64,000 bases of DNA from contig CM060731.1 of assembly GCA_030704615.1 (NCBI GenBank), positions 17,608,001-17,672,000 on the forward strand. Direction: 5' to 3'. Position numbers and translations under genes: made by a program. This document shows positions 1 through 64,000 of this stretch, piece by piece; the first letter of the stretch is position 1; every line of letters begins with the position of its first letter. This DNA comes from Takakia lepidozioides (Eukaryota; Plantae; Bryophyta). Under the pieces are notes generated by a model. That model was not told the DNA's origin. It saw only the letters and a list, made by a program, of their open reading frames with translations, and searched no databases.

Positions 1-25
1 GCTTTCAATTTTGGAATGACACTCG

Positions 26-511
26 TTATCTCTTGCAATTCGTCATCATCCAATGACGGAGTTGCACTGGCGGAGGAATCTCAGAAACATCCTCCGAGGA
101 CGAGTCTGAAAGAGTCACGAAGGTAGTGGATGTGCTCACCTCTTGTTTCACAGGAACTGTGCCCTTCTGTTGCACGACCGATGCTGCAGTGCCAGGGGTA
201 ACGACCGATCCTGCTGATTGTCTTCTCTCTTTTCCAAGGACACGGTATGTGCCTGGAAGGACTCTCCACTTCCTTCCACACTTGCCAACCAATGGTTTCT
301 CCAAGTGCCCAGAATCCAAATTCCCATCCTCGTCATACACCTCTTTTTGAACAAGGAGAGAACCCAACTCCAGCGGGAACACTGTAACCAGCTCATCCTC
401 ATGAACAACTGCAAACCCATCGTCGTCTGCAGTGGCAGTCAGTGGAAGAGTACCTGCATTGGAATGGAATCGAGCAAGTGTATCTCGCTCCCTCGACATG
501 TTTTCCCTCAC
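26..511 (-). CDS. Putative exon of an unknown gene, divergent from the ParB-MTase gene and probably TE cargo; may continue past the window start
   Basis: 161-codon ORF with protein-like composition (VVHEDELVTVFPLELGSLLVQKEVYDEDG; VKQE and acidic Ser-rich tail). No family recognised and exon boundaries are uncertain. Confidence 0.35.
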   Translation of the reverse strand: MRENMSRERDTLARFHSNAGTLPLTATADDDGFAVVHEDELVTVFPLELGSLLVQKEVYDEDGNLDSGHLEKPLVGKCGRKWRVLPGTYRVLGKERRQSAGSVVTPGTAASVVQQKGTVPVKQEVSTSTTFVTLSDSSSEDVSEIPPPVQLRHWMMTNCKR

Positions 512-1445
512 TGAACGAAAGTTGCGGAATCCTCGAACTGATAGCCCGCAATTACCGAAAGGGGAATTAAGACAAGCAAACCGAGGTCAACAAGGCTAGC
601 TCCAATCCAAAGGTTGCAGGTGATGCATGAAAGGATGTAGGGATGAGATGCACCTTCACTTCGGAAACAGCAACGCCAAGAGGCACTAACCAGAAAAACT
701 GTTTTCAAATACTACAAGAAGCCGTGCTGTTTATGGATGAAAACAAACACTGAAAACGACATGAAACCATCCATTATGAAAAGATGACAACAACCCTGGA
801 GAGCAGTAAACAGGAAGACCACAAATGTCATGAGGTTGTGCTGTGCCAGAAGAGCACAGCACAAACACTGACACTGCAGAAGATACCTCGCACGAATGCG
901 TGCCAGACATGGTCGTATCCGACAGAACCCTTTATGCCGAATGACCCCATGGCGACGGTAACGGTAAACTGCAAACCACAGGGTAGGCAGTACAACACAC
1001 GTGGATGCATATGTGAAGCATAACAATTATTGCGGATCTGCAAGAACTGCTCAAAAATGAACTAGCATTAGATTTCTACGGCACATCCGAATTTGAAAGA
1101 AAGCAAGAAGGCCGCGGTGTATTGGCAGGCGGCGCAGTACATCTGACATATATCGCTAGTGCATGCAACGGATGTACTTTTTTTCTTGCGCTTTATTGTT
1201 TGGATAATACGGAGACGACGGAATGGATGAATTCCGTTCGCACACAATAACAACACCCGCATCCAAATATGGTTGATAACGTCCAATTTTGATTTTGGTT
1301 ACATGCCATAGCAGCACTTGTTACAAACGTCAAACTGGAGAGCTCTAGAGGCATCGTGGGGAGCCCTTGTTTCCAGCGTAGGAGGAAGAGAAGGAAGTCA
1401 CTATACTTCACGAGCTCTAGAAACAGGAATAGAGCCAGAGATAGA

Positions 1446-4400
1446 ATGAGGATGGAAAGAGTGGACGAAGAGGAAAAGGAGATAGAAGAGGGAGTAGAGG
1501 AAAGTGTGGCGATGGAGGAGCAGGAATCAGCAGAAGAACAGCAGCCCGCCATAGTTCCAAGGACAGATGAAGAGGACACTGCATCTGAGGGAGAGACAGA
1601 CGAGATGGAAGAGGATGTTGAAGGTGGCCTCACGAGGAGTCTGCCTGCGGGAAGAGGAAGGGGGAGAGGCTCACGTACACGCTCGGCGCAGAGAGCAGCC
1701 CGAAGCGCAAAGGGTCCCCGACAATTGCGGAGTCTTCTAGAGCAGCCAAGAAAAAGGTGAAATTCTTAAGACCCACATTTCTGTTTCGTTGCTGATATGA
1801 ATATAGCCCACACAGGACATCTGCACCACGCTGAAAGCACCGCAAACTGGAAGCCCAAACAGTGTGCGACAACGCACACTGTTTGGGCCTACCAATTTGC
1901 TTGATTGTTCAGGTGCGAAACGCCCAAACTTGGGCACTACAGCAGGTTCAACACAACCCAAATTGCAACCTCAAACAGTGTGAGTTGAGCTAAACATTTC
2001 ACTGCTGTTTCCGTCTGGATATCGGTTTTCCAGGATATGTATGTCAGGACGACAGAACCCTTCAGTGGCAGCTCAAACAGTGTGCGTTGGCGCACACTGT
2101 TTGAGCTCTACATGTCACGGTTTTCTCCGTGTCGAATTCGCCCTTTAGGGCACGTTTCTGATGATGGAATAACCATTCAGTGGCAGCTCAAACAGTGTGC
2201 GTTGGCGCACACTGTTTGAGCTGAACATGTAAGTGTTTTTTCCGATTGAAATTCGGACTTCCAGGGCAGGTTTATGATGATGAAATAACCATTCAGTGGC
2301 AGCTCAAACAGTGTGCGTTGGCGCACACTGTTTGAGCTGAACATGTCACTGTTTTTTTGGTGTTAAAATTCGGCATTTAGGGCACGTTTCTGAGGATGAA
2401 ATAACCATTCAATGGCACCTCAAACAGTGTGCGTTGGCGCACACTGTTTGAGCTGTACATGTCACTGTTTTTTTGGTGTTAAATTAGGACTTCCAGGGCA
2501 GGTTTATGATGATGAAATAACCATTCAGTGGCAGCTCAAACAGTGTGCGTTGGCGCACACTGTTTGAGCTGAACATGTCACTGTTTTTTTGGTGTTGAAT
2601 TCAGACTTCCAGGGCAGGTTTATGATGATGAAATAACCATTCAGTGGCAGCTCAAACAGTGTGCGTTGGCGCACACTGTTTGAGCTGTACATGTCACTGT
2701 TTTTTTGGTGTTAAATTTGGACTTCCAGGGCAGGTTTATGATGATGAAATAACCATTCAGTGGCAGCTCAAACAGTGTGCGTTGGCGCACACTGTTTGAG
2801 CTGTACATGTCACTGTTTTTTTGGTGTTAAATTGGGACTTCCAGGGCAGGTTTATGATGATGAAATAACCATTCAGTGGCAGCTCAAACAGTGTGCGTTG
2901 GCGCACACTGTTTGAGCTGTACATGTCACTGTTTTTTTGGTGTTAAATTCGGACTTCCAGGGCAGGTTTATGATGATGAAATAACCATTCAGTGGCAGCT
3001 CATACAGTGTGCGTTGGCGCACACTGTGTGAGCTGTACATGTCACTGTTTTTTTGGTGTTAAATTCGGACTTCCAGGGCAGGTTTATGATGATGAAATAA
3101 CCATTCAGTGGCAGCTCAAACAGTGTGCGTTGGCGCACACTATCTGAGCTGTACATGTCACTGTTTTTTTGGTGTTAAATTCGGACTTCCAGGGCAGGTT
3201 TATGATGATGAAATAACCATTCAGTGGCAGCTCAAACAGTGTACGTTGGCGCACATTGTTTGAGCTCTACATTTAAGTGTTTTTCCGGTTTAAATTCGGC
3301 ATTTAGGGCACGTTTCTGAGGATGAAATATCTTGGAGTTTACAATGAACACTTACCTGGCACAAGTAGATGTTCAATGATCATTTACATGTCAAGTGAAA
3401 CAGTGTGCGTCAACGCACACTGTTTGAGCCCACTTTTACATTGTCTTTTTCTGTGGAATTCGGCAACATAGGACATGTCTGTGAGGGTCAATGTACACTT
3501 ACCTGGCAGCTTAAAATAGTGTGCATCAACGCACACTCTTTGAGCCCACTTTTTCATGCCTCAGCCGTCGTTTCATGCCTCTCTAATATCAAGTTGAATG
3601 AACAACCCTGCAGGAGAAGATGCAAAGTGTGGCAGATGAGGTCCCTTCGGGTCAGGAGAAGGAGATAATTGTTGATGTGGACGATGAGTTCTATGAAAGC
3701 AAAGCCGCTGAGATGCTGGGGGGTCAGAAGGTAAACTCTCAGCTTGTGGTGCAAAGTATGCTTGCCCCGGGTGGGAGGTTGAAGATTCCCCTGTGTAGGT
3801 TGGTTTCCATGTCCGTCGTTCGTACACCCCTCGTCAAGGACATTCTCAAGCTGGAGCCGAGTTTGTGCATGGGTATTTGGATGGATCCGCAGTCTTTTAC
3901 GTTTCTACTAGGGATTCCAAAGGTAATGAGCTCCTCATGGATCAGTCAATCGTGGACTCCTGGGACCCCATTTGGAGACAGCTGAACGAATCCTTCGAAC
4001 TTCTTCTCTCCAGGAAACCTTCCACCCAGGCATTCTCGGCAAAGATGTTTCACGTTTGGGATGGGAACCACCGCTTGCTTGCATGGATGGCTGTCATTGG
4101 GAGGCTGCACTCACAGGAGGAAGAGTGGCATTACTCTGTTCGATCGATGGTGCTGGATTGTGACGGGAACATGATGGGTCTTCTGACGGCAATGAATGAT
4201 GTGAACAGGTTGGTTTCTCATTCTACATGTTCCACTTGTGGTTCCGTTCTTCTTTGATTGAAGACCTTGAATTTCATTCTGACTTGCAGATATCATTCTG
4301 CAGAGGAACGGAGACATCGCATGTCAAAACGAGTTTGGTTCACACACTGTATAGATACAAAGGATAGGGCAGATGCCCTTGACCAACTTCAAGACCATCC

Positions 4401-7400
4401 TTTCAGCGGAGATGTACAAGAAGTGCGAAAGCTCCAAGACATCGGAAACGTGGTACTCGTTGACCCGTGAGGCTTTCATGGAGTACATGTACACGGTGAG
4501 ATACATCTTCCTTCATCTGGTCTTCCATATTCCACATGTTTGTTTCTGTTTGTTTCCCTTGACCTTGTGCTGATGCAACTCTCTTGCATTCCCTTGCAGC
4601 AAGACATTGCAGATGCAGGGGAGCGTGGCAAACTGGAATACTACAGCTCTACCCCTGAGGAGAGAAGGACAGCAAAGGGGGTTGAGAGTCGCATCCAGAA
4701 AGAGATGACCGCTACAAGAAGGACTATAATGAGTGCTTTCGTGAAGCAGTTGAGAATTGCCGACCCATCATTCGGACCGCAGTTTCTCCTGGAGATAAAA
4801 AACCATTATAACAAGCCAGGCAAGCCAGAAATGGCCCAGGAGAAGTTGCACAGGTTGTCTACCGCCGTTGTGTCTCCAGAACAAAAGGTGAAGTGGCTGC
4901 AGATATGGAACTCCGATCCCACAGTTAGGGATACCCACATGTTCCCAAGGCCGGAGAAAGAGAAGAAGACCCAGCGTGTCATTCCTGTCAGTGACAATGT
5001 GCTGGACACCTGGCTTCACAAGGCCACTTACTGGAGCCAGGTGTGATGTCCTTCCCTGTGTCACTGTCTTTTCTCTTTTCCTGTCCTTATCTTTCTATTG
5101 CCTCTTACATTCGCTGTGATTGCTTTTGGGTTCATTCTTGCATTTGTATTGTTTTGCAGTTGGAAGAAAGGGCCAGATCGGTTCTGCATACTCAGCTGGC
5201 TGACTATGGCATCAGTATGATAGCACCGAAGGTGTCCTTCGAAGCATACATGAGGAAATGGAGAGCCACAGTGTGGCACTCTTGTTTCTTTAGAGAGTTC
5301 AGCAAGGAGGGTGGCATCAGTCGAACAAATGAGCTGGACCAGCAAGAAAAAGGAGAGGAAGCCTGGAAACGATGCCTTTACAGGTGCACACTCTTGCACT
5401 ACTTATTTGTGCTGTGGTTGCAATGTGTTGTGTGGCATACTGTTGAAGGGGGTCTTCCTGGTGTGATGGAAAAGTTGCCACACAATATTTCCATTGTAAA
5501 ATGAGGCTGTCTCTGTTGCTGCATGGTACATAAAGTTTGTTCTCCTGGAAGAGAATTGCCTGGACAAACATCCGGATTTCGTGGACCTGTGGCTTGTCCC
5601 TGCTGGCAACCAGACCATGTTTACTACTGGGATCTTGCATGACTGGGGCCCAGACCATCTTTCTTCTTGTGGTTGGTATTTGGATTGCCCTCCTTCTGAG
5701 ACCCCAGCTCCAGAGGTGTCTTTGAGGAGAGAGAATGACCGTATTGCAGCCACTGCCGCAGCAGCAGACCTCAACATTCATGAACGTAATTTGAGGACTC
5801 TTGCAGAGAAGGAGCCTCCCGCTCAGGATACCCCAGGTAGAGGAAGAAAGGCAAAGGGAAAAGATGTTGCTGGTGTTGTTGGGAAGGGAAGGGGTAGAGG
5901 GAAGGTGGCACAAGGGCAGGGAAGTGTTGCAGATATTGGCCCTGTGGAGCATGTCCAGCAGACTCCACCGCATGGTAGGGGATCCGGGAGAAAAAACAAG
6001 GGGGTGGTTGATCCCAAGGACCCGTACCATGCAGTGGAACATCCCACGAGGGTCATTCGCCCAACCAGGTTGGAGATCGCCAACGTCGGGTTCCTTGCCA
6101 TGATGGAGTCGAAGAAATCTGATTACAAGGGCGAGCCATCACCAGTGTGGGACAGATTGTGCAGTTCCTCAGCACGGTGCGTGTTCTCTTTGGGTTCTGT
6201 GGCTTCTGTTGTTTTTGTCTGCTGTGGGCATGGATCGTTTCTAAACTTGTGAGAATTCCATTGTATTTTTGTTTGCAGGCTAAAATGACCAAATCCTGGG
6301 TGAACGGGAAGGAGAAGCCATATGCAGCCGAACTCATCATCTTGGACATCCCTGATGGGTTGGCAGTCCCGGATATCCCTCCATCGGGTGCTTGTCCGGG
6401 TTGGAATGCTTTTGATGAGCGCTATTGGCGGTGGGTTTTCTCCTTTTGCAACTTCTTCCTGTCCGATGCTGGTGTTTTGGTGCTCATCCAGTCCATCGAC
6501 GGTCGGTGTCGCCGTGCACTTTCCAGCTATTTGAAAGCCTCGGGCATGAGAGTCGTGAAGACATAGAATTGTGTGAACAGCATGTACCTTACGAAGGGGG
6601 ATCGTCCGGGAGAGATGGTGAGTTTGCCTTCTTCTTCCTCTTCTTGGTTGTTCTCGGATGGGGTTGTATAGGTCGCTTGAACTCATATGTAGGGGCCCGA
6701 TTTTTTTTTGCTTCTTAGTTCCTTGTGGATGTCATGTTCGCAGACTCGTCTATTTGAAGCTGTTTGTCTCGTCCGGGTGCATCCACAAACGACTCCGGCC
6801 GACATTACCGAGTTTGCCATCACTCATGGGGCCAAGTTCATAGATGACAGGATAGATCCCCCCACGGATGACATGCATCACAACTACGTCGACAGCAACG
6901 TGTGCTTGCGAAGGGGGAATGGGGTTCCTTGGAGAGGGGCGAGGGAGAGGAGCCCGGCTTTCATTCAAACGATTGTGGAGTGCTGCACCTACACAGACGC
7001 CAGAGTTCTGGATTTGTCGATGGGCACAAGTTCGTCTCTTCAACATTCACATTTCATGAGGTTTGATTGAGCTTGCACTTTCAGCACTTCCCACCGTTCC
7101 AAATGTGTCTTCAATGTCTTCTTCATTCATTCTATTCCACTGCAGGTGCTTCTTACCACGCTTGCAAGGCCAGTGCGCGACATCTCTTTGGGATTGAAGG
7201 GGATGCTGAGATTTACAAGAACCTCCTGATGGGTTTGGGTGGACACACTTCTCAAGTCCTTCCGAAGCCCCGTCCCGTTGATACTAATACAGATGAGACT
7301 TCTGACAAGGAGCTGGACTCCGGCTTTGCCTGTGAGTAAGTTCAACCTTTGCATGCTTGCATTGTTGTTTCAATATCGAGAATCGCTGTTCTTGAGGCAA

Positions 7401-7723
7401 AGTGCACATAGGAGACATCCTCTTTGTTGGACTTGTGCATTGCATCATTGTGTTAAAAATGGGGTTTTGTGGACATGTGCAGGAGTCCGCGTGCTTCCAC
7501 TTGCCCTCCAGGGCTATCACACCTATTTGGACTTGTTTGCAGTCCTCCTCGGTCTTGCGTGCTACCTGTCTATGCGGAGGCACTCGCAGCAAGCATGTCC
7601 GTTCATGGGACTCCGAGTCCACCTTACGACGGCCTTCGTAGAACACGTGGTGTTGGGGCCAGAATCTTTGTAGATGACATAGCACAGGAGGTGGACACTG
7701 ATTGTGATGACTGCGACACTTGA
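1446..7723 (+). pseudogene. Multi-exon gene encoding a ParB/Srx-like domain fused to a beta-class amino (N4C/N6A) DNA methyltransferase-like domain; disrupted in this copy
   Basis: Hand-spliced exons with GT/AG ends: 1446-1756, 3614-4208, 4304-4495, 4600-5040, 5160-6176, 6279-6617, 6744-7029, 7146-7335, 7483-7723 (~1200 codons after repair). ParB-like: IPLCRLVSMSVVR..LE(A)EFVHGY..FHVWDGNHRLLAW (DGNHR at 4060-4074)..AMNDVNR. MTase-like: ELIILDIPDG (motif IV-like, DIPDG at 6345-6359), LSDAGVLVL, RERSPAFIQTIVECCTYTDARVLDLSMGT-SASYHACKASARHLFGIEGD (motif X/I/II-like). Frame breaks at ~1751 (inferred), ~3857, ~4353, ~5499 and ~6148; in-frame TAG at 6564-6566. Confidence 0.75.
1853..3547. repeat. 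Tandem array (116-bp period) of a 40-bp palindrome CAGCTCAAACAGTGTGCG-TTGG-CGCACACTGTTTGAGCTG
   Basis: Core copies (GCTCAAACAG position) at 2071, 2186, 2302, 2418, 2534, 2650, 2766, 2882, 2998, 3114 and 3230. Degenerate copies at 1853, 1969, ~3397 and ~3509. The consensus has an 18-bp perfect stem and 4-nt loop, and the inter-palindrome segments are nearly identical. Confidence 0.97.
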
Positions 7724-8085
7724 TATGAAGTTTTCTTTTGGTTTAATTCTGGGCCAAATTTGAAATGGGATGGTTGTGTGTCCTTGTTGTCCTGTTTGCA
7801 ATGTGTGCGTGGAATTCACATTCATGGTTACAAACTATTGTTGGAGATGGGGGTTGCATGGACTGCCTGGATTGTTCCTTCAATCTATTTGGTGTTTTGT
7901 GGACCTCACAGACTTAAGTACATTGCGAAAACAAACAAACCACTTTGGTTCGTGTAGAGCATCCTCGCATCATTTGCTAGTTGGTCCCCAAACTATTCCT
8001 GCTAGAAGAATGGTTGGTGGATCCATCACGGTGAAGTCCACCTCATCAAAAACTGTTCAGGCATTCTCAATTCTACCCAAATCAA

Positions 8086-8237
8086 CCCGCGGAAATAGGT
8101 GACACCACTCGGAAAATAGGTGACATCCGCGGAAATAGGCATTGTTTGCATGCTGACGTGGCGTGAGCCTGTACTGGGCTCACGCTTTCCTGGGCTCACA
8201 GGCTCACGCCTCCAGGCTCACGGAATAGCACCCCCCC
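8086..8237. mobile_element. Unclassified TE terminus-like segment abutting the truncated transposase
   Basis: Short internal repeats (GGAAATAGG-like x3, GGCTCAC x4) ending in GGAATAGCACCCCCCC. Shares TGACGTGGCGTGAGCC with the insert at ~31787-31925. Confidence 0.45.
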
Positions 8238-10330
8238 TATTCGACCTACCTTACTGGAAGGTAAACATTCGGCTTTCAAGATCAACATGCATTTGCCTGT
8301 CATTCAAGCCCTGGTCCTTTACTGATAATTTGATCTCTTCAGGAACTGCCGCATTTGTCTAATGGTTGTACAGGTTTTGCATCTATGTGTAGGATCTCCT
8401 CATTCAACACACACTGGACCCTATGCATTGCGAGAAAAACCTCTGTGAAAACATAGTGAAGACTATCCTTGGAGAAAAAGACACTTTGAAATCTAGGAGG
8501 GATTTGGAAGGAGATGGGATCCGGCAGGACTTGTGGGTGCGACCCCATGGAAGCAGAGCAAATACGGTGTTAATGCCACCAGCCCCTTACATCTTGAGTG
8601 CAGAGGAGCATAAATTATTTTTGAAGACTCTGTCATCGTTGAAGGTGCCCACCGGGTATGCATCTGCATACAAAAAACACGTGGAGGATGGAAAGTTGAC
8701 GTATTTGAAGAGTCATGATTATCACACACTAATGCAACAAATCCTTCCATTGTGTCTACCTGGTTTGATGGAACCTGGTCCACGACGTGCCATAATGCGA
8801 GTGTCAAGAGTTTTCAGGAAATTGCAAGGTTGTAGATCCTGCAGATATGCACTCTCTACGTGAAGAGGTTGTCATCACGTTGTGTCTCCTAGAAAAAGAG
8901 TTTCCACCTCGTTCTTTGATGTCATGACTCACCTGCTGGTACACTTGGTTGATGAGTTGGCTATCTGTGGACCTGTAAACACGAGGTGGATGTATCTGGT
9001 GGAGAGGGCAATGAAATACCTCAAGGGATGTGTTCGTAATAAGGCAAAACCTGAAGGCTCCATGGCAGAAGGGTATGTGTTGGATGAGGCACTAGGGTTT
9101 TGTACCGAGTACATGGCAGATTTCCCCGCAACCAGGAGGCAAATTTGGGATGCCGATGAGGACGAGGGAGTGGAGGGAGTGGCTGGGGAGGTCCTCGAAG
9201 GCGCTGGCAGAACTCGCAAATTGGATGTGGATTTGCGCAGTCTAATTCACGATTATGTCATTAACAACCACACGAGCATAGCTCCTTGGATTGAGTGAGT
9301 ACTGTTCCTTAGCACTTTCTAGCAAGTTTGCATGTGTGTGAATTTCATTTCATGGTGGACGGTGACAGTTCATTTACCAAATTTGTGCTCTCGATTGCAG
9401 AAACTATGAAAAAGCCCAAGCAGATGTGGAATCAGGTCGGTCTGCTTTTTGGGGAGAGATACTTGGCAACGTGGAGCCTGGTCACAACGTTGAGAACACA
9501 GAATATCCTGCGCATTTGCAATTACTGCCTCCTTTTCAATCTTGGTTGGCTCAGGCTGTAGAAGATGATGTGGCTGCAGGAATGAGGGATGATGAGGTGC
9601 TCTTGGAGGAAGTGATTGATCTGTCAAGACCCCCGTCTGTGAATGCAGTGTCATTCAAGGGACTGAGTGCGTATGGGAACCACTACAGGGCCAGCACAGT
9701 CCGATCTAACCAGTTGGTCACATATGACAGTGGGGTGAGCTCTATGTTTGAACATGAGGACTGTCAAGTGCGCTATGTGGGCATTGTGAAGGAAATATTA
9801 CAAGTGGAGTATGACAAAACTAAAGTTGTCATCTTCATTTGTGGGTGGGTTTGTGCAAAAACTGTGGGGATGAATGCCTCCATGAAGAAGGATGAGTTTG
9901 GGTTTACCCTGGTTAATTTCAAACACATGTTACTAGCTAATGATCAACCCTGCTTGTTTCCATCACAAGCTGAACAGGTTTTTTTTTCAGATTGTGTGCA
10001 AGAAAAAGGATGGAAGGTTGTGTTGGAGAAGAATCCATGATCGCTGAGAGTGGTGCATGATGTGTCAACTTCACTATCGGACAATACAGATAGCAGTGGC
10101 ATGTCAGCTCCCATTCGGCTCATTGATGATGTTCGAATTGGTGGACAACCATGTACTCGCCCTGTCCTTGCAGTAGAGGTCACTGAAAAAGCCATGGAAG
10201 CTCTGTTCAAGACCCCCATTGGGAATACAAAGGTGCCTGCACAAGAAAATGATGAAGCAAACTGTGAGGAACATTCAACTTCAAGCAGTGAGGATGAAGA
10301 CAATCTACCTTATATAGACTTGCAGTTAGT
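8237..10330 (+). pseudogene. CACTA/EnSpm TnpD-type transposase, 5'-truncated (DUF4218- and DUF4216-like regions present, Transposase_21 core missing)
   Basis: Exons 8237-8260, 8393-9294, 9401-~10330. Motifs LFDLPYWK/DLLIQHTLDPMHCEKNLCE, LKSHDYHTLMQQILP, LEKEFPP(S)FFDVMTHLLVHL..GPV..RWMY..ER..LKGCVRNKAKPEGSMAEGY, YVGIVKEI..KDEFGFTLVN..PSQAEQVFF. Frameshifts at ~8825 and ~8909; TGA at 10038-10040. The 3' end is approximate. Confidence 0.92.
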
Positions 10331-11853
10331 TGGCGCCCTTGACGGTTGTGGTCTCCAAGCTCTCTCAGCTTTGCTTCATAGATGTTTCTTTGCATGCAAG
10401 TGAATCCATATGTGAAGGTAAGTCCCTGTTGGCATAAGCTCATGTTTGTTTGTCGTCTTGGTATTTGGAGCCGCCAATTCGATTGGGGATATTTTACCTT
10501 CTGGCAGATAGTGGCCTGTCATACTAGGGGGAAAACTGAGCAGCAACTGCTGGACTGTACAGCACTTGAAACTGTACTTTTGACTCGGACCTATCTAGTT
10601 GGCCATTTAGTGACTTGCAGATATTATCCTTCTGTGCAATCTCGATTCCCCATTTGCTATTGCTCTGTGGTTTTGCGATTAAAAATTCAATTAGGAGAAT
10701 GGTTGCCAATTATTCCTCACACATGGTTATTCTCAGTGTTCAATGCTCCGTGATCTGGTCGGACTACTGATAATCATATTCGATCAGCAGTGTTTGTGCC
10801 ATCTATATTTCGAGTTCATTTATTTTGTTCAATATACATGTACACAGTCCTGATACACTAGCAACAATAGAATTTGTTTTTCCTCCTCGACTTGGAGTGG
10901 CGTAGCTTGCTACACTCCCCCTTTTCAGCGTTTTGAGCGTGCGTAGAGAATGAATACATATGTAATGGAATTCAACCGACATTAATTAATACCATGTGAG
11001 AGAAATCAGAATGAAGATGGCAGACTTGCACTATGCTTGAATCGAGGGGAAAAACTCCACCAAGGAGAAAAATAAAGACTCTGGACTATGCGTCGAGTGA
11101 CTGGCCAGCCGAAAAAGCCTTACCATGAGACTCAGATCGAAGAAGCAAAGTGGTTAGCCTCCCTCTATAAGTGGCATTTCCTCAGTAGCATAGGCTCTGA
11201 CGATTGGGCTTCTCAATAGGACAGGCGACATCAAACAACGATAAATAGACGAGCTCTGCTGAGCCGTGAAATTTCCGCGATTGATCTAACGACTCATAGT
11301 GCAGATCAATTGGGGGCAGTCGATGACATTGATCATCAACGGCTTAAAAAACCATTGTAATCTGATTATGTAAGCTAACGTTCTGTGGTATGCGTACAGG
11401 AATATTCTTCCGCCTGCTCTAAATTCCACATTCCCTGGCAGCAGATTATGCCACGTGACGGACATCGCTTCAATCATCCAATGTGTTTTTGTTTTTCCGC
11501 ATTTATACTAAATAATATCTATCATTAATTGGGACACCAAATAAGAGTCATGCAGACGACTACACCGCGACATTATCCATAGTCAACAACGTTTGACCAC
11601 ACTCCAAAATCTCTAGAGTCAGCTTCGTTACCCTTTAAAGGCATACGTGTGACTTATGATCACTACTCTTCTTTGGTCAAACCACTTTGACCTGAATTCC
11701 AAACTTTACGGAGTCGTTTAGTCACATACCCGACCTTTTTAAGGCATATCCATGACTTCTTCGTGCCTGTCCCACTTTGAGTCATGGTTTGAGTCATGAA
11801 AACCATGACTATCCAAAAAAAAAGAGTAAAAAAAACCATGATTTGGCGTAGTG

Positions 11854-13147
11854 GTTACACGGAGTCCATGGATTATGGGGTGGGTGCAATGGAGAAGAAG
11901 GTGTGACCATGTGTCTATTTGGGATGGTTGGACGTGGCATAGCGTACAATGTTTGTTATGGTATAATAAACGCCAGAATATGTTTCATCTTTGGTTACTC
12001 ATGTATTGGCCATATCGAAATCATAGTGTCTATCTAATTTGGGCATTGAAAACTATAAAGGATGTCCAAAAGTGGTTGGACATGTTGTGTAGTAGATGTG
12101 GGGAGGAGACCCACTTAGATATGTAGGAATTTGTGTAGGTGCGAGATGCCTGTATTAGTTCTTTGGTTTCTCCTCCAATGTACATATTTAGGTCCCGTAT
12201 GGGTGCTATGTCCGAGAATCTCGCCTTGGTGCAGACGTTCAGACCAGCCAGAATGGATATGTGTGTGCCAAGTGAATAGGCCGGTCATAGATGGGTTGGC
12301 AGGAGGTTGAATAGATCCAAGTTGAGCCATTTGGTCCATTATTTCATTGCCCACTGTGTGTATATGGGAACGAACTTTGTGTATGGGGATTTGTAGCGGC
12401 AAAGAGGAAACAATATCAACAATTGCTTTGATAAGACTAAGGTATGGTGGATGGGATTTGCGTGGAGGGTAAATTAAGGTTTTGGTTGGTGAAGCTATCC
12501 GTAGATAGGTAGTAGGTTCTTAGAGGTTGGCGCACTCAAACCAATGAGGTCATATTCATGACTCAAATACCTTTCACATTTCAAATTCATACCATACATT
12601 ATGCGCCACGTAGCCATTCAATGAGACTTGAGTCAGATACACGACCACCTAAAGTTATAAAATGGTCATTCTCATGACCAAGATGGTCATGCTTATGACC
12701 AGGATAATTTCCCACTCCTACTTGATACCATACAAAGAGCGTCACGTGTCCAGGCACGAACACATCCACAGTTAGATTTATGACTCTCTAAAAGTTGCTA
12801 GATTTCAACACGTGGTATCGCTCAACGTGAACACGTGGCCCGTTGTGGCATGCGTGCGAGATAACGTCGTCCCTACACCTGTCATCATCTGAAATTGACA
12901 CGTCGCAATCCGGGGAGAGCCGCGTGTTGCTAGAAAACAGTCACGGACGTGACGAAATCCAGGGTCATGTATCTTGCTCACAAGGGGATATCACCCATAG
13001 TCATATTTACGACGCGGATATTAGAGTCATCGTAACGACACGGTCTGCATGATTCTTTGCAAAAGAGTAAAAAATGAGTCAAAATGACCAAAAGAGTCAT
13101 GAAAATAGTAAAAAAAAGTGTCATGAAACCCGTTTTTTGTACTAGTG
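11854..13147 (+). mobile_element. Right-hand part of a second (outer) CACTA element
   Basis: Ends GTCATGAAACCCGTTTTTTGTACTAGTG at 13147 (reverse complement CACTAGTACAAAAAACGGG), with many ATGAC/GTCAT subterminal motifs at 12550-13130. Confidence 0.75.
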
Positions 13148-14268
13148 AACCCGACATAATCAAAGAGTCAAACATTTCATAAAAGTTCTACGGGCACATC
13201 CTAAGTCCAGATGATTCAACCTCATCAATGCGGGAACGTTCCAAGGAAGGTGACCAGATCGCACTATACCCTCGTGGCTCCTACCATGCACATGTCTTCT
13301 CCACCCTTCTTGCTCCCTATTACGACTCTGTCATGATATCTTACTTATCGGCGACCCCATATCAAGTCGACCTTACCAATAGGGCCACTCCCATCCCTCA
13401 GTACCGTTTATATTATAGAATTCACATTCTGTCATGATATATACCCAGACCAATCTATTACATATAAATGTGACAAATACGAAGGTCCCTCATAACGGCC
13501 CTTCGTCAGCATGGATGGAACGTGGCCCCCTTGACTATTATCACCGCAGGGGGGGGGGGGTTGCACATGATAGCCATAAATGTCCACATCCTAAAAGAAA
13601 ACCTCAAGCTACAAGTTTAAACACACCACCTCTTTTCTACGCACCATACATTTTACAACTATCACATCACTCACTGCTCTAATCTTGAACAAACGCAAGA
13701 TTGAAAGTCGCCAGCTGACCACTGTGTGATTGGTCCCGTTGCTGATAGAGCCCACTCCTGAAATTAAGGGGGCAGTACCCACAAGGGAAGAGGCTCTTAT
13801 TTATGCTAGCTCCGGCTAGCATATATATATGTATATATACACATCGCAATGTTTAAGGGGATAGCATGTTTTCATTTCACTATGGATCTTTTTGGAATTT
13901 TCATGGAATTTTGTGAAATGTTCGTTTGTGATTATGTGAGACTGCTTGGAGTGATGTAAGTAATCATGCGCTACCCGCTACTCAACCTCAGTAGAAGGAC
14001 ACATACAATTAAAAAAAACCCTCACATGGACATAAAAATAAAGTGGGCATGGGATCGGGTTGTAGCTTAAAGTTAGTTCTATAGCACTTAAGGAGTGGAT
14101 TATGTATAGGGGAATGCGTGAGTGGAGGGCGTTCCTGGATTTGAGGGCCTCAATCCAGGCGGCAGCCCCAGGCTAAGGGCTAGAAAATCCAGGAAGCCCC
14201 GACAAGAGGGGCCTTCCCCCTACATAAAGAAACTCAATTTTTTTGCTATATACCTTATGTCACTTTAA

Positions 14269-14790
14269 CCCCTAAACGACCACGCAATTCTCAGTGTAGT
14301 CAAACTTTGATCTCTAGCTCTTGAATTTGAGAATTTTTTTTAAGAAATATTTTTCATAGATGAACCTATATGTTTACTATAAATCTTGAATTTTCAGAAT
14401 CGTCTCATTAAAAGTGAAATATTATGATTTTCTTAAGCTTAATGTCTTCAAAAACTCATATCAATTACAATAAGTATCCATAATTTATGAAATTTTACCT
14501 CGGGTGTAAATCACAATGGAAAACACTTTAGTATATTTTATAAAAAAAAATTTCTTAAGTTGAAAAATTCGATAGAAAAACTATGCTGAAGAACAAATTG
14601 GCTCTTGACCCATTGAATTGGTAATTGTTATAAAAGACTCAATAATTGGAATTTTTGATGACTCGTAAAGTGGAATAGAGACTAGACATTATCTTTACTT
14701 CGTTATTTCAACTCAAATGCAAAAAATATTGTTTTCAAACTAAGTTTGACCAGAAAGAAGCCACTATAGGGCCTCTTCGGCGTTTAGGGG
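14269..14790. mobile_element. AT-rich non-autonomous TIR element (MITE-like)
   Basis: Left end TTAA|CCCCTAAACGAC and right end GGCGTTTAGGGG|TATG are inverted repeats around an AT-rich non-coding interior. Confidence 0.55.
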
Positions 14791-15922
14791 TATGCAGGTT
14801 GTAAAGCTAAAGAAAAAAACCACAGTGCATTCCATGGCGCGTAATGCACCATGGACTGCCCTGGTTGTCATAGCCGTGCTATTCTGCCTAATAATTGCCA
14901 TCAAAATACACTATGCAAATTTATTAGACTTGTAAAAGAAGCTACTTGTGCGGAGTATCATCTTGTAGATAGCATCCAAGAGGAGGGCACATATATCACT
15001 ATATCGGATGCATCACAGCTGAGCCGTTGGGTGGGTGGGGTACTTACATCCCTAGGAAGCTACATCCAACATTCCTCTTCCTCATGGACAAGAACATACT
15101 TTACAACCAGATTTGTCTACTTCACATCCACATGAAGAAAACCATCCCACAGCCAATGGAAACACGCCACGTCACCCAAAGAGCCTCTCATACCGACTAT
15201 GATTGACCTCTGGACGTTGACTGTGGCTGACTGAATCGTCTAAGTTACTGGACTCCAAGGACTGTTGCCCTGCTCTTGCCGCCCCCCTCCAGTATATCCC
15301 AGTGTGGTCTCCATGGAAGATGGTTGTGATTCATCCAAGGGCCTCCAAGGTGGAATGTGACGCCTGGCTTGTAGGCCTGCCCCCACTAAAGTTAGTGCGT
15401 GTAACTCGTGTGATGTGCACGTCTGTGGAGTGTGGAGGAAGGGACCAGTGTGGCGCAAGTGGGAACTGACAAACAGTTGAGGTTGAATGTCGAATTTAAG
15501 CTGGACCCAACTTAGGCCTTCTGATGGCAATATTGACAAGGGCATGATCCGAGACATACTTTAGCACAGATTACGTACACTTCGCGGTGACCGCAATGGG
15601 GCCGCACCGGTCGCCTAACACACGTGTGTCGTCAGAGAAGAATAAGACATAACGTCTCTGACATCACATGTATCGTCCTCGTCTCTGTCTGCCACCTTGC
15701 AGGCGCTGCGGGCAATACCGTTTGCAAGTCTGCCGGCGGCAGATTGAGAACTGGGTGTCTCTCCTTCCCAATCTATTCAAATGCAGGCTTGCCTCTCAGT
15801 ATATAATGTGCTATCCGGGTGTTTGTCCTGCAGCTAATCTACATTGTCGTCTGCAAGTTTGCATCCTAGTGGGATTTCATAGGATGCAAACTATCTTCGT
15901 TTCATGAGCTTCAGACGCCAAA

Positions 15923-18900
15923 ATGATGGCGCAATGGCTGGGAGTAAGAGTCGTGTTAGTGGCGGCGATAGTATCGGCCTTGTGTTTGTGGAGAGGGGAT
16001 GCCAGTCCTGTGCTACTACAAGTCAATACCACTGCTTCTATTGCCACCACCGATGAAGTGTTTCTGTGTGCCACTATGGATTGGTGGCCTATTGATAAGT
16101 GTGACTATGGCACATGTAGCTGGGATAACGCCTCAATGCTCAATCTGGTAACTAGGACTGGTAACTGGGTTCTCACACAAACTCAACGTCACATATAGAT
16201 GACAGCGAAAACATTTAGCTGCAGTGTACATTGCTTTGGTAAAATCTATGTGGTAACGAGAGGTACAATGTAGTAATGTGTGGTTCATGGAACATCCTTG
16301 GAGCCCAATTGAAGCATTGGTTTGTGGCCAGAAGAAGTGTAACCTCAAGCACTTTGGCGATGTGAGTCTGATAAGAACGAAATGCTTGTGTGCGCAGGAT
16401 CTTTCGAATCAGTTACTTGAAAAAGCTCTCTTAGGTTGGTTGGGCTCTCTCTTCCGCCTTGGTTTGGTTCCTGTGATTCTCGGTTGTTCTATTTGGCCCT
16501 TCAGGCCTGCTGCTGACGTACCAAATATGTCTTCACTCTCTGACTGTGCTCGTATGCTGGAATCTCATCTGTCGGAGTATCTTTGTGGAATAGTTAGACA
16601 CTTTTGTGGCTTGTCTTGCTCATCCTGTTTGAATGAGTTAGCTTCAACCCCCTTCCTTAGCTGGTCAGCTATCTTGCACCTCAATCTCCATCTTAATTTG
16701 TTGGCAAGAATGTGATACCCCCAACAACAAAGATGGCAGGTCCTCGGCAACCTGTGACTCAGATAATCATAAAACTTCATGCTATACTATATGGTTCGGT
16801 ACACACTTTCCTAGGAGTGACTAGGGTGTTGTCTGTATACAATGTTACTACAAAGTATCACTCAAGGGCCCATATGCCTATAGTTTGTAGGTGCCATGAA
16901 AGCTTTTCCCAGTGAGTGCATACACTGTCCGCAAAGTAGAGTGGTTTCCATATCACTCCCTTTCTTTATTTGCTGGATCAATTCACCAACTGGGTGTTGA
17001 GGACCTTGCTCCATAATCAAATCTGTCAACATCCAAATCATTGACTCATAACAAGGGTTGGATTACTGTTAGCTACCCTTGGCCTGAGCTGACAGTACTG
17101 TAAATAGGAAAATCAAAATTAGAACTCCCACAACAAGGATGGCTTAAATGTGAAGCTAGGACATCATACATAGCTTCTTCTTGTAGTCCTCCAAAGTGTA
17201 TGGATTGACTGTAGGCTTAAGAGCTATGTCACCTCCCAGATTTTTTGGTGATATGTAACATCTTTGCCAATGCTGCACCATTCAGTGATGAAAATCTGGC
17301 TTTGTGCCCACCTCCACACTCCCACCCCATTCTCTCTGCTACCTGGCCTTGTTCCATCCAAACTGGGCATGGGATCTATTGCCACAAGGCTATGCAAACG
17401 TCGTCTAATGAGTATATTCTACTACCTGGCCCCCCTCCCTTCAAACAGTAATTTTTTGTCATCAACTGTCGTTCTATTTATTTCACTGCTTCCTCTTAAG
17501 AGGCTGAACCATTGTTTGTGACAGGTTTGTCTCCATTCAGAATCCGCCTCGGAGGATCACTGCAGGACGAAGTGGTTTATGAAGTGGGAAATCCTCAGCA
17601 GCCCTGTGTTCCCTTTGTGAAGAATGGATCCCATATATTTGGGTTTCAAGGAGGGTGCCTCAGTATGGGGCGATGGAGTGATCTCAACAATCTCTTCAAC
17701 CGAACAGGGTATGTATCGAATACTACTATACTACTGCTGCTTTGCATGCCTTGAGGGCTTAAGTCACATAGGCCAGCAGTTAGGACATCACCAGGTCACA
17801 TTTCTTTTACCGAAAGTGCTTTGCGACGCTGTCAAATCTTCAAAGCCTTCTATTTGGGGTACTTTGCTGCACCAAGCCCCCACAAAGGACCAAAGCTTTG
17901 GAGAAGACTTTGTCATTCATGCAGAATCTGGCGGTATTGTGAAGGAGTTAAATAGGTCAATAGAGGTTTTGCACACAGTTTACTCTAACCTATAATCTAC
18001 TGTGCTGTATAAGGCATGAGAGTGGCAGCAAGCACTATCTAGAACAGTTCACCAGACAAGTTCTAAACCACTAGGCAGGCCTGATTTCCTTGTTTACCAG
18101 TTGACTCCTTACCAAGAATGGGAAACAGAGACCTTGTAAAATAATCTGAACTTACCTGCAGCTTATTTCTAGATTCAAGCAACTTAAAGTGAATGATGCA
18201 AGTTATACAAAAGTAAAGGATTTAGGTTGGGAGAGAAACTGAGAGGACGAGAAAATGAATGAAAGAAATCTCTTAACATCCATGGGGAACCATGAGGAAG
18301 AATCAACACGTGAAAAGACAGGAAGAATATGTGATTGTTTTTCAAAGAGGAAGAAGCTGAAATGGTATGTTGTGAGGGACTGTGCAGAACTCAGATTGCA
18401 TTTGGACTGAATGCTTTGTATAACCGCCAGCGAGTAGCTCCGAATATCTGGGGTCCTTGGGATTCTGCAAATGCACATGACTTCATTAAGTTTACTGTTG
18501 ACCAGGGATACCAAGTGCAGGCCTGGGAACTGGGTGAGCAGGGGTCCCTTTCACCACTGTTCCTGGGCTTTTTCTGGATTCTCAGTGGGTTTCATCCATA
18601 ACACTTTGTTTGCCATAGCCTTGTGGCCATAGACCCCCCACCCAGTTTGGACGGAAACAAGGAATAGTACTACCTTTGTGAGGGGGTCACTCCAGTAGTG
18701 TGACCTACCTTGGTATAAACAATTAGTTCAGGCTTTCCAATGTGCTCTAGAAAGCCCTCCACACAAGCATCCATCTGCTGTCTGTGAGCAGCCCAAAAGT
18801 TAGACCCCAACAGGGCCAGGGCTGTAGGCTCAGCCTCGAGATTTTGGAAGTTGGTAAACAGAGGTGCAGTAACCATGTTCTTGATGTTCCTAAAGACAGA

Positions 18901-21900
18901 CACTCTCTGGTGAGAATACCCCCACAGGTGTGAAGTGAAAAATAGGTTTCACATAGCTTGTTTCAAATACTCTGTAAGGTGTTTCTCACATTGCTGATAG
19001 GTGGTGTGGTACACAAAGATGCCAAGGCGTTCAGGTAATCTCATGAGCTACTTGTGTGTTCCTCTCCTCTCCCTTCGACTCTGTTTTGCAGACAGGGATC
19101 AGAAGGGGTTACTGGGTTTGCACCTAGTACCATCCCTCCAAAATAAAATCTCATCAGCCTACTGAAAGTCTACCAGGTATATGGGCCTATGAATCAACTA
19201 CATGCTGAATTATTGAGGGTACAAGTCAGATAGGACAATTGTATTTGATAGCTATCCTGGCCATGCAGTCACTCACCTTACCTGTGCATGAGAGAACAGA
19301 AATAGACACGTGGCATGTAACTTATGACCTGTCTTCTTCATGGACACAGGCAAGCATGCTATGTTCATTGTAGCTGCTATAGACCAGGGGGTTTGTCTCA
19401 GAAGGTATTTGTCCAGCTGGAGGTAGTGTGTTGATGAGTTTACAAATCATTTGTGCAGGGAATGAGCTCAGTGGGTCCGGTGTCGGAACCAGCATTACAG
19501 CCAAGCAGTACGCTGCGGATGTAAAAGAGCTTCGCAGATTGATTGACACCCTCTATTTAGGAGCCAATCAAAAGCCCCTTCTAGTTTCCCCTGATGGGTT
19601 TTTCACTGTCCAGTGGTACAAAGATTTCCTCAATGCCGTGGGACCCGGTGTTGTTGATGTCATTACACGCCATATCTACAATCTTGGACCAGGTTTGAAA
19701 AGCCCTGCTGTCTTTTTACTTCATGAAATGGTTTTGTCAAGTTTTTGGCTGTTGGCATATTCCGTAGGTTGTGTAGAGCTTTATCATTTTTGGGTGTGGC
19801 TGGCTTTTAGGGCAATAAAAAAGTGACCCCTTTGACCCCTTTGTCAACTATGAAGAGAAGGTTTGTCCGTCTAGTGGGCACTCAGATATACCAGAAGTAT
19901 TGGATGATAATCACCCTGGTGACCATTTCGACGTCTAGCAAGGCCCTGAGATGGTTTTTCAAAGCACAGCCAGGCAGCTGCCTAACTACTCTACCAGGGA
20001 CAGTGAATGTCTCTCCTGCAGTGTCGGAACCTTTCTAGTGAGCTGTTGTCTGTGGGCATGATCTCAGCTCTCAATTTCGGCATCCTTGTTGGCGGGACAA
20101 TGTTTCGAGCATGCCAATTTGTGATGAGGCACCTCAAACTTTGTGATTTTCCTTTCTGTACCTCATGTATACAACTTCATTAAAAATTCCGGATGTCCAT
20201 ATGGCAATGATATGTACTGTTGCAATTTTTTGAGACAGGGGTCAGCACTGACCTGGTGGAGAAAATACTCAATCCAACAGACTTGAACAACGAAGTAAAA
20301 AACTTTCAAGCAGTTCGGAGCATGCTGCAAAAGTATGGCCCGGGGCCAGTAGCTTGGATTGGTGAAGCGGGTGGAGCTTATAACAGTGGCCATCACCTTG
20401 TAACAGATGCATTTGTCTTCAGTTTTTGGTACGGATGCTCACTTCCCTTGTCCAATAGCTCTTTCTCTGCATCTTTCTCCACCATGTTCTTGTAGGCCTA
20501 ATTGCCACCTCTAGTCAAGAGCATTTTCTGTGACACAACGCAGGGGACATCACACTGCTATCTTCACAGAAAGAACAACTATGGTCTTGTAGTCAATTTG
20601 AGTGGTTACCGCTTCAAATGTCTACGTACCTTCCGTAGCTTTACTTGTTTTCGATGGTAATGTTGTTGTATTCAGGTCTGTGGCCTATCGCATGTCAACA
20701 GATAACAGCAAAGTAAACAGTGGAAAACACTCTCTCAAAACTATTGTGTTGTGTGCCGAAGATCATGTCAAACACTAATAACACAACCTTTATGAGCAGG
20801 CTGGTTATAGAGTTCACCGGGCCTTTGTGATCTTGTCAGTCTTAGCTTCTCCAAAAATTGTCTATAGAATATCTTGTAAGGAGAGTACAAGGATAGCCTC
20901 ACTATGTCTGTTGGGTCTGATCCACAATGATGTGAGGACAGAAATTCTGCTCCTAACTATCTTTGAGGCTTGAAATGCATGTCAATGAGGCTTGAAAGTA
21001 TTGTGTCTGGAATCACACAACAGATTTATGGACATTTGGGGCAAATGAGCCTAGAAATTGTGTCAATAAAGCCAAATTGAAGGCACATCTTCATCCGCTG
21101 GGATACTAGCTATGCAGGCTCAGACTTCAGCTTTAAAGTTCCCTACTGCTGTGTGGTTTCTCAGTGCTTTGCTTTTGTAGCTGAAGACGATGTGCATTCC
21201 TCACTCACACTTTAAAGTCACTCAAAGCAAGGAGCTCAAATTGGTCACTCTCTCTCTCTGTGTTAACGTTCGAATAGTTTCTTTCTTTTTTCCCTTGAAG
21301 GAGGCAATCCTCCTTTTGGCCACATTTGAAAAGTTTTGTGTTCGGTAAGGTCCCAGTTTCTTTCTTGTATTCTGCTTTCTTTCGTCCCGTAATTTCTTTG
21401 AGCTTGAGTGAAAATTTCAAGATGTATGCAGGTACCTTGATCAACTTGGGCAGGCTGCATCCTTCAACACTAAGGCTTACTGTCGTCAAAGTTTTATTGG
21501 TGGAAACTATGGTCTCCTCAACACGACCACTTACGAACCAAACCCAGATTATTACAGGTCAGTTGACTGTCTGGCTTTGCACCTTCCCTCCACACTTCGC
21601 TAGGAAATCATTCTCATGTAAATCATTTTGCTCAAAAAATTCACTGTCTGCTGTTGCAAATTGAACAGTGTGTGGGAAGGTTAGACACCTCCAAGCTTCT
21701 AATGCATGTCTAGAGGCATTACTGACCACCTCCCACCAGCATTTCTACAATCTACTTTGCCCAGTGTTACTCAGGTCAACCAGCATTTCTAGAATAAGTA
21801 AACCTGCTAACTAGGATTTATTGGACCTCATTGGGTTTTTCTTTGTGGAGATTTTCAAATGTAGGGGATTTAGGGGTTTGGTCAGTCACATGCCTGAACC

Positions 21901-22971
21901 ATCCTAAATTTTCTTGGACCAACTCTCTCATTGTATAGCAATCAGCCAAGGGGCAGAAATCTAGTGGAGCTGGTAAGCAGGACACTCTCTTAGTTACAGA
22001 AAAAAGTGTATGCATTATTTGCAGGCAACCCTTCAGGATGAGCCACAGTTTGTTTGTTGACAATTGGCATTTGTTATACAACGAGAAGAGAGTTGTTGTC
22101 TCTTACAGCATTTGCCTGCCTGGACAGCAAATTCAAATAGATTAGTATTTACCTATTTATCAGTATTGGGGATGTGATCTTATTGTGAACTGGAGCGCAG
22201 TGCCCTTTTATGGAGCCGTTTGATGGGGAGAAAGGTGCTGTCCACAAATTTCAAAGGATCTGCTATACAATATTTGCGTGTATATACACATTGCGAGAAG
22301 CAGTCCACCACAGTAAGCAGACTTCTTTGCAGTTGCCTGTGATGTTGCAAAATGAGAAGGGATGAGGGAGAGAGGGCAAGGTGTGGGGGGGGTGGTTTGT
22401 ATTTTCTGCTGTCTTCAGAGATTGGCTCTTAATACCCTCTCCTGGAATGCACTTTGCCTGGTCTTTACAAGTTTGCTGCTTTACACACTACTATTTTTCT
22501 CTCTTTGGTAAGAGAGTAGCAGCAGTGATCGAGGGGCAGATTTTTCTGTTGACTTTAGCTCTGTCCCTTGCACTGTTTTTCTAGCAGAAGACATAAGGGA
22601 GCGGAGTATTGATATTCTGTGTGCAGGGAGGTGTTACAATCCTATTGATCAACCTAAGCAACACCACAACATACACTGTTGCTGTCTCTCTTGCTTCTCA
22701 AACACAGGTGAACTTCGCAACAGTAGGCTTGCAGAAGGCCACCACAACATCGAGGCTTGAATACCATCTGACTGCTCTAAATGGGAACCTCCAGAGCCAA
22801 ACCATGTTACTAAATGGCAATCCACTGGTGCTAACACCAGCTGGTGATTTGCCTACTTTGTCCCCTCTCCAGGTGCAAAGCTCTACCCCTATCGCGGTGG
22901 CCCCTTACTCTATTGCATTTGTAGTTGTACCCGATGCAGGCATTCTTGTGTGCCAGGGAAGTCCGATCTAG
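15923..22971 (+). CDS. Heparanase-like protein / beta-glucuronidase (glycoside hydrolase family 79), 9 exons
   Basis: Exons 15923-16147, 16398-16434, 17525-17708, 18388-18533, 19459-19692, 20239-20428, 21432-21557, 22201-22312, 22627-22971. Signal peptide; motifs CATMDWWPIDKCDYGTCSW, IRLGGSLQD, WELGNEL (acid/base Glu), AWIGEAGGAYNSG (nucleophile Glu), WYLDQLG, GGNYGLL, PNPDYYSALLW. Confidence 0.95.
18598..18925 (-). mobile_element. 5'-truncated copy of an RTE/RTEX-like LINE 3' end in a heparanase intron
   Basis: Reverse-complement match to the copies at 47403-48960, including PLFTNFQNLEAEPTALALLG and the terminal GGCCACAAGGCTATGGCAAACAAAG. Confidence 0.8.
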
Positions 22972-25154
22972 CGTGGCCTGTCAGCGGTGTCAATTTATCC
23001 TCACAGATCCAATATGTATTACAAAGTGGTTCTCTGTTCACACCAGAAAACTTGTCGGGGATACCTATATTTGTCCAGCAATCTTAGTTTCCATCGACTT
23101 GAAGTCGTGCGTACATCGTCTTGGCTCACCGGGTGACATTACGTAGGGCATTGCCATCAGAGGTTTTAAGCACTAAGCTGGTACTCTATGGTCTTGGAAT
23201 GAGAATGTAATGTGATCAATTATACCTTGGACAACCATTCTATAAAGAAACCTTGGGCTGTGCAAGCAACCCCCACAAATGCCTCTGGGAGGGTTAGTTT
23301 CCAGCGGGGTCGATTGGCAACGTTCGCAGGGAAATGGGTGTTCTGCTTCCAATCTAGTTGCATGTCTTCAGATGGAATTTGAACCACTTTCCATGTCTTT
23401 TTGGCGATACATGTGCAGTGCCCTCTCTCCGTCCGCCCCACCGACTGACTGATGCTCTCTCATTGAGCTCAGCTTCTTCTCTACTCAATAAGTAGTCACA
23501 GGAAGGACATGGTCAGCTTTCTTAGCTGGGGCGAAAACAATGAAACCCACATTCGCTAATCTAAGATCGCACTGGAAGCTTGTCTGAAGGTCAGGAGTAT
23601 GAAAGCTAAGTAATTCACTAGTCTACGTCGACGAACAACCCTCCAAAGCATAGTAGGTAATCTCCCCGAAGTCCCTTTTACCACAGGAAAGAAGCAAGCT
23701 AATGAAATAGGCCAATATGAAATGCTCCGAACCCATGGGCTGATGGGCCCAACCTCCACATGCGCAGCTACCAACCCAACATACTTACTGGAAAAGTTGG
23801 AACAGAATTCCCTTCACAACCTGTAGAGGCAACGGCCAAGAAACAATGAATGCACATTCAATGGAATTCACAACATTCTACCCACAATCTCACCCAGCCT
23901 TTCTTATATTGGACAGCCCACACGTCTTTGCTAGGCTGGCCTGCCTTCACAGCATTGCGCAGGGACCTGTCACCTGCCCTGCCTTCCTGGGCCCTGACCT
24001 ACTGCACACTGGATCCTAGTGCTTTTTTTTTCCCTTCCACAAAATGTGCATTTCATACTCACTCCTCCCCCAACAAATATTTCCAGGGCCTTCCCGAACC
24101 TGGGATCCATGTGCAGTCTGCGAAGGACTGTTATAGCAACTGCGTGGATGGTGGTAGCTGGCAAGCCCCCAAGGTGTCCCTACCTGCTCTGCTGCTCTTT
24201 TGTTTGAAATAGTCTCTGATCAGGGCGGTGCTATTTGACTTGGCTTGCCAGGGCCCAGTCCAACTGTTGTATTTCTAGGCCAGAAAACACCCTCAACAAA
24301 ATGACAACCGCAGTGAAGAACCCTTTTCACTTAAAAATTGAGAAAGAAGGAAAGAAGGACGAGAAGGAAGAGAAGGAAATTAGGGTTTGGGTTTCTTGTC
24401 AGGCTTGTCAGATAACGTCGTCTTCCAGTGGTTAGTGAGTCCCAGTAATGGTACATCAACATCTTGCATTCTCTATTGCACGGTAATAAATACCATTAAT
24501 TGGACCAAATTTGTAACTAATGATATATCGGAGCTACAAAAGTTGGTAACTTGCCGTCGCTCCATTCAGCGACGGCGCGTGGCGCAAAATGTGGATGAAA
24601 TATTGATAGCTTTGGGGAGGCTTCCATCCACGAAATAGTTTGAGGGGCATTTTCGTGGCCACAACTTGCGAGTGGATGGATGAATAGTTGGATGGATCGG
24701 ATGGATGAGAGATATCCATCCTCCTTAGAATAAAGCCGAGAGCGACAGTAGGGGAACGTGCAAGAAAATTAGAAGAGTGGGGCAGCGGAATTCAAAATGC
24801 GTGGAGGAAAGGGACGGCGGAGATGGAGGGAGCGGCGAGATAGACGGTGCCGATCTGCGCGCACCTTGCTCACGCGACCGTGGATTCCACAGCGGACGGG
24901 CAGGATGATGAACAAGACGCGGAGAACGGGCAGGTAGAAATTTTGGGTGTGCAACCGCGTGAGTCGCTCCCCTCGACTCTTTGGCTCGCAGCCGCTTCTG
25001 CTCGTCTCTCTCTTAGTCTCTCCACCTGCGCGTGCCTGCTTGCTTGAGAGTCGCTGCGGGGGAGAGCGAGGGCGGGGAAGACCGGCTCCCGTGCGCGGGA
25101 CTGGCCTTAGTAGCATCGCGTTTTCGACACCCCGTGCGCCGGTCGCCGTTAAAG

Positions 25155-25946
25155 GTGTGAGCTCTGGCTGTGTTTGTGTGCTTCTTTCTCTCTGGTTTCC
25201 GGGGGTTGCGTCTTTACATCTTGATGTATCCGTCTCGGTCATGTAGGTTTTGTACTCGATCTTTGGCTGTCCCGGTTTGTGGCCGTGCGACAGGTGATTT
25301 TTGCTGTTTGCTTTCTGTTTTGGCCTCTGGAGTGTGCATGGCAACTGTGATCTGTGTGTGTTGAGTGAGTTTCGCCGATGTGATACGAGGGATCAAGATG
25401 TCTGGGTTTATGCTTTCCCGCATGTCGCTTGTTCACATGTTGTGTTTGCTTCAACTGATGTGTCGCATTTAGGTTGTCTGGAGGCTGTGGTCGTCTGTGC
25501 TGTTTTCTTGTTGTAAAATGCGTAAGTGCGTCGCTTGTTTGGCCTCTGTGGCGTTTCTGGCTTGTGAATGATCGATCTTGGGATCTTCTGTTTGAGATCG
25601 ACCAGGCGGTGTTTATTCCATAGGTCTCCACCTATGGGATGTCCTGTTGTAGTGTCTTCTGCATTGTTGTTGACCGGCAGTATCATGGACCTTGTGTGTC
25701 ATAGCGGGTCTTTTGCCGCTCCATGGGTGGCAAGGCTTGATCGGCACATCCGTTAGAGGTTTCTGTTGGTCTGGATCCGCTGCTTTTGTCTTGGTGTGTC
25801 GATCTGTTATCTGTTCGCTCGCCAATGTCATCTTTGAAAGATATATGCACTTCACATTGTGCAGTAGGTTTTGATGTGGGGTCAGTTCTCTCGCCCATCA
25901 CGGGAGTGGATGGTTCTTGAGATGATTCTCGGTTACTTGTGTGCAG
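25155..25946 (+). other. 5'-UTR (leader) intron of the actin gene
   Basis: Donor AAG|GTGTGA at 25155 and acceptor GTGCAG at 25946 (alternative AG at 25950), just upstream of the ATG at 25962. Leader introns are typical of plant actin genes. Confidence 0.6.
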
Positions 25947-25961
25947 GTAGGTCTTTTCAAA

Positions 25962-27499
<1,538 letters not shown>

Positions 27500-29728
27500 A
27501 CCGGAATACATACATCTTTTTCATTTATCTGCACACCCCCTTATTGGGACTAGATCTTGCATGGATGCAGTTTTTACTGCAAGTGAGTGGCTTTTGAATT
27601 GGGCTGGTGAGCACAGATAATATAGTGGTTCACTTGGATAGATCTAAGGTTTGTAAAAATAGCGGACTTCGGGGTGGGTATGAGTGGCTGATATAGGCAC
27701 ACAGCCTGTTATGTCACAATTTTATGGTGTCCAGATATGGAGTTCTCCGATTCTATTCCTCATTTTGTAATGCTTTTTGTGATGATGCATGGATTGAGTG
27801 TCTGCTGAAGTATCCAGGGTTGAAGTGGATGAGTTGTCACACCTGCATGAGTAACATCAAACTTGAAGAAATTTCTAAGAACTAGAATTCATGCAGATCT
27901 GGTCTACATGTTGCATCAGGTTGTGAATCAACTGGACCAACCTGTGGACCATTTGGGGTTAAGGCAACTAAGGCCAGTACCCTCGGTGGTTATTTGTCAA
28001 TGCACCTGTTTCAAGTTGAATTTAATGTAATAAGTTTTGGAGTGTGTGAGATGGCTGAACCCTGCTCACATGTTGATTGTGTTAAGTTTGTGTTATCTTT
28101 AGTCTATAGGTGGGGTTTGTTGTTGCCATGAACCATAGTAGACATTAAATAATTATTCCTGGTTTGTTCTTTTGTGAAACCATGTAAACCCTCAATTCTT
28201 TTCGAATGTCTATTAGTGTTGCTTGAGGTTGGGTATTGCGAGAGCACAAGGGCATATTCCTCGAGGTTCTGTGAAATCTCTGTGAAATTTCTACATTGAA
28301 ACGAAATTGGTGAAACTAACACAAAAAGAACAAGTAATCCCTAACCTGATGAACAATTACCCTATAAGCGTGGCTCTTTTTCCATAATAGGCACGAGAGT
28401 GGGTGGTGAGGCTTCACCTCAAATTGAAGGTCCTTGGCCATGGATAATGTTGCATGGTGAAACTCTGTGTCAAGCAGCCTTAGAAGAAATCAGTGTAGCT
28501 GACATGATGAATAGGTCATTTTAAAGACCCCACCCATTGCTTTTGGATGTGGGATTGTTGGGTGATGGGATTTCGTATAGAAAATTTCGAGTCAAGCTAT
28601 ACCACTAAGGGTTTCTCAATCCAAAACCCTGCTTAGGTTTGTGCCCATATCATTTCTCAATGCGAAATTCACTGCCGCCGCTATAAGTTTTTCGCCTCGC
28701 AGAATTGGCGCAAATGTACCGTACAAATGCACCAATCCTCTATACCCGCTTATGGTTTTATTCCATTTTGAAAACATATAACTCTTATGACCAAGGTTTA
28801 GAAACAGAAAACTCCCATGACCGTGGGTTGTGCTCAAGTGAGCATGCTTACGCTGTGCACACAAGATACTAACCCCCCTGTGGTTTGTGCTGTTGAGCAC
28901 ATATTGTATCGTCGTTTTACTAAATATGTATGTACAACTTTTGTGAGCATGTGAAAATGAAGGGCCAATATTCCAGAAAAAATCCAAATTGTTATTTTTC
29001 AAAGACGAAGAATACTTTAAATTCAAATATCTACCACACCACAATTCTGAAAATTATGTAACTGCCTCAGGTGTTACAGAGCTATCAAGAAGAACTTGGG
29101 AGATTATGAATCTGTTTTTAAAACAAACATGCAAAACTATTAGAAAGAATTTATAATTTCTGCTGCACACCGACAATTGATTCCGAGAACATGCTATCTT
29201 CCAAAACTGAATTATGATTTCCATTGGTATTTCGCTTGTATTTCGCCAACAAAACTCTCCAAACTTAGAATATATCACGTCGAGGAGAGATTCAATAGTG
29301 AGCTCCGCCAGAATGAGCATGTTCACTTGAGTAGACCAAAATATTCCATAGATATTTTCAGAATATGGTACTGCAAAACGAAAATGCGCTTTGTTGGTTT
29401 TTTGAATTTTTCGCGAGCGATACTCATAATTCCATGTATTTGAGTATTCCTCACATTTTTGTTGAAGTACCCTATGTCCCCCTATTCCTATGACCGTGGT
29501 TAAAAAACAAAACCTCCATGACCGTGATTTGAGCTCACGCTCACATGATACCAACTGCAATCGGGAGATCTCAACGAATCTCCCAAAACGGTGAGTAGAC
29601 TGGATTATTTGGGTATGATGTGACGTTTTTCTTTAGCCAATGGCTAAAGGACTTGTGATGCATCATCTCTTTGGTGCAGAATGTGCATTTTCTTGATTAT
29701 ATGGCAATACGCATCCCCCTCTTAGTTT

Positions 29729-30771
29729 GCACTAGACATAGGATGGGAGTTGAATGTGCGCGTGCGAGCCTTGCCACTACAATCATAGGAGTTAGCTAGA
29801 GAGGCCCCGGGCCCGATGTCTAGTCGAGCCTTTCCCTTGTGCATCATGCCCCTCTCGGGTCCCATGCTCTACGCTCCATATTCCCAACCTTTTGCTCCTA
29901 TATTCCCTCAGTGCCGCTCCCCGCTCCCATGTATTACTGCTCCCTTGCTATGGCTCCCCTACTCCCCTGTTATCGAACCCCTTCTCCCTCCTTCTGAGGG
30001 AGCATTAACATAGGGGAGGGGGAGTAATAACAAGGGAGCACAAACAAGAGAAGCGGGGGAGCAGCAATAGAGGAGCGAGCACTTCCCTTGTACTTTATGC
30101 CCTTCCTTAGGTCCCATGATCTACGCTCCATGTTCCTTGTCTTTTGCTCTTTTGTTCCCACTACGTCGTTCGCTTGCTCCTTTGTGTTCCTACTCCCTTG
30201 CTATGGCTCACATACTCCCCTGTTATCGGACCCATGCTTCCTCCTTCTGAGGGAGTATTAATAGGGGAGTAATCAACATTGCACAAAACAAAACAAAAGA
30301 TGGATGCATGTCGAAGCAACCACGAAATATGGTGTCTTTCACTAGGTAACATAGGGGAGTGAGAGTAATACCAAGGGAGCACAAACAAGAGATGGAGCGG
30401 GGGAACATAGGGGAGCACGAACAAGGGAGTGGTATATATGTGGAAACAGGTGAGCAAAGATTTGCTTCAAGGACTTCAGTTTCTTTTTGGAGATACCAAA
30501 AGTTTACTTTAATCTCTCCAAATCAAGAAGTATACCCAGTTAAACCACACCTTGACTCAGATTTGAACACCACACCCCAAGATTATTAATCAATACACCC
30601 AAACATCAAGCAGCTACCCGCCACCTCCTTGCTACCAATTAAAATAAAAAAAAATTATATTTTGTAATACATGCGCGAGGGCAAGGCTAGGAGGTGGAGA
30701 TTTGAATGCGGGGCCAGCCACAGGGCATCCCATCTTTGGTGCACATTTAACTCCCCTCGTATGTCTAGTGC
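29729..30771. mobile_element. Non-autonomous TIR element with CACTA-like ends
   Basis: ~31-bp TIRs: GCACTAGACATAGGATGGGAGTTGAATGTGC (29729) and GCACATTTAACTCCCCTCGTATGTCTAGTGC (30741-30771). The interior is a diverged ~250-bp tandem duplication. No matching TSD seen. Confidence 0.7.
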
Positions 30772-31469
30772 CTTCCCCCCTTCTTTAGTAGAAGACAAAG
30801 GTAGTCAATATACGCTGTCAATTCATGTGTACAACTTACCCTAGTCAAGCGGCGCCATCTTGTCCTACCATCTATGTGTACCATTGTCTCTATATGCATC
30901 GTTCGCTCACACTTCTCTCGCTAGACTCCCCAAATTCTAGAGCAACACCCTAGAGCAACATGCTTTTCCACCACGCTCGAAACGTGGTGAAGCTGTCGAG
31001 TAATACAATTGGTTGAAAGTATAGGATTGATGGTTAGAAAGAGTCGGCGCTCATTTGACTTTAATATTTGTTTTTGCGTGGTTTTTTGCTCATAAAACAT
31101 CTCACTTTGACAGCACTCCAATCAGTTGTGTTGATTTCCTTATGCTATGTTTATACCCTCATTTGCACTTATATTGGCTTTCATATTGATTACTAGCTTG
31201 AGCATCGAGAGAGAGTGTGAGTCCCTGGGGATTATTAAGTCAGGGCTTAAGCTTGGGTAAGCTTGTGCCTATAATGGATGCTTAGGTGGTTGAGGGTGTT
31301 TTTGCACCAAGACTTTTAGCTGAATGCGTTGAATCTCCTACTAATTGATTGGTATATGTAATGGTGGCGAGGGCTAAAAAGGCACATACCTTAACATTTC
31401 AATGTCCATTGGGGAATTGTGACATTTCAAGAATAATAATAATAATAATAATTTATCCCTCGACCAATA

Positions 31470-31760
31470 AAAAAGAGTGCAAATTTTGAACAAAGGTTTT
31501 CTTAAAGGAAGGATGATCTTGGAAACTGTGCTCCTCATTAATGAAGCTATGCATGCGGCCAAATGCTCGGAGCAGCCCTTGGCAATCCTTATGCTACATT
31601 TTGAGAAGGTTTTTGAATAACATTGACTGGGATATCTTGAACAAGATTATCTTGAAAGTTGGAATGTCGGAGCTTTTCTCCATATGGGTGCGTTGCTCAG
31701 GTCCACATCCCGTAAGATCACCATCAATGGCTCCATTTCCAAATCATTCTCTCTGAAGCC
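31470..31760 (+). mobile_element. Degenerate L1-type LINE reverse-transcriptase fragment
   Basis: Reads ..KGFLKGRMILETVLLINEAMHAAKCSEQPLAILMLHFEKVFE/IDWDILNKIILKVGMSELFSIWV, matching the plant L1 RT pattern GF..GR.I....LDFEKAFD.VDW.FL; interrupted by stops and frameshifts. Confidence 0.75.
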
Positions 31761-34700
31761 TCCCCTTCCACGGCTATAGGTCCGGAGTGGTGTTCCACGG
31801 GTACAGGTCATGTTTTTCGTTGATGACGTGGCGTGAGCCCAGAAGTTTGTCACGTGACAAGCACGAGCCTATGCTCGAGCCATGTCATCAACGCGTGAGC
31901 ATAGGCTTATAAGCTCACAACATAGAGTCGTTGTCTAACGGACGTCACACTCCACACGTTTTCTCTTCTGACATTTTCTCTTCAAGGAGAAGTGCTCCCG
32001 AGTTCGGCACCAAACAACATGGACATCACTGTTTTCTTAGGAATAATCCATCCGACAATTAGACCATTTGTTACTTTTAAATTGAATAGCATGTGGGATC
32101 TTGGAGCCCAACCTTTGCTTCTTATGAAATGAAGATATAGAAGGTCTGAATTTACCTCATGAGAAGTGTAAACTGTCCACAGTGTGGTCTATGCCACCGC
32201 TTATGATTATAGGTTTGTTCAGAATAGTAATCCTGCAATTGGTCTTGCACGTCTATACCCCACATGTGCTGCGGGTAATGCTTGACAATGGGGAATGTAG
32301 GGACCAAACGTCTGGCACCAGTCTGCTACCGTTCAATGAAACATTTGTCTACTACATAATTCACTGTTGTATCCAACAATTTAAAACATTTCTTGTCAAA
32401 CTAGGATATGTCTTCGTAGTGTAACATAAATTCTTTTTGCTGTCAGGTTATAGAATAAGATGGGGCTAAAAAACAAATTGTCCATATTAGTGATGATATG
32501 CCTAGATTATCTTCAAATCTTGCCCATAACCTACCCACCACATAATATCCAAAACCATATATCAAATCAATGCCATCCTTTCAATGATACACCTCCAATT
32601 CATATTTAGTGGAGGTGACATCAACCAAACATTTATACCCTACTTCACAAGTTTTTTACTTATGTACTATTGGAGTTTAGAATACTTATTCTTGTATTTT
32701 CCCATCATCGCATCTACAGTCAAATTTTGCTTGAGCCACGTGAAAGTATCATACAAATCATTTTTATTATCTATGAACCAACGAGTTTTATAGACCTTGA
32801 TGTTGTTGATGCGCAAGTATATTTTGCTTTTATTTGAGGATGAACAACTTGAATTTAGTCTAAGGTGAGGATGATATAATTGAGAGGTTTGATAGGTTTG
32901 AATCTCGAGTCTTTGCTGACATTATTAATTTCATTATCTGAGGTAGAAAATGCACAAGTTGTGTGATGGGTCTTTAATCCTTACGTTGTAAGATTTAAAG
33001 AGGTTCGTCGTGCAATTGATAACAACCTTGATGGCACATTTGAGTTCAGACTATAGTCAACTAACAAAATACACAAGTCTCTCAATTTCCAAGGCCTCCA
33101 GTGGCGTGAGTTGGATTTCAAAGTCGAAGCAATTTTTTAGCATTATCTTGTTGAACTGCTGTTTTCTAGCAGTTTGGTTGAATCCTAATGTCTGATCTCA
33201 CTCACGAGTACTGTAGGTGTTTTGTTATTGAGAGTAGTCCTACAATTTCAACGATTTATTATGTATAAGCCATCTATGCGTGATTTGCTAGACGTGCTCT
33301 CGGTGCAAGTCTTATACGCATATTTTCCAAAGGACTAGTCATCTTATTGCATGACCAGTTTGCATTGCGAGTAGTCCAACAACTTTGGATGTTTGATTCT
33401 GGAGAGCAATATTGGCATGTTCATTCTCTTCTTACTCGCATTTGGAAGAAGGGTCACGAAGCTTGTATGTTGGCTTTTGGATCAAAATTGGCAAGGCTTG
33501 GACACTATGGTTGGCAATCGTCAATCATGTGCCCACCATGCACAAACTGTCGATAGTGACCTTCTCGCCATGGGTGTGGCAATACCAACGGTTAGCTTGG
33601 CTAAGATCTCTAGGAAGTGAAGGTATTTTGGTAGGGAATTGTTTTGAATTAAATCTATGTCCGACTCCCTAATTGAACTATATTGGTTAAGGTCTAGAAG
33701 AAGTTGTAAGAGTTATCTGTTGTGTTTCGTTTGTTGACTCCAGCCTTGGCTCATATAAATAAAATATTTTAGGAGTCCAAATTGACATAAATGGAAGATG
33801 GTTTGGTACTTCTAATGGGTCAACATCTTTTGTGCATGGTATAATCATTTCAATGGTTAGTTCATCCGTCAAGGTCAGTAGTACACTTCGTGGCCGGTAT
33901 GGTGGAAGTATAGATGGCCAAGCCAACTACAAAAGTGGGGTACTTAGGTGATCAACTGATTACGTACATAGGGACTTTTGAGCCCTTTGAGGGAGGGTTT
34001 CCCCGCTTTGACCGTGTTGCCTCGATTACGACTATTAGAGGTGTCCACTTTCTAAACAGAAGGCAGTACCTCTTCAAAGTGATAAAACATCCAACATATG
34101 CAGTGGCCCTGTAGTTATGGCACAAGATCATCTTACTCATGTATTGCTCTAGTTACGGCCATTAGAAGATGTCCACCTTCCAAATGGAAGACAATAACTT
34201 TTTGAGAATGAAGTTTGCTTCCGTAAGAATCCGCTTTCTTAAGTAAATATGCTTATAAATTAAATTTAGAATATTATGCGCATTCGTATTTTAATTTATA
34301 AACTTCCAATCTCTTTGGTTTCTTATGCGATGAATGATGAATGTATGTAAGTATTGTACGGGAGCAATGTCTGGGAATCTAGCTTTGGTAAAAAAAAGAT
34401 AGCAAAAATGATATTAAATGTGCGTTATTTGAATTGGATCATTTGAGGATCGAGAAGTGGGTTGTACCGTTCCAAGTTGCGTTAATTTAACTACTACTTC
34501 ATTGCTGATGATATCTTTATGGGAGCGGACTTTGTGTAGGTGTATCTACATAGAGGAGGAAGACATATAATATGGATGATTTGTTTGACAAGCGGATGGT
34601 GTATTTGTGAAAGTTTTAGGTTTTGGTTCATGACTAAACAAATAGAGACTAAGCTATTTGTGAAGATGTAGTAGCTCGTTCTCTGATTTTTGGTGTTGGG

Positions 34701-35049
34701 GGGAGTCTAAGGCATCACGCCATGAGTTTTACACGCATGATGTTTTTGGTGGCATGGAAGGCGGTTATATCTCGGTGGTTATTAGTACTGTTACTATAGA
34801 TTTTATATCCGACATGAGAATCTTCTAGGATCCATTTGTATAAATGCATTGTAGTGGGTAGACTTTAAAGGGGAGATATTACCATATTCTAGGACGGGCA
34901 AGACATAGGTTGGATGTGATGCATACCTCATAGTTGTCATAAAACGCTCTTTGGGTGACATGGCGAAATGCCATTGCTATGAGGATGAATGCTATATTTA
35001 ATAGTGAGGGGCGCCACATTGGATGCGATGCGACATATATGGATGCAAA

Positions 35050-35950
35050 GTAACCAAATCTGGATGTGAAGTGCACTCTCGTGACAGACTATAAAGTGAG
35101 CTTGGGGTACATACATGCTTACCTAATAAACTGTGCTCAAAGCAACATGTTCTCAGTGCAATCATGTATCTCAAACATAATAACTTTGTGGTATATAATG
35201 CGTTCACTTGGAACTAGGCGAAGAGTTCTTTAAGTGACGACGCATTTTTTCGTGTGCACAGTTATTAACAAGGTCTGTGCAGATGACATCCATTGGCCAA
35301 GTGCTGAAGAACGGTTGAGCTTAAGCAAACGGGTGAATGGCTTCCTAGGTTTCATTGATGGCACACTCTGCAAAGATTTGGAGGCCATTCAATAATCCAA
35401 ATCATAAGAAATGTTTTAACGGAAGGAAGAAGATCGATGTACCGTTAAATGAACAATACACATGATGGTTTGTTTATTTACATTGATGTAGGTAAGTACT
35501 AGGCTATCCAGAAAGCTATCATGATATAAATGTTATCTGGAATTCAGATTTGTATGCTAATTGGAGAAAGCATTTTGCTTAAGGCGATGCTGCAGCTGAG
35601 TACATTTTATGGGATCTTGGTTACATGGGTGTATGGGTGTAGACATGTTTATCATGCGAAGGTTTGCTATTGCAGAAATGCCCCCTGGAGTCAATAACAA
35701 TGTCATCATTGGCTACAACAAATTACATGCAAGACGGAGAATAAAGATGGAGTGAGAAATTGGCGGGCTGAAGCAGGACTTCAAGCGGTTCCTAAAACAA
35801 CACAAAGCCAAGGTTCTATCACATGTTTAGGACAAGAACCATACTAACCAATTTTTTTTACCAAAGAGAGGCAGATTACAACTTTTGAAGACCTAGGGCC
35901 ATATGGTGGAGGTCCAGAGGCAGAAGCTGACGTTTATGGGTAGGCAGAGG
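35050..35950 (+). pseudogene. PIF/Harbinger (DDE_Tnp_4 / HARBI1-like) transposase relic
   Basis: Across frameshifts: WPSAEER, GFIDGTLCKIWRP..FNGRKK, HDGLFIYIDVG..YPESYHD, YILWDLGY, YNKLHARRRIKME*EIGGLK, ILTNFF. Confidence 0.85.
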
Positions 35951-36467
35951 AATTGAAATGCTTAGGATTTAAGTCTGTACTCAATTCTATTAGTGATATA
36001 AAGCTATGAGTTGTTTCTAAATCTGAAGATCTACCTAGTTATATGCTCATGTATTTAATTAGTTTGAATAAAAGAGGGCTGGAAGCTCTAAGCCCTCTTC
36101 TCATGAGCTTCAGAGCTGATACTAGAGAAGCCTCTGTCATATGTTTGAGGATAAAGGTGGGAGGCTTGAAAGCTTTGAGCTTTTAGGTCATATGAGCACT
36201 TAGAGAAAGAGCTCCATCTCTGGTCTTTGTAAAAACCCCGCATGAAAGGAGAAACGTTCTAGAATCTGGTCTTTGTGAAAACCCTACATGAAATGTGAAA
36301 GAATTATGCAAACATATGCAATTGAAACAAAGTTATAGACATAAATTTACGTTGGGAAATTTGGTTCATCGCTTATAAACAAAATACATAGTTAAAACCT
36401 AATCTGGATTAAAAATGGCACCCACCATCTCTATAGCAGTAGTACTTGAATTTAATCTGGATTATAA

Positions 36468-37330
36468 ATGCCCACCACCTCCCTAGCACTAGCTGCAAAC
36501 TCCTCTTATGAGATGACATTCATTTCCAACGGAAACTTGAGGTTGTCCAAGTGCAATTTGTGGTTGATCAACCTAGTATTTTTGCTCTTGGTCTGCAAAT
36601 ATGAGTCCTTTGTAGCAGTAGTAGCTACAAAATCACTGGACATCTTCGAAAGCTGTAACTTGAGTAAAAAGGAGCTTAGCTTTTGTTGTGATCTTATGGA
36701 TGTGTGCACTAGGAGGAACATCAGATTTATGAGTAGAGGAGCTGGAAGCCTTAAGATGGTATTTTTGGCTGCTGGTTGAAGAGCATGCTGCAAATTCTCT
36801 AATCTCTTTGCAAATATGTTATATATTGCATGAACTAGCATGCCCATTGGTCTCCTTGATTTTTTTGCAAAAATTCATCGTTTTGCAATGACATAGCGCC
36901 AGAATACGACGATGTTCTTGTCTCGAGCTCTTTCAAGTTTCCCGTAGCTTTGTCTTCAGGTCTCTTCAACAAACAATGAATTTGCTTGAATAACATTGAC
37001 TCAACATAAATCAACTTCCAAACAAAGTTTGGGATAGTTTGCTTGCTAGCTTGTGTGCGTCGTAAGGAGTAGACAATGAAATGCTTATGGTAAGAAGCTG
37101 CCAATGTCGCCAAATGCTTATTATCCACTACCTGTCTTGCCCGCTTCATAGATGAACGCTTTACCTTCATATTCTTCAATGGATTTACAATAATAGCCTC
37201 AAACTGAAAATCATCAATTTGTGAATGATCCTATGGAGCATCAAATTCGTTACTGGAGTTGTTCAATTTTATTAGAGATTCCAAGCTTTTGGCCCAAGAA
37301 TCCATTGCTGCCAAAATAGCTCCGTAAACC
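36468..37330 (-). pseudogene. Probable degenerate second (DNA-binding partner) ORF of the Harbinger element, convergent with the transposase
   Basis: Broken minus-strand ORFs (36835-37179, 36506-36847) with helical, charged composition directly downstream of the Harbinger transposase. Identity is inferred from position only. Confidence 0.4.
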
Positions 37331-37806
37331 CAAATGCTCTCATGCAAGCCCCCTCTAGAGCAAGCCTTCTCAACTTGTCCAAATCCCTAAATTCACAACG
37401 AAACTGCCTGGACGTGCATTTGGGTAGGTGTTTTGAGTTTGAACCCGAGTTGAATACGACAAAAATGCCTAAAAACGTTGGACACTAGTTTTGCCATGAA
37501 GTGGGTCGAGTCGACCTGAGTTGATGGAATTTATGGATAACTCTTATATCCCATAACCGAGGTTTGGAGCCATTTCGCCTACATGGTAGCGTTTAATTTG
37601 TCCTAGACAGGCCTGTCACCCGCCGTAGCCCACCACCGCCAGCTCTACTACAGCACTTGGATGACTGACAACCATCCTTAAGGATTATTGTCATCCAACA
37701 ACTTGTCAATATGTCCAGGAATCTCGGTTATGTCCGGTAGACGGGGGAGCCTTGACCAACTACACCCCGTAGCCGGTCTCGCCTCCCCGGCTACATAGTC
37801 CATAGA

Positions 37807-37898
37807 GTTCAAGAGGAGGGGGAATACTGGGATGTAGCTGGCCTCACCGCTCCGGTGGCTCGGCCTTGCTACATCCAGTATTCCCTCTCATCTTGAAC
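37807..37898. mobile_element. 92-bp Mutator-like MITE with 9-bp TSD
   Basis: Arms GTTCAAGAGGAGGGGGAATACTGGGATGTAGC and GCTACATCCAGTATTCCCTCTCATCTTGAAC; flanked by GTCCATAGA at 37798-37806 and 37899-37907. Confidence 0.8.
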
Positions 37899-40350
37899 GT
37901 CCATAGAGTGATAGGCAAGTTGAACCACAACGGCCTTGCTATATCCGGTATTCCCCCTCCTCTTGAACGCTATCTAGTCCATAGATTGGGATAGACAACA
38001 AAAGATGGGGGTGCCTCTATCTAGAAACTAGACCTAAATAAAAAATAAGTTTATTTTTACTTGAAACTCACCAGAGTAGAAGCTTAAGCTTCAACATTAC
38101 AAACTCATTGTTTCTATATTGTCCAATATTTGTTCACCTATTTAGGGTTTGTCTAAGATAAGTAGAGAGAGAGAAGACTCCGGCCGGAGCCAGCGTAACT
38201 AAGAGCCACTTCGCCTCGCGGCTACTGCCCCCTTTCGGGGGTGGGTCCTATATATACAATATAAACATTATGCCTTCTGCTCCATGTGAATAAGGCATAT
38301 CAAGAATTGATGTACGTCGTTACACACAATCCCGTATGTATAAGTGAATAAGCACGTGAAGGATCTACAATAAAGACTCGTCTACTTGTGTCTTGAGAGT
38401 TCTCAAACCTCACTATTTGATAGTCTATTGATCCACATAGAAATTGTAGGAAAGATGAAATTAGGGCCTACATGATGAGATACTATACTAATGGATGACA
38501 CAAAGCATTCCAGTTCTGTATGTTCAGATGTGGTGACCTTAGGGCCAACTTCCATGTCATGGACGTCGGCCAAGATTGCACTAGATGACAAAAATGACAC
38601 TGTGCTTCCATGTGTTAATTTTCACAGGCGCCCAGATATCGGTGGCCGACATGGGAGAGCGCAATTTTGACGTGTTGTATTGGGTTACCATGTCTCTTCT
38701 ACCTGCTGTGAAGGTCACCTTTGTGCACATTGTTTGCCGACCCGCCACCCCGCGGGACCCACCCTTTGCCAAGTGACCGGCTCAATGGGTCCGGGCCTTG
38801 GACAGGGAGGCAGGCCTACTGCCCGATTGCTTTCAAACCCTATGTACATAAAAGCAACCATCCATGCCAACAGGCCACGCTCCACGGACGTCCGCTAACT
38901 TTGGATAACTTGGGAGGGCCGGGACATGGAAGTTGGCCCTTATCCTGACTGCCCAATCCAACTTGTTTCATCATGTCTGACTTTCGGTCATCATATTGTT
39001 TAGATATACAAACTTGAGAATACAACATAGCAGAGAGGGAGGAATCGTGTGATATAGCCTTGCAGTCATGCTGGACACGACAAAACAGGGAAAAGAGGGG
39101 GAGATGATGACTCTTTCAGGTGGTTCTAGCTCCCAATGTTGGTTCCGACACTTTAGTCGAATAAGTGTAAGTTCCTCACCAGTCCATATACACGAGTCCT
39201 GACGCTCCATTTGGAGTTTCTTAGTCTCGTCGGGCTTCTCAGACATCTCTATATAGTAAAGGGTCAAGGCCAAAGGAAAGGAATTGGGCAATTATTGGCT
39301 GCCTTAAGTTGGATATTCCTTCAGTATGAAGGCCCTCATTAATCCTTGCTGAGGACCTGATAGTGGAAAGCAACCGGAGAGCTTCCTGGGTGAAAAATCC
39401 AGGGTTTCTCTTTGTGCATAACATTATATGGAGTTCTAAGCCCACTGTGAACAGCGCGCAGTCAGCTCTACAAGCATACAAGTACCTGTTAAGATTTCAA
39501 AACATGATGAACTTGATCTAGCAAGTAGCAAGAAAATAAGTATTGAACAGCTCCTACCACGAAAAGGTTGTGTTCCAGGGATGTGGACCTCGAGTGAAGC
39601 AAGTTTGAAAGTATCTACATGGCGGGTCCCAGAGGCGCGTTCAGGCATGGCCTTGTGTAGAATGATGAGGGTCCCAAGAGACCAATGAGAAAGAGTGTCT
39701 CGGGGCTGTGAAAGGAAAGTGGTTAACGGTTGATGCTTCACAATTACGGCACGAGACCCCTCCAGCTATTTACAGCACGGACGGGCCGCTGTCTCTGCGG
39801 TCTCCACGCGCTAATCTCGCCCTCCTATCATGACTCATTCTAGTGGCAGAAGAAGAAGATGCAGTTGCTTGGAATGGTCGAGATGCAGCAGCCAGACGTA
39901 TGTGGGTGGTGTGAAATTGACGATCAACTGCTAAAAGCTAATCATGGGTAACCTAAAAACAGCACGGACTGTTTCGAGCTTTACCCATGTTTAGTTTTTC
40001 TCGAGGAAAAAATAAAGGTGGGCATGTCGGTCGGTGGTCTCACTTCGTCGGCACGTCTGCGGCTGTGATCACCCCCTTCCTCGAGGCTGCGGGTAACTGT
40101 GTTGGCTCGCCCCACTGCTCACTTACCTACATAAACTCTTGTCTCTCTGTAGACTCATAATCGAGAACAGGAGCCGATCGTTCGTTGCGACCCAGTTACA
40201 AGCAAAGCTTCAGCATATTGTATCTGCAACGTTGAGCAAGGTGCAAGCTGAGATTGTCGTGCAGCGAGGCTTTTGACATCTGTTTCTCTCACAGTTTCTC
40301 TCGTCAGTGTGGGTATTCGTTGTGGTTTGTGATCGACACTCTCCAGAAAC

Positions 40351-40548
40351 ATGGCTTCGCGATCAGTAATAGCTCTTGCTGTTGTCTTCATGGTGCTGGT
40401 CTCGACGATGGCAGTTGCAGTGAATGCACAGTCGGCAGGCCCCGCTCCTGCTCCTCAAAGTGGAGCGGCTCCTCCATCTTTGCTGCCTTCTCTTGTGGCC
40501 CCAGTTCTCGTAAGCGTTCTTGCTTTCGTGGCTGCGCGGCTCATGTAA
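40351..40548 (+). CDS. Arabinogalactan peptide (signal peptide, APAP motif, GPI-anchor-like C-terminus)
   Basis: MASRSVIALAVVFMVLVSTMAVAVNA|QSAGPAPAPQSG-AAPPSLLPSLVAPVLVSVLAFVAARLM is the classic AG-peptide layout; TATA-like TACATAAA at ~40128. Confidence 0.88.
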   Translation: MASRSVIALAVVFMVLVSTMAVAVNAQSAGPAPAPQSGAAPPSLLPSLVAPVLVSVLAFVAARLM

Positions 40549-41903
40549 GCGCGTCTCCTATTTTTGTGCAAGGCGGAAAGGCGACATGGATTTTCAAGAG
40601 GGTCTGCCGAGGGACTCCCGAGGGAGCGTCTGCACGGCTGAGGAGTTTGCAGGTCTGTTCAGGCGATGGCGGTCTCTAAGTTTGAAGCGTCTCTCATGCA
40701 GGCTCAGGACATATGTACAGGAATTCTGAGAAGACATGTAAGTTAGCTCAGGGTCTCTGTGCAGTGTCATCTTTTTCCACAGCGGTTCTACTATACATAT
40801 AGGAGAAGGTCCAGTTTCATCTTGGATAATTGTCAAGTCTAGATGATAGTCTCATCAGGGATTCTTCCAGTGCAGTGAATTATGTCATCACAGACAGATA
40901 CTTCATTTATGGACTTTGTCCAATAAAAGGATGACTAGTCAGATGTCTTTAGTCATTTGAACTTGAGAGTGAATCATTTGACCTCTCATAATCAAGTTTT
41001 CCGGCCTGAGAGTTTGATATGGATGTGAGTATTTGCAATTCAGTCACGAAAGATTACTTCTTGCTCTAGTGTTTTGAATGTTTTGAAGTTTGACGGTCAT
41101 ACGTGGGAGTGGAATGAATTGAACATGCAGTGTATATATGTTTATTCCGTGAAATGTACATGGTAACTAAGATGGTGATGTAGTATATAGTACTAAGCTT
41201 CTGCTGAGTACATTCCAATATTGTTTGTCTCGCATCTGTTGTTTGCGTTGCATCTATCCACACTTTGTTTTTTGGACATGTTTTCTGGATTTTGTAGATG
41301 TTTTTCTTGTCGGAGGTAGAAGTGAACAAAAGGGTGCAGGTGTTTGTAATCTACAGTTAGACTTTTCTAGTGGCTAATTCATGAAGCAGGCGATACAGCC
41401 TCGAAATTTTGGATTTGTTCTCACAGTTTTGGCAGATTTGACAGAATATTTCTAAAACCGCAGCTTCTGTTTGTTAGGCAATTGGGAAAGAAAGGGGAAG
41501 AATTTATGTTAGTAGACATCGAGCTCTACAGCACGGAATGTTGAAGAGTTTTCTCTGGGCGAGAAAAGCAGCGAAACTGGTGGAGAGTCTAGACTCCAAC
41601 CTCCCTGCTGCGCGTCTGTGTGATCTTTTATTTTAAGGAAACTCCGCCAATCAATAAACAATAGAGAAGAAATACGTGGGTCCATTTGGTTGGAACATGT
41701 GCCACGTAGGAATCATGGTGGGACAACACCCCACACACTCACAGGAAGACCTGATTCTGGAGAGGCAGAGAGCGCCCTCACGATCTTCTGTAGACAAGAA
41801 GGTTGTGAGTAGCAGAGGCGAATCATTAGTCAACAGAGCATCCATAGGCACTCTGCAAATCCCGCTAGCACACTCACAGTGGCTTTTTCGGTTTTGTTCC
41901 TAG

Positions 41904-44900
41904 ATGGCAAACCCCCGTTACTCCACCTCGTTATTATTCCATCGCTTCCTTTCTCAGTCTCGTAACTTGGATGCCCATCCTTTTCTTCCCCGTTTCTTTA
42001 CTGGTAATTTCAGTTCAAATGGTTATGACCTTGAAGAGGCTCACGTGCCGTCTTTCCTTCCAATTCCGGTGCCATCCCCACGTTTGAGCTCTGGCGGATC
42101 CACCGTGTCTCCGTTTCACACGGAATTTTGTCTTTTCAATCGATTGTCTGCATGTAGACACAGCTCCCTTTCACAGGAGCCGGCGGCCTTCAGTTGCAGA
42201 GGCCATGCGTGGCTGCTAGCTGGAGGAATTTCTTTCTTAGGGCTCAGCTTGCTCGGGCAGAGCCTTGAGCAGACACCTGCTTCATGCGAAGGCATCCAAG
42301 CTACCAGGTACATTAAGTAGACATTTTTACAAGGGAATTCTGCACAACTCGTGAGGTCAAACTCCTCAAGAGTGACTGGTGGCATGTGGTATGGCTCGGT
42401 TATCTCCAGGTATTGACTTGAGCAACGTAGACGTCTGATCATTCGTCCCGTTGATTGGTTCCGGAGTCAGGTTTTTGGTGTGATCGTGAAACCTTGTCTC
42501 TTGTCTTCAATTCTGCTATAGCTGTCTTGTGGGAGGTCCGTACCTCAACATGTATAGGTGGAGACACGAAAACTTGTGTAGTAGCGAGCAAGTCTTCCAG
42601 GTGTAGCTAGAAGGCAATGCAGGGATTGTTTTGGATGCCTCAGCCTGAGTCTGAAATAATAGTAGCTGAAATGAGGTTAACGGTTGGTTTTCGGACTTGG
42701 GAGTTCAGTGTGGAGGTGGTTGTGCCTGTCACGCCTGAGAATCTCCCACGAGCTTTTGTTGAGGAGTTGGAGGCTGCCTGTGACGTATGTCTCTTCCTTC
42801 TGTCCATTCTCTTGTGCGAGAGCAGCATTATACATTCTTTCTCCCTTCTGCCAGACTCCAAGTTGCAAGGTCAAGCATTTAATGCCACCAAATGGAGGAA
42901 TGATGGAAACTAAATCTTGGAGCAGCAGAAGTTACAGGATCTAAATGCTTTTCAATCTGTATGTACAAAATAATTTTGGATGAGGCAAACAGTTCCTACT
43001 ATCATGCAGGAGTTGTTGTGGGGCTGTCCCCAGTCTTAATCTCTCTTCAAAGCCGTAGCTGTAGTTTAGCAAATTCGTTCTCGTTCTCATTGGAGATGTT
43101 CAGAGGAAGTGTGAAACTGGCGTTTATGATACTCCCTTTGTATGACAGGCTGACCGGGTCATTCTAAACCTGGATGAGAGGACCAGCCACGGAAAACCTT
43201 GGAATACATATCATGTGATAAAGGCATTTCCAGACGTTGTGGTGTACCCCAAGTAAGAAAATGAGTCAAGAAGCTGGCCAGTAATTTTTATTTGTGTCTG
43301 AAGAGATGGTGTGGAACTTCCAAGCAATTCCCGCTTAGCGATTTTTTGGTCTTCCCCTGATCTCTTGAAAGTCAAAATCTGTGTGTTCTTGGTTCAGGTC
43401 CCAGGAAGAAGTTGTCGCAATTGTAAATATTTGTGCAAGATATAAGGTTTGTTTCTATCGCACATGGTACTATACGATGTTGAACCTGTGAATCAAAGTT
43501 GAGTTACAGGTGCTGTTGAGGCAATACAACCAACATGGGAACAGAACATCTTTTACACTTGTTTCTTGCACTGTTTCCCCCCATGACACTTTGGAGGTGC
43601 GGATCTCGAAGTCTGTATATGGGGTGGGGTGATGAGTTCTGGGGAATTCTGTATGTAAGAATTGCAGCTCCTGTGCCAGATGCAGTGAGTTCGAAAACTG
43701 AAGCGTGGAAGATGTTTCTACAGTCCACTAGATTATGCCATAGATCCAGTGTGAATGGGGTGCTCTGGGTGTTGACTTCTGTTAAGGTGGACAGAACATG
43801 ACTGTTTGATTTGGCTGGTCATTACAGCTTCACAAGTACTTGTAGCTAAGCAAAGAGGGCAGTGTTCAGGCTATAACCTCTCTGATGGACATTCCTGCAA
43901 TTTTAGCACGAAAGAAACGAGTCGAATTCTTGGTGGGCAAAGCTGTACCATTGGTTTTTCTTTTGATGTTGCCTCAACTGTCTGGGTTCACAGGTTCCTC
44001 TAACTCCATATGCAGGCGGCACATCTGTGGAAGGGCACACAATGACCCCTTATGGAGGTGTGAGCATTGACATGAATTACATGAAGGTATTCATCTTTGG
44101 GGAAAGATATGAGCTGAGCTAGAGAAAGGATCAAGGCCAGGTGTCCACTGCATGAAGTTCAGACTTTGAATGAGAAACATCTGATGTGCCAAAGAAATAA
44201 TGTAGAAGTGGGCATGGAAGAGAATGTACCAGAATTGACTGTGTACCGATTTAAATTGGCAGGACATTAAGGGCCTCTTACCTGACCTGTTGCAAGGGAA
44301 TTTCTGTCATGGTAATAGCAGGGTTGCCATAGATGCTTTACTGCTGAGTGATGAGTATCAATTTCATGGGCAGAGGCATGTAGTCTAACTTTGTACCATT
44401 GACCTGATTTCCCTTGAATGCCCTACCCTTACAGGATTCTGGTTGTAAGGAATAATCAGAATCCATACATCACCTTCAATATTTGGGGGAAAACCCATTA
44501 ATTCTTTGATAGAGGGAGAGAGTGTACTAAGAAGACATTGTTGCCATAGCCTTGTGGCCATAGACCCTGCACCCAGTTTGGGCTGAACGAAAGGGAGCAG
44601 CCACTACCTTTATGAGGGGCTCACTCCAGTAGTGGGACTTGCCTTGATTTAAACAATTGGCTTAGGCTTTCCAGATTTCCTCTAGAAAGCCCTTCACACA
44701 AGCATCAATCTGCTGTATGTGAGCAGCCCAGCAATCAGACCCCAACAGGGCCAGCGATTTAGGCTCATGCTCGAGTTTTTGAAAGTTGGTTAACATAGGT
44801 GCAGGGACTCTGTTCTTGATGGTCATGAAGAGGTGGCTGTCTGATGAGAATACCCTGGACATTGTATCAGAAATTGGAGAGAGCAAGAATGTACTGGTAA

Positions 44901-47900
44901 GACGTTGTTTGCCGTAGCCGTGAGAGAGAGACAGAGAAGACTCTGGCTGGAAATGGTGTAACCAAGAGCCACTTCACCTCACGACCAATGCTTTCATATT
45001 TATACTCCAAGTGTTGAATTTCAAAATTGGGGAGTCTTCCAAACACTCGCGCACCATGTGGGTTTATGAAATGGAGCTAGCCTATCCAGGACGGTGAGAA
45101 GTAGCCTTTGTTCTTGAATCTGCGTTCCTACTACCTGGGAGAGCATCTTTGGATGTACAAGGTGGCTTACTCAACAGATAAAGTGGGGGTCAATATGTGA
45201 CAATCCAGGGAATCAAGGAGCTACATATAGAGGACATGGATGTAGTGGTGGAGCCAGGGATTGGCTGGATTGAGCTGAACAATTACTTAAAACCATTTGG
45301 CCTTTTCTTCCCTCTTGACCCAGGTACTGTACCTCCTTTTTTGCTCATTGTAAGACAGTCTTCAGCACTTCTATTCAACAGGGTCATATTTAAAGCACCA
45401 CCTCACATATGCTAATTCCCTCCTATGTGGTCCTGAGAATACAATCAAATGTCAGCGCCTTTTATGGCAATCTCATAAAGGTCATTACTTCATGGATTTT
45501 AACTCCTTTACTTTGGCTACAGTCTTACTCCTTTCTTGGATGTTGGGCAAGTCTTCCTACTGTAGAGGTAAGTGTTTAGGGGTTAAGAGGCAAGGAAAAT
45601 TTCTAAGGCAATATTCGTACTACTGAGCTTCAATTACGAAGGTCTTTCTTTCCACTCTCTCTTTCACACACTGGACTCAACTTGTCCTGACCCTGTGCAC
45701 CGGGTAGGAACCAGATGTGGAAAGTTCCATTGGTGCTGTTTTTACCATTGTGGCAGGTCCATCTACTTTTTGTCACGGCCCTAGGATGCACTTGAATGTC
45801 ATGCTGGTCAATTGTGGTGTCAAAGAACTGTATGGTCGTGACTGCAGGCCCTGGTGCTACCATAGGTGGAATGTGCGCCACACGGTGCTCTGGTTCCCTT
45901 GCTGTGCGGTATGCTGCCTTGAGAGCATCTCTTTGCATCACGTAGATGTTTTCATCAAGTTCCATCTGTGGTCCTTTTGCCCTCTTCACTGACAAGAAAG
46001 TTGTACTTCCTTTCTCACGGATGGGGAAGAGGGTTTCTGTCCTCTATGACAATTGAGTTCCCTATGTGCACATGCTTGGCAGACACAAGAAGTGAAGCAC
46101 TTCAATTTTCTGTTCAGAATGTTTATATGGAGGCTAGTAGAGGGGAATGGAATAATCTAAATAGAAGTTGCAGCTTCCTCCCATCTGCATGTTTCATCAT
46201 TGCAACAAGAGTGGCATTGAAATTTTACACAGTCCAAGCATACAAATGGACTATGCTGATCTGTTTCTTCAATATTGCAGGTATGGCACCATGCGAGACA
46301 ATGTGATCTCTTTGAAGGTCTGGTCTCACAGCAAGCAACTGGGCTCCCATTATGGTTTGTTCAGAGTTTGGAGGTTAATAGGATTCGTCAAGCAATAGAT
46401 TTAGCACTTCTCAATGCTTGATACATGCAAATTCTTCGTCTTCTTGATCATGTCGATGGTGGATCGGTGGGTATGAACAATTGCATTTCTCCTCTTCCAG
46501 GGAAATGTGTTGATAGCGTGGGCTGTACAGATTGCAGGAGGGCGGTAGGACATTCTTTTGTGGGGAAGGCACATGTTTGTCACAAAGCTTTAGCAGTTGT
46601 TTGAGCTCGAACAATGGTGGTCAAGGGGAAGAAGCTGTTCAGAACTATTTTCTGCTTCCTTAACGTAGTCCCATTATCTGGAGTTAAGTTGGGCCTGGCC
46701 TGTAGATTTCATTTTTGGAGCCGTCTGGGCCAAGGCAGGCTCTTCCTGGTAAGCTCCTTTAATGCAGGGTCCTTACAACCATGCTTGACAGGCGGTGCTA
46801 GCTAATGGAGAGGTGGTGAAGACAGCTAATCGTGCCCGTAAGAGTTCTGCTGGGTAGGTACTTTTAACCACCTCAGTTCCCACCTTGCAGCTTTCAAATG
46901 GACATTTAGAGTCTCTTCAGATTGCATCACAAACCCATGCATCAAGTAGTACTTTCTAAATCTTCACAAGTCAAGGGGAAATTTTGCTTTCGGGCCACCT
47001 GGGGTGGGGATTGAACCATTGCAGCAGGCCATGCTGCTCATAAGGTCGGCGTAGTGTGGGTTGTATGGATTATCTGTGCTGTGGTGCTGGTGAGATATAT
47101 TGATAGCGAAGCATATCCAATGAGTTTCTCTTCCATGATGAATAAAAGAGGTTATACTTGATGGCCCTCTCCTTTTTCGATCCTGAAGGTTATCTGGTAA
47201 AGGAATTTAAGAGTTGGAAAGTCCAAATCAAATAGCACATGTCATAGGATGCTGATGTACATGTCCTGGAGGCAGATATGATTTGACAAGGCTGTTGGTC
47301 GGGAGTGAGGGTACCCTGGGGATAATTACAGAGATTACACTACGCCTGCAAAAAATCCCGGAAGCTTCCACTGTAAGTGAAATCTCTCTCTCTCTCTCTC
47401 TCTCTCCTTAAATTCAGGGCAGGAAGCCTACCTTTGAACAGCAAACAGAAGCAGAGAGGAAAGGGAGAGTGCAATTGCCCGTTGTGTGGGCAGCCTGAAG
47501 GCAGTATTCATTTTCTGATACACTGTCCAGGGTCCTCTCACCAAAGAGACGCTCTCTTCAAATCTATCAAGGGAATTGTGCCTGTACCTCTGTTTACCAA
47601 CTTTGAAAGTCTCGAGGCTGAGCCGAAAGCCCAGGCCCTCCTGAGGCCTAGTTTTTGGGCAAATCACACACAGCGGATTGATGCTTGTGTGAAGGGATTT
47701 CTAGAGGATATCTGGAAAACCCGTATTAATTCTATATATGAAGGTAAGTCTTACTACCAACGTCATCCCCTGACAGAGGTAGGTTCTGTCCCTTTTGTTT
47801 CCGCTCAAACTGGGCTGGGGGTCAATGGCCACAAGGCTACGGCAAACAACGTCTTATGAGTACAATCTCTCTCGCTTTATACCAAGGTAAGTCTTACTAC

Positions 47901-48012
47901 CAACGTCAGCCCCTGACAGAGGTAGGTTCTGTCCCTTTGTGTTCCGCTCAAACTGGGCGCGGGGTCAATGGCCACAAGGCTACGGCAACCAACGTCTTAT
48001 GAGTACATTCTC

Positions 48013-48044
<32 letters not shown>

Positions 48045-51000
48045 GCATTAGAAGTAAAAAAAACCATGATTTGCCGCGCTATCAGGCCGGCCAAAACAGC
48101 TAATGTGGCTGTTCAGGGTGGTTTTGGCATTCCTCCCTTAAGCTCCCGACGCGATGAATTCAAAATCAGATGGTGGGGTCAGCTGCAACGTATGGCTAAT
48201 ACCAGATATCCTAAGTTAATCGACTCTATGTCTTGGAAGCAGGACCGCCCTGTCAAACAGGCTAAATCCTGGTGGAAAAGGGTAGAAGAGATTTTCAAGG
48301 ATCTGAATCTTAGTCCACTAGCCATGACCCTGCTGGATGTGGCTTAGAAGCTGAAGTTTCCGAAGCCATGTCTATTGCCAGGAAATTGTCTGAAGAAAAT
48401 GAAGTTAGGCAGAAAACTTCCCTGAACCTGTTTCCAGTCTGTGACATGGGTGAGGCCATCATGGATGACCTCAAGGGTCTACCCACCCTCGGCACTAGAC
48501 TGAAATTCAAACTCAGGGCGGGTAGCCTACCTTTGAACAACAAACAGTCGCAGAGAGGAAAGGGGGATTGTAAGTGCCCGTTGTGTGGACAACCTGAAGA
48601 CAATATTCACTTCCTGATTCATTGTCCTGGGTACTCTCACCAACGGGACACCCTCTTCAATTCCATCAAGGAAATTGTGCCTGTACCTCTGTTTAACAAC
48701 TTTGAAAATCTTGAGGCTGAGCCAAAAGCCCAGGCCCTTTTGGGGTCTAGCTATTGGGCAAATCACACACGTTGATGCTTGTGTGAAGGGATTTCTGGAG
48801 GATATCTGGAAATCTCGGATCAACTGTTTATTCCAAGATAAATCATACTACCGGCGTCAGCCCCTGACAAAGGTAGTTTCTGTCCCTCTATGTTCCGTTC
48901 AAACTGGGCGCGGGGTCAATGGCCACAAGGCTACGGCAAACAATGTCTTATGAGTACAATCTCTCTCTCGCATTAGCCCTGGCCCTGTCGGGGTCTATGG
49001 GGCTGCTCACACACAGCAGATTAATGCTTGTGTGAAGGGCTTGAGAATATCTAGAAAGCCCGAACTAATTGTTTATACCAAGGTACGTCACACTACTGGA
49101 GTGAGCCGCTCACAAAGGTAGTGCCCATCCCCTATGTTTCCGTCCAAATGTGCGTTTTTTGGATTAGCTGTGAGGACTTATGTGGGCGTTGACGACCAAT
49201 AATTCGTAGACCTCACAAAGCTATGTTATGTTATGTTATGTTATTATTATTATTATTATTTTTTCCGGAATAAATTGCCATTTTCACTTTTTATTGTGTC
49301 ATTGGCGTACTCCATGAATTATGTGGGGCCCATGTAACAGGCCATGACTGCAAAACAATAGGACCTCCAAAATGAGTAATTAAACTGTTTCGGAATACCA
49401 TCAAATGAAATAAAGAAAAGCACAGGAAATTATGCATAATGAAGACATGCAATAAGAGATAAAATATCTTATGGGGTTCCATCATAGTGGTACTCAATTG
49501 GAAAAGGAGACAGTGTCAGTGCCCCGCAAGTATCTGATACCTTAGTTCAGGATATAGTCTGTCATGGACAGAGATATTATGTGGGCTTCAACACCCACAT
49601 AAAACCTCTCCTCCTGGTAAGGCATTATGAAGCAATAAAAAGAAAATGAGGGCCACACTGCCTCTGATTGATAGAGAGATATTATGTGGGCTTCAACACC
49701 CACATAATATCTCTCCTCCTGGCAAGGCTTTATGAAGCAATAAAAAGAAAATGAGGGCCACACTGCCTCTGATTGATAGAGAGATATTATGTGGGCTTCA
49801 ACATCCACATAAAACCTCTCCTCTTGGTAAGGCATTATGAAGCAATAAGAAAAAAAATGAGGGCCACACTGCCTCTGATTGACAGAGAGAGATTATGTGG
49901 GCTTCAACACCCACATAATATCTCTCCTCCTGGCAAGGCTTTATGAAGCAATAAAAAGAAAATGAGGGCCACACTGCCTCTGATTGATAGAGAGATATTA
50001 TGTGGGCTTCAACATCCACATAAAACCTCTCCTCTTGGTAAGGCATTATGAAGCAATAAGAAAAAAAATGAGGGCCACACTGCCTCTGATTGACAGAGAG
50101 AGATTATGTGGGCTTCAACACCCACATAATATCTCTCCTCCTGGCAAGGCTTTATGAAACAATAAGAAGAAAATGAGGGCCACACTGCCTCTGATTGACA
50201 GAGAGATATTATGTGGGCTTCAACACCCGCATAACCTCTCCTCCTGGTAAGGCATTATGAAGCAATAAAACGATAATGAGGGCCACACTGCATGGAGGAT
50301 AGTAGGGGATTCCCCCAGACAAATAGTTTCACAGAGCCTGTCATGGACATAGATATTATGTGGGCTTCAACTACCACATAATATCTCTCCTCCTGGAAAG
50401 GCTTTATGATGGCTCAAAATGGGGGCCACTCTGCCAGGGTCTATGGCTGCAAGGCTACGGCAAACAAAGTCTTACGAGTACATTCTGTCATACGTCATAG
50501 AGTACCATTTCCTTCCTCTCTCAATGTAGTGCCCAAACGGGGAACGGGGTCTATGGCAACCAGGCTACGGCAAACAAAGTCTTATGAGTATATTCTCTTG
50601 CTAACTGGTGCACACACCCATGTGCTCAAACAATTTTCTCTTTCAATTTGCAGGTGGCAATGTGCAATTTTAAATCCGTCCGAGATGCTGCTGATGTGGC
50701 AATCGCTACAATGCACTCTGGCATTCAGGTGATTTATGTCCCCGTGTTGCTCTTCTCTCCTTATTTCTCTCCCCTGGCAGCAGTTTCTCAGACCTTGTCA
50801 CAAGAGTGCCTTTGGACTAAGCTTTATCCTCTTCTTGCCTCTACTGGGAGTGTCTGTAGTTGTTCCTGCGGTTGACATTGAAGCTGAAGCAGGGGTATTG
50901 GCACAGGGCAGGTGTCAAGAGTTGAGTTGGTGGATGAGGTGATGATGAAGGCTATTAACCTTGCCAATGACAAACATTTCCCAGAAGAACCAACACTCAT

Positions 51001-52995
51001 GTTTGAGTTAATTGGCACAGGTGCTGGTTTCCTTTTATTTCTAGCACGATGCTGGAAAATCTCCTTTATAGTATAATGAGAATGCTGTACGTGGTACATT
51101 AATTCATTTTGTACTCTATATGTGAGCCTGAAGGTCCAAGCAGCTTGATGGCATGCCATGTGGTGCTGTGCACCACACACATGATCTGTTTGTGTGTGAG
51201 GTTGGATTCGGTTGGAAGTAGGCTTAACATCTAACCAGAATAGAGTGGGTTTTGGATGAATGATCGAAGTTGGTAAATATATTTGATTATGTGATGGCAA
51301 CAACAGAAGCGTATGCAATGGAGCAAACCCTACGCCTTCAGAGAATAGTTGAGGAACATAACGGTTCAGATTTTGTGTTTGCCAGCACTCCAGATGAGAA
51401 AGAAGAGATTTGGCAGGTATGGATGGCTTCTGGATGGTTGTTAGACCCTGTCCATGATCTACTCATGTTTTATCATGAATGGGGATTCTATCTGGGTTGA
51501 GGTTCGTTAAGGTCCACTGTCAATACTCTGGCAATAATCTTTGTATCTTTCAGATTTTAGAAAGTAGCTTTGGTAGTTTTAGTCGTATGAAGGTCTTAAG
51601 TAGCGAAGAGAAATAAGAGTAGGACATGAATTGTGAGATGTGGGGCAAATGTGCAGATAAGAAAGGAGGCTTTCTGGGCAGCTTCAAATCTCCGTCCTGG
51701 TGCTGAGGCCATGGTCACGGTGAGCTTGTTTGAACCTCTATCCATGGCCTTAACCAGGGAGAAAGACTTCGTTAACTACCTCCCCAGTCCTTCCCACCCA
51801 CTGAAGAACAGTACTTTGATTTTGTATAAATTTCACATGGATGTGGACGAGGTATCTGGAGATGGAGAGGAACATGTTCCTGTATGATGGTAGAAACAGA
51901 GGCAAAGAGAGTCTGAAGTGTGAAGGTTGATAATGGTTGCAGGACGTGTGTGTACCTCTATCTAGACTTGCGGAGTGTATCTCCAAGTCAAAGTCTGAGC
52001 TAGATGCGTCCTCCCTCCCAGCGTACGTTCTTATCCCCTCTCCGGCTCTTTCTGTCCTTCTGAATGGAGATATTTCTAACAAGTGGACTAATGTGTCTCT
52101 ATTGGACTGTCTGCATGACTCTTTTTGGGCCTCAGTTTTGCGTTGTCTCTTCTCCAGCCACATCCACTGCTTCACTGTTGGTTATTGAGGGATGAGTTGT
52201 GTACTGGCCAAGGGACTTGTTTTTGACTGATGGGTAAAAGGATAATGTGCTGTCAGTTCTATCGTAGCACATGCTGGAGATGGGAACTACCATGTAATCA
52301 TCTTGTTCGATCCAGAAAGTGAGGACGAAGTCAGGGAAGCCACAAGCCTGTGCAGTGGCATGGTGCACAGTGCTCTCTCCATGGAAGGTGGGTTCCTCTG
52401 TAGCATACTCAAAAAAACCAAAGTGGTTGAGACAATGCTATTGCTCATGGGACTATCCGCATTTCAAAAGGGAAATAGGAACAAAGGCCTTGCATCCTAT
52501 ACTACTGTCTCATTAGAATAGTCAAAGGGATGCATAACTGTTACCTTACAATATGCAGTGAACTCCTTGCAGGCACTTGCACTGGAGAGCATGGAGTAGG
52601 AGTCGGGAAAAGGAAGGTAAGTCTGTTGCTGTCCTCCCCTGCAAGTATTTACCTTTCATTGTCTTCTTGAAAGAGACCACTCTCTTCCTCAGGAAAGCAA
52701 GCTTGAAGCTCTATTTACAAGCATACTTGGGCGAGTGTAGACTGGGACTCTTGCAAAGATTTCTCTCTCTTGGCTCTTCGAAGCTTGATATTAAAAAGAA
52801 ACGGAGAATCGAGGGTGCTCCAGGATAATCCATGCAAAACAGGAAGCTGAAAACTTGTTGTATGATGATGTGCAGTATTTGGAGGAAGAGCTAGGCCCTG
52901 AAGCATTGACAACAATGGGTAACATAAAGCATGCATTGGATCCAAGCAACATCATGAATCCTGGGAAAGTACTACCCGATAAATACTGCTATTGA
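41904..52995 (+). CDS. DLD: D-lactate dehydrogenase [cytochrome], mitochondrial (FAD-linked oxidase family), ~17 exons
   Basis: Transit-peptide-like exon 41904-42307, then spliced exons encoding [159 protein letters not shown]; stop at 52993-52995. The exon 2 start is uncertain. Confidence 0.95.
44511..44860 (-). mobile_element. RTE/RTEX-like LINE 3'-end copy in a DLD intron
   Basis: Reverse-complement match to the 47403-48960 copies, with a GA-rich 3' flank. A further ~30-bp terminal fragment sits at ~44890-44920 next to (GA)n. Confidence 0.8.
47403..49150 (+). mobile_element. Head-to-tail stack of 5'-truncated RTE/RTEX-like LINE copies in a DLD intron
   Basis: Copies at ~47403-47865, ~47873-48008, ~48045-48960 and ~48975-49150. 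The longest encodes [54 protein letters not shown] (C-terminal CCHC). The first three end GGCTACGGCAA(A/C)CAA(C/T)GTCTTATGAGTACA followed by (CT)n. Confidence 0.82.
49560..50430. repeat. Tandem repeat with ~105-bp unit (8 hairpin cores) and alternating A/B dimer structure
   Basis: Core GAGATATTATGTGGG-CTTCAACA-CCCACATAATATCTC at ~49571, 49676, 49781, 49887, ~49992, ~50098, ~50203 and ~50351. Confidence 0.93.
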
Positions 52996-54179
52996 AGGAC
53001 AACATCCAACATCTCAAACAACAATCCTCGCATGGGGAAGACACTTCCAAGAGTGTTGCGTCGCCGTCTGAGAGTGAGATTATGTGGATGAATCTCTTTA
53101 ATGATGCATCAGATGTATCAGTTGTCAATCTTCATTTTGAAGCAGATGGATGATAGTGGTCTTGGTAGCATATATGATTGTATTCAGAATATGACAAAGT
53201 GTTGTGTGAATTGATGTCTGAACTTAATATTCTCTGCCCTATGTTTTCATTGTTTTTAAAGTATATAAGGTGCTGTGATGGCGGGCATTCAAGGGAGGGA
53301 GTTGTGGGCTGGAAACATGCGTGTGGGGCAATGGAAGTTCTGTCGTTCGGTGGGGTGCTTGCTTCGCACGTCGGCTTTGGTTTTTCTGGTCTGGATACTC
53401 TGTTCGATGTTGTTGAGGTTGGTGGAACATGGGTGGGGATGCGTTTCTTCTTTTTTTGTGTCTTCGTTGTTTCTTTGGTTTGAGGGGAGCTGCAGCTTGC
53501 TTGGTGGGATTGTTGGGGGAATGCATGGCTGCTTGGGGTTGGGGGGGGGAGGGACTGTCTGCATTATGGGAAGATCAGGGGGTTCAATCCCCCCCAGTTC
53601 TTGGGCATGTGTCTATGTAGAAAGAGGTAAAGGTGGAGGACCCTCATGTGAAAGTAGTTGGTATATGGCAATTGGAGAGTGAAAATGTTATGGCGAATGG
53701 AAAGGCAGCCCGGGTCCACCTGCGATGGCGTGCAGGGAAGCCCTTCACGTCGAGGGGTTTTGAATGACGTGGCCCCAAAAAACCTGCCGGAAAAGGCAGC
53801 CAGCTCTGGCACCGGAGGCCTGAGATGGGAAAAACCACAAAATTCACCTAAATGCCCAGGTAATTAAAATAACTGAGCTGGCTGGTATTTATTTTTGTGA
53901 TATTAGGTTGAGTGGGGGGGGGCGAGAAAGAGCGGAGAAAATGATGGGGAGCTCTGCAATACCCGCTCTCTTGGAGAGCATGGGACTTAGACATTTCAGA
54001 CGTCTGTGTTTTGCTGCTTCGGATTCTCCTGTTTCCTTCTCCTTGCATGTCTCTGTGCTTACCCTCTTCCGTCCGGCTCCTATCTCCCTGCTCTACTTGG
54101 ACTCGGCGGCTCCCCCATCATTTCCTTCCGTTATGATGCTCTTCTGTCTTCCCCCCTCCCACAGGCATCTGTAGACAAA

Positions 54180-55770
54180 ATGCATGCCCCCCTATGCTCG
54201 TATGCAAGGTCGCATTGATGCTCCTCTCCTCCCCCATTCGTTTTTGACGGTAGCACCAGACAAGTGAGCAGCTCCTCGTCTTGATGCTCCACCGCCTGTC
54301 AGGGAAGGCCAGTGGCGGCCCTCTCTTTAATTCTACTGTCTCTCGGCTCGTGGGCCCCCTCCTCGTCGTTGGGTACGTCTTCCCACCCCTGCCCCTTCCC
54401 TTCCCCTCCTTTCTACTGCTCCTTGCGCTTTCCCTCATCTCCCTCCTCCTCAGTGGTTACAGCTGCTCTCCCTCTCATTCTCAATGGCTTCATGTGGTGA
54501 ACCCTCTTGTCGCAGAAGGTCGGGTGAACCCTCCAGTCCAGAAACTGGTCCAATCGTCGCAGAGGTCATATTGACATCTCCTCCATTCTGGGTGTGGGCC
54601 CCATTGTTCGCTCTCCGCTCTCTTCTAACACGGATACTGTTCTTTGGAAGGAATTGGTAGCTCCTGTCTCTGCTTCTCAAGAAGTTCTTGCCCTAGATAT
54701 GGACATCAAATCCCAGTCCCAAATTGTGGCTGAACACGGGACTCTCATTCACTTCCCTGGAAGAGTCAAGGACAGAGATTGGGCCCGTAACTGGATGATA
54801 GAACATCTAGGTGGGAGATGGGGGGCTTAAACATCAGTTCTGTTATGCTATGGGAAGGGGCTTCTTCTCTGTCTCATTCATTTTGCAGGAAGATGCTGCT
54901 AAGGCTTTGAGTTTCAATCGCTTGAAATCTCATGCAAAGTGAATATCTTCCCTTGGTCCCCCCACTGGGTCCACAAAGTGGGTGTCACCTGCAGACCTAG
55001 AATGCTGGAACTCCCATTTCTTCCCAGCAACTATCTCAGATCTCTCCCTAGGATAGATGCTCATTTTGCCTCATATATTGGTTGAATCAACGTGTATGAA
55101 TTTGAAGATGACCAAATTCTGAGTGTCGACTTGGTGGCTGATTATTTCGAACACAATCGTGACAGCGGTGTTTCCAAAATTGTGGTCTTGATGCTTGAGG
55201 ATGCAAAAATTCGTGAATCTATAAAGCTTGATGGCTCTTTCATCGTGGTCTCTGTGCAAGAAGAGGTTCTAACTGTTATTTGCTTTTTGTGCAACAGGCA
55301 AGATCATGTCAAAGCAGATTGCCCGAAGGCTAAGCAACCTAGAGACGACCCCAGGCTCGACGACTCTGACTCTTTTTGCCCCACTCCTGGGCCCCGTATG
55401 CTGCCCGCTTCTGCCTCCACTCCGCTCCCCCCGGTCAATGCTTCGCCTCTTGTCTCTTCTACAGGCAATCTGCCCCTCGGGAGGACCTCCTGCCTTTCCA
55501 ACACCCCCCCCAAGGTGGCAAAAATTTCTTCTCCTCAGTTTATGGCAGTCAGAAGTGAATGCCTCCCATCCAACCCTCAACTCATCTCCCGAGTCAAAGA
55601 GGCGGTCCCTCAGTTGGTGCTGCTACCCCCCTCCTCAAGATCAAGTTCTTCTCCTACCCCTCATGCCTCCTTCTCCTTCTCTGATGTTGACAATACCACC
55701 GAAGAGTTTTTTTTTTCTCCGCTCCTTCCCCAATGTTCCTTGCCCAATTTGGTCCCTAAACTCTGGTGAA
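54180..55770 (+). mobile_element. Degenerate L1-type LINE ORF1 (DUF4283-like region plus CCHC zinc knuckle)
   Basis: Pro/Ser-rich leader, W...HLGGRWG..GKGFFSVSF..EDAAKAL..IFPWSP, CFLCNRQDHVKADC knuckle and a Pro/Ser-rich tail; stops and frameshifts present. Confidence 0.7.
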
Positions 55771-58700
55771 AGATGCACTAGAGCTTCTATCGTTATCACC
55801 CCCATGGTCTTTGTTGTCCATAACGATGTGCCCAGGTTCTTGCTTACCCTAAGGTTCTAATGGGTTTCTGAGCTCTTGGGTGACGGAGTAGGAAGTCAGG
55901 GCCTTCGGAGAAGAAAATGAAATTGACCTGACTCTTCGCAAAATCAGGGACCTTTTTGCTTTCAAGTTGCCACAGTTCCATGTGTCACAAGATACTGTTA
56001 TTCACTCTAGTGAACAATCCGTTGGCCTCCTCTACGGCCATCATCCATATCATCCCTGTCATGCGTGGAGTTGACATAAAAAAGCAGCACATTCCATTTA
56101 CTGATAGCAACTGGGCTGATGCCTCCTTTTTGAATTTTGATGCCAATCCATGCATCTCCTTTATGTTATTCCATATTGGAATGCATATTGTTGTGGCTAT
56201 TCTCAAATCTAAGGTAGTTCAAGCTTTCCTCCCCTGCTGGAGGATGCTCCTTGTCGACGAGCCCTTGATGTGCGTGGCAAGGGTGATGGTTATCTAGCTA
56301 GGGGGTGGTGGCGAGTAGCGGTGTGGGTTGGGCTCGAAGAACTTTCCACTCGGCTGCGGTTAGTGCAGGGGATCTGAGTTGTGTTAGTGGCGGGTACATA
56401 TAATGTCTATTTCCTATCGACAAAGAACAATTTAAATTCTCTACTTCATAGGGCGATTTGCATTTCTAAGTCCTAGTGTCTTTTTATGGTTTTTAGTCTT
56501 GTAATTGCCTTCCAAGTATTGATTTATTTGTCGAGGTTTATGTAAGGCCCTACACAAAGCACCTTACCGCCCTTTCCCACTGCCCTTCCGATTCCTAGGT
56601 CGTTGGATTCAAGCCATCCTTTAAAAAGGGCTCATACTCTCCCCCTCAAAAAGTCTCAATTTCCAATTTAAAGTGGGGTTATAGTAATTCATAGCTCAAA
56701 TGGTTTAATTTGAGAAATAAATAAATGGAAAATGAATATAATGCTAATTAAAAATGATAAAATTAAAAAAAAAACCTCTGGATAGGAGTGTGGGAATGAC
56801 TTGGGAACGACTTGGGAACGTATTTTCAAGATGGGAGCGCCGGGGAGCAGTTCCCAGGAACGGGGAACATCAACCCAGTTCAACAAATGGAAATAAATGC
56901 AAAGCTCGCCATGCATCCCGACATGAATGGAAAAAAAAAGAAAACAAAAGAAAAACACCATTGGACGCGAAGGCTAAAAGTGGCCTATAGCATGCCGGGC
57001 CCATGCGTGCCGTGGCCATATGGCTAAGTGCAGTGGCTATTGCATGCCATGTCCACATGGCTATGCATGCTATTGCCGCATGCCACTTGAAGTGGCTATT
57101 GGGTTTTGGGGGGGGGGCGCTCTTTAGCAGTTACATAACTATGAAGTGATTAGTTGGCCACTTTTTATTTTACGTTTATTGAGGATGATAGCTATAAATG
57201 ATCTAATAGCGATAAATTGGAAGTTTTGAAGGAATTTAATTGTTGGAGTACGTCATATTTTCAGGGTTTATTGTAGGCCACCAACAGGAACTCCACTTGT
57301 AACTCCAGCAATGATAATGGTCAATAGCCTGGTATGCTAGCCATGCATTTTGAGTTTTAATTGGTCGTTTCTCAGCCTCTATGGCCTCCTGTAAGGTTAT
57401 TTTTTCCTTACCCCCCATTTTGTAACTCCCGGACGATTTATGTCCTTCAATAAAAGCACTCAGCGGCTGAGGTGGTGCACTTTAGCCGCTGAAGTGTGCA
57501 CTTCAGCTAAATAAAATAATAAGAATAAGAATAATTGGTCCAAAAAGTGGTCATGGCATAAAGTAAATTTGATAATAGGAATTGTAAGAAAACATTATTT
57601 TGTGGGCGGTGGGGAGGAGATTGGGAGACGGATATTGACGCACAAAACATGTCCATCGGTGGGATAGGCATGTGCAGGGAGAAGCCAGTGAGGATTGAAT
57701 GGTGCATTAATGAGGTTGAGTCATCTCGAATAGCTAGGATGTGATAGGAGAAGTTTTTGAAGTTGTTAGACTTCTTGATTATGTCTGGCCATATAGAGAC
57801 CATGAATGATGGAATGGGAGTAATGTAGTATAGGCCATGTGTCTATTGGAGGGGGTTGGGCATGACACATTGTGCAAGTTTTATTTGGGTATAGTGTTGG
57901 CCAAAATAGTTTACATCTTTGCCTTCCCTGTAATGTGGGTATGTGAAGTGTAATATTTGTTGGCCCTGCCCTCAGGCAGAGACTACGCAATTGGTTTCTC
58001 TCACTTGTCATGGACCAACTTTTCGAGGGACCAATGTTTTTTTTGGATGGTTATCATCCATTGTCACATCCATTTTGGAACGCATGCTGATAGAAAAAGA
58101 AGAACACATGGCATGAAGTGATTTTTTTTTAGGGTACTAGTTTAGTTCCAGACCAAATGAGGACAGATGATAGGGATTTGGAAGTAAATAAGGGCCCTAC
58201 GAGATATAAGTTTATTAGAATCGAGTGTAGGTCCGTTCTCTTTGGATTGTGGGTAGGAGCCGTTTGGTGCCTCGTGCTGCTTTGATGCGAATAATTGTGT
58301 GTGCACCTTGCTTTTTCGATTTGGGCCAGCGTCTAAACTACTCAGAGTACCTTATGGGTACCAAGGACGTGGTGGAGGTGGATGAGAAGCATGGAGGTAG
58401 ACGATGACCGTGACAAAGGATCGAGGGATGCTAAGACAATTCTGTATATGAATTCAATGTAAGTTACTTCTCGCACGGGTTATACTACTAATTTGCTTCG
58501 GAATTAGAGTGATGCGGTCATGGCTTTTTAGTCGTTAAGTTCTGCATGGATGAGCAGCAACAGGGGAGCAATTATGGCCACTGACCCTAAAAACCTCAAC
58601 CCCAAACCATATACTCTGCACCCTAATTGCGAAACAACATCACATCTTATCCTGAATTGGAGTTTATAATATTTGGTGAGATTCCCAATGATATGGTGGT

Positions 58701-61700
58701 GTTCATAACTTGATCTCTACCTGCAAAAGGCATCCAACGTTGTTTGTGTCAATATTTGTGAAGTCTGTCATTTTCTCTCTTTTTCTCGCACCTGGTAACT
58801 GGATTGGTATTGAAATCTCAAGCATCGCTCCTTGTCTCTTTTTGGTTTTTTTTTCTTTGCTTCGTTATTGGGTTTTGGGTCACACGTATGAAAGACTGGA
58901 ACATAAATTATAGCATACATGCTTATCTTATGAGGGAGTTTAATCAATTATTCTATACCAATCCTTGCTAATAATGTAGTCCTTAAATTGAAAGTTTCAT
59001 TTTAGTGTTGATCCAAAGTGCTTCTTGACTAACTTGATTGATCTTCAAGTTCATGCCATCAGCCATAAACAATTTGCCATCAGCTATCAGCAAGGGTTAC
59101 TCCGAAGTGACAAAGCAAAAGCTTCATCAGCTCATCAATGATTACATATTAAACTTTATTTATCAATTTTTGAGTTGCAATTTGTCTGATAGGAAATTAT
59201 TAATATTGTAATAAATTGTAATTATACATAAATCATGGTTTCAATAAAGAATCATAAACATTTTGTTAGTTTCTCAGAAAATATTTTATATGTAACATAA
59301 TAAATTTATTCTTTTAGTTTTTCTATATAATTGTCTTTTAGAAAATAAAATGTGTTCATTAAGTCAACATTTAACGGATCTGAAGTCAAATGATCTTTAC
59401 GTGGCTGTTTATTCAATGAGCTATTATGCCCAAGTTTTTATTTGAGCTAATTTTGCTCAATTGGCTTAAATTAGTTCTAAGTAGCAATGATTAAAGTCAA
59501 AGTAACAACTGAAGATAATTAAGTTGAGCATCCAATTATGCTATAGTTATCTCAGCTAGTTTTTCTCAATTAGCTTCAATTAGCAGTGACTCAAGTAAGA
59601 ATGTTCGTATAGCCATGTGGCAATAACTTAGCAAAAAAAAAAAAAAAACATTTTAGATGTATTAATTTTTTTTATAAATTGAAGCACCAAGATTTCGCTC
59701 AGAAATTTTATAGGATATTTTAATATCAACCTTCATAAACCTAACAATGAATCTAATCATTCATGACAAATCACCATTTCCATCTTCCATTTCTGAGATC
59801 TTACATTCAAAGAATCTACAATAACTTATAATTTTCAATTAGATAATGCCAATATATCAAGTGAGGTAGTTTGTCTGTTTGGTTTTGTAGGGTCGTTGAG
59901 ATCTCCCAAACCGTCAGGCCTCCATCCGTGGTCTTGATACCGCTAGAAAACCCTCACCGAGGCGGTTTCATAATTTTTAGATTAGGGCCCTGTGGGAGAT
60001 ATTGAATTTCAAGTACTTTTTGTCACTGAAAAATTCATGAAAAGTAGCAAATTGGCTTTGTCTCTTAACCCAAGCGCCCTGAATCGGGTCACTTTGAATT
60101 TGAGGTTTGACCTAATTTTTGCAGATGTAATCTGATGGGGCCCACTCCCGAAGCTTTATTGACAAGGGATTTATCTCGAGTATGATGCAAAAAACAAAAC
60201 TAAAAAAAAACAAAAGCTGCGACCTACAAAAAATATCTTAGATCTCTCATTTACGTTTTGGGCCTGAAAAGGGCTTGTTGACCGCTGATGTGGCAGGTAA
60301 ACAAGCCCAAAACAGATTGCACTCCAAAGGCCATTTTTGGCAGAAAATTAGCAATTTTGGAAAAAGCACTACACCATCTGGTGTGTGGCATTATATACAC
60401 ACATCCACCATTGGCTTTTAAAGAAATTGTAGAAAAAAAAAGTACTTCATTTGGAGGCACATTTTCTCTTGTCAATTTTGAGATTTCAACACCCCATGTA
60501 ATTGCATGTATAGCAACCATAGGTGAAAAAATCAGTTGGACCTGCAATTTAGTGGGGTCATAGCCACTCCACTATTGATTTGGAAATGGTGGGTCTTGGG
60601 GCAAGCAAAATTGGATAAAGCTAGGTTTTGATTTGGTCAAACAAATTTCGTTCTCACTTTTTCTTTGGGACCTGATATTTGAGGTCCGGGCCAACGCTAT
60701 AATCTCACAATTTCCACGGTGGACTTGGCTCATTTTTTGGTATGTCATGCATAAATGAGCTGCACCCACTACTATAAGGCTGGAATCTCTGGATGATTTT
60801 TGGTAGGTTTCTAGGGGCAATTTACTGCAGCTGGGTACCCAAGATTGGTAAAAAGTCAAAAAAAGGGCTTGGGAACTTGAGGGTTAAAAATGGCAGTAGA
60901 TTATGTGCTCAAAAGTAGAGGCCACATTACTATGGATTATTTCAACCACATAACATTATTTGTCTAGAACAGAAGAAGCATATTGGATCGACCACAATTT
61001 CCCTAGCATTTAGTCTCCCGAATTATTTTGTCAATCATTTCACAAAACTATGCGAAATTCATAACTATGCGAGGGCAGGGCTCGCATGTAACCATGCATT
61101 TGTTGAATTTGTGCATGGGTTTATGACCGGTGTGAAGTCCAAAAATGATTGGATAGGTTATGAAGGAGGTGTGGAGATGTAACCCACTTACTAATATAGG
61201 AGTTTGTGTATGTGAGAGAGGCATGCCAGGTCTTTTGTTTATTTTGATGCAAAATGGCCTTGAACCAACAACCAACATATGTAAGTATGCATACCTTTAA
61301 TGGAAGCAAATTGGGGAATTTTGGCTTTTGTAAGTTAGATGATGGCCAAAAAAGTTGAGGCTTGTAGTGTGTGATTTGGATCATTTTGGGGGTGTGATGT
61401 AGGTTGTATGACCTAGCTATGCAAATTGGCCTGTCACCTTGTTGCTTGTGATAACTTACCCGTATGTGATCAAACCTTGCATAGATGGATTTGGAGAGAG
61501 GAAGATATGATGTCATTATTGCTTTTAAGAGATTTTGATCCTACAGATCAACACACAACCTTCTGCTTGGGCTATGGTGTGGAGGAAGGAGGCCAGCTAG
61601 GAGAAACGGCGAGGAAAAACAGGCAGGAGACGAGTGTTTAGAACTAACATTATGTGCTAACATGTGTTAACCTAAAAATTTGTTGCTGCTGGGGTACTTT

Positions 61701-62198
61701 TAGCTGGAGCAACAGTTAGGAAAGCAGGCCGGCTAAGCCATTAGCAGGCGTGCTACGCTAGCAGCCTGGTGCGGCCGAGGCCTAATAATGTTATCCCTAT
61801 CATGGCCAACCTGAGGCTATGTCTTAGACCGGCGGAAGAAGATCTTTGCATGAAACTTATTGCAAAGTGTTGTAAATGGTAATCAACTCCATAAGCCTAA
61901 ATTCAGGGGAAGCTTTGCAGTACTCCACATCTTCCAAGCTTCGATAGCCTTTGTGAGCACACCCCACATTCAAGATGTCAACCATAATACTTCACAAATG
62001 CTTGAGGTTGCAAACATAGGGATCCAAGGGATTCAAAACCACGATAGTCAGCATTGTTCAGAGAATCAACTCAACCAACTCATGCCCAATGTAGAAAAAT
62101 TCAATTCTGCTGCAAATCAGTCCCTGGAGAGCTTCACCCAAATCACTGGTGGGAGAGAATGCCACATGCCAGCCGCATCCAGGAACAAAAACAAAGAA

Positions 62199-64000
62199 TC
62201 ATGGGAATTTAGTGAATTCAAGAACTTTCCAAACTATCTCCAAGCCTGTGGGAATTTGCCAGATAAACAGCCCAAGATTGAGCACATTCAGGCCTATGTG
62301 AAGACTCCGGGCAGTGTCGTTGCCTTTTTGCATTGCCGGAACAAGGGCAGCTGCCAAAGCCCACAGTACAGTAATCCCTGCCACAGAAACAACAACTCTC
62401 AGAGCTGCACAAAGTACCACCTTAGCTCAGAAACTTGCAGGAGACAACCATGGTAGGGGTATGACCATCTACTTCCAGAGTCGCCCACAAGTTCAGCCAG
62501 CACTGATATACAGAAGCTACGCCAAACAAAAAATACATACCTGCGCCTGCAAACAGATGAGGACCAGGAAAAAGTTTCCCTGTGCGGAACCAGGTATTAG
62601 AGCACCCACCACAGATGCGATGACTCCAAGGCCCAACAAAATGGACCCCACATTGAAATGCCGATCTCTGTACCCTCCTTTAACAAGCGTCTTCCTTGTC
62701 TGCATGCATATTCTTGCGACAATTGTCTGTGTAGTGAGCAAAAACCTCCAACGTCCAGGATCCAAAAGCATTTAAGTACAGCAAAGCTCTTGTCACCCCA
62801 AATGCACAAAGATACTAGTTTTATTAGGAACTGATTATGCCCTTTTCATTACCTTGTGCATTTGTTCCCACTCTGACATGGTTCTCTCAACCCTTCCAAA
62901 TGACCAGACATGTTACTTCAGCTAGTGGCAGAGAAAAAATTGAAAGAAAACCTGATACCTCAGTTAGCTCCTTTATCTGAGTTTCGACTTGGGAAGGTGC
63001 CGCCTGACCCTCCACCTGGGCAGGAACTTGCTTCTTCAAGACATTGATATCATCCTGTATGGTGCGCACGCGCCTCCACTGCCAGCCCAGATACCCCGCC
63101 CATACTGTGGTCACCAATAGGGATCCCATGATTATGGGATGAAGCAGTGATGCTGAGCGCCCCTCCAATATACCAAATTCCCCATTTCCTGCAAGGGCAT
63201 CCTGCACACCCCAAAATCATGCCCCAAGCAGCTGATTTCTTGAAGACAAGCTGGCATATATAGTACTTGGAAAATCGCATCTCACTATCTCCAACCTGTA
63301 GGTGTGCCAATCCAAAAATTAGGTACAACGTCAAGGTTCCTAACACTGTGAGAACCAGATTCCAATGAGGGTGACAAGTAAGAACGCACATGCTAACGCA
63401 TATGATGTCCTGTTCACATAGGTTTTGCACTGAGGTATATACTATTATGAATGCTCTGGATGGACTCTCCTCCATGTCTTGGTACTTGCAACCCATCCAC
63501 ATTCATTCCAACAGTCCATCGCATCACTTGTACATCCCTCACAAGGTGAAATCACGGGAACACTGTTCCGAAGCTACTATGCACGGCAATTCAAGGCTCT
63601 GCAGCCGTGCCGAAGGAGTGCAGTTCGGACTTAAAAGCCAACCGAGTGTGCCCAACTGAGCGTGCCTCTGTAGCCCCCCACCCATCGCGATGCCAACGGG
63701 AGACAATTTTCTGGGTTGGGGGATGCTAAAGCGCATCAAAATTGAATAATGGTCTCATACAAAAGGAAGCCAATGCTATGGACAGCGACCCATCGTCACA
63801 AATGTAGAGGACACACCTCAGCACAAAAAATAAGAGGCGATAGAGCTGACGCTGCGGTAAGCATCCATTTCTCAGTGAAACATGATTCCTCTTCTACGAG
63901 CTCTAGTCCTACATCTTGCTTGCCTTCCGACCCCTCCTCATCGGTGTGCAGCGTTCTCAACGAGGCAGATAGACCACAAACACGTTTCCCGGGGATCAAT
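62199..64000 (-). CDS. DUF4079-family plant/cyanobacterial membrane protein; 5' end lies beyond the window
   Basis: Exons 63817->64000, 62959-63201, 62541-62699, 62199-62377. GEFGILEGRSASLLHP..AGYLGWQWRRVRTIQ, RDRHFNVGSILLGLGV, NTWFRTGKLFPGPHLFAGAGITVLWALAAALVPAMQKGNDTARSLH..WQIPTG. One apparent 1-nt deletion at ~62609. Confidence 0.88.

Follow-up and report, generated by a model that had tools for sequence, protein, structure and literature searches.

It is likely that the stretch of Takakia lepidozioides DNA analysed here (64,000 nucleotides, hereafter the window) holds a decayed Mutator-like element (MULE) carrying a divergent transposase together with a ParB/methyltransferase (MTase)-like gene, with inferred self-recognition of palindromes, and this is the best explanation of the region as a whole. 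Positions 26–8236 would represent the right-hand two thirds of the element, which would comprise two divergently transcribed genes; the leftward one would encode a highly diverged DDE transposase, with its first exon (26–511) alone inside the window. The ParB/MTase-like protein would bind the element's own palindrome array, by analogy with ParB binding to parS, and once bound it may serve as an accessory factor that modifies or shields the DNA or chromatin of the element. Alternatively, it may gather the element's ends and the array for transposition.

The + strand at 1446–7723 was occupied by one multi-exon gene with GT-AG introns. Its pieces were collinear with Riccia sorocarpa proteins P0170, P0177, and P0178 (1,191–1,244 aa), with Adiantum P0050 and P0091, and with the environmental contigs L004–L007, bearing out the multi-exon + strand gene proposed in the preliminary description; the nine exons claimed there became ten on recounting. 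Splice sites were predicted from GT-AG, phase compatibility, and exon ends common to homologues, and no single exon of the window matched a Pfam family (E ≤ 1). The original protein was roughly 1,150–1,250 aa; its low-complexity N-terminus was followed by a ParB/Srx-fold domain and a long helical region, after which came a basic linker, a beta-class (permuted) amino-MTase fold, and an acidic tail.

Exon 1 (1446–1756) is an ORF encoding an acidic and then basic N-terminus. With one missing base restored after 1651, it remained open to a phase-0 donor (AAG/GTGAAA, 1756/1757) that fits the phase-0 acceptor at 3613/3614, delimiting intron 1 (1757–3613, + strand; GT at 1757, AG at 3612–3613). The GRGRGRG stretch previously taken as the protein's N-terminus lies in a frame that arises from the deletion at 1651, and it is therefore probably foreign to the original protein. 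Exon 2 (3614–4209) encodes the ParB/Srx-like domain and had 348 homologues (best E 1e-26); it is followed by exon 3 (4291–4495). The helical middle is encoded by exon 4 (4600–5040), located by tblastn to L004–L007 and P0178 and with phase-0 GT-AG boundaries, and by exon 5 (5160–5383), based on an ORF and alignment and joined to exon 6 at a junction of tentative phase. Exon 6 (about 5540–6176, the start being approximate) was placed by alignment to Riccia and L004/L006 and contains a conserved W-rich block and then a basic G/R/K linker; its donor (G/GTGCGT, 6176/6177) is in phase with the extra G of an X1 contig.

The MTase-like fold begins in exon 7 (6279–6617), which encodes its first half, with ILDIPDG (motif IV-like) and WNAF. 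Exon 8 (6744–7029), supported by alignment A2 and tblastn to L006, contains the PWRGARERSPAFIQTIVE helix and beta-1 (VLDLSMGT), and the exon 8/9 junction is in phase 1, giving ..MGT-S-ASYH... Exon 9 (7146–7331) encodes motif II as well as the remaining part of motif I (ASYHACKASARHLFGIEGD), a stretch with a profile match to DpnA/CcrM/RsrI. Exon 10 (7512–7723, stop at 7721–7723) encodes the C-terminal tail (LPVYAE ... FVDDIAQE ... acidic end), which resembles the tails of Riccia P0177/P0178/P0202/P0203 and of L004; its acceptor (CCTCCAG/GG, 7511/7512) was the sole one fitting the phase-1 donor at 7331/7332. All of the motifs quoted earlier were found (KIPLCRL, VWDGNHRLLAW, AMNDVNR, ELIILDIPDG, VLDLSMGT, and LFGIEGD), with the motif IV-like segment ahead of motif I as had been stated.

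On its sequence, the window's copy is a non-functional pseudogene. It has four one-base deletions, after 1651 (exon 1), 3855 (exon 2), 4353 (exon 3), and 6154 (exon 6), and in each case the extra base was present in other copies from DNA runs of the same species: an A after 1651 in all X1/X2 contigs, a G after 3855 in other copies, a G after 4353 in one X1 contig, and a G after 6154 in an X1 contig. The two halves of exon 2 form a single frame in L004–L007 and are shifted in the window's copy, and in exon 3 P0007 has SHVKSNLVHTLHRMQTVGKLPLGEF in one frame, whereas the window splits the same stretch over two. Exon 7 also contains an in-frame TAG (6564–6566) where relatives have W or M (KT*NC in the window versus KDWWG/KEWMG in homologues in alignment A2). 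Being dead, this copy is therefore of small biological weight of its own.

The fold of the N-terminal domain was predicted on the Riccia homologue P0170 (residues 165–420), which is about 35% identical to the window in the ParB exon. The AF2 model (pLDDT 78) is predicted to adopt a ParB N-terminal/sulfiredoxin fold: the top ~40 Foldseek rows were all ParB, Noc, KorB, Srx, SbnI, or serine kinase (best E 2.6e-3), and the leading structural match was the Myxococcus ParB entry 7BNR. Model residues 160–256, after the ParB N-domain and thus where ParB proteins have a helix-turn-helix DNA-binding domain, were helical and matched only unrelated helical proteins. The phosphate-binding motif (G-x-x-R / DG(N/Q)HR) was present as VWDGNHRL (about 4059–4082 in the window), and among 51 sequences G108 and N109 of the DGNHR motif were invariant and H110 was conserved in at least 90%. 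ParBc (PF02195) was not matched at E ≤ 1 by the window exons or by P0170, ten long homologues had no Pfam match at E ≤ 0.01, and a profile of the 51 sequences did not find ParB among PDB sequences. Thus, the ParB/Srx assignment held at the level of the predicted fold, whereas the expected sequence-profile match to PF02195 did not materialize.

Intron 1 contains an array of ~14 copies of a 40-bp palindrome (1856–3542) with 18-nt arms and a 4-nt centre (CAGCTCAAACAGTGTGCG TTGG CGCACACTGTTTGAGCTG), whose core (2056–3329) consists of 11 tandem units of 116 bp (TRF score 2126, 93% matches). The half-site had 28 matches in the 64-kb window against 1.4 expected, all of them within 1856–3542, and none was found elsewhere in the 64 kb at 0–1 mismatch. 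The palindrome is thus confined to intron 1 of the gene. In each lineage the gene was accompanied by a palindrome array, adjacent to it or within it, and the palindrome itself differs by lineage.

The carrier of the gene is most probably Mutator-like rather than CACTA. The − strand at 26–511 is the first coding exon (N-terminus) of a divergently transcribed, putatively Mutator-like transposase gene, the remainder lying upstream of the window; it matched the N-terminus of an L005 transposase-like ORF (BLASTP 2e-8) and agrees with the consensus built from the N-termini of 38 homologues (VP..FP...DG, W.L..G.YRV.G, LSDS.D). This divergent upstream gene was conserved in the window, Riccia, Adiantum, and one environmental contig (L001, L003, L005, L008, and L009, besides the window). 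An Atlas feature search (language-model) on the transposase returned MULE/SWIM clusters (0.92 and 0.89), and all ten family-bearing matches agreed. None of the 38 homologues had a significant Pfam match, including PF10551 and PF00872, the best weak scores being 0.034 for Transposase_mut (1/38) and 0.18 for the ZSWIM1-3 RNaseH-like domain; the Mutator assignment therefore rests on the language-model features and on 9-bp target site duplications (TSDs) in Riccia. Conserved D...D...E positions, a C-x-x-H, and a SWIM-like C-x-C...C-x-H were seen by eye in the transposase.

Four Riccia insertions had short TIRs and 9-bp TSDs that were perfect on both sides, GAAGAAATG (L002), CCTTGATCC (L008), CATGCAACA (L009), and GTGAAATTT (L001), with unit ends GGGGG../..TCTC and left ends GGGGG(T/C)... 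The TSD and TIR evidence comes from these Riccia relatives, and the left end of the window's element lies beyond the window. Short direct and inverted repeats at 8080–8236, ending ..GGAATAGCACCCCCCC, have a reverse complement that begins GGGGGGGTGC and resembles the Riccia left ends, suggesting that they are probably the right end of the Mutator-like element.

The preliminary description instead proposed that a prokaryote-derived ParB-MTase had been captured by CACTA (En/Spm), travels with TnpD, and writes 4mC/6mA or counters 5mC silencing. We regard this as very unlikely, and its carrier reading is largely refuted. A TnpD-type transposase sequence (8238–10400, + strand; DUF4218 4.8e-29, DUF4216 1.3e-12) does follow the gene on its own strand at a distance of 0.5 kb, bacterial proteins provide the closest solved folds, and related red-algal accessory genes sit in CACTA-superfamily Plavaka elements (10.1101/2025.02.11.637652). 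However, the TnpD piece is 5'-truncated and begins abruptly at 8238, with nothing resembling a TnpD-type transposase upstream of that position in the window. In Riccia, Adiantum, and environmental contigs (L001–L007), TnpD-like sequence was absent up to 10 kb from the gene. In the window, the gene is not enclosed by an inverted CACTA/TAGTG pair, CACTA termini were absent from the four Riccia units holding it, which have the 9-bp TSDs and GGGGG.. ends, and the conserved partner is the MULE-like transposase whose first exon is in the window too. The catalytic motif, described below, is also non-canonical. The CACTA piece is probably a neighbour outside the element and likely marks its insertion site: insertion of the element into a CACTA transposase gene, which is probable, explains why the piece adjoins it. 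Less credible still, and in our judgement extremely improbable, is a domesticated host gene or gene family that is merely near transposons, with palindromes that are ordinary satellite DNA. About 50 Riccia gene models are hypothetical proteins in the NCBI annotation, and a host EST1 gene lies 5 kb away in L001, as this reading would allow. Against it, Riccia had dozens of dispersed copies (45–97% identity) and the Takakia lepidozioides genome many, in keeping with the intron-containing, multi-copy gene envisaged earlier; TSD-flanked units enclose both the gene and the transposase; its copies decay through frameshifts; and the palindrome is limited to its first intron.

The decayed MULE thus remains the preferred reading, and within it the activity of the C-terminal domain has to be weighed. 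The model of the Riccia homologue is predicted to have a Rossmann-like fold in which motif IV precedes motif I, the permutation of the beta class; the D of DLPTG is the last residue of a strand, and a loop follows it, as at motif IV. Foldseek returned CcrM (6.5e-10) and then M.BceJIV, M1.HpyAVI, MboIIA, rotifer N4CMT, and RsrI, and a profile search with the domain matched DpnA/CcrM/N4CMT/RsrI. PF01555 scored 23.7 bits on P0170 (cut-off 26.7), covering the motif I end only; five Riccia paralogues have precomputed PF01555 matches, and the window exons gave none. The presence of a ParB/Srx fold and a beta-class amino-MTase fold of prokaryotic type in one transposon gene was supported. The catalytic (D/N/S)-P-P-(Y/F/W) occurred in 0 of 32 family sequences; at motif IV, 29 of them had D-[LIMVF]-P-x-G and the remaining three had D-x-S-S-[GR]. 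Riccia had DLPSG, DMPTG, DLPTG, or DMPSG (24 sequences) besides three D-x-S-S-x variants, Adiantum had DFPIG and DVPFG, and the window, L004, and L006 had DIPDG, DLPDG, and DVPDG, respectively. ELIILDIPDG thus occupies the position of motif IV, as had been proposed, but lacks the PP-aromatic signature of an active N6A/N4C enzyme. Judged from the alignments, the glycine-rich motif I is retained only by the Riccia clade (DFAGGWGAT in 12/28 Riccia sequences, the remainder being close variants) and is degenerate in the window's clade (DLSMGT-S, DVAASTG, DYNASTG); the glutamate of GIE/AET (motif II) was kept in both. SAM binding by the domain is plausible from these residues, whereas canonical N6A/N4C methyl transfer appears the less likely option and is doubtful because motif IV is non-canonical in all 32 sequences. 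The gene is nevertheless under purifying selection in Riccia, with a dN/dS of 0.33 over 1,205 codons between two lineages (p 6e-10) and of 0.30 for the C-terminal block (p 0.006).

A Mutator-borne gene whose C-terminal domain is a fully active N6-adenine/N4-cytosine MTase, using the D-x-P-x-G loop to mark its own palindromes or body, is accordingly a possible but less favoured alternative. Conserved features include the motif IV aspartate and one proline, the canonical-looking motif I of Riccia, and the glutamate of motif II; purifying selection acts on the domain, the fourth position is aromatic in one fern copy (DVPFG), and the same role has been proposed in algal papers (PMC12477816; 10.1101/2025.02.11.637652). 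By contrast, liverwort copies and the window's clade have T, S, or D in place of the aromatic that stacks on the flipped base, no copy keeps the first proline, and the window's clade has a degenerate motif I. In METTL14, loss of the PP-aromatic signature accompanies lost activity. Signature loss also goes with activity loss in DIRS1 methyltransferase domains (PMC4738411).

In its most specific form, the decayed-MULE reading becomes a land-plant Mutator self-recognition module in which a CTP-dependent ParB-like clamp would load at the element's private palindrome array, a diverged SAM-dependent domain with a new D-x-P-x-G active site would write an unconventional mark (6mA, 4mC, or another SAM-dependent modification) on the element or block 5mC/H3K9 silencing, and palindrome and protein would co-evolve per lineage; we offer this combination as a speculation that is rather unlikely to hold in full. 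Very few eukaryotic transposons are known to encode proteins for recognising and acting upon the transposon's DNA, and the ParB-plus-MTase cargo has so far received only brief mentions, in algae only, and has never been tested. The present analysis adds the gene in bryophyte and fern Mutator-like elements, its purifying selection, the accompanying lineage-specific palindrome array, and the consistently non-canonical catalytic loop; gene, selection, array, and loop together result in a concrete hypothesis, and the material is experimentally tractable because intact Riccia copies exist. It also corrects two likely annotation errors, in which such elements are classed as CACTA and their gene is labelled an active N6A/N4C methylase or a 'trimethylguanosine synthase'.

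TnpA of En/Spm is an element-encoded protein that recognises the element's own short repeats and alters its epigenetic state or transposition competence. VANC of the Mutator-family VANDAL elements of Arabidopsis is described as an anti-silencing protein recognising short repeated motifs of its own element (cited in 10.1101/2025.02.11.637652). The likeness to VANC and TnpA is a functional analogy only, neither sequence nor fold being related, and VANC is without a ParB or MTase fold. The gene shares with bacterial and phage ParB-MTase fusions and beta-class enzymes (CcrM, M.MboIIA, M1.HpyAVI, M.RsrI, PvuII; rotifer N4CMT) the permuted fold, W(D/N)xF, and the helix before motif I. It differs from them in that D-x-P-x-G replaces DPPY/SPPY, in its 800-aa N-terminal extension, introns, and transposon-borne location, and in Pfam scores below or near the gathering threshold.

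A fresh prokaryotic capture into Takakia, as first suggested, is not supported, since transposons of brown, red, and green algae have equivalent genes (PMC12477816; 10.1101/2025.02.11.637652); because such cargo is already published for algae, our finding is a land-plant extension and no CACTA-borne novelty. In the red alga Bostrychia moritziana, Plavaka PAG2 and PAG3 include a PF01555-type methylase, a ParB-like domain whose best HHpred match is 7BNR, and inverted-repeat tandem arrays by the ParB gene, and homologues of Plavaka accessory genes also occur in Chondrus Mutator elements (10.1101/2025.02.11.637652). The gene studied here resembles PAG2/PAG3 in bringing a methylase-like (PF01555-type) domain, a ParB-like (7BNR) domain, and inverted-repeat arrays together within a transposon. 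Bostrychia, however, has two separate proteins (methylase+SET; ParB+2OG oxygenase) in a CACTA-superfamily Plavaka carrier, whereas a single fused protein in a Mutator-like carrier is found here, with no SET or 2OG oxygenase seen in the window. The accessory gene of Ectocarpus Sola1-1_Ec32, a large DNA transposon, encodes ~1,100 aa with ParB-like and N4C/N6A DNA MTase domains on the strand opposite the transposase and was proposed to bind and modify its own element (PMC12477816). Compared by published description, both genes combine a ParB-like and a PF01555-type domain in one protein opposite the transposase, and inverted-repeat arrays lie nearby here as described for algal elements (10.1101/2025.02.11.637652). 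The two differ in carrier, Sola1 in Ectocarpus versus Mutator-like with 9-bp TSDs (in the Riccia relatives) here, and in host, a brown alga versus a land plant.

The ORF fragments at 1446-7723 (+) were collinear with the intact Riccia sorocarpa proteins P0170, P0177 and P0178 (1,191-1,244 aa), and also aligned to incomplete gene models from the fern Adiantum nelumboides (P0050 and P0091) and to plant-like environmental-assembly contigs (L004-L007), confirming the earlier observation of a multi-exon gene. The window exons were searched singly, and full-length analyses were performed on intact natural homologues. With the ParB-like exon as query, phmmer against 1.84 billion representatives gave 348 matches at E<=1e-3 (best 1e-26, 46% identity), many of which stopped exactly at the window's exon end, indicating that this boundary is common to the homologues. 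Homologue searches with Riccia queries led only to Riccia, and the taxonomic range was taken from the phmmer search and cluster names.

The gene model comprised ten exons on the + strand, not the nine of the preliminary description: 1446-1756, 3614-4209, 4291-4495, 4600-5040, 5160-5383, about 5540-6176, 6279-6617, 6744-7029, 7146-7331 and 7512-7723. Every junction showed GT-AG borders and compatible phases except 5/6, where a phase-compatible junction was sought and none found. No RNA run contained the locus; contigs of two putative RNA runs matched only short, 90-95% alike pieces with both ends loose, and no splice joints were seen in them.

Many copies, 90-99% alike, were present in contigs of two small DNA runs from the same species, and compared with the window they had one extra base after each of positions 1651, 3855, 4353 and 6154. 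At 3855, both halves of the ParB-like exon share one frame in L004-L007 and are frame-shifted in the window; at 4353, the homologue P0007 is a single open frame where the window requires two. With the extra base restored at 1651, the frame of exon 1 ran on to a donor whose phase, 0, agrees with that of the acceptor at 3614; this supports the exon as real. The GRGRGRG stretch previously assigned to the N-terminus therefore belongs to a frame created by the deletion. An in-frame TAG lies at 6564-6566, where relatives have W or M. The window copy is a pseudogene. Summed contig depth over 1350-1549 (the start of exon 1 and the upstream 100 bp) was 385 in X2, one of the two DNA runs, and <90 across the remaining gene; in the genome this piece thus greatly outnumbers the gene body, and it may be common to non-autonomous derivatives.

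Because no Pfam family matched any window exon when the exons were searched one by one, parts of Riccia P0170 (residues 165-420 and 930-1207) were modelled with family alignments, and the structure models are of this protein and not of the window copy. The best Foldseek rows for the 165-420 model (pLDDT 78) were all Noc, ParB, KorB, sulfiredoxin, SbnI or serine kinase (best E 2.6e-3), and the G, N and H of the VWDGNHRL motif were invariant or nearly so among 51 sequences. Together these make a coherent case, of moderate strength, for the ParB/Srx-like domain of the preliminary description. No helix-turn-helix was recognised after this fold in the P0170 model. An eL24 entry was the sole match of the ParB-region HMM profile against PDB sequences and was judged spurious.

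The 930-1207 model (pLDDT 71) matched CcrM in Foldseek at 6.5e-10, then M.BceJIV, M1.HpyAVI and M.MboIIA, with further matches to rotifer N4CMT, M.RsrI and type III Mod subunits. The family profile matched DpnA, CcrM, N4CMT and RsrI among PDB sequences, and PF01555 scored 23.7 bits on P0170, just under its 26.7 cut-off. The beta-class order, with motif IV before motif I, is directly visible in the window sequence; the fold and order first proposed were thus borne out. Several Riccia members (P0170, P0177, P0197-P0199 and others) bear the UniRef name 'Trimethylguanosine synthase', which we rejected as misleading because they have the fold and motif order of beta-class DNA amino-methyltransferases.

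The motif IV strand ends in the aspartate of a D-x-P-x-G motif: DLPSG, DMPTG, DLPTG or DMPSG in Riccia, DFPIG and DVPFG in Adiantum, and DIPDG in the window, whose nearest relatives have DLPDG and DVPDG. The motif II glutamate was kept. Motif I was canonical-looking in Riccia (DFAGGWGAT) and degenerate in the window's clade, and (D/N/S)PP(Y/F/W) occurred in none of the 32 family sequences, leaving the proposed active amino-methyltransferase unsupported. Ordinary N6A/N4C methyl transfer by this domain would, on these motifs, seem rather unlikely. The gene is under purifying selection: between the P0177 and P0178 loci dN/dS was 0.33 over 1,205 codons (p 6e-10) and 0.30 in the C-terminal block (p 0.006), and the methyltransferase-like domain therefore does something selected for. 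The young Riccia pair L001/L009 was near neutral (dN/dS 0.81).

About 14 copies of a 40-bp palindrome (18-nt arms) were found, all within 1856-3542, and its half-site had 28 matches there (1.4 expected), whereas the rest of the 64 kb had none. In every relative an array adjoins or lies within the gene, and its palindrome differs from one to the next: at 9096-9372 and 14652-15166 in Riccia L001, 9025-9355 in Riccia L002, 10418-10873 in Adiantum L003, and 8198-8809 and 4188-4863 in environmental contig L004. The L004 8198-8809 array (85 bp x 7.2, TGGTCGGGTCCGACCA) has an exon of the gene on either side and is not upstream, so the intron holding the array can differ by lineage. This lineage-specific pairing of gene and array is the main reason to think that the protein might recognise its own element.

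The gene's carrier is Mutator-like, and a CACTA link is not supported. On the strand opposite the gene and upstream of it lies a large ORF set common to Riccia L001, L008 and L009, Adiantum L003 and environmental contig L005, and window ORF 26-511 (-) is the N-terminus of this divergent gene (BLASTP 2e-8; homologue consensus), whose protein has >324 homologues. This transposase-like protein gave nothing significant in Pfam (38 homologues) or by profile against PDB, and its protein-language-model features pointed consistently to MULE/SWIM families (0.92 and 0.89). The decisive evidence came from element ends set by aligning paralogous Riccia loci: L002 6577-16251 (9,675 bp), L008 1102-16028 (14,927 bp), L001 about 2362-15850 and L009 about 1081-17075. 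These complete gene-carrying elements span 9.7-16 kb, that of L008 being 5 kb longer than its L002 relative (93% identical). All four are flanked by perfect 9-bp duplications (GAAGAAATG, CCTTGATCC, GTGAAATTT and CATGCAACA), have short imperfect TIRs starting GGGGG(T/C).AGTAA(C/T)ATATCAGC.. and contain subterminal CTGATATCAG palindromes. Duplications of 9 bases are a Mutator hallmark, whereas CACTA elements have 3-bp duplications and CACTA/TAGTG ends.

A CACTA carrier had been proposed in the preliminary description, and the window does hold a DUF4218/DUF4216 TnpD at 8238-10400 (+), but this is a 5'-truncated fragment, starting abruptly after repeats ending ..CACCCCCCC. Because the left end lies outside the window, the Mutator-like element can only be inferred to end near 8236, in or against the CACTA transposase gene; the abrupt TnpD start just past this probable end suggests a nested insertion. 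A Mutator-like carrier would predict a left TIR starting about GGGGGGGTGC and a 9-bp duplication equal to the bases after 8236, with the missing part of the CACTA TnpD beyond. When window 1-26000 was searched for terminal inverted repeats, the intron palindromes were all that came up, and the putative right-end motif had no second copy elsewhere in the window.

Farther along, 18 kb downstream, is an apparently intact actin gene (26129-27326, +) whose two long exons match Pfam Actin at 2e-51 and 2e-72; repeats are thus not all that the region contains. The ORF at 19428-19826 (+) matched the N-terminal domain of glycosyl hydrolase family 79 (2.7e-31) and is probably one host-gene exon. Two paralogous ORFs 1 kb apart (47377-47859 and 48368-48775, both +) had no Pfam match; they have in common a C-x-x-C...H-C cysteine/histidine block and look like a repeated-element tail.

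Our literature searches found no land-plant report of such transposon cargo. In algae, a 1,104-aa protein with ParB-like and N4C/N6A methyltransferase domains is described from an Ectocarpus Sola1 element, encoded opposite the transposase (PMC12477816). For Plavaka elements, a Bostrychia preprint describes two genes, PF01555+SET and ParB+oxygenase, the latter with inverted-repeat arrays, and it notes homologues in Chondrus Mutator elements (10.1101/2025.02.11.637652). The window's gene is a land-plant member of this recently published kind of transposon cargo.
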